From: Hemiscyllium ocellatum
Taxonomy: Eukaryota
Direction of reading: 5' to 3'
NCBI RefSeq assembly: GCF_020745735.1
Contig: NC_083409.1
Location: 15,657,873-15,721,872 of the forward strand
Length of the DNA stretch: 64,000 nucleotides
Positions 1-64,000 of the stretch are shown here, piece by piece. Each line of letters starts with the position of its first letter. Within the stretch, counting starts at the first letter, position 1. The translations under genes were made by a program, and so were the position numbers. The notes under the pieces are model-generated. The model ran no database searches. It saw only the letters and a program-made list of their open reading frames with translations, and was not told where the DNA came from.

Positions 1-12215: not shown

Positions 12216-12589
12216 GTAAGTAAACCTCAATCCTCTGTTATTAACCCTTTCAATACTGAAACACACTTTCTAAAATACAGTTGCTGAATTGTTGAAGGTG
12301 TTAGTGGGAAGCTGCAGTGAATGAAATGGTTGATTGAGGAGCACTGTGTCTAACAGGGTGTCCAGCTGTATTTCTTTACTTTCATGCCCTCTTTAAAAAA
12401 AGCAAGATATAAGTCAGTAAGTTTTACTCACCGTGTGGAGGAGCTCTGTCCATTTGCAGCCTGTGGTCCCATTCCTGCAGCATGGAGTGAAATCAGTGAG
12501 TAGCCTCCTGCCAGTCTCAGTGTGACGGACACGGGCAGAGTTTGATGTGAGCTCTGGCTCCCTGTCCCAGTCTCTGATCTCACTGACCT

Positions 12590-12616
12590 CAGCAGCAGCA
12601 GCAGCAGCAGCAGCAG
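12590..12616. repeat. (CAG)9 microsatellite in the J-C intron
   Basis: Nine perfect CAG units. Confidence 0.95.
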
Positions 12617-13069
12617 CACAGTGAGACACCGAGCTCCCACCTCCCCCAGCTTTAACTCTGCTCAATCACACAATCACAGAATTGTTACAGTGCACAAGGA
12701 GGCCATTCCTTCCATCCTGTTTGGACTAGCTCTCTGAATGAGCAATTCACTGAGTGTCATTCTCCTGCCTTCTCCCTGTCACCCTGCACATTGTTCCTTT
12801 TCAGATAACAGTCTCATTCCCTTCGGAATGTTTCAATTGAAGCTGCCTCCACCACACTCTCAGGCAGTGCATTCCACACCTTAACCACCCACTGGCTGAA
12901 AATGTTTTCCCTCATCTCACTTTTCTTACTTTTCCAATTACTTTCAATCTGTGGCCTCTCGGTCTCAATCCTTTCACAAGTGGAATCATTTTCTCCCTAT
13001 TTACTCTGTTCCAGGCTCCTCCTGGTTTTGAATTTCTGGAACAATTCTCCTCGCTGCCTTCTCCAAAGA

Positions 13070-13271
13070 CTTGAAGGTGCCGGTGTTGGACTGGGGTGGA
13101 CAAAGTTAAAAATCACACAACACCAGGTTATAGTCCAACAGGGGGTTTATTTGGAAGCACTAGCTTTCGGAGCGCCCCTCCTTCATCAAATGGTTGTCAG
13201 CGGCGTTCCAAAAGCTAGTGCTTCCACATTAACCTGTTGGACTATAACCTGATGTTGTGTGATCTGTAACT
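13070..13271. mobile_element. Fold-back Penelope-derived element with a minus-strand hammerhead-like core
   Basis: Inverted arms spanning 13102-13273. The minus strand reads ttgatgaa-ggag-gggcg-ctcc-gaaagctag. 11-bp flanking duplication TTCTCCAAAGA at 13059-13069 and 13272-13282. Confidence 0.75.
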
Positions 13272-13329
13272 TTCTCCAAAGAAGACAGTCCCAAATTCTC
13301 CAATCTATCTTCATAACTGATATTCCTCA

Positions 13330-16300
13330 TCCCTGGAATGATCTTTGTGCATATGTTTGCCAGCTCCACAAAACATTCACCTCCTTCCTGCATTATTCAC
13401 ATTATTTATGTCCCTCATGATTTTATAAACCCTATAAGGTCACTCCTCAGCCTCCGGCACTTCAGGGTAAAAGATCTCAGCTTTTCCAGCCTCTAATGGT
13501 CACGGAGTCATACAGCGTGGAAACAGATCTTTCAGTCTAACTTCTCCATGCTAACTAGATATCCAAAACTGACCTCATCCCATTTGCCAGCATTTAGCCC
13601 ACATCCCTCTAAACCCTTCCTATTCATGTACCCATCCAAACATCTTTTAAATGTTATAATTGTATCCGTCTCCAGCACTTTCTCTGACAGCTCGATCCAT
13701 ACACGCACCACCCTCTGTGTGACAAGTTACCCCTCAGGTCCCTTTTGGATCTTTTGCCTCTCATCTTAAACCTATACCCTCTAGTTTTGGATTCCCTTTC
13801 CCAAGGCAAAGACCTGGGATGTACACCCTGTCCATGCCCGTCATGATTTTATAAACATCTATAAGGCCACCCCTCAGTCTCCGATCCTGCAGGAAAAATA
13901 ACCCGTCTATTGAGCTTCTTCCGACAGCTCAAACCCTCCAGTTCCAGGCAACATCCATGTAAATCTTTTCTGCAGAATTTTAAGTTTAACAGCATCCTTC
14001 CTATCACAGGATGATCAGAATTGTTCACATTATTCCCAAATTTCCTGTACAGCTGCAAATGATGTCCCAACTCTGATACTTAGTGCAGTGACCAATAAAG
14101 GCAAGTGTACTCAACATCTTCTTCATCTCCCTGTCTCCCTGTGACTTCACTGTCAAGGAATAATGCCCCTGCATCTGCCCCTGCCCCTGCCCCTGCCCAT
14201 GCATCCTGAAGTCACTTTGTTGAGCAACACTCCACAGGGCCCCACCATTAACAGTATAACTCCTGCCCTGGTTTGACTTTCCAAAATGCAACATCTCACA
14301 TTTATCTAAATTGAACTCCATTTGTCACACGTTTAGATCAGAGTGGTGCTGGAAAAGCACAGCAGGTCAGGCAACATCCGAGGAGCAGGAAAATTGACGT
14401 TTCAGGCAAAAGTCCTTCATCAGGATTCCTCTAGCCGAAAAGTCGATTTTTCTGCTCCTCGGATGCTGCCTGACATGCTGTGCTTTTCTAGCACCACTCT
14501 GATCTAAACTCTGGTTTCCAGCATCTGCAGTCTGCACTTTTGTCCATTTGCCACACCTCTGCCCATTTCCCCAAATGATCAAGGTCCCACTGTACTCTCA
14601 GATAAGCTTCTTCACTATCCACTGTACCACCAATTTTGGGGTCATTTACAAACTCGCTATAATTCTTATATTCACATCCAAATCATTTATTTAAATGATG
14701 AAAAGCCGTGGACCCAGCACCAATTTTTGTGGCACACAGCTGACATCTGATCTCCAGTCTGAAAAGCAACCCCTTACCACCACTCTCTGTCTCCTATCTT
14801 GAAGTCATTTTTTTTACCCAAATGGCTAGCTCCCCCTGGATCCCATGTGGCCTAACCTTACTAATCAGTCTATCATGTGGAACCTTGTCAAATGCTTTGC
14901 TGAAGTCCATATAGACAGTGTGTACTGTTCTGCCTACATCAATCTTCTCTTCAAACAACCTCAATCACGTTAGTGAGACACGATTACCATGCACAAAACT
15001 GCATTGATTGTCCAAATGCATGTAAATCCTGTCCCTCAGAATTCACTCCAATAACTTACCCAGCAATGACATCAGGCTCACTGGTTTATAGTTCCCTGGC
15101 TTTTCCTTAAATAATGGCTAACATTAGCCAACCTCTCTGTTCTCCAGAACCTCACTCATGGCTGTCAATCAGAAACATACCTCAGCAAGGGGTCCAGCAA
15201 TCTCTTTCCTAGCTTTCCACAATGTCCTGGGATACACCTGATCAGGTCCTGGAGATTTATCTACCGTCTTGCACTTTAAGAAATCCTCTTCTGTAATGTG
15301 GACTTGTGTCAAGACATTACTATTTACTTCCCAAGTTCCCAAATTTCCATGTCTTTCTCCATGATAAATACTGACCTGGAATAGTCATTTAAGACCTAAA
15401 CCATTTCCTGTGGATCCACCCAGAGGTACATTGTTCATCTTCATGGGGCCCTATTCTCTCTCTAGTTACTCTTTTGCCCTTTTCTTATTTACCATAATTC
15501 TACCACTTTTGCCCTTGAGTAAGTTCAGGAATTGTTTGCCCTCCTTCAAATGTATCTCGACTATACCTGGTCCACATCCTCTACTATTCTTTTCAGGACT
15601 TTCCTGCCAACCTTTGATCCAACTTTATTCAGATCTGAGACATCCATCTCCTATAGAAGCTGGCATTTTCCTCAGTGAAGATGTTTGACCCTGAAATGGC
15701 CTTTGTTCTTTTCTACCGTCACCCTCAACTTTGTGATACAATGATCACTCTTCCTTAAGTGTCCTCTCACTGACACGTGATCCACTTGGGCCTCCTCATT
15801 CCCAAGATCCAGATCTAGCAGAGCCTCCTTTCTCATTGGACTGGAAACATGCAGCTGGAGAAAATTCACATGAACACACTCTCACGACTCTGGCCTCTCT
15901 CTGTCCTTCACACTGCTACTACCCCAGTCTATATTCAGAAATTAAAGAAATTCCCCCCCCCCAACCCCATTTGTAATGACTATTATATTTGCAGGTCACT
16001 GTAAATTCCTTGCAAATGTATTCCTCTAAATCCTTCCCATTGGCTGGTGACTTATTGACTGCACTGATGATTCTGTGGACCTTGGTGTTCCTCTCTGACA
16101 GTCCCTCCTGACTCCCACAGCCCTGCCAAGTTAGTTTAAACCCTCTCCAACAGCACGAGTAGATCACCTCAAAGGAGCTCAGTGCCAGCTCTGTTCAGGA
16201 GCAACGCTGTCTGGTCTATCCAGGTCCCATCTCCCCCAGACCCAGTCCCGATGTCACAAGAATCAAAAACCCTCCCTCCTGGATCCTCTTCCCAGCCCCA

Positions 16301-19300
16301 CAGTCACTTGTGTTATCCTCCTGCTCCTCTTGTCACTTGCCTGGGGCACTGGGAGTAACCTGAAGATTCCTACTTTTGAGTTCCTGATGTTATTTCCCTT
16401 CTGAGCTCCCTAAATTCTGACTGCAGGACTACATCCCTTTTCTCCCTCTGTCACTGGGACCGATGTGGACCACGACTGCTGCCTATTCCCCCTCTCCCCT
16501 CAGGGTGCTCTGCAGTCACTCAGTGACATCCTTGACGCTGGCACCAGGGAGACAACACACCATCCTGGATTCCCATCTGCAGCTGCAGAAACACCTATCG
16601 ATGCCCTCACTCTCAAATCTCCTTTTACGATCACTCTTCCAGTCTTGCTAATACCACCCCACCACCCCCCACCCCCACACACCCCCTCCCCCCAACCGCC
16701 CCGGCAACCCCCCATTATAGCTGAGTCACCAGTGATGCCATGGACTTGGCTCTGGCTGCACTCTCCAGATGAACCATCATTCTCATCAGGATTCTGAACT
16801 GTATCCTGGTTGGAGAGTAGGATGCCTGGGGACTCCTATACTAGCTGCCTGATCCTTTTGGACTGTCTGCTGCTCCCCCATTCCCTCTCTCCCTGCATAC
16901 TCTGAGGCTGCAGAGTGACCACATCTAGAAACGTGCTCTCCACGGAGCTCTCAGCCTCACAGACGCTCTGCACTGACACCAGCTGCTGCTCAAGCTCCAA
17001 AACCCAGAGCTCTAACTGCTGTCACAGACCTCACTTCCTGTACTCATGGTATTCCAGGAGCTGGGAAACATTCTGAAATTCCCATATGGATGCACACTCT
17101 CTCCACTCTTTGTTTGTCTCTTGGCAAAGTTCTGATGACAAACAGCTCCAGCAGGGCTCACAGTCCAGTGGGTTCAGTGTTCCAGGGTTTTGGGGAAACT
17201 CTCCAGAAGTCTTTAAGAAATAGGAGCAGAAATCAGCCATTCAGCCCATTGAATCTGCTCTGCCATTTGATCTTGGCAGATATGCTTCTCACCCCCATTC
17301 TCCTGCCTACTCCACAGGAACGTTCGATCCCCTTCACAATCACGAATCTATCTATCTCTGTCTTAAATACACTTAGTGACTTGGCCTCCCCTGCGCTCTG
17401 TAACAATGAGTTCCACAGATTCACCACCTTCTGGCTGAAGAAATTCCTCCTCACCTCAGCTCAAAAGGGTCGGCCCTTCATTCTGAGGCTGTGCCTTGGT
17501 TCCCGAGTCTGTCCTGCATCCACTCTATCCAGGCCGATCAGTATTCTGCAAATTTCAATCAGATCCCTCCTCATTCTTCTAAACTCCATCGAGTACAGAC
17601 ACAGTGTCCTCAACCACGCCTCATATGACAAGCCTTGCATCCCCAGGATCATTCTTGTAAACCCCTCCTATGCCAGCACATTGTTTCTTAGAATATGGGT
17701 CCCAAATCTGCTCACAATATTCAAAATGTGGTCTGACCAGAGCCTTACACTGCCTCAGCAGTACATCTCTGCTCTTGTATTCTGGCCCTATTGAAATGAA
17801 TGCGAACATTTCATTTGCCTTCCCAAGCACAAACTGGACCTGCCTGTTAAACTGAAGGGAAACCTGAATGTGGTTTGTGCTTTAGATTTCCAAAGGCTTT
17901 CCTCATTTAGCAAACAGTCTTTGCATCTCTTCTTCCCACCAAAGTGCATACCCTCACACTGTAACACATTGTGTTCTATCTGCCACTTCTTTGCCCACTC
18001 TCCCAGCCTATCCAGGAGATTTTACAGCCTTCCCACTTCCTCAACACTACCTGTCCCTCCACCTATCTCATGTCACGTGCAAACTTAGCAACAATGTCTT
18101 CACTTCCTTCATCCAGATTGTTAATGTATAACGTGAATAGTTATGGCCATAACATTGACAACTGCAGAACTCTACTAGTCACCAGTGGCCATTGTTCCTC
18201 ATGCTCTGCTTTATGCCAACCTGCCAGTCTTCAATCCATGCCACTACATTGCCACTAATACTGTGGGCGCTTATCTTATGTCAAATGCCTTGTGGAAATC
18301 CAAAGAGATTACTTCCTCGGACTCTCCCTTGTCTGACTGGCTCATTGCCTCCTCAAAGAATTCTAACAGATTTGCCAGGCATGACGTCTCCTTGATGAAG
18401 CCATTGCACTTCCAATCCTCTGCAATTTCATCCTTAAATTGAAGTCTAAAACCTTACCAACAACTGAGTCCTGGCTAACTGGCCTACAATGTCCCACCTT
18501 CTACCTCCCTCCCTTCTGAAACAGGGGTGGTATGTGAGCCATTTTCCTGTCCCTTGCCCCCACCAAATCCGTCCCCATCTCACCTCCATACCCTGACTCC
18601 ATTGATTACTGAACGATCATCACCAATGCCTCCACAATCTCCTCAGCGATCTCCTTCAGAACACATGGGTGTAGTTCATCCAGTCTGGTTGCGTTATCCA
18701 TATTCAGACCTTTCAGCTTCCCCAGTACCTCCTCCTTAGTGATGGCCACTACACTCCCCTCCGACCCCTGACAGTCTTGAATTACTGGTACACTGCTGGT
18801 GTTTTCCATGGTGCAGACTGAGGCAAAATATCTATTCAATTCCTCTGCTATTCCTTCATTTCCTGTTATTCTTTCTCCAGCCTCATTTTCCAGTGATCCA
18901 TAGTCTATTTTTGACTCCCTCTTCCTTTTTATACACCTGATAAAACTCCTGCAATCTTCTTTTATATTACTGGCTAGATAACTCCCACATTTCACATTCT
19001 CCACCCTTAATGCTTTTTCAGTTATCCTCTGCAGGTTTTTAAAGGCTTCCTAATCCTCTGGCTTCCCACTATTCTCCACCACATTGAGTTACCTTTACTC
19101 AACTGAAATACTGTTCAATCTGATTGCAACTTCTCCCTCTCAAACTACAGGGGGAATTCTATTGTATTATGGTCACTTATCCACAGGGATACTTTCACCT
19201 TAAACTCACTAATCAAGTTTGCCTCAATACACATCACTGAATCCAGACCTGCCAGTTCCATAATGGCTCAACCACAAGCTGCTCCAAAATCATCGACATT

Positions 19301-21000
19301 CCATGAAATCCTTTCCTTGAGATACACTACCCAGCCCACCTATCCGTTGAAGTCTGCCCTGACATTTTCTGTCTCCTAATTGATTTCCTTCCCCACACCC
19401 TGATTACTGCTTGGAGACCTGGACATAACTTGCATCAGATTCTTTATTTATTGCAGTTCCTCAGCTCTACCCACACAGATTCTACACCTTCTAACTCTAC
19501 ATCACTTCTTGCTATTGATTTAATTTCATTTCTCACTAACAAGGCAACTCTTCCCCCTCTGCCCATCTGCCCGTCCTTTTGATAGGACATGTAACCTTGG
19601 ATATTTAGTTCCCAGCCCGAATTCCCTTTCAGCCATGTCCCTGTGATACCCACAACATCGTACCTGCCAGTTTCAATCTGCACTACAAGCCCATTGTGTA
19701 TATTGTGTGCATTTAAGTACAACACCCTTAGTCCTGCATTGATTGCTCTCCTTCCCATCATTGTCCCCTTATCTGCTGTGCTTTATGTTCGATTCCTGAT
19801 CCTTTCTGTACTCTCTGTCCTTTTACATCTTCTAGAAAAATGAATAACCTTTCCTGAGCCCTCCTCAACTTTAACTAGTTTAAATTCCTTGGAAACTCAA
19901 TTTACCTGGAATTGTGACATCACTTTGTCAACCTTACTCAGAATGCTTTGTGCATTTAGATACAAACTCTTTAAGTTTGTTCTATTATTGATTTTCCCTG
20001 CACTTTTATGATCCCTTTGATATTCAAAAATTCCATCCCTTTCTTTTATTTTTTGGTAACAATCAATCCCATCACTAACCAGCAATCCTACCTTCTCCTT
20101 TACCTTCCATTTTCTCATTTTCCATCCAACTGAACCAAATTACTTTCTCTTTGGGTTGAGTTCAGGACAATATTTATCGTTGAGCCAACATCATTATTGG
20201 TCTTTGATCTCATTGCTTCTAGTGGGATCTTGCTGTGCAGAAACTGGCTGCCACGTTACTGACATTGCAACAGTGACTGCTTGTCAAACAAAACTGTCTG
20301 TAAATGTCTTTGGGAGAGCCTGATGTGTTAAGGGCTGGATTGAAATACAATTAGAGTCAGAGGGATGGACAGCACAGAATCAGACCCTTTGGTCCAACTC
20401 GTCCATGCTGACCAGATATCCGAAATTAATCTAGTCCCACTTGCCAGCATTTGGCCCATATCCCTCTAACATCTTTCTATTTACATACCCATGCCTTTTA
20501 AATGTTGTAATTGTACCAGCCTTCACCACCTCCTCTGGCAGCTCATTCCATACATTTAACACCCTCTGATTGAAAACGTCCCTTAGGTCCCTTTTAAATC
20601 TTTCCCCTGTCACCTTCAGCCTATGCCCTCCAGTTCTGGACTCCCCAACTCTGGAGAAAAAATCTTCTCTATTCACTCTATCTATGCCGCTCATGATTTT
20701 ATAAACCTCTATACGATCACCCATCAACCTGCAATGATCCAGGGAAAACAGCCTCAGCCTATTCAGCCTCTCCTTTTCATGCAAACCCTCCAACCTTGGC
20801 AACATCCTTGTAAATCATTTTAAGATTCGCAACATTTTTCCTACAGCAAGGTGAACTGAATTGCACACAGTATTCCAAAAGTGCCCTAACCAATGTCCTG
20901 TACAGCCGCAACAGCTCCCAACTCCAATACTCAATGCACTGACAAATAAAGGAAAGCAAACCAAATAACTTTGTCACTTCCCTATGTACCTGCAACTTCA
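13330..21000 (-). mobile_element. Stack of nested, degraded CR1 LINE fragments filling the J-C intron
   Basis: Repeated CR1 ORF2 motifs in minus ORFs: LYLNAHNI and LYLNAQSI (endonuclease start), GPDELHP-like, LVRPHFEYCEQIW, RGDLIEVYKIM-like, FNQRVLNVWNELP. Many stops and frameshifts. Confidence 0.85.
14331..14542. mobile_element. Fold-back Penelope-derived hammerhead element inserted in a CR1
   Basis: Arms of about 70 bp at 14331-14402 and about 14437-14510. Minus-strand core cctgatgaa-ggac-tttt-gcct-gaaacgtc. Duplication TCCATTTG(T/C)CACAC at 14317-14330 and 14543-14556. Confidence 0.8.
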
Positions 21001-22099
21001 TCTTCAAGGAACTATTCTTCATTTTTTGGAATAACTGAGAGTCTTTCAGTTGTGAAAGATGCCATTCCATGGCACTATTGGATGAAGAGCAGGCAGTTCC
21101 CCCTGGTGTCCCTGGTCAATATTTATCCCCCAGTCAAAATCACTCAGAATGTATTTCTCTGCTAATTATCACATGGTGTTTGGGATCTCGCTGTGCACAG
21201 TCTGCTGGAAAGATCCAGTGGGACACCCTGAGTTGGGGACAGGTGCTACACAAGTGCAAGTCTTTCTTGAAGGTTGGAGTCTCCTGATCAGGATCCTCAT
21301 TCATTGTCTGCGCACTCTCACCTTCCAGGAGTCATGGGGTCATTAGGAGCAGTGACCCTGTCTGACCCTAGGACACTGAGACTCTTTGCAGCCTCACCCT
21401 TGACCTCAGCCCAATAGTGTGCAGCAAGGTTTGAAATATAATCTAGAATCTTCTACACAGACACCCCAACGTGATTCTTTCCTGACGTGTGTGGATCCGA
21501 GTCTTCTCCAATGTTCTTGGATAAAGTTCTCCTGATCTGTGGGTAATCGGAGGTTTGTTAAAGAGATACCACGCTCCATCCCACTTTCCAGCTCTTGCTC
21601 CATAGCTCTGGAAGTTTTGCTGTTTCAAGTGAACATCTAAGTGTTTTTTCAATGTGATGAGGGTTTCTGCCTCTCCCACCCTTTCAGACAGTGAGTCCCA
21701 CATCCCACCAAGCTCTGGGTGAAAACAAAGACCCTCAACCCCCCTCTAATCCTGCCCCAACTGATTTCAATCTCTCCCCATGGTTATTGCCCTCTGTGCT
21801 GGTGGAAATCAGTCCTTCCTACCCACTCTGTCCAGGCCCCTCATCATTTTACACACCACCATCAAATCTCCCCTCAGCCTCCTGTGTTCCAAAGAAAACA
21901 GTCCCAGCCAATCCAATCATTCCGCAAAGCTCAAAGTCCCCACTCCAGACAAACTCCTCCTCTGTCCCCATCTCTAATGGAATCACATCCTTCCTGTATG
22001 TGGTGACCAGAACCGTACACAGTTCTCTCACTGTGCTCTAACTGGGGTTTTATACAGTTCCAGAATAAACAAACACCTTGCTTTCACAGTCAACCAAAA

Positions 22100-22450
22100 A
22101 TGAGATAAGGGAGGTGATGGTCTAATGGTGTTATTGCTGAGCTGTTAATCCAGAGATCCAGGTAATGTTCTGGGGACCAGGGTTAGAATCCAGCAGATGG
22201 TGGCATTCAAATTCATTCAAAACAACATCTGCAATTAAGAGACTAATGATGACCATGAAACCATCGTTGATTGTCAGGAAAAAGCATCTGATTCCCTTAT
22301 GTCCTTTAGGGAAGAAAACTGCCATCCTTACCATGTGACCCCAGACCCACAGCAATGTGGGTGACTCTAAACTGTCCTTTGGGTGATTAGGGATGGGCAA
22401 TAAATGCTGCCGATCCAGCAATGCCCTCATTCCATCAAGGGAAAAAGAAA
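22100..22450 (+). mobile_element. tRNA-derived SINE (second family; related pieces at about 57170-57350 and 59870-60080)
   Basis: A-box-like ggtctaatggtg, B-box-like gggttagaatcc, conserved body (tcctttagggaagaaaactgccatcctta) and A-rich tail. Confidence 0.6.
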
Positions 22451-23575
22451 AACAGTTTATCCCATGTGTCTTCTGAACCACCTCACTGACCTGCATTAAT
22501 CACCATGGCCACATCTTCCACCTCCACACCCATCTGACTTCCAGCTTCAAAATGATGAGAGACATTCCTTCATTATCTGAGAAACAGATAGAAACATCAA
22601 ACACAGGAGCAGCAGTAGGCCATTCGGCCCTTCAAGGCCTGCTCCACCCTTCAATATGATCATGGCTGTTCATCCAACACAGTCCCCTGTTCCTACTTTC
22701 TCCCCACATTCTTTGATCCCTTTAATCCTAAGAACTGTATCTAATTCCTTCTTAAATACACATTGCATCTAATTCCCTTTTGCTGGAAAAATGGATGACA
22801 ATTATTGGGTTGTTGTTTTTTGACCAGTATGGACACAATGGGCTGATGGGTCTTTTGGGCCCCTATGACTCTATTGTTATTTATTATGAATAACTGGGTA
22901 CCAAGGGCTGACCCTGTGGCACCCTAAGTTGTTATTACCTGCCATTCAGAAGAAGACTCATTCTTTCTGTGCTGCCTGCCAACCAGTTTCCAATCCATGT
23001 CAGTACGTGAACCCCAATCCTCTTGTTTCTTTGGTCTAGATGTGGGAGTCCCACCCTTACTCATTGTGGGAACAGATTCTGAACAGTCTGTCTCATCCTT
23101 CGAGGGCTCCCACTGCCCTGACACTGATTTCCCATCATGCCATTGGTTCCCATCCACTTTTACCAAAGCACCGCACAGTTTAGTAAAATGAAAACTTTTA
23201 CACTTGCTCCATGGTTCTCCATTTCCATTCCTCCTCTCAATCTCACTGAGTTCTAATCAGTGTCACTAAAATGCTTCCCCATCGATAGCCCTTCCAGCTT
23301 CCCACATTCATTCCATAACTGATGGTCCAAAATTGTCCCTTCTCTCTCTGCTGCTTCACCATCAACTTCTCAGGGACATCTAGGGACGGTAATGAATGCT
23401 CGCCCTGCCAGTGACACTCAGATCGCAAGAAGCAATTTGAACAGTGTCTGTTCATTTGTTGGGTTTATTCTGTATTGACTAAGAATGTTCAAAAAGATCG
23501 TATTGTCAGTGAATATTGTGAGGGTTGAATTCCCTTCAAATGTCAGGGATTAAAATTGTTTCTTTTGTCTTTCAG

Positions 23576-23904
23576 TCCGTGACAACTCTCAGCCCAAGCT
23601 GACCCTGCTGCCCCCCTCCCCTGAGCAGATTAATGCCAAGGACACTGCCACCCTGGTGTGCCTTGCCAATCACTTCTATCCCGATGAGCTGGAGGTGCAG
23701 TGGAAGAAAGACGGTGCAGTCATTTCGGACGGGGTTCAGACCAGCAACTACCTGCGAGCTTCGGACAGCACCTACAGTGTCAGCAGCCTGCTGACCCTCT
23801 CTGGGTCTGACTGGGAGTCCAACGCTCGCTTCTCCTGTGCCCTCACCCACGTGACCCTCCCCTCTCCCCTCAGCAAGAGCATCAGGAGATCAGAATGTGT
23901 GTAG
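23576..23904 (+). CDS. IGKC: Ig kappa-type constant exon, intact
   Basis: Acceptor ttttgtctttcag|tc, then RDNSQPKLTLLPPSPEQ...TATLVCLANHFYP...VQWKKDG...DSTYSVSSLLTL...FSCALTH...RSECV-stop. Both intradomain Cys, the Trp and the penultimate interchain Cys are present, and the phase matches the J donor. Confidence 0.97.
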
Positions 23905-24225
23905 AGTGTTGGAGACAGTCCACAGAGGAGACACAACTTTAAATAGAACAGGGCTGAGCTGGCAGGACAAAGGTCATTGTCAGCACTGAATTTCAACTCT
24001 CTTCCTTCTCAGGACTGCTCAGGGAACCTTCTGAGGTTTGGATGTTAAAGCAGATCATTGCGACAGTGTCGAGGGAGCTTTATGCTGTGTCAAACCCCAT
24101 GCTGTCCCTGTTCTGGGAGTGTTTGATGGGGACAGGGTTGACTTGTGATGCCAAGTAAAATCTCTTGAAGTTGCTGAAGACTGTCAGCTGTACAAAACAA
24201 TGTGAACCTCAGAATTCTCTGCTTC

Positions 24226-24231
24226 AATAAA
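24226..24231 (+). terminator. Polyadenylation signal of the C exon
   Basis: AATAAA about 320 nt after the stop. The paralogous position in the pseudo-copy reads AGTAAA (53922-53927). Confidence 0.65.
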
Positions 24232-24814
24232 CCAGATCTCCTTCCTGCTCAGCTGTCAGTTCCAATTTAAGGTTTTGTCACTGTTTAAAGGGACAGGATT
24301 CTCATGTTATTGAGCAATTCTCCACAAGTGTTTTCCTTAAACACCATTGTGGCTGTGAATTTGAGCAGCTTCCTCTGTCTGGGCTGTTAATTACAGTTTT
24401 TTTTCTGTCAATGTGAATGTGGAAAAGGGAATAAAGGTGAAGATTCAGTCTCTGTCTGGTGTATGCTTTGGAAATAGATAACCTTCCCCGCCCCCCAGTT
24501 GATTGGCTGCATTTCAGCAGGTCATTGTCGAGATTGGCTGGTTGGCCTGTCAATCAATTACAATCATCAATCATTAATCATTTTCAAATGATCCCTTTGA
24601 TCAGGAATTTATGTAGGTTACAAGATTCCAAAAAGAACAGAAACCGAAAGCTGTTAGGACTCAATAAGTACAATCTGATGCATTCCCTCTTCACTCTGTT
24701 GGTCCAGGCCCATCTGATGGGATCGCACTGTGCAATCTCTGCTGCATGTTGGGTAGCTGCTGAAACAATCTTCGGCCAATCACTGACATTGTCAGCTGTG
24801 TCTCTCTGAGGTAA

Positions 24815-24940
24815 AAACAAGGACTGCAGATGCTGGAAACCAGATTCTAGATTAGAGTGGTACTGGAAAAGCACAGCAGGTCAGGCAGCATCTGAGGAGC
24901 AGGAAAATCGATGTTTCGGGCAAAGCCCTTCATCAGGAAT
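24815..24940 (-). mobile_element. Short Penelope-derived hammerhead element (an oppositely oriented partial copy lies at about 25535-25605)
   Basis: The minus strand reads attcctgatgaa-gggc-ttt-gccc-gaaacatcga, followed by the same body as 14331-14542. Confidence 0.75.
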
Positions 24941-26329
24941 AAAGCTCTATCTGGAATGTGTGCCTCTCTGAGTGTGAGTGTTTAACTTAATGCTGCTTGG
25001 AGGGGTCTCTCTCAGTGTGGATTTGTTACTCAGAGAGACACCTACAGGCAGCGTTCAGTAACGCACCCACATTCGGAGACACCTGTCTGCAGCATGGAGT
25101 GTGATCATGGTCCTCAGTGCAACCTGTCTCACAGAGTGAGTGTGTTACTCTGTGCTGTCTGTAGGTGTCTCTCTGAGGTATGTGTCTCCGAGTGATGGAT
25201 TGAGAATGGGCTTTGTGCTGGGGATTGAAGATTAGGCTTTAATCTTCTCAAATCATGAATGGAAAACAGTTCTGCTGATTCAGTCTGAGATGGCAGCTCA
25301 TTCAGATGGCCAAAGTTAAAAAACACACAACTCCAGGTGATAGTCAAACAGGTTTATTTCAAAGTAGAAGCGTTCAGAGCACTGTTTCTTCATCAGGTAG
25401 CTGGAGGGGCAGGATCATTGGACACAGAATTTATAGTAAATTCAGATGGCAGCTGAAAAAGGTGAATACTGAGAGTGTATTCTCAGTAAGGGAGGGATTT
25501 CAGAGGCAGTGGGCACTGTGCTCCCTCATGCAGAAATGTCGATTTTCCTGCTCCTCAGATGCTGCCTGACCTGCTGTGCTTTTCCAGCACTACTCTAATC
25601 TAGACTGTGCTCCCTAATGTGATGTCCAATTACAAGGGGACTTTCTGAATCCAGGGTCAATGGTGGCTGCCTGCCCAGCCAATGCTGGCTCCCCATAGTC
25701 ATATTTCAGTGGTTAATTAACCCAAAACAAGGTGCAGAAATATTACCTTCCAGGGAGGGGAGCTGTCTGAGGGAGGGAGGTTGAATTCTTGCAGCCCCAA
25801 GAGAGGTTGCGGTGGATTAATGACAGGTATGACCACCATGAAGGTGCCACTTTCTCTCCCCCTGCTACAGCTGTAATGACCCTCAGGTTAAAAGTGTGAC
25901 TGCTCTGGGATGATGACCACATTCCTGGGTGATGGAGGGAAGGCCAACCTCTCCCAAAGGCAGCACAGGCTGGATCGAAGGTGAAACAAGAGTAAGCATG
26001 GGGAGATTGAGGGTGACAGAAGGAGGGGGTTGGTTGGCAGGTTGTTATTCAGAGTCAGGTCCCAGAGTATCAGTCCTTCTGACATTCCCCTTTTTATCTG
26101 TCAGCCAGGGCTCCCTGATTGGACAAAGTTAACCGTCCCTGTCAGAGAACTCATATTTCATCAAAAAGAATAAAACATTTATTGAACAAGGAGCTCAAGA
26201 GCTAAATGACATTCAACAAAATGAATGGTTTGAAAGATTTCATTATGGACACTGCAAATAAGATTTGGTGAAGAACTTTTTCACTCAACAGGTGGTGGGA
26301 ATCCGGAATGGACTGTCATAAAATCCCTA

Positions 26330-26625
26330 CAGTGAGGAAACAGGCCACTTGGCCCAACATGTCAACACTGACCCTTGGAAGAGTAACCTACCCAAGACCC
26401 AATCCCCTGTCTTATTACTCTGCTTTTCCCCTGACTAATGAGCCTAACCTACACATCCCTGACCACTGTGGGCAACTTAGCATGGCCAATTCACCTAACC
26501 TGCACGTCTTTAGACTGTGGGAGGAAACCAGAGCACCCAGAAGAAACCTACGCAGGCACTTGGAGAATGTGCAAACTCCACACAGACAGTTGCCTGAGGC
26601 TGGAATTGAACCTGGGTCAAAACAC
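26330..26625 (-). mobile_element. V-SINE (HE1-like)
   Basis: Reverse complement of the 2136-2415 family. Confidence 0.8.
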
Positions 26626-26629
26626 CCAA

Positions 26630-29425
26630 TCCAGCCTTGACTTCGCTCCAGCATCTGCCTCCACTTCTGGCCCCTCCCACTCTGCAACCAGGACTGAGAC
26701 TACATTTCCCAGAGTCCCCCTGAGTCCAACTGCCTACCTGCAGCCAGCCAGCACACTCGCTCTCCCTCCTCACCCATCCACCCCCACAGTGCACCCTATC
26801 CCTCCACTTCTCCCTCTTCACCACATCCCCACCTTCCCACTCCTACACCTCACTCCATAACCCACCTCCACTCCAATATCCTTTCTCTCCCACACCCATT
26901 CTCTCCCATTCCCATTACCCTTTCCCCCTCCCCTCCTTCAGCCATCTCAGACCCCCCTGAAAACCTCGTCCCCCACCCCGAGCCTTGCCCCTTATTTACC
27001 ACCCCCTCACGACCTCGAACTCTCTGAGATCCATCCTGAGAAAAGGGCTCACATTCGTTGCCTACTTCAAAAAACCCCGCGCCCACCAGGACGTGGAGCT
27101 CTTCTTCCGCCGCCTCTACCTCCGTGTCTTCTTCTTTAACAAAAACTCCCAAACTCCCTCTGAGGACCCCTTCTCCCACCTCCAACCTTCCTCCTCCACT
27201 TGGTCACCCCCCCACCCCCCCCCCACCAACAGCTGTGTACACACCCTAGAGCTCTTTATTGCTGACCACTGATGTGACATCATCTGCCTCAATTTCTCCA
27301 CCACCCTCACCCTCTCCAATCACCCCTCCTCCAAACGTGCAGCAATCCACTCTCTCCGTACCAACCCCTGGTTCACCATCAAACCCACTGACAAAGGCGG
27401 TAGTCTGGGGAATGGACCTCTATGTCGCAGAGGCCGAACCCCAACTCTCTGACACCACGTTCTGCCTCCCCCTTGCCCATGACCCCACTGTGACCCATCA
27501 GGCCAAAATCACTCACACTGTCTGTGCCCCCATTGCCTCCAGTGATCTCCCCTCCACTGTCTCCAATCTCACAGTCCCCCAGCCCTGCACTGCCCAGTTC
27601 TACCTGCTCCCCAAGATCCACAAACCCAACTACACCGGCCGACCCATCATCTCAACATGCTCCTGCCCCACCGAACTCCTCTCATCCTACCTCAACTCCA
27701 TCCTCTCCTCCTTGGTTCAGGCACTTCCCACCTACATCCGTGACACCAACCATGCCCTCCATCTCTTCAGTAACCTTCAGTTCCCAGGCCTCCAGCACTT
27801 TACCTTCACTATGGACAGTCCTTATATACGTCCATACCCAACAAGATCAGCCTCCTGGCCCTCTGCTTTTTTCTCTCCAACAGATCCATCCACTCCCCCT
27901 CCACCAATACCCTCCTCCATCTGGCCCAACTGGTCCTCACCCTCAACAACTTTTCCTTTACCTCCTCCCAGTTCCTCTAAATCCAGGGGTGGCTATGAGT
28001 ACCTGGATGGGCCCCAGCTCCCCCTGCCCCTTTATTGGCTATGCTGAACAGTCCCTCTTCAGTGCCTACACAGGCACTGTGCCCCAGCTCTGCTACCATT
28101 ACATCGATGACTGCATTGGTGCAGTGACCTGCACCCAGGCTGAACTGGAGCAGTTCATCGTCTTCGCCCACAACTTCCACCATACTCTCAAATTCACTTG
28201 GTCCACCTCGGACACCTCCCTCCCCTTCATTGACCTCTCCATTCCCATCCCCAGCGACAGTGTTCAGATAGACATTTACTGCAAACTCACAGACTCCCAT
28301 TATTACCCAGACTATGCATTCTCACACCCAGTGTCCTGCAAGAACTCTATCCCATTCTTCCAATTCCTCCACCTCTGCTCTATCTGCTCGGATGAGGAAA
28401 CATTCCACTCCGAAGTATTCCAGATGTCCACCTATTTCGAACAACATGCTTTTGCTCCCTCTGTCATCCATCGCACCACCTCCATTTCCCATTCCACTGC
28501 TCTAAACCCACCCCCTCCAAACAGAATAAAGACAGAGTGCCCATTGTCCTCACCTATCACCCAAACCAATCTCTGTATACAACACATCATCCTATTCCGC
28601 CAACCCCAACAAGACCCCACCACCAAGAATCTCTTCCTCACGCTACCCCTGTCTGCCTTCCACAAGGACTGTTCTCTTTGACAATTCTTGGTTTGCACCA
28701 CTCTCTCCACCATCTCTCCTGAACCCCCCGGTACCTTCCCCTGCAAACGGAAATGATGCAAAGCCTGCTGGTACACCAACCCCAGCACCTCCATCCAGGG
28801 CCCCAAACAGTCCTTCCAGGTGAGACAGAGGTTCACCTGCCTCTCCTCCAACCGAGTTTACTGCATCAGGTGACGGCGATGTGGTCTTCTCTACATCTGG
28901 AAGACCAAACATAAACTTAGGCAGCGGTTGGTCGTGCATCTCAGCTGGGCCTGTAGGGGCCGACCAGACCTCCCAGTCACCACCCATTTTAATTCCCCTT
29001 CCCACTCCCTTTCCAACATGACCATCCTTGGCCTCCTCCATTGCCACAATGAACCAAACTGCAAATTGGAGGAACAATACCTCATCTTCTGCCTGAGCAG
29101 CCTACAGCCCAGAGGATTCAACACTGAGTTCTCCAATTTCAAATATCTTCCCTTGTCATCCCCTGACTCCCTCCCCAGCCCCTCCCATCTCTTCCAGTCC
29201 TCTCTGCCACCAAACAGATTCATTCCTTCCATTGACGAATCAGGTCGTGTCCTCTGCCTGTCTTCATCTATCCCCGTTCTCCACTCTGCCCCTGCCACCC
29301 CCTTTATCTGCAGCTCCGCCTACACCCACCACCATTCCTGAAGAAGAGTTACACCGAAAACATTAACTTCTTCACCGCCTGATGCTGCCTGACTTGCTGT
29401 GTTCCTCCAGCCTCCTGCCTGTCAT
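26630..29425 (+). mobile_element. Penelope-like retroelement, degraded (RT + GIY-YIG endonuclease + terminal repeat)
   Basis: RT motifs FYLLPKIHKP, GRPIIS, YHYIDDCIG, LPFIDL. GIY-YIG-type C terminus (VYCIR, HFNSPSHS...KLEEQYLIFCLSSLQPRGFN). Hammerhead-like cctgaagaag-...-gaaaac at about 29335-29360. Confidence 0.88.
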
Positions 29426-29759
29426 TGAATGGAACCAGCAGGAAAGGGCTGGACAATCAAGGGTCAGGGCCATCAACAAATGGGAATGGGACACACTACA
29501 GATAGATGCATTGAGACAGTCAATTACAAAGAGAAGACCAAACTGGAAATGAAACACTCATACACAGTGGACAGAATTTAATATCAGAAAGTGAGACCAT
29601 GCACTTTGTTCAGAATAATCGAAAGGCCGACTAGTATTTAAATAGTGAGAGATTCCAACAAAGTGCAATACAGAGTGATCTGAGTAGTATTGTGCATGAA
29701 ACACAGAAAGTAAGTACAGCAAGGAATTGAGAAGGCGAATGGAATTTTAGATTACTTAC

Positions 29760-30060
29760 AGTGTGGAAACAGGCCCTTCGGCCCAACAAGTCCACACCAA
29801 CCTGCCAAAGTGCAACCCATCCATACCTCTACATTTACCCCTTACCTAACACTACAGGCAATTTAACATGGCCAATTCACCTGACCCGCACATCTTTGGA
29901 CTGTGGGAGGAAACCGGAGCACCCACAGGAAACCCACGCAGACACGGGGAGAACATGCAAACTCCACACAGTCAGTCGTCTGAGTCGGGAATTGAACCTG
30001 GGTCTCAGGCGCTGTGAGACAGCAGTGCTAACCACTGTCCACCGTGCCGCCCACACGGCC
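29760..30060 (-). mobile_element. V-SINE (HE1-like), well preserved
   Basis: The minus strand has A/B boxes (ggttagcactg, ggttcaattcc) and the conserved core. Confidence 0.85.
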
Positions 30061-33000
30061 ACCCACAACCTTTGTTGTCTGGGGTTGGAATTTAAAAGTA
30101 GAGAAATCTTCTTAAATCTTTAAAGGGTATTAGTGAGCCTGCATTTGAAGTATTGTGTGCAATTTTTGTCCCTGTATTTAAGAAATGATGGACTCCTGCT
30201 TCTATTTCTCATGTCCTTGTGTGCTTCAGTGTCCTTCCCTCACAGCACAACTGGTTTGTCCCCTGCCTGCAGTAGCAGCCTCCAGTCTCTGGGTGGTGCT
30301 GCCATATGATCTGCCTTGCCCAGGCTGTCACAATTCCCACATCACAGCAATGCCAGGACTTCGGAAGTATTGAATTGGCTTTAAAACATTTTCCAACATC
30401 CAAGCTCAAAAACGGCAAAATACGAATATAATTCTCTCTCGTTTTATGTTTTGTCTCCAAGCCTTCCCACCTGTCATCCAACAACATCGCACACTTGTGT
30501 AAAATCTGGAATGGATCATGAATCTCTGGGAGAACTTACTTTGTGACAACACTGGGTCTAATGACCACATCCTCAGTGTGCTTTGAGGATGAAGGTCAAT
30601 AGCAGTCTCACTGGGACTTGATCTGAATTGTCTCCAGTCAGTCAGTGCTTTTGTCTGGTCCAAACAGCATTGACTAACCTTAGACCCCTGTGATCTGATT
30701 GAGATGAAGGGTGAGCTGTGCTGGACTTTCACTCATGGCTCACACACATGGTGAAGTAGGGGTTACCCATTTCAGAAGAGTAAATGGAACGAACGAACCG
30801 GGTGGATGTGACATCCCTACCTGTCCCCAAGAGAGTGGAGACAGGAACAGTAATATTCTCACACAGAAAGGATGGTAAAAATTTTAACCCACAGAGAGAG
30901 AGGGGACAGGAAAAGCAATGCTCCCTAAAGACATGGGACAGTATCTGTCTGTTCCCCACTTTCTTGTTGTGTTGTGACCTTGGGAAATTGGTTTGGTTTA
31001 TATTTTCTCCATTGTATTTAGGTTTGATGAGGTGATTCATTAACAAGGATTCCAATTGCATATTTCCTGTAGCAGCAGATCCATTGAAGATCACATTTTC
31101 ATTTGGAATTTGCCCAAGTTTCTGTGCAGGCTGATGCAGCATGGTCTACCAGTGCTGCTCCTATTGGGCTAAACCATCACACACGAGGGAATCTGACGGA
31201 CACTTTCTCTTTGTGCTGACAAAGGGAGAGTTTTGGTTTTACTGCGATGGTGGCCAGAGAAATTAGTCAGTGGATGTAGTTTCAACTGAGCAGAATGTTC
31301 TGATGTTCATGATGGGATTAACCACGACAGTTCCCACTTACCTTTACACTGACAGTGGGGCAGGAAGTCACCACACAGTGGTCTCCTGGCTCACACTGAG
31401 AAACCAAGTTGATGGTCTAACTGCAGAGAGCAAGACAATGGCTTTGACTAACCGAACAACCAGAGGCTTCAGCCAACATCTGGGTCACCGGCAAATGGCG
31501 TGTTGTATAAACTCTCAGTATCTCAGGGAACATTCATTGACAAACATAACTACAAAATGGAACAGGATATTGTTTATGAAAATTGGCATTGCAAAAATAA
31601 AATCCAAACACATTATAGATAATCTCATTTCAAAGACTACAGCATTTTCTTTGAAAACTGGACGATAGTGAGATGAGAAATCAAACACCCATCCACTCCG
31701 TCACACAGAGTTGAAGACGCACTGTCCTCATCATAACAGGTTTGCAAGCATCTGAATAACACATAAGTGGAGAGAAACATTGCAAACTGTATTATCATGA
31801 GAGAGGATCCATTAAAACCTAGAACCATGATGTTAAATGCTCCCTGCTATAAACAACACTGATGCATTCACATCATTGGAATGTTAAATTATTTAAATCT
31901 CAAGAGGCATTGATGATTTTTTTCCAAGTCCATAGCAAGGAAGCAGCAGCTGACATATGAACTCTAACAAAATGATAACAGGCACTGAATACAGAGCTGA
32001 CTCCAGAGAGAGAAGAAAAATCAACAGCAGAAATCTGTCCAGTGCTAGGAGAATTTTAGACAAGACAGTTTGTTGCCAGCAGCTTGAAAACTCCAGTACG
32101 GTCAGAAAGAGAAAAAGGACAATGTGCAGATTGTTGAACAGGCCCCTACACCTGGGCCTGAGGGAGGAGCCCAAGCTCCAACACACTGGCCTCACGTCAC
32201 ACCAACCTTCACACAGTGCGGGGTCATGAACTCCGGCCATCAATCCCTCTGGGACAGGGACGGAGTGAGGGAACAGGGACAATTGTAGAAGAGTCAATAA
32301 GGAGTAAAGCAAGATGGAGAGGGTGTTTTGGAAAGGGGTTAGAGGAGGACATATACTTTGTGCCACTCAGTACTGACATCATCTACGTGTTTCACAGAAT
32401 GAACAAAACAGCACACTGTGAAGACAAACGAAAGTCACATCAAAGTACTTTTCTTATCACAGGGGACATTTTCATTGTGGTGTGATAAGTACCCTGCTTC
32501 TAAAGCTGCACTGCCTCTCTATGGGTCTCTATAGATTCAGCCTCTTTGCTCTAAGCAGAGTCCCAGTTAATTTTTTACTGATCAGGGACAATGAAGCACT
32601 ACCCTCTAGTGGCGAGAGAGCGCTTGCACTGATGCTGAGGATTATGGGTAAAGTCCCCTTCCATTGGCGCCCACACACACCAGCAGCCACTTCAGCTGCT
32701 TTATTGAAAACCACAAGCTTTCAAGGTGCTGTTCTTTCAACGGTGGAACTGGACACACGATCAAATGAGTGAGTGGCAGAGGAAGGAGATTCATCCTCTT
32801 GAGCCTGCTCCCCATGGCTGACCTGATTATTCTACATTCTTGCCTTACTCTGATAGATTCTTGAAAGCAATGGCTATCTACCTCTTCATTACAAGCATTC
32901 AGAGGTTTCATTTCTATGTTTGATGAAGAGTTCCGAAGATCCATGACCTTATGCAAGAAAAAGAACCTGCTTATCTCCGTCTTCTATGAGGGAATTTGTT

Positions 33001-35399
33001 TTAATTTGATATTCTCGCTGAAAAGGAAACATGCTTTTCACATCCACGCTGTATTCTATGCTCATGTTGATATAGCATCTGCTTTAATCAGCTGCTCTCT
33101 TATGAGAACAGCAGCCTATCCTGCCACCTTCAGTGACTGATGCACAAAAATATCCAGATCCAAGTACCCCTACACCCATCCATACTTGTACCCTTTAGTT
33201 TGTTTTGTCTCCCCTGTTTTCTTTCCAAAATGAATCAGTGACATCTCTTTCCATTAAATTGTTTCTACAGCTATCTGCTCATTCCATTAACTTCTCTACA
33301 TCCTTTTTGAAGTTAGAACTATCTTCTTCATCAGCTGTAATACATCCAAGTTTCATACCATCAGCAAATTTTGAAGTTATGCCTTGTGCACTCAGGTTAA
33401 CATAGATTTAAATATTTTAAATATTTTTTTAAATGAACTATTTTATAAACTATTGTAAATTAAACCACAAATTTATTGCCCATCCCTAGTTACTCGGACT
33501 GAGTTCTGAGCCAGATTATGGGGCCATTAAGAATGAATCACGTCACTGTGGGACTGGAGTCACAGACGGGATGATGACTGGGTTCCCTTGTCCAAACTAC
33601 ATTCATGAACACGACATTGAGTTTCATGGGTTTTATTGTTCCGATCGCAGCGCCTTCCTTCCCAGATATTATATGGCTCACCACCGCCCTCTCCAGGACA
33701 ATTAGGAAAGGGCAAAAAATAGCAGCCACTTTTGTGCCCACCCATCCTCGGAGAAATCAATATAAATGGGATACTCTTCAAATGATCAAACTGGTGAAGC
33801 TTGAATTCATCTCTTTGAAAGACTGGACCCTCGGCCAGAAACAGAGCCATGACATGGGTGACCCTGGTTTGTCAGACTGAAAGGTGGAGTGTCCTTCGGA
33901 TTGACACTGGGATCAGACACAAAATGAATTATACTGAAAGACTGAACAAACTGCTATCAAAACGGGTCACCAAACTGGAAAGAGCAGCAATTTATCTGGG
34001 AGACCTCAACAGGTATCAATGGGTGTAAGAGCATTCGGCAGGCAAGTGTCAGATATTGTTGAACACACTAGAAACACAGTCACACAGAAAGGGAAGCAAT
34101 TGGGATAGAGCAGGGAAACGGGAATAACTGAATTTCTCCACTGAGAGCTGGAAGAGGTTTTCTTGGTTGTAACTCCTCTGAGAACAAAAAAGGTTGAAGG
34201 GTGGTCTATATTATAAACAATACTGCAGCACGCAAGAAAGGATTCAAGTGACAGATCTCCTTTAACTTAGAAAAAATATCAGAAATAAAGGTCAATGTGA
34301 TTTTGGATTGAATATTGATAGTGAGGAGATGGAGGGGAGAGTGACCATGGTTAGGTCATGGCTAGAATGGTGCACAGTTAGGGGCTGCTTTGAGGGGCAA
34401 TAGATAATGGGACATGGATAGGGGATCTTGGGTCACAAGAGAAGTGCAGGTTGGCAAATGGAAAATGCCATGGAAAATGCAGGATTACAGGAATAGGGTG
34501 GGGAAGGTGTGCGTCTGGGTGGGATGGCCTTCAAAGGGTCAGTATGAGCTTGCTGGGCTGTGTGTCCTGCTTCCAATCTGTAGGAATTCCTCGATTCTGT
34601 GATTCTATGAAGGCCAGAACAGGATCTTGACAGTGGAGGGAGGGTGTTCTGGTGTTCAAAAGTTCTTAAACAAATAATCACAGTAAATGTAGATTTACTA
34701 TCAGTGCAGATAAACTGAAAGGCAAAATGACATATTCTCCAGTCATATACCAGGTACAGAAAAGAGATCAGGAAAAACATTTTGATGCAGTTATTGGAAT
34801 TGAATGATGAATGATGATAAACAGAATGCTCCATTCAAATAAAGACAGAATTTTAGAATTTCAACAGGCCTGAAGTAAAACAGGAAATCAGGTTCAAATA
34901 GTCATTTGAGAATATAGTACTTGAGTGAGAGAAAACCCTTCTTGTGGAAGCATTTCTTTTTGCCTTGCTTTCTCTCCATGGATGCTGCCTGACCCGCTGG
35001 GATCTTCATTATTTTGCTGCGCTATTTCTTACAAAATGTCTTGTTGGGTGCAAGACAAAAGCTTTGACAAAATGTCTCTTTTTTTTCAGCAACACTTGAA
35101 TTTGGATCAGTTTGGAGAGAAAGCAGGGCCATGGAATCATCTTTCCCTGCCGGGAGGGAGGGAGTGTGTGGGGAATCTCCCATGGGCAGGGTTCTCCTGG
35201 CTGCCACCACATCAGGAAGGCTGGAGCTTGATGATCGAGCTGAATGGACAGGGCTCGCTCTCACAGTCCTCAGGGCCATGGAACCTCTTGTGATGGGAGC
35301 ATCTGCTTGGTGTCGAGGGCAAGCAATGACATTGCAGTGGGATTGGAAATGGATGCTGCACAATGGCTGCACCGATTCTTCCTCTCTGCCTGATCCCTC

Positions 35400-36150
35400 C
35401 CCACGCACAGGAGAAGTTGCATTAGAAACCTGTTCTAAAGGGCTACAACCCACTGCAGCACTCCCAACCTGCAAAGAGAAGTTCACTTCTACAAAGACTT
35501 TGCCAAGGACAGATATTCCTGCAACTTCATCCACAGGTGCATAACAGACAAACAACGCGATGAGGGTATGCCACGACCTAACCCACTAGCCACACTGCCT
35601 TATATAAAAACATCACAGAACTCCACCCACTCATAAACAGCCCAGAAACTGATAGCCACGCTCAGACAACCCACGAGAACAAAAGGCCCAATACCCACCG
35701 TGTGAAAGACAGATGGAGTTTACAAGAATCCATGTAATGTTTGCACAAAACACCTCGGACAAACAGACAGACAACTAGCCATCCACATCCATGAACACCA
35801 ACGAGCCACTAAACCCCATGAGCAGCTGTCCCGAGTAGCTATACACACAGATGACAAGGACCACAAATTCGATTGGGCCAACACTATGATCATAGGACAA
35901 GCTCAACAGAGGACAGCCAGAGAATTTATAGAGGCATGACACTTATCCATGGGCTCCATCAATAAACACATTGACCTAGACTCAGTACACCGACCACTTC
36001 AACGAACATCCGGAACCAATAACTGGAAACAGCAGGAATGGAACCAAATAAATTCCAGAAGACACAGCACAACAGCGCTTCACAGGAAGCTCCAAAGCTC
36101 TGAAGATGTCACTGAGACAGGGGACAAAATGTCTACAAATCAACTTCCCA
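35400..36150 (+). mobile_element. Penelope-like element 3' part (second subfamily)
   Basis: HRRSCIRNLF-RATTHCS thumb-like region, GVYK-PC-C...GQT-R-L...HEH GIY-YIG motif, and a terminal ctgaagatgtcac...gacaaaatgtc hammerhead-like repeat. Confidence 0.75.
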
Positions 36151-37036
36151 GCTCGGTGAGCATACCCACAACTACAGCAAGAGTGAGGGGTTTTCCTGTC
36201 CTACAGTGCGCTCCAAATCCTTACCTGCCCTCCTCATTGTCATACCCTTCTGCCCCTTACTACACATGGAATGGGACAGCCTGGTCCTGAGGATTATAAC
36301 ATCCTTCTGGAACAAAGTCTCCAGGTATCTCTGCACCTCCCTGATGTGTCACCAATACTTTCAACTTAGCCTCCAGTCCAAACACCCTGTGTGGGGGTTG
36401 TTGTAGATTTATACATTCACTACAGATGTATTTAATCTGAGTCACTTTAACTCAATAAAGAAATGTTGATCCCATTTACAAATGAAAGATACCCATTCCT
36501 CTATTAAACTAGTAATTGTCTTCAGTATCTGAATTAAAGTTTTCGTGCTTTCCATTTATTGACCTTCCCGAATGGGGGTGTCCCGAAGCAGTACAAGATG
36601 ACATGAGGATATAGACGGGCTGGGAGGGTCAGATGGGCTGATCAGTAACAAGCAGAATTCATTCAGATAAATGTGAGTCAGTGGACTGAGCTCCCCCCTG
36701 ACCATGTGAGTGAGGTGAGGGCAGAGTGACAGTACATGACATCAAGACCTCTTTGATGGTGTGTGGCATCAAGGAGCCTGAGCAATGCAGCAGCTTTTCA
36801 CCTGCTATTCCAGGGAAGGGATCAACATCTGGATCCCTCTGAGCAACTCCTGGGAGTTCTGTCATCCCAAAGGGACACATCCTCTTCCTCAGTTCCCACA
36901 AACAGCAGCAAATCAGCCACACACTGTCCAAACTGTTTGGGGGAGCTGACCTGAACTCTCACAGCCCTGTGCCATGCTCTGCTGGAAGATGGAGGGACTA
37001 TTGGGGAGTCCTTGGCACAGACAGCTCCACCAATAT

Positions 37037-37789
37037 TACATAGAACATAGAACATAGAAGGATACAGCGCAGTACAGGCCCTTCGGCCCTCGATGTTGCG
37101 CCGACCGAGTCCTACCTAACCTATACTAGCCCAATAACTTCCAAATGCCTATCCAATGCCTGCTTAAATGAACATAAAGAAGGAGAGTTCACCACTGATA
37201 CGGGCAGGGCATTCCATGAACTCACAACCCGCTGTGTGAAGAATCTACCCCTAACATCTGTCCTATACCTACCACCCCTTAATTTAAAGCTATGTCCCCT
37301 AGTAACACCTGACTCCATTAGCGGTAAAAGGTTCTTAGTATCTACCCTATCTAAACCCCTAATCATCTTATACACTTCTATCAGATCTCCCCTAAACCTT
37401 CTCTTCTCCAATGAGAACAGCCCCAAGTGCCTCAGCCTTTCCTCATAAGATTTTCCTACCATTCCAGGCAACATCCTGGTAAACCTCCTCTGCACTCGTT
37501 CTAAAGCTTCCACATCCTTCCTATAGTATGGCGACCAAAACTGCACACAATACTCCAGATGAGGCCTCACCAGAGTCTTATACAACTGCAACATGACCTC
37601 AGGACTCCGGAACTCAATTCCTCTGCCAATAAAGCCCAGTACACCATATGCCTTCCTCACAGCACTATTTACCTGGGTGGCAACTTTCAGAGATCTGTGT
37701 ACATAGACACCAAGATCCCTCTGCTCATCCACACTACCAAGTAGCCTACCATTAGCCCAGTAATCCATCATCTTGTTATTCCTACCAAA
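37037..37789 (-). mobile_element. Young 5'-truncated CR1 LINE
   Basis: Uninterrupted frame LYKTLVRPHLEYCVQFWSP...RGDLIEVYKM...TRGHSFKL...FFTQRVVSSWNALP, an intact 3' UTR and a (TTCTATG)n tail. Confidence 0.9.
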
Positions 37790-37899
37790 GTTGGTCTTTA
37801 AACGTGAAGTAGAACTTTTCCTGGTCCTCAGCCCTCCCTGCTCCGATATGGACCAGAACACGTTCAAAATGACCAACTGTGTAAAGACCCACTGCCAGT

Positions 37900-38400
37900 A
37901 AAGTTTTCAATACCTTTGAAAGGTTATGCTTGTTATTACAACTCAACACTGTCCCCAACAAACAGTCTCCTGGACAGGGACAGAATAAGGTTAGATCCAG
38001 AGTAAAGCTCTTTCCATACTGTTCCCACCAAAGACACACAGGACAGGGACAGGATAAGAAACAGAATAAAGCTGTCTCCATACTGTCCTCGTCAAACACT
38101 TCAGGACAGGGACAGCACTGTTTGGGTACAGAGTGAAGCTCTCTCTACAGTGTCACAGTAACCTGCCTTAACCCCTGAACCTCAGAGTCTCCCAGAGGCC
38201 AGTCTCAAGAAGGAAGAGAGTTAAATTCAGTGCTGAAAATGACCTTTGTCCTGCCAGCTCAGCCCTGTTCTATTTAAAGTTGTGTCTCCTCTGTGGACTG
38301 TCTCACACACTCTACACACATTCTGATCTCCTGATGCTCTTGCTGAGGGGAGAGGGGAGTGTCACTTGGGTGAGGGCACAGGAGAAGTGAGCGTTGGACT
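37900..38400 (-). pseudogene. IGKC: Inverted remnant of the 3' end of a kappa C exon plus 3' flank
   Basis: The minus strand from 38400 reads agtccaacgctcacttctcctgtgccctcacccaagtg...gaatgtgtgtag (stop at 38312-38314), followed by the C 3' UTR. No acceptor and no 5' part of the exon. Confidence 0.92.
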
Positions 38401-38884
38401 GGCAGAAATATCAGTTTGAATATTTGTATCGGATACCTAACAAACCCGATGTTTTTTAAATTCCTTTTTGATTGTGGATATTGAAGCCCCCCACCCAGAG
38501 TACAGTCTGTGCCCTCACTACCCTCAGAGCTTCCTCCAAGTGCTGTTCAACATGGAGGAGAGACTGACTCATCAGCCGAGGGCGGACAGTACGTGGTCAT
38601 CAGCCAGAGGTTTCACAGAATCAGAGAATCATACAGTGTAGAAGAGGTCCCTCATCTGATCATGTCTGTCCCACCAAGGCAAAACTAAATCTACTCTCCA
38701 TCAGCTTTCCAGAACTGGATCCAAAGCATTGAATGTTCGGATATTTCAGGTGCCCATCCAGGTATATTTAAAAAGGTGTATTTTATGGGGATCTGCTCTG
38801 CTCTTCTCATAGTGTCATGGCATCTTCTACTGTCCCCTGAGAGGGCAGACATCAGAACATCCTACTTGAAAGATAATCTCTTAG

Positions 38885-39165
38885 CACTGAACCTCTGACA
38901 GTGTTGCACTCCCTCAATATTGACACACCAGCAGTGCAGCACTCCCTCAACATGAACTATCTGATAGTGTGGCACTCCCACGGTATTGACTTTCTGACAG
39001 TGTGGCCTTCCCTCAGTACTCACCCTCTGACAGTACTGCACTCCCTCAGTGCTGACCCATCATTAGTGCAACTCTCCATCAGTACTGACCCTCCAATAGT
39101 GTGGCACTCCCTCAGTGCTGACTTTCTGACAGTGCTGCATTCCCTCAGTGCTGCACTGCACTCTC
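38885..39165 (+). repeat. Imperfect tandem repeat of a roughly 40-bp unit (acagtgtggcactccctcagtactgacc...)
   Basis: About six or seven degenerate copies of the cactccctcagt unit. Confidence 0.8.
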
Positions 39166-41107
39166 AGTCTGGATAATTTGCTTCAGTGATAGAATCATGT
39201 AATGATGGAATTTGTACAATGTTGAAGCAGGCCATTCACGCCAATGAGTTCACACCAATCCTCCGAAGAGCATCCCACCCAGATCCAAACCACTGCACTA
39301 TCCCTGCAGACCTGCATTTCCCAATGGCTCATCCACCCAGTCTGCTACATTGTGAGTGTGAGGGGAGAGTGCTCCCCACTGAGACCAGTCTGACACCTCC
39401 CGGTTCAATGGCCTGCCTTGTTTCCCCATCCCAGCCCACACTTGGAGTAATGAGACCACCTGGGGAGGCTGGAGATGTTTTCCAGCCAGAGATAGTGCCT
39501 TCAGGAGAGAGATGGAGAGCAGATGTTAGGGGCAGGAAGCAGTGGGGTCTGTTGTCTTGAGGTGGGGTGTAGGACATTGAAGCAGGCGATGGCAGGTGCT
39601 GAACCCTTTCCCCGGAAGGAGTTTGTAAGTTGATCGGTGAAAGTGAGGGGTGGGGGGGGTAATCTCTTGTTGCCTGCTCAGTCACGTCTGAGAGACACAC
39701 AGACACATCAGACACACAGGAGGCAGCTTTCTGTGGATGTTCTCCTGGGGCAGGTCTCATCAATCATGGAGCTATGGTCAGTAAACAGTGTAAGCTGTTC
39801 GGCCCTGAAAGCCTGAGTCTGCAACTCAGCTCGGAAGGACGTCAGCTCATTCATCAAAACTGGTTCAGCCCCTCCGTAGCCTAGCTGGTCTGCCTGTGCC
39901 ATTTCACCACTCTCAGGTTTTCCTTTGTGCCACAGCTCATTCTCCTGAGGGACAGCTGTACTCAGGCCCAGCGGAGTGGACTCGATGGGCTGAATGGCCT
40001 TACTTCCACTCCTATGTCTTATGACCTTGTCACTCTGTCAGATCCTCTGCAATAAACTCATGGTTAACCATCGCCCTCTCCAGGATAGTTAGGGAAGGAC
40101 AATAAATAGCAGACACGTCAATGCTCTCCCCATCCCAGGAGTAATCAACATAACTGATGGACAATTCAAACAATCAAACTGATGGAAGGTGGTTCAATCA
40201 TTCCAGTGATTAAACTTCACCTGGTAATTCCTGTATTAAGTTCAAGGTGAAACTATCCTGGTCTCTGCTGAATTTAGATCAATTTTCTTTGTTAACTTAA
40301 TACATTTCCATCTTCATTCTTTCTCTCCAAACTGACCCTAATTTGAATGTTGCGAAAAACAAAACATTTTGTTGAAGCTTTTTGTCTTGCATGCATCAGG
40401 ACAATTTACAAGAAATGCCACAGCAAAGGGAAACAATATTTAAACTGGCGTGTTCATAGTGACAACACCTCAGCCTGTCAGCACTTTCCTCATATGCAAT
40501 ATCAATGCCATGTTTTTCTCCTTTGATTGGTACTTTTACAATTATCCTGAAGAGGGCAAAATGAAAAGCTGCCAAACACCGGGCATTTTTCAGGCCAGTT
40601 CAATATTCTCAAATGACTATTTGATCCTAATTCGCTCTTTTGCTTCAGACCTGTTCAAATTCCAAGAAGTAATTCTGTCCCATTTTGAATGGAGGACCCA
40701 GTTTACCAGCACTCACTAAATTCCAATCTCTGCATCAAAATATTTTTCCTGATCTCCTTCCTGTCCTTGGTGTATGACCAGAGAATGTGTCATTTTGTCT
40801 TTCTGTTTGTCAGTATTGACAGTAAATTTACATTTACTGTGTCAATTTCATAATGAAGTTTTGTTATCAGAATACCCTCCCTCCCCCCTCAAGATCCTGT
40901 TCTGGCATTTCCTTGTAACCTCGATCTCCTATCCCTGTCCATTCTGCATTGCCCCTCAATGAAGGCCATAACTATTCACCATATTCCAGATGTGACCTAA
41001 CCATTCTTCAGTACAGCTGTCCTGGCCACTCTCCCCTCCATCTCCTCACTCTCAATATTCATTCCAAAGTCCCATTGGCCTTTCCCATGTCTGTTCTTAT
41101 CAGGACA

Positions 41108-41428
41108 GGTGTCGAGTTGTGAGTCATCAGAGCTAGTGGAGAGATCATCGCTGGATCGTGATTGTGATTGGACATTGGAGGGTTGTTTGGTTGTGCTGAC
41201 CTGCTCTTGGTGGATCTTCATGCTGGCTTTGGCCTAATGCCAATTCAGGGACCAGCCAACCTTGGAGCCATGGCCTCAGCAGTCACTCACAGCCCTGGAC
41301 ATGAGGTTCAAAACACAGTCAGGGTGACTGTGAAGAAGGTGGAGGAGCACACACACTGGTTGATCGGAGCATGTTTGTGAAGAAAGTGGTGCTGTGGGTT
41401 TTGAGTGGTGTGTACTGCCTGTAGGATT
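41108..41428 (+). mobile_element. Tx1-clade LINE copy B, 5' portion (5' UTR and start of ORF1, ATG 41270)
   Basis: Homologous to 41490-41809 of copy A. Ends in GTACTGCCTGTAGGATT, which is repeated at 46737-46753 where copy B resumes. Confidence 0.85.
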
Positions 41429-41640
41429 CTGCTCGAGAGCTGCAGGTTCGACGCTGTGGAAGTGCGCTGGCGGGAGAAAAACCAAGGGGTTCGTGTTGCG
41501 AGTCGTTGGAGCTGCTGGAGACCATCACTGGATCGTGATTGGCTGCTGGAGGATCGTTTGGTTGTGCTGACCTGCTCTTGGTGGATCTTTATGCTGGCTT
41601 CGGCCTAACGCCAATTCAGGTATCAGCCAACCTCAGAGCT

Positions 41641-43113
41641 ATGGCCTCAGCAGCCGCTCGCAGCCCTGGCCAGGGCATTCGCAACACAGTCAGGGTGACT
41701 GTGAAGAAGGTGGAGGAGCACACACCAGTCGATCGGACGATGTTTGTGAAGAAGGTTTTGCTGGAGTGCTGTGGGTTTGCAGCAGCGGACGTGTACTGCC
41801 TGCAGGATTTCCCTGGGGCAGGTTACTTCGAGGTGACCTTCAGGAGCGTGAAGCATTGTGAGCAGCTCCTGAAGGTCTTCAAGGAGAAGGAAGGGGAACC
41901 TCTGTTCTCTATCTTGTCGGCGGTCCCATTGTGTGTGCTTCCTGCGCAGAGGAGTCGGGTTGTGACAATCCAAATGTACAACCCTTACGTCCCAGCGGCA
42001 GATGTTCTCACCTTCTTGAAGAGGTATGTCCAGGTGGAAGGCAAAAGCACTGATGTGGTCGATCCTTTCGGGATCTGGACCAGTAAGCGGCAGGTCAAGG
42101 TAACCCTGAGGGTCGATGGCAGCGGGAACATCCTCCACCCACCCTCCAGCTTCGCCATCGGAGGAAGCAGAGGTTACCTGACATACGCAGGGCAGCCGAA
42201 GGTGTGCCGAACCTGCGGGAGGTCAGGCCACATGGCGGCCGACCGTAAGGTGACTGTATGCCGAAATTGCAAACAGGAAGGCCACCTGACCAAGGATTTC
42301 AAGGAGGCCAAGAACTGTAACCTGTGCGGAGAGGCAGGCCACATGTACAAGGCCTGCCCAAGACGAGGAGCCGCCACCTACGCACAGATGGCCAGAGGTG
42401 GCAACACTAGCTGGGGACTGCCAAAGCCCAGCAGGGCACCACAAGATCGCACGGAAACGGTGCCTGGAGACACCCAGAAGGAAGAGCAGGCGGTAGCGGA
42501 GCAGACGGCAGACAGCGGGGAGGTACAGCAGCCGATCCAAGCTCCTTCAAGGCAGGCGGAGGAAATGGAAGAGGAGGAATCAAAGGAGGCAGATGACTGG
42601 ATCACAGTCAGAAATAGGAAGAGGAAACCTGTCTCGGGCCCCAAAGCCACCCAGAGAAGGGGGAAACGACACCTCCAAGTCGAGGATACAGGCAGCTCTT
42701 CTGATGGTGAGGACGGGCGCAAGAAGGGTCGCCACCAGAGGAAGAGACAGAGCGCCATGGGGAGAAAGGAGGGCAGCACCACCCAAGAAGGGAAAGACGA
42801 TCCCTCTGTGGGGATGGGTAAAGGCCTCCCCCTACCCGGTGAGAACCAAGAGGTGTCCACCGGCCCACAGCTCCAGGTAACTGGGAGCAGCGGTCCTGTG
42901 ACAGCCCCGCTGTCAGATGGAGAACTGGACGGTGCGGACCCTGGGCTTGACACAAAGACACCAGAGCGGGGAAATGGCTCCAGCGTGGAGCCGGACAGCT
43001 ACCTCAGCCCTGGGATGGTCCAGCAGTTTGCCGTCACCACGGGGATGCACACAGCTACCCCAGAGGAGCAAGACCAGCAGCAAATGGACACTATTAACCT
43101 TGTAAATTGTTAA
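41641..43113 (+). CDS. Tx1 ORF1 (gag-like, three zinc-knuckle repeats), open frame of 490 aa
   Basis: ATG at 41641. CRTCGRSGHMAADR, CRNCKQEGHLTKDF and CNLCGEAGHMYKAC knuckles, followed by a low-complexity charged tail. Confidence 0.9.
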   Translation: MASAAARSPGQGIRNTVRVTVKKVEEHTPVDRTMFVKKVLLECCGFAAADVYCLQDFPGAGYFEVTFRSVKHCEQLLKVFKEKEGEPLFSILSAVPLCVLPAQRSRVVTIQMYNPYVPAADVLTFLKRYVQVEGKSTDVVDPFGIWTSKRQVKVTLRVDGSGNILHPPSSFAIGGSRGYLTYAGQPKVCRTCGRSGHMAADRKVTVCRNCKQEGHLTKDFKEAKNCNLCGEAGHMYKACPRRGAATYAQMARGGNTSWGLPKPSRAPQDRTETVPGDTQKEEQAVAEQTADSGEVQQPIQAPSRQAEEMEEEESKEADDWITVRNRKRKPVSGPKATQRRGKRHLQVEDTGSSSDGEDGRKKGRHQRKRQSAMGRKEGSTTQEGKDDPSVGMGKGLPLPGENQEVSTGPQLQVTGSSGPVTAPLSDGELDGADPGLDTKTPERGNGSSVEPDSYLSPGMVQQFAVTTGMHTATPEEQDQQQMDTINLVNC

Positions 43114-43115
43114 AA

Positions 43116-46100
43116 ATGGGGCTTAAAGTTGCCAGCATCAATGTGCGTAGCATCAAATCGGCTACGCGATGTGTTTCAATGATGGCCTTCCTGGCCAGCG
43201 TTAAAGCCGACCTCCTGTTTCTGCAGGAGTGTGGGATACCGCACCTCAGCAGCTACAGGAGATGGTCGAGCTTGTGGGCCCATGGGCAGTCAGTTTGGTC
43301 GGGAGGCAACGATAGCCGCGCCTCCGGCCTGGGTATCCTGTTGTGAGGAAGCAACTTCACCATCTCCGAGGTTAAGGAGGTGGTGGGCGGGCGCCTCCTC
43401 GTCGCCGACGTTATGTACAGGAATGCTCCCCTGAGACTGATCAATGTGTACGCCCCAGTGGGTAAGAGTGAACGGTTGGCCGTCCTGCAGCAGCTTCCAC
43501 TGTTGCTGGCTACGTCCAGGCCGGTCATTCTGGCCGGAGACTTCAACTGTATCATTGATGCAGATGGACGATCCGGCGGGGGGGACAGTAAACTGGACGC
43601 CACGTCCAGAGCCCTGATGGACGCGGTTAAAAGATGCCAAGCTGCACGACGTCTTCAGCACCCCTGCAGACGGAGCGCAGCGTAGATACACCTGGTCACG
43701 GGCAGACGGGTCTATCCGCTCAAGGATAGATTACCTGTTTGTGTCCCGAATGATCTCGGTCAGATCCACCGACGTCAAGCCGGTGTTCTTCTCTGACCAC
43801 TGCCTCCTGCTGGCCGACTGTCACCTACAGGACGAGCAGCGGGCGGGTAAGGGAACGTGGAAGCTGAACACTAAGCTGTTGACCCCGGGAAACATTGAGG
43901 AGCTCAAGAGGGACTACGCAGGTTGGAGAACCGTGATGCCCCTCTTTGAGTCTCCAGCAGACTGGTGGGAAACAGTTAAAGGGAACATCAAGAGGTTCTT
44001 CATCCTCAAAGGTGTTCAGGAGGCGAGAGAGAGGCGGGGAAAACTGTCCCAACTCCAGGAAAGTATGCAGAACCTGCTCCTGCTGCAGACGATGGGGGTC
44101 GATGTCACAGAGGACCTCAAGGAGGTGAAGGGCCAGCAAGCCTCGCTCTTTGCCTCAGAGGCCTCCAAGATCATCTTCCGGTCCAGGGTCCGCTCGGTAG
44201 AGCAGGACGAGACGTGCTCACGTTTCTTCTTCCAGAAGGTGCACAAAGAGAGCTCTGTGCTCAGCAGCCTGAAGGAAGAAGACGGCTCGACAACGTCATC
44301 TCAGGCTGATGTCATGAGAATCAGCAAATCCTTCTATGCCAGTCTGTATGACGCGAAGCCGACCGACAGCGCGGCCTCCCAGTCGTTCCTGTCGTCTATC
44401 ACGGAGGTCTTAGACGACAGAACACGCGAGAGGCTGGACCAGCCGCTATCTCTGGACGAGCTGACCAAGGCCCTCGAGTCCTTCGAAAAGAATAAAACTC
44501 CCGGAAGCGATGGCTTACCGGTCGAGCTCTATTCTGCTCTGTGGGACTTGATTGGCCAGGACCTGCTGGAGGTGTATGTCAGTATGCTTCGGGCAGGTAC
44601 CATGAGCAAATCCATGAGGAAAGGCATCATCGCCCTCATCTATAAGCGGAAGGGGGAGAGGGAGGAACTCAAAAATTGGAGACCGATCACACTGTTGAAT
44701 GCAGATTACAAAATCCTGTCAAAGGTAATTGCCAACCGGGTCAGGTCTGCTCTGGGGTCGGTGATTCACCCTGACCAAACCTGTGCTGTGCCAGGCAGGA
44801 AGATCGCTGAGAGTCTCGCACTCCTCAGGGATACGATCGCCTACGTGCAGGACAGAGGGTTGGACGCCTGCCTGATCAGCCTGGACCAGGAGAAAGCCTT
44901 TGACAGGATATCACACAGGTATATGAGAGATGTTCTCTCCAAAATGGGCTTTGGGGAGGGAATCTGCAATTGGATCAGACTGCTCTACACCAACATCGTC
45001 AGTGCAGTCTCAATCAATGGGTGGGAATCAGATAGCTTCCCAGTCAGATCTGGAGTCAGACAGGGCTGCCCTCTCTCTCCTGCCTTGTTTGTGTGCTGCA
45101 TAGAGCCATTTGCCGAGTCCATCAGGAAGGATGCGAGCCTGAGAGGGGTGACTATTCCGGGCAGCGGGGGCCTGCAGGTTAAGGCCTCCCTGTACATGGA
45201 TGACGTCACCGTTTTCTGCTCGGATCCGCTGTCCGTGCGCAGACTCATGTGCATTTGTGACCAGTTCGAACGGGCCTCGGGGGCCAAGGTAAACCGAGGC
45301 AAGAGCGAGGCCATGCTCTTCGGCAACTGGGCCGACCAATCCTCGATCCCCTTCACCGTCAGGACCGACCACCTGAAGGTGCTGGGTATTTGGTTCGGGG
45401 GGGCTGGGGCGTGCGCCAAGTCTTGGGAGGAGCGTATCAGTAAAGTGAGGCAGAAACTGGGCAGATGGAGGCTACGGTCGCTCTCCATCACGGGAAAAAA
45501 CCTGGTCATCAGGTGTGAGGCACTGTCATTGCTGTTGTACGTGGCACAGGTCTGGCCTATTCCCAGAACCTGCGCCGCTGCAGTCGCCCGGGCCATCTTC
45601 CAGTTCATATGGAGTTCAAAGATGGACCGGGTCCGAAGGGACTCACTATACAAAGATCTGGGCAACGGGGGAAAAAATACACCCAATGCCACCCTCACCC
45701 TGATGGCCACCTTTGTGTGTGACTGCATCAAGCTGTGTGTGGATCCCCGGTACGCAAACACCAAGTGTCACTACGTACAGGTTCTACCTGTCCCCGGTGT
45801 TGCGAAGGATGGGCCTGGCCTCGCTGCCGCGGAACGCTCCGAGTAGTTGGACCGTTCCGTACCACCTGTCCTTCGTGGAGAAATTTCTGAAGAAAAACAC
45901 CTTTGACCACAAGTCCATCAGGAAGTGGTCAGCACGTAGCGTCCTCGAGACCCTTCGGGAAAAGGAGAGGGCGGATCCTGTTGAGTGGTTCCCTGAGCAG
46001 ACTGTCAAAGCAATTTGGCAGAATGCCTCATCGCCAGAACTTTCCAACAAGCACCAAGACATGGCTTGGCTGGTGGTGAGAAGGGCTCTACCTGTGAGAT

Positions 46101-46510
46101 CGTTTATGCACGCCCGGACTCTCAGCCGCACCGCACGCTGCCCTCGAAGTGGCTGCCGGGAGGACGAGACTGTCACACACCTCCTTCTGGAATGTGCCTA
46201 TGCAGAGGAAGTCTGGAGAGGAATGCAGTGGTATTTGTCGAGGTTCGTCCCGAGCAGCGCCGTGACGCGGGACTCTGTGCTCTACGGCCTGTTCCCCGAG
46301 ACGAACATCAACTGCGCCTGGAGGATCATCAACTCGGTGAAGGACGCTCTCTGGGCGGTCCGAAACCTGTTGATCTTCCAGCTGAAGGAGTTGACCCCGA
46401 CTGAGTGTTGCAGACTGGCACATTCCAAGGTCCAGGACTACGTGTTGAGGGACGCGCTGAAGCTTGGGGCAGCTGCCGCCAAGGCGCGGTGGGGAAAGAC
46501 CACTGTTTAA
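43116..46510 (+). pseudogene. Tx1 ORF2 (APE endonuclease, reverse transcriptase, C-terminal Cys/His motif), disrupted
   Basis: SINVRS, LFLQEC, GDFNC, SRIDYLF, SDHCLL; LDQEKAFD, QGCPLSPALF, YMDD; CPRSGC...HLLLEC. Nonsense TGA at 43344-43346 (CGG in copy B) and frameshifts near 43635 and 45779. Confidence 0.92.
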
Positions 46511-46736
46511 CACCTGCCTGTCTAAAGAAAAGCAGGGGGCCCATGCAGTCATTTGGGCTCTGCTGACACCTCAGCTCAATATATGAGTGAGAAATGCACT
46601 GATCTGTATGTAATAATGATAATTCGGAGCTGTGTATGTAAATGTGGAAATATGAATGGCATTACCTATTGTACAGTGTATCAAATTACTTTATTCATAA
46701 AATATGCATAGAATATATTTTTGAAATAAAAAAAAA

Positions 46737-49700
46737 GTACTGCCTGTAGGATTTCACTCGGGCTGGCTACTTTGATGTCACCTTCAGGAGTATGAAGCAT
46801 TGTGAGCAGCTCCTGAAGGTCTTCAAAGAGAAGGAAGGGGGAAAACCTCTGTTCTTCACCTTGTCGGTAGTCCCATTGTGTATGTTCTTTCTGCGCAGAG
46901 GAGTTGGGTTGTTCCAATCCAAATGTACAACCCTTACGTCCCAGCAGCAGATGTTCTCACCTTCTTGAAAAGATATGTCCAGGTTGAAGGAGAGAGCATC
47001 GATGTGGTTGATCCTTTTGGGATCTGGGCCAGCAAAGGACAGGTCAAGGTAACCCTGAGGGTCGATGCCAGCAGGAACATCCTCCACTCACCCTCCAGCT
47101 TCGCCATCGGAGGAAAGAGAGGTTACCTGACGTACACAGGGCAGCCGAAGGTGTGCCGAACCTGTGGGAGGTCAGGCCACATGGCGGCCGACTGTAAGGT
47201 GACCGTATGCCAAAACTGCAAGCAGGAAGGCCACCCGACCAAGGATTGTAAGGAGGCCAAGAACTGTAACCTGTGCGGAGAGGCGGGCCACATGTACAAG
47301 GCCTGCCCAAGACGAGGAGCCGCCACCTACGCACAGATGGCCGGAGGTGGCAACACGAATATGAGCCGTGGACCGACAAAGACCAGCAAGGCACCAGAAA
47401 ATAGCACGGAAACAGTGCCTGGAGGCACCCAGAAGGAAGGGCAGGCGGTAGCGGAGTAGACGGCAGACAGCGGGGAGGTGCAGCTGCCGATCCAAGCTCC
47501 TTTAAGGCAGATGGAGGAAATGGAAGAGGAGGAATCAAAGGAGGCAGAGGACTGGATCACAGTCAAAAACAGGAAGAGAAAACCTCTCGGGGGGCCCCAA
47601 AGCCACCCAGCGAAGGGGGAAGCAACACCTACAAGACGAAGACGTAGGCAGCTCTTCCGATGGTGAGGACGGGCACAAGAAGGGTCGTCATCAGAGGAAG
47701 AGACAGAGCGCCGTGCGGAGAAAGAAGGGCAGCACCGCCCAAGAAGGAAAGGACGATCCCTCCGAGGGGACGGGTAAAAGCCTCCCCCTACCCGGTGAGA
47801 ACCAGGAGATACCCACCGGCCCACAGCTCCAGGTATCTGGGAGCAGCGGTCCTATGACGGCCCTGCTGTCAGACGGAGAACTGGTCAGTGCGGACCACGG
47901 GCCCGACACGAAGACAACAGAGTGGGGTAATGGCCCCAGTGCGGAGCTGGACAGCCACCTCAGTCCTGGGAAGGTCCAACAGTTTGCCGCCACCACGGGG
48001 ATGCACACAGCTACCCCAGAGGGACAAGACCAGCAGCAAATGGACACCGGTAAACCTGTAAACTGTTAAAATGGGGTTTAAAATTGCCAGCATCAACGTG
48101 CGTAGCATCAAATCGGCTACGCGATGCGTTTCTACGCTGGCCTTCCTGGCCAGCGTCAAAGCCGACATCCTGTTTGTGCAGAAGTGTGGGATACCGCACC
48201 TCAGCAGTTACAGGAGGTGGTCAAGCATGTGGGCCCATGGGCCGTCAGTTTGGTCGGGGGCAACGATAACCGCTCCTCAGGCCTCGGGATCCTGTTGCGG
48301 GGAGGCAACTTCACCATCTCCGAGGTTAAGGAGGTTGTGGGCAGGCGTCTCCTCGTCACGGATGTTAAATACAGAAACGCTCCCGTAAGACTAATCAACG
48401 TGTACGCCCCAGTGGGTAAGAGTGAACGGTTGGCCGTCCTGCAGCAGCTTCCACTGTTACTGACTACGTCCAGGCCGGTCATTCTGGCCGGAGACTTCAA
48501 CTGTATCATTGATGCAGATGGACGATCCGGCGGGGGAGACAGTAAACTGGACGCCACGTCCAGAGCCCTGATGGACACGGTAAAAGATGAAAAGCTGCAC
48601 GATGTCTTCAGCACCCCTGCAGATGGAGCGCAGCGTAGATACACCAGGTCACGAGCAGACGGGTCTATCCGCTCAAGGATAGATTACCTGTTTGTGTCCC
48701 GAACGTTCTCGGTCAGAACCACCGACGTCAAACCGGTGTTCTTCTCTGAGCACTGCCTCCTGCTGGCTGACTGTCAACTGCAGGACGAGCAGCGGGCGGG
48801 CAAGGGAACGTGGAAGCTGAACACAAAACTGTTGACCCTGGGAAACATTGAGGAGCTGAAGAGGGACTATGCAGGTTGGAGAACTGCGAAGCCCCTCTTT
48901 GAGTCTCCAGCAGACTGGTGGGAAACAGTAAACGGGAACATCAAGAGGTTCTTCATCCTCAAAGGTGTTCAGGAGGCGAGACAGAGGCGGGGAAAACTGT
49001 CCCAACTCCAGAAAAGTATGCAGAACCTGCTCCTGCTGCAGACGTTGGGGGTCGATGTCACGGAGGACTTCAAGGAGGTGAAGGGCCAGCAAGTCTCGCT
49101 CTTTGCCTCGGAGGCCTCCAAGATCATCTTCCAGTCCAGGGTCCGCTCAGTGGAGCAGGATGAGATGTGCTCACGTTTCTTCTTCCAGAAGGTGCACAAA
49201 GACAGCTCCGTGCTCAGCAGCCTGAAGGAAGAAGATGGCTCGGTAACGTCATCTCAGGCTGATGTCATGAGGATCAGCTAATCCTTCAATGCCAGTCTGT
49301 ATGATGCGAAGCCAACCGACAGCGTGGCCTCCCAGTCGTTCCTGTCCTCTATCACAGAGGTCCTATATGACTGAACACGCGAGAGGCTGGACCAGCTGCT
49401 ATCTCTGGATGAGCTGACCAGGACCCTCGAGTCCTTCGAAAAGAATAAAACTCCCGGAAGCGATGGCTTACCGGTCGAGATCTATTCCGCTCTTTGGGAC
49501 TTTATTGGCTGGCACCTGTTGGAGGTGTATGTCAGTATGCTTCGGGCAGGTACCATGAGTGAATCCATGAGGAAAGGCTTCGTCACCCTCATCTACAAGC
49601 AGAAGGGGGAGAGGGACAAAATTAGAAATTGGAGACCGATCTCACTGTTAAACACAGACTGCAAAATCTTGTCAAAGGTCATCGCCAACCAGGTCAAGTC

Positions 49701-51700
49701 TGTTCTGGGAGCGGTGATCCACACTGACCAACCTGTGCTGTACTGGGCAGGAAAATCTCTGAGAGTCTCGCACTCCTCAGGGATACGATCGCCTACGTGC
49801 AGGACAGGGGGGTGGACACCTGCCTCATCAGCCTGGACTAGGAGAAAGCTTTTGACCGGATATCGCGTACATATATGATGGATGTCCTCTCCAAAATGGG
49901 CTTTGGGAGGGAATCGGAAATTGGATCAGACTGCTCTACACCAACATTGTCAGTGCAGTCTCAATCAATGGGTAGGAATCAAATAGCTTCCCAGTTAGAT
50001 CTGGAGTCAGGCAGGGCTGCCCACTCTCTCCTGCCTTGTTTGTGTGTTGCATAGAGCCATTTGCCGAGTCCCTCAGGAAGGATGCGAGCCTGAGAGGGGT
50101 GACTATTCCTGGCAGCGGGGGCCTACAGGTTAAGGCCTCCCTGTGCATGGATGACGGCGCCGTTTTCTGCTCAGATCCGCTGTCCGTGCACAGACTCCTG
50201 TGCATCTGTGACCAGTTTGAACAGGCCTCGGGGGCCAAGATAAACCGAGGCAAGAGCGAGGCCATGCTCTTCGGGAACTGGACTGACCAATCCTATATCC
50301 CCTTCACCATCAGGACTGACCACCTGAAGGTGCTGGGTATTTGGTTCGGGGGGGCTGGGTACCGTGCGCTAAGACCTGGGATGAGTGGATCAGGAAGATG
50401 AGACAGAAACTAGGCAGATGGGAGCAATGGTCGCTCTCCATCGTGGGGAAAAACCTGGTCATCAGGTGTGAGGTACTCTCAGTATTGTTATATTTGGCAC
50501 AGGACTGGCCTATCCCCAGAACCTGTGCTGCCGCAGTCACCCAGGCCATCTTCCACTTCATGTGGAGATCAAAGATGGACCGGGTCCGAAGAGACACAAT
50601 GTACAAAGACCAGTGCAATGGGGGAAAAAACACTCCCAATGCCACCCTCATCCTGATGGTCACCTTTGTGTGTGGCTGCATCAAGCTGTGCATGGATCCC
50701 CAGTACGCAAACACCAAGTGTCACTACGTACTGAGGTTCTACCTGTCCCCGGTGTTGTGAAGGATGGGCCTGGCCTCGCTATCGCGGAATGCTCCGAGTA
50801 GTTGGACCGTTCCATACCACCTGTCCTTCGTGGAGAAAGTTTTGAAGAAAAACACCTTTGACCACAAGTCCATCAGGCAGTTGTCAGCACGTAGCGTCCT
50901 TGAGATCCTTCGGGAAAAGGAGAGGGCAGAACCTGTTGAGTGGTTCCCTGAGCAGACTGTCAAAGCCATTTGGCAAAATGCCTCATCGCCAGAACTTTCC
51001 AACAAGCACCAAGACATGGCTTGGCTGGTGGTGTGAAGGGCTCTACCTGTGAGATCATTTATGCACGCCCGGACTCTCTGCTACACCGCACGCTGCCCTC
51101 GAAGCGGCTGTGGGGGGGCACGAGACTGTCACACACCTCCTTCTGGAATGTGCCTATGCAGAGGAAGTCTGGAGAGGAATACAGTGGTATTTGTCGAGGT
51201 TTGTCCTGAGCAGCGCCGTGACGCGGGACTCCGTGCTCTACGGCCTGTTCCCCGGGATGCACACAGAGACGAACATCAACTGTGCCTGGAGGATCATCAA
51301 CTCGGTGAAGGACGCTCTCTGGGTGGTCCGAAACCTGTTGATCTTCCAGCTGAAGGAGTTGACCCCGACTGAGTATTGCAGACTGGCACATTCCAAGGTC
51401 CAGGACAATGTGCTGAGGGACGCGCTGAAGCTTGGGGCAGCTGCTGCCAAGGCGCGGTGGGGAAAGACCACCGTTTAACATCTGCCTGTCTGAAGAACAT
51501 GCAGTCATTTGGGCTCTGCTGACGCCTCAGCTCAATATATGGGCATATGAGCGAGAAATGCACAGACCTGTATACAATAACGATAATTCTGAGCAGTGTA
51601 TGTAAATGTTGTCATATGTATGGCATTACCAACTGTACAGTTCATCAAATTATTTTATGAATATTTTACAAATAAAGTATAATTTTGAAATAAAAAAAAA
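46737..51700 (+). mobile_element. Tx1-clade LINE copy B, remainder (rest of ORF1, ORF2, 3' UTR, poly(A)), more decayed than A
   Basis: Colinear with copy A from the YCLQDF position onward. Several stops and frameshifts. Poly(A) at 51692-51700. Confidence 0.92.
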
Positions 51701-53437
51701 GATATGTACTGCCTGCAGGATTTTCCTGGTGCAAGCTACTTTGATGTGACCTTCAGAAGTGTGAAGCAGTGCGAGCAGCTCCTGAAGGTCTTCAAGGAGA
51801 AGGAGGGGGAGCCACTATTCTCCATCTTGTCGGCGATCCCATTGTGTGTGCTTCCTGCACAGCGGAGTCGGGTTGTTACAATCCATATGTACAACCCCTA
51901 TGTTCCAGCAGCTGATGTCCTGACCTTCCTGGGAAGGTAGATCCAAGTTGAGCGAGAAGCCACCGATGTGATTGACCCCTTTGGGATCCTTATTCCTGAT
52001 GAAGGGCTCATGCTCGAAACGTCGAATTCTCTGTTCCTGAGATGCTGCCTGGCCTGCTGTGCTTTGACCAGCAACACATTTGCAGCTGTGATCTCCAGCA
52101 TCTGCAGACCTCATTTTTTACCCTTTGGGATCTGGACTAGTAAGCGGCAGGTCAGGGTAACTCTGAGGGTCGATGGTAATGGGGAAATTCTCCACCCTCC
52201 CTCGAGCTTCGCAATTGGAGGGAGCAGAGGCTACCTGACATATGCAGGGCAGTCGAAAGTGTGCCGATCCTGTGGGAAGGCGGGACACATGGTGGCGGAT
52301 TGTAAGGTGACCATCTGCAGGAATTGCAAACAGGAGGCTCACCTGACTAAGGACTGTCAGGAAGCAAAGAGCTGCAACCTGTGCGGAGAGGCAGGCCACA
52401 TGTACAAGACCTGCCCAAGACGGGGGAGGCGGGGGCCCCACTTACGCACAGATGGCTGGAGGTAGCAATGTGAGTCGTGGATTCCCAAAGACCAGCAAGG
52501 TCCACCCAGACAGCAGGGAAACGGAGACTGGTGGTACCCAGAAGAAGAACAGGCTGGAGTGGAGGAGGCAGCAGCCAGTGGAGAGACACAGCAGCTGATC
52601 CTAGCTCGAGCTGGGCAGATGGAAGCAATGGAGGAGGAGGTAATTGAGAAGGCAGAGGAGTGGATACCTGTTAAAAACAGGAAGAGGAAATCCTGCCAGG
52701 CCCCCAAAGCCTCCCAGCAAAGGGGGAATAGACAGCTGCACGAGGGAGAGACGGCCAGCTCTTCGAATGGGGAAGACGAGCGCAAAGAAGGTCATCACCA
52801 CCAGAAGAAGAGACAAAGCGCCATAGATAAAGAGGAGGGCATTTCCTCCCAACCAGGAAACAACGGGCCCCTGAAGTCCACCCTCCACCCAGTGAGAACC
52901 AGGAGGTACCCACTGCCCAACAACTCCAGGTAACTGAAAGCTGTGATCCTCTGACAGAACTGGATGGTGCGGACCCTTGCCTTGGCTCAATGACACCAGA
53001 GCGGGTAAATGACCCCAGTGAGGAGCTGGATAGCTACCTCAGCCCAACGAAGGTCCAGCAGTTCGTGCTCACCAGGGGGATGCAGACAGCTACCCCAGAG
53101 ACAGGACAGTCAAATGGACAATGGTAATCCCATAAACTGGGGATTAAAGAAGGTTCCTTTGCTATCGTATAACAGGGCACCCACTCACTAGGTGGGTTCC
53201 GCTGAAGCCACAGCTAAATAATAAGAGACTGGTTGGTTAATAAACGGACTGTAAATATGATAACTGTAAATTCGATTAATTCAATCTGTTCTTTGTAATG
53301 TTAAGACATGCAATGTATATATCTATGAACAACATGACAGGTACCTAAGATTTATTGCAATGTATGAACGACATGACAAATTGTACAAGTACCAAAGATT
53401 TATTTTTATGAATAAAGTATATTTTGAAATAAAAAAA
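51701..53437 (+). mobile_element. Tx1-clade copy C: 3' part of ORF1 joined directly to a 3' UTR and poly(A), no ORF2
   Basis: ORF1 homology from gatatgtactgcctgcagg to about 53145 with all three CCHC knuckles. A Tx1-type 3' UTR then follows immediately, ending gaataaagtatattttgaaataaaaaaa. Confidence 0.8.
51989..52120 (+). mobile_element. 132-bp Penelope-derived element carrying a minimal hammerhead ribozyme motif (51992-52027)
   Basis: attc-CTGATGA-a-gggc-tcat-gctc-GAAAC-GTC-gaat. 12-bp duplication CCCTTTGGGATC at 51977-51988 and 52121-52132, interrupting Tx1 ORF1. Confidence 0.85.
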
Positions 53438-53598
53438 GCAACTACCTGCGAGCTTCGGACAGCACCTACAGTGTCAGCAGCCTGCTGACCCTCTCTGGGT
53501 CTGACTGAGAGTCCAACGCTCACTTCTCCTGTGCCCTCACCCACGTGACCCTCCCCTCTCCCCTCAGCAAGAGCATCAGGAGATCAGAATGTGTGTAG
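53438..53598 (+). pseudogene. IGKC: 3' half of a second kappa C exon, 5' half missing, with a nonsense mutation
   Basis: 159/161 nt identical to 23744-23904. TGG->TGA at 53506-53508. Begins directly after a Tx1 poly(A). 3' flank homology continues to about 54150. Confidence 0.95.
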
Positions 53599-55739
53599 AG
53601 TGTTTGAGACAGTCCACAGAGGAGACACAACTTTAAATAGAACAGGGCTGAGCTGGCAGGACAAAGGTCATTGTCAGCACTGAATTTCACCTCTCTTCCA
53701 TTTCAGGCCTGGCTCAGAGACACTTCTGAGGTTCAAGGGTTATGGCAGGTCATTGCGATCATCAAAAGGAAGCTTTACTCCGTATCAAACCCCATGCTGA
53801 CCCTGTTCTGGGAGTGTTTGACTGGGGCAGTGATGTCCTGTGATACCAAGTCAAACCTCTCAAAAATGCTGAAGACTGTCAGCTGTACAAAAATAATGTG
53901 AACTTCAGAAGTCTCTACTTCAGTAAACCAGATCTCCTTGCTGCTCAGCTGCCAGTTCCCATTTAAGATTTTGTCATTGTTTAAAGGGACAGGATTCTCA
54001 TGTTATTGAGAAAATCTCCACAAGTGTTTTCCTCAAGCTCCATTGTGGCTGTGAATTTGAGCGGCTTCCTCTGTCTGGGCTGTTAATTGCTGACTGTTTT
54101 CTGTTGTTGTCAATCTGGAAAAGGGAATAAAGATGAAGAAGATTCAGTCTCTGTCTCTGTGTGCTTTGGGAATGGCCCGAGCTGAAGCCTCGGGAAAGGG
54201 TGTGTGAAGCGTCAACCTCCAACTTCAAGACCTGGAGAAAGAGGGGGAGCATCGAGGGGGCAATGGGGTCCCCGGAGGAGGAGGGCAATGCTACCATTGT
54301 GTCCAGAAGGGGCACTTTCAGCAGGAATGCAGGGTATCAAGGAAATCTTTCCCAATAAATGGAGGAAAGAAGGAAGGCAGGAGGGGACAATGGGGAACAC
54401 AATAATCTGATGGAAATTCCCCATCGATGCTTGCCCATCCCTTAGGCACAGCAAGATCCCAAACCAAGAAATTCAAATCAACTGTTTGGGAGCCAGAGCC
54501 ACTGGGAACCCTGTATTGATGAATATGACCGACAGGATCTTGTTACTCAGAATCACAATTCCACAGGGTTCGGGAAATAAATATTCCATAAATTAAACCT
54601 GGGTTTTCTTTCCTCCTCCAATGAGATGGAATTGCCCCGTGTGTCCCTGGAGTCAGATTGAGAATGTTCAGTCTGGGAGTCACAGCTGGGGAGGGAAATC
54701 AATGATAAACTGGTTCCACTTTCTGCTGTCATATTCTGTAGCCCCTGGGACATCTCAGTGAGGATCATCCAGGGCTCAGGGTGGATTCCAGAGCAGCTCA
54801 TTGTCCTGACTGTTGTGTTCCTCAGTTCACACGTGGCTCCAGCAATCTCACTCCATGGCTCTAGTATCAATGGGAACCCATGGGGCTGAAATCTTATCCA
54901 AACAGACCCTCACACAGCAGGGACGCTGCTGGGGGCTCAGAAACCCCTTGGATTCAGTCCCAGATTCCACGGTGGCTCTTTCATTCAGACACAGCATTAG
55001 CACACTGACACCACATTCAGAGGGCAATCCTGAATGGGGGCAAGTTTGGTTCTTGATTTCATGTGGGGAAATGGGGGGTGGGTGTGAAATGTCCTCCCTG
55101 AAACTGTGGGGTGTGGGGGGAGGAGGGGGGGATACTTTATAATGAATAGAAACTGATGTCAGAATAAAGATTGGTTTTGATGGGAGTGAGGAATATCTCA
55201 GTGATCTGTCTCCAGAATCCACAGACTATACACATCCTTCTGTCAGTCACTGAAGTCTGAGAGAGCAGCTTCTCAACATCCAATAATTCTCCACCTTTCC
55301 GAGAAAAGGTGAAATATTCTCTGCCTCAGACATTCCCTGGGACAGGACATTTTCGAAATGTTGTTGCTCTCTGCTTTGCAATTGCTAAACTGGTAATAAT
55401 TACTTTTTGCTCACAATTTGCTCTCTCGAGTTTGATCCATTTGCCTTTCTTGCTTTGCTTCTTTTGACTTCATTCTGTGGGTAAGTTCCATCAAAACCCA
55501 ACTTCCTCACACTCATCCTGGCCCCTGAAATGATTAGAGACAAAAAAAATCCTGCAAACTCTGGAATTCAAGGTTGACAAGCAGGAGGCTGGGAGAACAC
55601 AGCAAGCCAGGCAACATCAGGAGGTGGAGAAGTCAATGTTTTGACTGTAACCCTTCTTCAGGACTGGGGAGGGTGTTGGGGGAGCTGCAGATAAAGGAGG
55701 TGGGAGAGATGAATCCTGATGCATCTCTCCCATCGACGA

Positions 55740-55920
55740 ATAAGAGACTGGATGGTTAATAAAGGGAACTGTAAATACGATAACTGTAAATTCGATTAAC
55801 TCAATCTGTTCTTCGTAATGTTAAGACATGCAATGTATATATCTATGAACGACATGACAAATTGTACAGGTACCAAAGATTTATTTCTATGAATAAAGTA
55901 TATTTTGAAATTTAAAAAAA
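55740..55920 (+). mobile_element. 5'-truncated Tx1 3' UTR and poly(A), same subfamily as copy C
   Basis: Near-identical to 53222-53437, apart from a short internal duplication in the latter. Confidence 0.85.
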
Positions 55921-55924
55921 ATTC

Positions 55925-57060
55925 GATGTTCAGGTGCATAAATCCCTGAAGGTTGCCACCCAGGTTGATAGGATTGTCAAGAAGGGACATGGTGGGCTGG
56001 TGTTTATTGACAGGGGGATTATGTTTTGGAGCCACAATATCATGTTTCAGCTGTACAAGACATTGGTCAGTCCACACCTGGAGTATTGCATACAGTTCTG
56101 GTCATCACATGAGAGGAAGGATGTGGAAGGTTTGGAAAAAGTTCAGAGGAGGTTTGCAAGGATGTTGCGTGGTATGGAGGGAAGGTCTTACGAGGAAAGT
56201 CTGAGGGAACTGAGGCTGTTTTCATTGGAGAGATGAAGGCTGATTTTCCCCTTACCAAAACGCAAAGCTTTATATTTATCTAAATAAACCCCATCTCTCA
56301 CTCCTCGTCCATTGGTCATCTGATCAAGCGTTGAACATATATTATAAACCTGAGCATCTATAAGGCATTTCTCTGACCACACCTGGGGGAATTGTCTCTC
56401 CCTATTTGAGGAAGGATGTGGTGACACTGGAGGCTGTTCAGCGTATGTTCCCCAGACTGATTCCAGGTATGAAAGGGCTGTCCTACGAGGAGTAGGTAAA
56501 GAGCTTGGGTAAAAAATGAGGTCTGCAGATGCTGGAGATCACAGCTGAAAATGTGATGAAGGGCTTATGCCCGAAACGTCGAATTTTCTATTCCTTGGAT
56601 GCTGCCTAACCTGCTGTGCTTGAACCAGGTAAAGAGCTTGGGCTTGTACTCACTGGAGTTCAAAAGAAGGAGGAGGGATCTGATTGAGGGAGAGAAAATG
56701 TGAAAGGAGATTGATAAGGTGGACGTTGAATCGATGCTCCCCTTTCTGGGACAGTCTCGAACAAGAGGTCATCAATATAGAGTGAGAGGAGCTGGGTTCA
56801 AATCTAAGATAAGGAGAAACTACATCTCCCAGAGGGTTGTGAATCTGTGGAACTCAATGCTCCAGATTGCAGTGGAGGCAGAATCAATCAACAGGTTCAA
56901 GAACGATGTGTTTCTGATGAAAAGTGAGATAAAGAGCGATGGGGAGCAGACCAGGAGAGAGGAGCTGAGACCAGGATAAGATCAGACATGGTCATGTTAA
57001 ATGGCAGAGCGGGCTCGAAGGGCTGAATTGCCTCCTCCCGCTCCTAATTCCGATGTTGAA
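55925..57060 (+). mobile_element. CR1 LINE 3' fragments
   Basis: LYKTLVSPHLEYCIQFWSS, TRGHQYRVRG and SQRVVNLWN motifs. Confidence 0.8.
56510..56626 (+). mobile_element. 117-bp Penelope-derived hammerhead element with an inverted 5' segment
   Basis: tgatgaa-gggc-ttat-gccc-gaaacgtcga core. 16-bp duplication AGGTAAAGAGCTTGGG at 56494-56509 and 56627-56642. Confidence 0.8.
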
Positions 57061-57986
57061 CACACAGTCAAGGCTGACACTGAAAAACTGAAGGAGCTGT
57101 TGTCTTTCAGGTGAGATACAAAACAGAGGCCCTGCCACAATATATCGGACTGCACTATCTCCCTCAGTGACAAGTGTTGGAATTTGAATTCAAATCACAA
57201 AGCAAGCCTCATTAATGGTGACCACGATAATGATCCCTGATTGCTGTCCAGCCTCAGCCTTACCCAGTCTGGACTTCATGGGACTCCAGCCCCTTCTGAG
57301 AGGCCACAGCAAGGCCAACAGTTCAAGGGCAATTAGTCTTGGGTAACAAATTCTGATCTATACCAATGACACCCACCTCGCAGAAAACAGAATGCAACAG
57401 AGATTGGTGTCAGCCACAATTGTCAGATCAGACTCCCAATGAGATGGGGAGATGGTTACAAATGAATTCAGCTCAGAATGGAACAAGTCCCCACTTGTTA
57501 ACACATCATCGCTGGCAAAATAAGTGAGAGAAAACAGAAAACTGAAGGCGAGAACACTCGAATGTGAGAATATCATCGAGAATTCAGGCAACTGAAGGAA
57601 GATATGAAGAACTGCAAAGGAAGACAAAAAGGAAGCAAGAGTTACAGAAAGTGATGGAGAAAGAGACCTGCAAGGGGTCACAAGAATTACACAAATGTTT
57701 TACATGAAAATTAGAAAATCATGGGGCTCCGGTGCAATGTGAGCCCTTTAAAAACAAACTGGGAATTCCATAAATAAGACTAAGAAAATGGCTGATATGT
57801 ACAATAATTCGTTGTGTCAGTCTTCACAGTCAAGGAACGGGATAATGCAGCTCCCATTCCAGGGAGGTTAATAATGAATTGAAGACTGGAATTTGCAAAA
57901 CTTGATACATGCCAGAAAACAGCATTGGAAAGCGAGCAGCTCTAAAGGCTGACAGATCTGCAGGGCCTTAGGGGTTTAAAGGAAGT

Positions 57987-58012
57987 GGGGGGGGGGGGGG
58001 GGGGGGGGGGGG
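57987..58012 (+). repeat. Poly-G run (26 nt)
   Basis: Direct count. The length may be an assembly artefact. Confidence 0.85.
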
Positions 58013-58669
58013 TAATAAGTTTCAGAGGCTTTTCCCATCAGGTTCCAAAGAAGCAACCATTCCTTTATTTTGGAAAATATCCTGCTGTAACTGCACGGGT
58101 TCAGGAAAGATTAGAGAGGGAACCGAGGAAATTATATCCTGGTCAATCTAACATCTCTTTTGAGGGTTCCATTGGAATCTATAATTAACAGCCGAGAGAA
58201 TGAACATATAGAGAATTGGAAATAGCCCACATAGATTTGTGGCGGGTAGGTTCTGACGAACAAACCAAATGCATTAAATAAAAGAGTTGATAGGACTTAT
58301 AGAGTTATTAACTTTCAGAAGTACTTGATAATTTCCACAAAACAGGATGCTGACTAATATTAAAACCCATGGGATTGAAGATGAATGTTTGACTTGGTTC
58401 AGAGGCTGGTTTAGTGACAGACAACAGAGGAAGAAAGTGATGAGTGGTGTTCCACAAGGATTCTGTGGTGAGGCCTTAACTACTTACTATATGTATTAAT
58501 GAGGATCATAGTTCCACATTGACACAAAGACTATTGGAATAGTAAGTGGTGAAGATGGTGTTTTTGCTTAACATTCACTCTGAGGACATGGGTGCTGCTG
58601 TCTGGGCCAGCATTTATTGCACATACCTAGTTGCCCTTGAAAATCATAGAATCATCATATGGTGTGGAA

Positions 58670-60390
58670 GCAGGCCATTCAGCCCATCAACTTCACACCA
58701 ATCCACCAAAGAGCATCCCATCTCGATCAGCCCCATCCCTATAATGCTGCATTTCCCATGGCTATTCCACCCTGCCTGCACATTCCTGGACACGACATGA
58801 ATTTAGCATGGCTGATCCACCTAACCTACACATCTATGGATTGTGTGGAGGAAACTCACTCAGACATGGGGAAAATGTGCAAACTCCACACAGACAGTTG
58901 TCCCAGCGTGGATTTGACCCAGGTCCCTGGCGCTGTGAGGGAGCAGCATTAACCACTGACCCACAATGCTGCCCTTTGCAAGGTGGTGGTGGTGAGCTGC
59001 CTTCTTGAACTGCTGCAGTCCATGTGCTGTAGATAAACCCACAATCCCCTAAGGGAGGGAAGTCCAGGATTTTGACCCAGCGACCCTGAAGGAACAGTAA
59101 TATATTTTCAAATCAGGATGCTATGTAGATTAGAGTGGAACTTGTAGTTAGTGGTGTTCTGTGTACCTGCTGCCCTTGTCCTTCTAGATGAAAATGGTCG
59201 TAGGTTTGGAAGGTGCTGTCTCAGGAGATTGGTGAATTCCTGCAGTGCATCTTGTCGATGGTGCACACGGCTGCTACTGAGCATCAGTGGTGGAGGGAGT
59301 GAATGTTTGTAGATGTGGTGCCAATCAAGCAGGCTGCTTTGTACTGGATGATATCAAGCTTCTTGACTGTTTTTGGAGCTGCGCCCATCCAGGCATGTGG
59401 GGAGTAACCCATCACACTCCTAGCCAAAGCTTGACTCATCTTTTTTTAATTCATTTACAGGATTGGGCATCACATGGTATGTCAACATTTTTTGCCCAGA
59501 ATCAAGTGGGGTGGCACAGAGACTCGCACTGGCAGGGACCTGAGTTTGATTCCACCCTCGGGCAGCTGATTTTGTGATGTTTACACATTCTTCCCTGTGT
59601 CTGCCTGGATTCCCTCCAGGTGATCTGGTTTCCTCCCACAGTCCAAAAATGCATGGGATCGTTGGAATGGCCATGGGAAATGCAAGGTTATAGGGGAGTG
59701 GGTCTGGGTGGGATGCTCTTTGGAGAGGCGGTATGGGCTGAATGGCCTGTTTCCATTGTAGGGATTCTATTGATTTCTTCACTCAGAGGAATCTTTGGAA
59801 TACTCATCTCCAGATACTTAGTCAATACTTAGTAATTTGAATAAATTCAAGATAGAGATCACCCACATATGGGGAGGCAATGGCCTAGTGGTATCATCAC
59901 GAGATTGTTAATCCAGCGAGCCAAGTCATGTTCTGGGGCACCTGGGTTCAAATCCTGGCAAAGGCACGGAGTGGAATTTAAATTTAAAAATCTCAAATTA
60001 AGAGTCTAATGATGACAATTGTTTGGGGAAAATCCCATCGAACCCACTAAAGTACTTTAGACTGCTGCCCTGGTGTCATACTAACTGACATATCACTGCA
60101 GACCACAGCAATGATGAATCGTCAAATCCCTACTGTGTGGAAGAAGGACATTCAGCCCATCAAGGCAAAGCAGCATCTCACCCACAGCCACTTCCCTCTT
60201 TGATCCCTGGAGCATTACATGGCTGATCCACCTAGCCTGCACACCTTTGGAACTGAGAGAGAGGAACCCCCCACAGACATGGGGAGAACATGCAAACTCC
60301 ACACAGACAGTTGCCTGAGGGTGGAATCGAACCCAGGTCCCTGGTGTTGTCAGGCAGTGGTGCTAGCTACTGTGACACCCATTCCACATC
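58670..60390. mobile_element. Cluster of V-SINEs (about 58670-58980 minus, 59500-59780 plus, 60130-60390 minus) among other repeat fragments
   Basis: Each shows the V-SINE core (gtgtggagtttgca... or its reverse complement) and the CR1-like tail. Confidence 0.7.
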
Positions 60391-60671
60391 GGCGATCAAA
60401 ACGTCTAACTCCTTATTCCCAGACTGGGACTCTGCTTTAGAATTCCCAAGTAGGGGCAGATCCTCCCAAAACCTACCCTGTCAGGCCCCTGGAGAATTTG
60501 AAATGTTTCAGTGAAATCTCCTCCCAACCTTCTAAATTCCAGGGATGAGATCTGCAATCTCCTCCTGGCTTTCCAGAGAATCTGAGGATAAATCGTATTC
60601 CTCACCCAGTCCCCTCTCTCGATCATGAGACAATCCTCTCAGCCCTTCACATGAACTGTTGCTGGGTTTGA

Positions 60672-60911
60672 TCATCTCAGCAAGAGTTTCAAGGAGGGAA
60701 GGAGAAAGAAAGACTCATTCTGCTTTGAATCAATGCTAAAACTTGAAAAAGCAGGAAAATATTGCCACCAACTATTGTTCACATTCTCTTTGTATTCATC
60801 AAAGTGCTGGATGAGGTTTCTTATGAATTTCAGGAGGTCACCGGTGGTGTCCTTGTATTCTTTATTCTTGCCTTGTCTCTTGTTCATGTCATTTAGGAGA
60901 ACAGAGTCAAC
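60672..60911 (-). pseudogene. RNASEL: RNase L-like KEN (ribonuclease) domain coding fragment
   Basis: [39 protein letters not shown] matches my recollection of mammalian RNase L ([40 protein letters not shown]) better than IRE1 (SVRDLLRAMRNK). The expected acceptor reads ttccttctcg, with no AG. Confidence 0.7.
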
Positions 60912-62149
60912 CGAGAAGGAAATGAACAACAGAGTTTGTTTTCTCTGTTGATTGAATACACCTTGCTTGCTCCTCTGATCACCTGAAGAAGGGGTGAGGC
61001 TTATGTCCTATAATAAACCTGTTGGACTATAATCTAGTTTCGTTTGATTTTTGACCTTGGGGATTCCTGGATACAAGGTGTTCAGTAAAGATAGGAAAGA
61101 GAGAAAATTGCGAGAAGTGGTGGGATTGTTCTGGAGCCAGACAGTGCTGACCAACGTTAGGCCCTGAGATATGATGGAGATGAAGGGTGAACTGTGCCGG
61201 GCTTTAACTCACTGTTACCAGAGTAAAACAGGGATTACCAATTTCACAAGAGAGTAAATGGAACTAACAAACCAGGGGCGTGTGAAACACCCATCCTGTC
61301 CCTGAGAGAGGGGGGACAAGAATAGGGACATTCTCAGACAGAAAGAATGCTAAAAATGGTATTAACCCGAGAGTGAAGGGTGGGGTGGAGACAGTGACAG
61401 CGACACCCCCCAGAGAGTGGGGAAAGCAACACTGACACATTTAAAACTGTATTATCACAAGTGAGAATTCAAACAGCCACCCACTCCATCATATGGTGTT
61501 GAAGATGCACTATCCTCATCAAAACATGTTTGCAAACCTCTTCACAACACGTAAGGGGAGAGAAACATTGAAAACTGTATTATCACGAGTGAGGGTCCAT
61601 TTAAAACTTGGTCCATGATGTTAAATGTTCCCAGCCGTAAACAACACTGGTGTATTGATGTCATTATCTTATTGAACAATATTAAAACCTCGGTCAAACA
61701 TTTTCCTGCAGACAGTGTATTTAAAATATCAAGAGGCTTTCCGCATTGTTGGTTTGATCAGTGACGTAGCAAGGAAGCAGCACTGCCCCATGAACTCCAA
61801 CAAAAGAATGAGCACAGCCTCTTCATACAGAGCTGGCTCCCGAGAATCCAATTCAACAGCAGGGACCAAAGAACAAGGAACAATACAGCACAGGAACAGG
61901 CCCTTCGCCCTAAAAGCTGGTGCTGACACATTTTGCCCTTCCTCACTGAAACTGTCTTCACCTACAGGATTCGTATCCCTCTATTCCCTTCCTATTCATG
62001 CATTAGTGCAGGTATTTTTTGAATACTTCTATTGTGTCTGCTTCCACCCCCTCCTCTGGCAGTGTGTTCCAGGTACTCAACTCCCTTTGTGTAAAATACT
62101 AGCCTCGCACATCTCTTTTAAATTCCCCTCTCCCCCGCACCTTGAACCT

Positions 62150-62960
62150 CTGTCCCCGAGTAAGTGATCCCTCCATCCTGGGAAAAAGCCTCATATATTC
62201 CATTATACCTATGCCATTCAAAACTTAATAAACTTCTTTGAGGTCACACCTCATTTTCTCTCATTCTGGTGAAAACAAACCCAGTCTATTCAACCTTTCT
62301 TCAGAACTAAAATCCCCCATACCACACAAAATCTATGTAAACATTTTCTGCACCATCTTCAAAACATCCACCTCCTTCTGATGGTGTGGTGACCAGAACT
62401 GTATGCAATATTCCAAGTGTGGCCGAACTAATGTTCGATAAAGCTGCAGCATAACTTGTCTATCCTTACACTCAATGCCCTTCCAATGAAGGCAAGCAGG
62501 CCATAAGCCTTTTTTCTGCCTTACCTCCCTGTGCTGGCACCTTCAGTGATCTGTGAACATACACACCCAGATCCCTCTGCATATCAATACCCCAAAGGAT
62601 TCTGCCATTCACTGTATAATTCCCACCTGTACATCACCTTTCAAAATGCATCACCTCACATTTGTCTGGATGAAACTACATCTGCCATTTTTCTGTCCAT
62701 GCATCCAATTGATCTATATCCTGCTGTATCCTCTGACAATCCTTCTCATTCCCTGTAATTCTACCAATCTTTGTATCAACGGTAAACATTTAAGTAGACC
62801 AGCTACACTTTCCTCTAAGTCATTTATGTAGACCACGTACAGCAGAGTTCCCACCACTGCTCCCTGTGGGACACTAGGAATCACAGCCCTCCATTCCAAA
62901 AACCATCCCCCCCATCACTGCCCTCTGTCTCCTCTGACTCAGCCAGTTCTATATCCAATG
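62150..62960 (-). mobile_element. CR1 LINE RT fragment
   Basis: SVPQGAVVGTLLYVVYINDL (QGSVLGP-type motif) and downstream CR1 motifs. Confidence 0.75.
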
Positions 62961-63774
62961 CTGGAAACATTTTTGACAAGACACCTTGTTGCCAGATCCT
63001 TACTGCAACTTGATCCAGTTCATTCAGAAAGAGAAAAAGGACAATATGCAGATTGTTGAACAGGCCCCTACACCTGGGCCTGAGGCAGGGGCCCAAGCTC
63101 CAACACACTGGCCTCACTTCACACCAACCTTCACACAGAGTAAGGTCATGAACTCCAGCCAGCAATTCCTCTGGGACCGGGACGGAGTGAGGGAACAGGG
63201 ACAATGTCGAAAAATCAATAAGGAGTCAAGCAAGTTGGAGAGAGTGTGCTGGAAAGTGTTTGATGGAGGAAACGTTCTTTGTGATACCCAATACTGGCAT
63301 AGTCCATATGTCCTGCATATGGAATGCCCTGCCAGTAACAGTGGTGGACTCTCCCTCTTCATGGGCATTTAAACAGGCATTGGATAGGCATATGGAGGAT
63401 AGTGGGCTAGTGTAGGTGAAGTGGGCTTGGATCGGTGCAACATCAGTCAGTTGCTTCCTAGATATAATTTGATTCACCACCACTCTCTCCAGGGCAATTA
63501 GGGAAGGTCCGACACATCAACACACCCCCCCCCCACCCCACCCCCATCCCAGGAGAAATCAAAATAAATGGCGTATAATTCAAATGACCAAACTGGTGAG
63601 GCTTGAATTCATCTCTTTGAAAGACTGGAGTCTCGGCCAGAAACAGAGCCATGACATGGGTGAACCTGGTTTGTCAGACTGAAAGGGGGAGTATCCTTCA
63701 GATTGACACTGGGATCAGCAAAAAATGAATTACTCTCAAAGATCTAACAAATGGCTGTCAAAGTGTGCCCCCAA

Positions 63775-64000
63775 ACTGCAGAGAACAGCACTTTACATGT
63801 TTGAGGTGAGGGATGCCATGGTCGTCCCTGCTGATTACACTTGCAGGAAGTGCACCATCTCCAGCTCCTCCAAGACCGTGTTAGGGAACTGGAGCTGGGG
63901 TTGAATGAACTTCGGATCATTCGGGAGGCAGAGGCGGTCATAGATCGGAGCTTTAGGGAAGTAGTAACTCCAAAGATTGCAGACAGGTGGGTGATCAGAG
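63775..64000 (+). mobile_element. CR1 ORF1 start, running off the window end
   Basis: CRKCT-LQLLQDRVRELELGLNELRIIREAEAVIDRSFREVVTP. Confidence 0.75.

What the first reader, a model, noticed from the sequence alone, without database searches (positions are those of the whole stretch)
41412..51720. Self-targeting Tx1 LINE: nested insertions at the same site of the family's own ORF1
Seen: full-length copy A (41429-46736) is flanked by an exact 17-bp duplication GTACTGCCTGTAGGATT (41412-41428 and 46737-46753), which is the YCLQD-coding segment of ORF1 of older copy B. The TGTAGG allele marks it as B's sequence, because A itself has TGCAGG at 41793-41809. B's poly(A) (ending 51700) in turn abuts GATATGTACTGCCTGCAGGATT of copy C, only 5 nt upstream of the same ORF1 position. 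Two independent junctions within 5 nt in an element over 5 kb long is hard to explain by chance. Established: many Tx1-clade elements are sequence-specific, with targets such as snRNA genes, tRNA arrays, microsatellites or other transposons. Inference: this family targets its own or a sister family's ORF1, so each insertion kills the previous copy and supplies a fresh target, building nested arrays. I do not recall this being described for shark Tx1. Caveat: C's 5' half and a TSD for B were not found upstream of 41108.
Basis: partly seen in the sequence, partly recalled or inferred. Interest (0 to 1): 0.82.

Follow-up and report, generated by a model that had tools for sequence, protein, structure and literature searches.

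The report
Shark Tx1 LINE targeting its own ORF1
Copies of a shark jumping gene (a Tx1-type LINE) have repeatedly landed at nearly the same spot inside the first gene of older copies of their own family, so its cutting enzyme probably prefers that sequence; this is a new target for a known habit of Tx1 elements, and how common it is across the genome is still unmeasured.

Summary
Copy A (41429-46736) is a complete-length Tx1-type LINE flanked by an exact 17-bp duplication that lies in ORF1 of an older copy. The A-run of copy B (ends 51700) abuts ORF1 of a third copy, C, 5 nt upstream of the same position. All three copies have the same orientation.

What I add:
- C is not a full LINE. It is an ORF1-only derivative that shares only the last ~35 nt of the tail.
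- C's own A-run abuts an immunoglobulin light-chain C exon at a degenerate version of the motif (11 of 17 letters, p about 0.007).
- Logan contigs of two other shark species show the same tail followed by the ORF1-site letters.
- One lone tail in the window (ends 55919) lies at an unrelated sequence.
- The "5' part of B" looks older than the rest of B (CpG and divergence tests, each p about 0.01). It may be C's missing 5' half, joined to B by homology.

A real site preference is likely (about 0.6). Family-wide specificity could not be measured, because the single read-laying output was truncated and the large genome records gave no DNA. Tx1 elements are known to be site-specific, and self-nesting LINEs are known (Cnl1, Zepp), so this is a new variant of a known kind. 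The scan has noted other targeted Tx1 families in this genome (LTR, U1, U2), but not this ORF1 target on other DNA.

The parts
41108..41411 (+). Segment U: 5' UTR and first ~50 codons of ORF1 of the host copy.
   Evidence: It aligns to A positions ~55-364 at about 84%. Only 2 of 13 of A's CpGs are kept here, against 31 of 54 in the rest of B (p=0.011). Non-CpG divergence from A is 12.9% against 7.7% (p=0.010).
41412..41428 (+). Left copy of the 17-bp target-site duplication of A (GTACTGCCTGTAGGATT), which codes YCL*D in the host ORF1 frame.
41429..46736 (+). Copy A, complete in length. 5' UTR 41429-41640; ORF1 41641-43113, open, with two ZCCHC3-type RNA-binding domains and CCHC knuckles; ORF2 about 43116-46510 (endonuclease, reverse transcriptase, zf-RVT), broken by a stop at 43344 and frameshifts near 43627 and 45778; 3' UTR; 9-A run 46728-46736.
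   Evidence: Collinear with full-length Tx1-like ORF2 proteins from about residue 1-8 to about 1100-1143. CpG o/e is 0.63, the highest of the three copies.
41793..41809 (+). Unoccupied target site inside A's own ORF1 (GTACTGCCTGCAGGATT, codes YCLQD, residues 52-56, in the first RNA-binding domain).
46737..46753 (+). Right copy of the 17-bp duplication of A.
46754..51700 (+). Copy B from ORF1 position 382 to its 9-A run (51692-51700). 90% identical to A, with many broken frames.
   Evidence: CpG o/e 0.58.
51701..53437 (+). Copy C, an ORF1-only derivative. ORF1 from A-equivalent position 359 (51701-51988, 52122-53100), interrupted by an unrelated 133-bp repeat (51989-52121), then its own 3' UTR (53101-53430) and a 6-7-A run (53431-53437; the last A is ambiguous with the target). 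Only the last ~35 nt resemble the tails of A and B.
   Evidence: CpG o/e 0.37.
53437..53606 (+). 3' half of an immunoglobulin light-chain C exon, which is where C (or the U-B-C composite) landed. The letters after the A-run, AGCAACTACCTGCGAG, match the ORF1 17-mer at 11 of 17 positions at offset 2.
   Evidence: Homology with the intact paralogous exon (23577-23905) starts exactly at 23743 = 53437. Motif test p about 0.007.
55739..55919 (+). Lone 5'-truncated C-type tail whose A-run abuts TTCGATGTTCAGG, which does not resemble the motif. This is the counter-example in the window.
   Evidence: 7 of 17 matches.

Best explanation
This is a Tx1-clade LINE family with autonomous copies of about 5.3 kb (A and B) and an ORF1-only derivative (C) that shares the terminal ATTTTGAAAT(A)n.

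Its ORF2 endonuclease prefers a site of roughly 12-17 bp, ...ACGT|GTACTGCCTGCAGGATT. That site lies in the part of the family's own ORF1 that codes the first RNA-binding domain.

Proposed mechanism (inferred, not shown):
- The bottom strand is nicked within a window of about 6 nt just upstream of, or at, GTACTG.
- Reverse transcription is primed there from the short A-run.
- In the canonical case the top strand is cut 17 bp downstream, which gives the 17-bp duplication.

Because the site is asymmetric, new copies enter in the same orientation as the host copy. Because every new copy brings a fresh site, nests build up: C was entered by B, and the rebuilt site at the U/B boundary was entered by A.

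The preference is not absolute. The motif also occurs in degenerate form elsewhere (the Ig C exon), and some tails sit at unrelated sequence.

Shown: the anatomy, the duplication, the order of ages, the shared orientation, and further junctions in other species. Inferred: that the endonuclease reads the sequence, and how large a share of insertions go to this site.
For: 1. An exact 17-bp duplication around a complete-length A proves a canonical insertion at ORF1 positions 365-381.
2. B's A-run abuts C's ORF1 at position 359, 5 nt away and in the same orientation.
3. CpG o/e falls in the order A 0.63 > B 0.58 > C 0.37 > flanks 0.18-0.19, as nesting predicts.
4., table 5c, run X13 (another species): a joint from the last A (46736) back to 41791 with AT between, which reads A-run|ATGTGTACTGCC, at depth 209.6. 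A second joint has the same A-run + ATGTGTA followed by a 5'-truncated copy.
5., table 7, run X10 (a third species): a contig follows the stretch through the A-run to 46746 (GTACTGCCTG) and then continues with unlike sequence.
6. C's own A-run sits at an 11/17 look-alike of the site at nearly the same offset (p about 0.007 against random positions of the window).
7. None of the four nick sites is T-rich, unlike L1 sites.
8. The best named relatives are Tx1 proteins. Tx1 families are typically target-specific, including for other transposons (PMC4494074).
9. Earlier notes of this scan report other targeted Tx1 families in this same genome (not checked here).
Against: - No genome-wide count exists. 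The only read-laying output was cut to the 'best supported' rows, and the tail-to-ORF1 joint is not among the 15 joints listed in table 5.
- Depths cannot be turned into copy numbers.
- The X13 junction differs from the B|C junction by only two transitions, so it may be a relative of that junction and not an independent event.
- One of the four tails in the window is at an unrelated site.
- The nick wanders over 5-6 nt, which is looser than in R1- or TRAS-type precision.
- B has no demonstrable duplication of its own, and the 5' flank of the whole nest does not match the Ig exon. The history of B and C is therefore partly reconstructed.
- A sister subfamily in Chiloscyllium punctatum (92% identical in ORF2, with a different tail) sits in a 41-bp satellite, not in ORF1.
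Confidence: 0.6

Rival explanations
1. Coincidence. This is a LINE without sequence preference, abundant enough to land in its own copies, and two junctions happen to fall 5 nt apart. The window was picked out of very many because of that coincidence.
For: The family is abundant (summed depths). The scan has read about 1500 windows of this genome. One tail in the window is at an unrelated site. No genome-wide table exists.
Against: The chance for the second junction is about 0.002. All junctions share one orientation. Contigs of two other species show the same tail followed by the same ORF1 letters. The Ig-exon site resembles the motif (p about 0.007). The nick sites are not T-rich.
Confidence: 0.12
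2. Homology-guided entry, not endonuclease sequence reading. The element's RNA or nascent cDNA pairs with genomic copies of the same family, and breaks or nicks in the paired region are used. The ORF1 position would be favoured for structural reasons and not because the enzyme recognises the letters.
For: Both hosts are family members. The 5' junction of B may have been resolved by homology. The nick position wanders over 5-6 nt.
Against: Homology alone predicts junctions spread along the element, not clustered. The Ig C exon has no homology to the element beyond the motif, yet it was used. In X10 the letters after GTACTGCCTG are unlike ORF1.
Confidence: 0.12
3. Only one independent hit occurred in this window. 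The B-C joint was made elsewhere, or at the RNA level (read-through from a nested donor, or template switching from a 5'-shortened C RNA onto the tail of a B RNA), and the block arrived in the Ig exon as one piece. The second junction near A's site would then be partly inherited history.
For: No C 5' half and no duplication for B lie upstream of 41108, and the 5' flank does not match the Ig exon. One A-run to Ig-exon junction serves the whole block.
Against: A read-through origin still needs an earlier insertion of B at that ORF1 site, so it moves the event without removing it. Template switching does not explain why C's RNA would end 5 nt from A's site. The sampled words across the B|C joint are found only in runs of this species and in few of them, so the block is not visibly multi-copy.
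Confidence: 0.13
4. Assembly artefact. The nest would be a mis-join of similar repeats.
For: Repeats that are 90% alike lie next to each other.
Against: There are no N in the window. The copies differ by 10-24%, enough for reads to separate them. The junctions carry an exact duplication and clean A-runs. Contigs from two samples cross the ends of the A stretch.
Confidence: 0.03

Closest known systems
Target-specific Tx1-clade LINEs: Tx1L into Tx1D in Xenopus; Keno into U2; Kibi/Koshi into microsatellites; Tx1-Mar into Mariner-N4_AMi; Tx1-9_AMi into Harbinger; Tx1-8_Crp/Tx1-4_AMi into LTR elements (Kojima 2015, PMC4494074)
   Same: Same protein architecture, and the best named sequence relatives. 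Insertion at a defined place inside another repeated element, in a fixed orientation. Non-autonomous partners share the tail and the target. Both duplications and target truncations are seen at junctions.
   Different: The target here is a coding segment of the family's own ORF1 (and of its ORF1-only derivative), not a foreign transposon, RNA gene or microsatellite. Kojima's working criterion (more than 20% of flanks) has not been measured here.
[quoted passage not shown]
   Same: A LINE that uses its own copies as landing sites, in the same orientation, and builds nests.
   Different: It is a fungal element confined to subtelomeres. Here the nest lies inside an immunoglobulin light-chain gene cluster of a vertebrate, and the element is of the Tx1 type with a defined site in ORF1.
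Zepp of Chlorella/Coccomyxa (clusters of nested LINE copies, one per chromosome; PMC3446292)
   Same: Nested clusters of one LINE family.
   Different: Zepp clusters are tied to chromosome-specific locations (telomere or centromere). No such link is seen here, and a precise shared site in ORF1 is not what that source describes.
R2 and R1 5'-junction formation through homology with upstream target sequence (cited in PMC4494074 as Eickbush et al. 2000 and Fujimoto et al. 2004)
   Same: If U is C's 5' half, B's 5' end was joined by pairing between the cDNA and homologous target DNA upstream of the nick.
   Different: In R2 and R1 the homology comes from co-transcribed rDNA. Here it would come from the element's own 5' part, because the target is a copy of itself. 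This is inferred from age tests only.

Membership tests
Tx1 clade of non-LTR retrotransposons | ORF2 with an N-terminal APE-type endonuclease, a reverse transcriptase and a C-terminal zinc-binding region | tested here: met
   Pfam hits are RVT_1 (1e-37), zf-RVT (2.4e-11) and a weak Exo_endo_phos on the endonuclease piece (3e-4, below the cut-off). A's ORF2 region is collinear with full-length relatives that carry PF03372, PF00078 and PF13966, from about residue 1-8 to about 1100-1143.
Tx1 clade of non-LTR retrotransposons | ORF1 with RNA-binding (RRM-like) domains followed by CCHC zinc knuckles | tested here: met
   RBD_ZCCHC3_1st (1.4e-17), RBD_ZCCHC3_2nd (2e-26), zf-CCHC (5e-9).
Tx1 clade of non-LTR retrotransposons | The reverse transcriptase groups with Tx1 elements and not with L1 proper in a phylogeny (RTclass-type test) | tested here: inconclusive
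   No tree was built. The named relatives 'transposon TX1 149 kDa protein' (Danio) and the Takifugu and Danio pol-like proteins score 557-583 bits at 39-40% identity over 95-96% of the query. Human L1 ORF2p scores 252 bits. This points to Tx1 but is not a clade test.
Target-specific Tx1 family in Kojima's sense | One kind of sequence in more than 20% of the flanks of the family's copies (PMC4494074) | not testable with these tools
   Only four tails are in the window: 2 at the ORF1 site, 1 at an 11/17 look-alike, 1 unrelated. The read-laying output was truncated. Large NCBI genome records returned no DNA. The metagenome scan returned only chance matches.
Target-specific Tx1 family in Kojima's sense | Fixed orientation and a narrow position within the target | tested here: met
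   All junctions are sense-in-sense. The nicks fall at 0, -5 and -3/-4 relative to GTACTG.
Self-nesting LINEs (Cnl1/Zepp type of behaviour) | New copies found inside older copies of the same family, in tandem orientation, more often than chance | tested here: inconclusive
   A three-deep nest is seen here, with ages in the expected order, and tail-to-ORF1 joints are seen in two other species. The frequency relative to chance was not measured.

The most novel reading that the evidence does not exclude
Self-targeting may work as a repair device against 5' truncation. Because the landing site lies in a copy of the element itself, a cDNA that has been copied only as far as ORF1 can pair with the host copy upstream of the nick and be completed by it.

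The product would be a full-length hybrid (old 5' UTR and promoter plus a new body) followed by the displaced 3' part of the host. On this reading 41108-41411 is C's 5' half, B never had a 5' end of its own here, and an ORF1-only or dead copy can be turned back into a complete element by being hit.
Probability: 0.25. Interest if true: 0.75.

Novelty: new variant of a known kind. Interest (0 to 1): 0.55.

Why it matters
If the preference holds genome-wide, it adds a vertebrate Tx1 family whose safe landing site is its own coding sequence and that of its ORF1-only parasite.

That would have several consequences:
- It limits damage to host genes.
- It couples the birth of each copy to the inactivation, or possibly the rebuilding, of an older one.
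- It predicts nested arrays.
- It sets up a direct conflict between the element's protein sequence (the YCLQD segment of an RNA-binding domain) and its endonuclease's recognition sequence.

It would also supply a defined 17-bp site and a matching APE-type endonuclease for study of how these enzymes read DNA. The hit in an immunoglobulin C exon shows that off-target look-alikes of the motif can cost the host a gene segment.

Tried and rejected
1. Genome-wide junction count by laying contigs of four runs on 41412-46760. Only one call is allowed and the output keeps the 'best supported' rows. 2379 joints, 314 between-letter rows and 9121 loose ends are not shown, so only single examples could be read and no proportions.
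2. Fetching other copies with flanks through protein look-ups. ORF1 has only 14 relatives in the protein collection. The closest (78%, Chiloscyllium punctatum) lies in a record too large to serve DNA. A's own ORF1 is not on record.
3. Two loci were obtained. L001 is a sister subfamily with another tail, sitting in a satellite. L002 is 75% alike and its tail sits in another repeat. Neither belongs to the A/B tail type.
4. A scan of JGI metagenome contigs for a conserved tail word gave 9 loci, none related to the family.
5. Run search with the B|C junction. A 100-nt stretch had 6 sampled words, 2 of which were held by two runs of the same species. That is too weak to date the junction.
6. Rfam scan of 38000-57000 for RNA-gene heads or ribozymes found nothing.
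7. Earlier notes of the scan hold no record of this ORF1 target elsewhere. One note of a SINE block inside a Tx1 ORF1 (s1-219757) could not be opened further.
8. I considered unequal recombination and rejected it. It would not place a complete element, from its first base to its A-run, between two exact 17-bp repeats.
9. I looked for a duplication for the U-B-C block and found none between 41090-41111 and 53437 onward.
Full report
**What is there**

- GTACTGCCTGTAGGATT stands at 41412-41428 and at 46737-46753.
- Between the two lies a 5308-bp element (A, 41429-46736) that ends in TTTTGAAAT followed by nine A.
- A carries the same 17-mer with C instead of T at 41793-41809.
- The next element (B) ends in the same TTTTGAAAT plus nine A at 51700, followed by GATATGTACTGCCTGCAGGATT.

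A BLAST of A against the window gives the layout, in A's own numbering:

| A positions | Window | Identity |
|---|---|---|
| 63-381 | 41112-41428 | 80% |
| 365-5308 | 46737-51700 | 90% |
| 364-647 | 51705-51988 | 83% |
| 636-1637 | 52122-53100 | 76% |

There are no N in the window.

**What kind of element**

- A's ORF1 (41641-43113) is open. It has two ZCCHC3-type RNA-binding domains and CCHC knuckles.
- The ORF2 region is collinear, across three frames, with full-length relatives of about 1100-1150 residues that carry endonuclease, reverse-transcriptase and zf-RVT domains.
- ORF2 is broken by a stop at 43344 and by frameshifts near 43627 and 45778. Most family contigs have C at 43344, and some have the extra or missing letters at the other two places, so these are private defects of A (tables 3 and 4).
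- The best named relatives are 'transposon TX1 149 kDa protein' of zebrafish and the Takifugu and zebrafish pol-like proteins, at 557-583 bits. Human L1 ORF2p scores 252 bits.
- I therefore accept Tx1-type, with the reservation that no tree was made.

- After A-equivalent position 1637, close to the end of ORF1, C leaves the homology. It runs through a 336-nt 3' UTR of its own to TTTTGAAAT plus six or seven A at 53431-53437.
- C is therefore an ORF1-only derivative that shares only the last ~35 nt with A and B.
- C's ORF1 also holds an unrelated 133-bp repeat at 51989-52121.

**Where C sits**

- The DNA after C's A-run is the 3' half of an immunoglobulin light-chain C exon.
- Homology with an intact paralogous exon (23577-23905) starts exactly at 23743 = 53437.
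- The letters there, AGCAACTACCTGCGAG, match the ORF1 17-mer at 11 of 17 positions, with the motif starting 2 nt after the junction. Among random positions of the window, only 0.7% do as well when offsets 0-8 are allowed.
- The 5' half of that exon is nowhere in the window, and the DNA upstream of 41108 is another repeat. The 5' side of the nest therefore suffered a deletion or rearrangement.
- A fourth tail, C-type and 5'-truncated (55739-55919), abuts an unrelated sequence with 7 of 17 matches.

**Ages**

CpG observed/expected falls in the order predicted for nesting:

| Segment | CpG o/e |
|---|---|
| A | 0.63 |
| B (46737-51700) | 0.58 |
| C | 0.37 |
| Flanks | 0.18-0.19 |

A's two duplication copies are still identical.

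**Is the '5' part of B' really B?**

The segment 41108-41411 (U) differs from the rest of B in three ways.
- It keeps only 2 of 13 of A's CpGs, against 31 of 54 in B's ORF1 (Fisher p=0.011). C keeps 18 of 53, which is not different from U.
- Its non-CpG divergence from A is 12.9%, against 7.7% for B (p=0.010).
- It has several indels in 300 nt, whereas B has 15 gap runs in about 5000 nt.

A faster-evolving 5' UTR could explain part of this, so it is not proof.

On that reading, B's cDNA was joined to the host copy by homology at or near the target site. The product would be old 5' part, new body, A-run, then displaced old 3' part. The 22 nt at the end of U and at the start of C's 3' part (three transitions apart) would be the two copies of B's duplication.

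The alternative is that U is B's own 5' part and that one later deletion removed the exon half, C's 5' half and B's first ~55 nt. That costs the same number of events, but it does not explain the age difference. I put the homology reading at about one half among the histories of B and C, and at about one quarter as a general mechanism.

**Evidence from outside the window**

I laid Logan contigs of two runs of the same species (X5, X2) and two of other species (X10, X13) on 41412-46760 at 80% likeness.

- The family is very abundant in X5, X2 and X13 and sparse in X10.
- The 3' part of ORF2 is 10-30 times deeper than ORF1. Depth drops tenfold in the last 160 nt, and there is a large loose end at 46503. 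The A/B-type 3' UTR therefore belongs to a minority subfamily among many Tx1 lineages that share ORF2.
- Most of the output is truncated, but three rows bear on the question.
  - In X13, a joint runs from 46736 back to 41791 with AT between. This reads A-run, then ATGTGTACTGCC, at depth 209.6, several times the depth of that run's long divergent contigs.
  - In X13, the same A-run plus ATGTGTA is followed by a copy truncated at about 45953. This looks like a second insertion stacked at the same site.
  - In X10, a contig follows the stretch through the A-run to 46746 (GTACTGCCTG) and then runs on with unlike sequence for more than 250 nt.
- The X13 junction differs from B|C by only two transitions and could be related to it. 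The X10 junction has the nick position of A but a different continuation, so it is a separate event.
- Contigs of both samples of the window's species run over the ends of the stretch, which supports the A junctions.
- Depths cannot be converted into copy numbers, and no proportion of tails at the site can be given.

**Other attempts to sample copies**

These mostly failed. One by-product is worth keeping. In Chiloscyllium punctatum, a subfamily 92% identical to A in ORF2 but with another tail lies inside a 41-bp satellite with a duplication of about 10 bp. This is in keeping with each Tx1 lineage having its own target, but it is a single case.

**Mechanism proposed**

An APE-type endonuclease with a preference for ...ACGT|GTACTGCCTGCAGGATT nicks the bottom strand at or up to 5 nt before GTACTG. 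The short A-run primes reverse transcription without any need for a T-rich primer, since none of the four sites is T-rich. The top strand is cut 17 bp downstream in the canonical case. The 5' end is then joined either as a complete copy (A) or, possibly, by homology with the host copy (B).

Shown: junction anatomy, orientation, age order, recurrence in other species. Inferred: that the enzyme reads the letters, the share of insertions directed to the site, and the homology step.

**Comparison with what is known**

- Kojima (PMC4494074) lists Tx1 targets: a piggyBac-type element, U2 genes, microsatellites, Mariner-N4_AMi at two positions with fixed orientation, LTR elements, and Harbinger elements at about 300 bp from the end. 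Non-autonomous partners share the targets, and both duplications and truncations occur at junctions. That paper uses a 20% rule for calling specificity.
- The present case fits this pattern, except that the target is the family's own ORF1.
- LINEs that insert into themselves in tandem orientation are described for Cnl1 (PMC9942834), and nested clusters are described for Zepp (PMC3446292).
- I found no description of a Tx1 element or a shark LINE with this target. The library does not cover Repbase reports.

**Verdict**

- A real site preference is likely (0.6). Strict family-wide specificity is unproven.
- Novelty: a new variant of a known kind.
- Interest is moderate to fairly high. It would rise if the genome-wide count is strong or if homology-assisted completion of new copies is borne out.

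Noticed in passing
window 53437-53606, compared with 23577-23905: The immunoglobulin light-chain C exon hit by the nest survives only as its 3' half. It also has TGA where the intact paralogue has TGG (gactgagag against gactgggag). Its 5' half is nowhere in the 64 kb.
   Followed up: partly
window 38083-38400 (minus strand): An inverted partial copy (86-87%) of the C-exon 3' part and its downstream flank lies about 2.7 kb upstream of the nest. This hints at a rearrangement of this Ig cluster.
   Followed up: no
window 55739-55919: A lone 181-bp tail of the ORF1-only family lies inside what reads like the reverse-transcriptase region of a different LINE. Its junction does not resemble the ORF1 motif.
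   Followed up: partly
window 51989-52121: A 133-bp short repeat is inserted in C's ORF1. Further copies lie at 24813-24942, 25533-25604, 14326-14532 and 56554-56621.
   Followed up: no
L001 7612-11601 (Chiloscyllium punctatum BEZZ01000727.1): A 5'-truncated Tx1 copy, 92% identical to A in ORF2 but with a different 3' UTR, sits inside a 41-bp satellite array. It has a duplication of about 10 bp (GRCTGRGAAG) and may belong to a satellite-targeting sister lineage.
   Followed up: partly
window 38886-39153: A tandem repeat of 33/66-bp units (about 8 copies, 67-68% matches) lies upstream of the nest.
   Followed up: no
runs X9 and X15: Two runs labelled as probable RNA from the same sample hold 0.52 and 0.44 of A's sampled words. 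Sequence of this family is therefore probably present in transcripts. This was not examined further.
   Followed up: no
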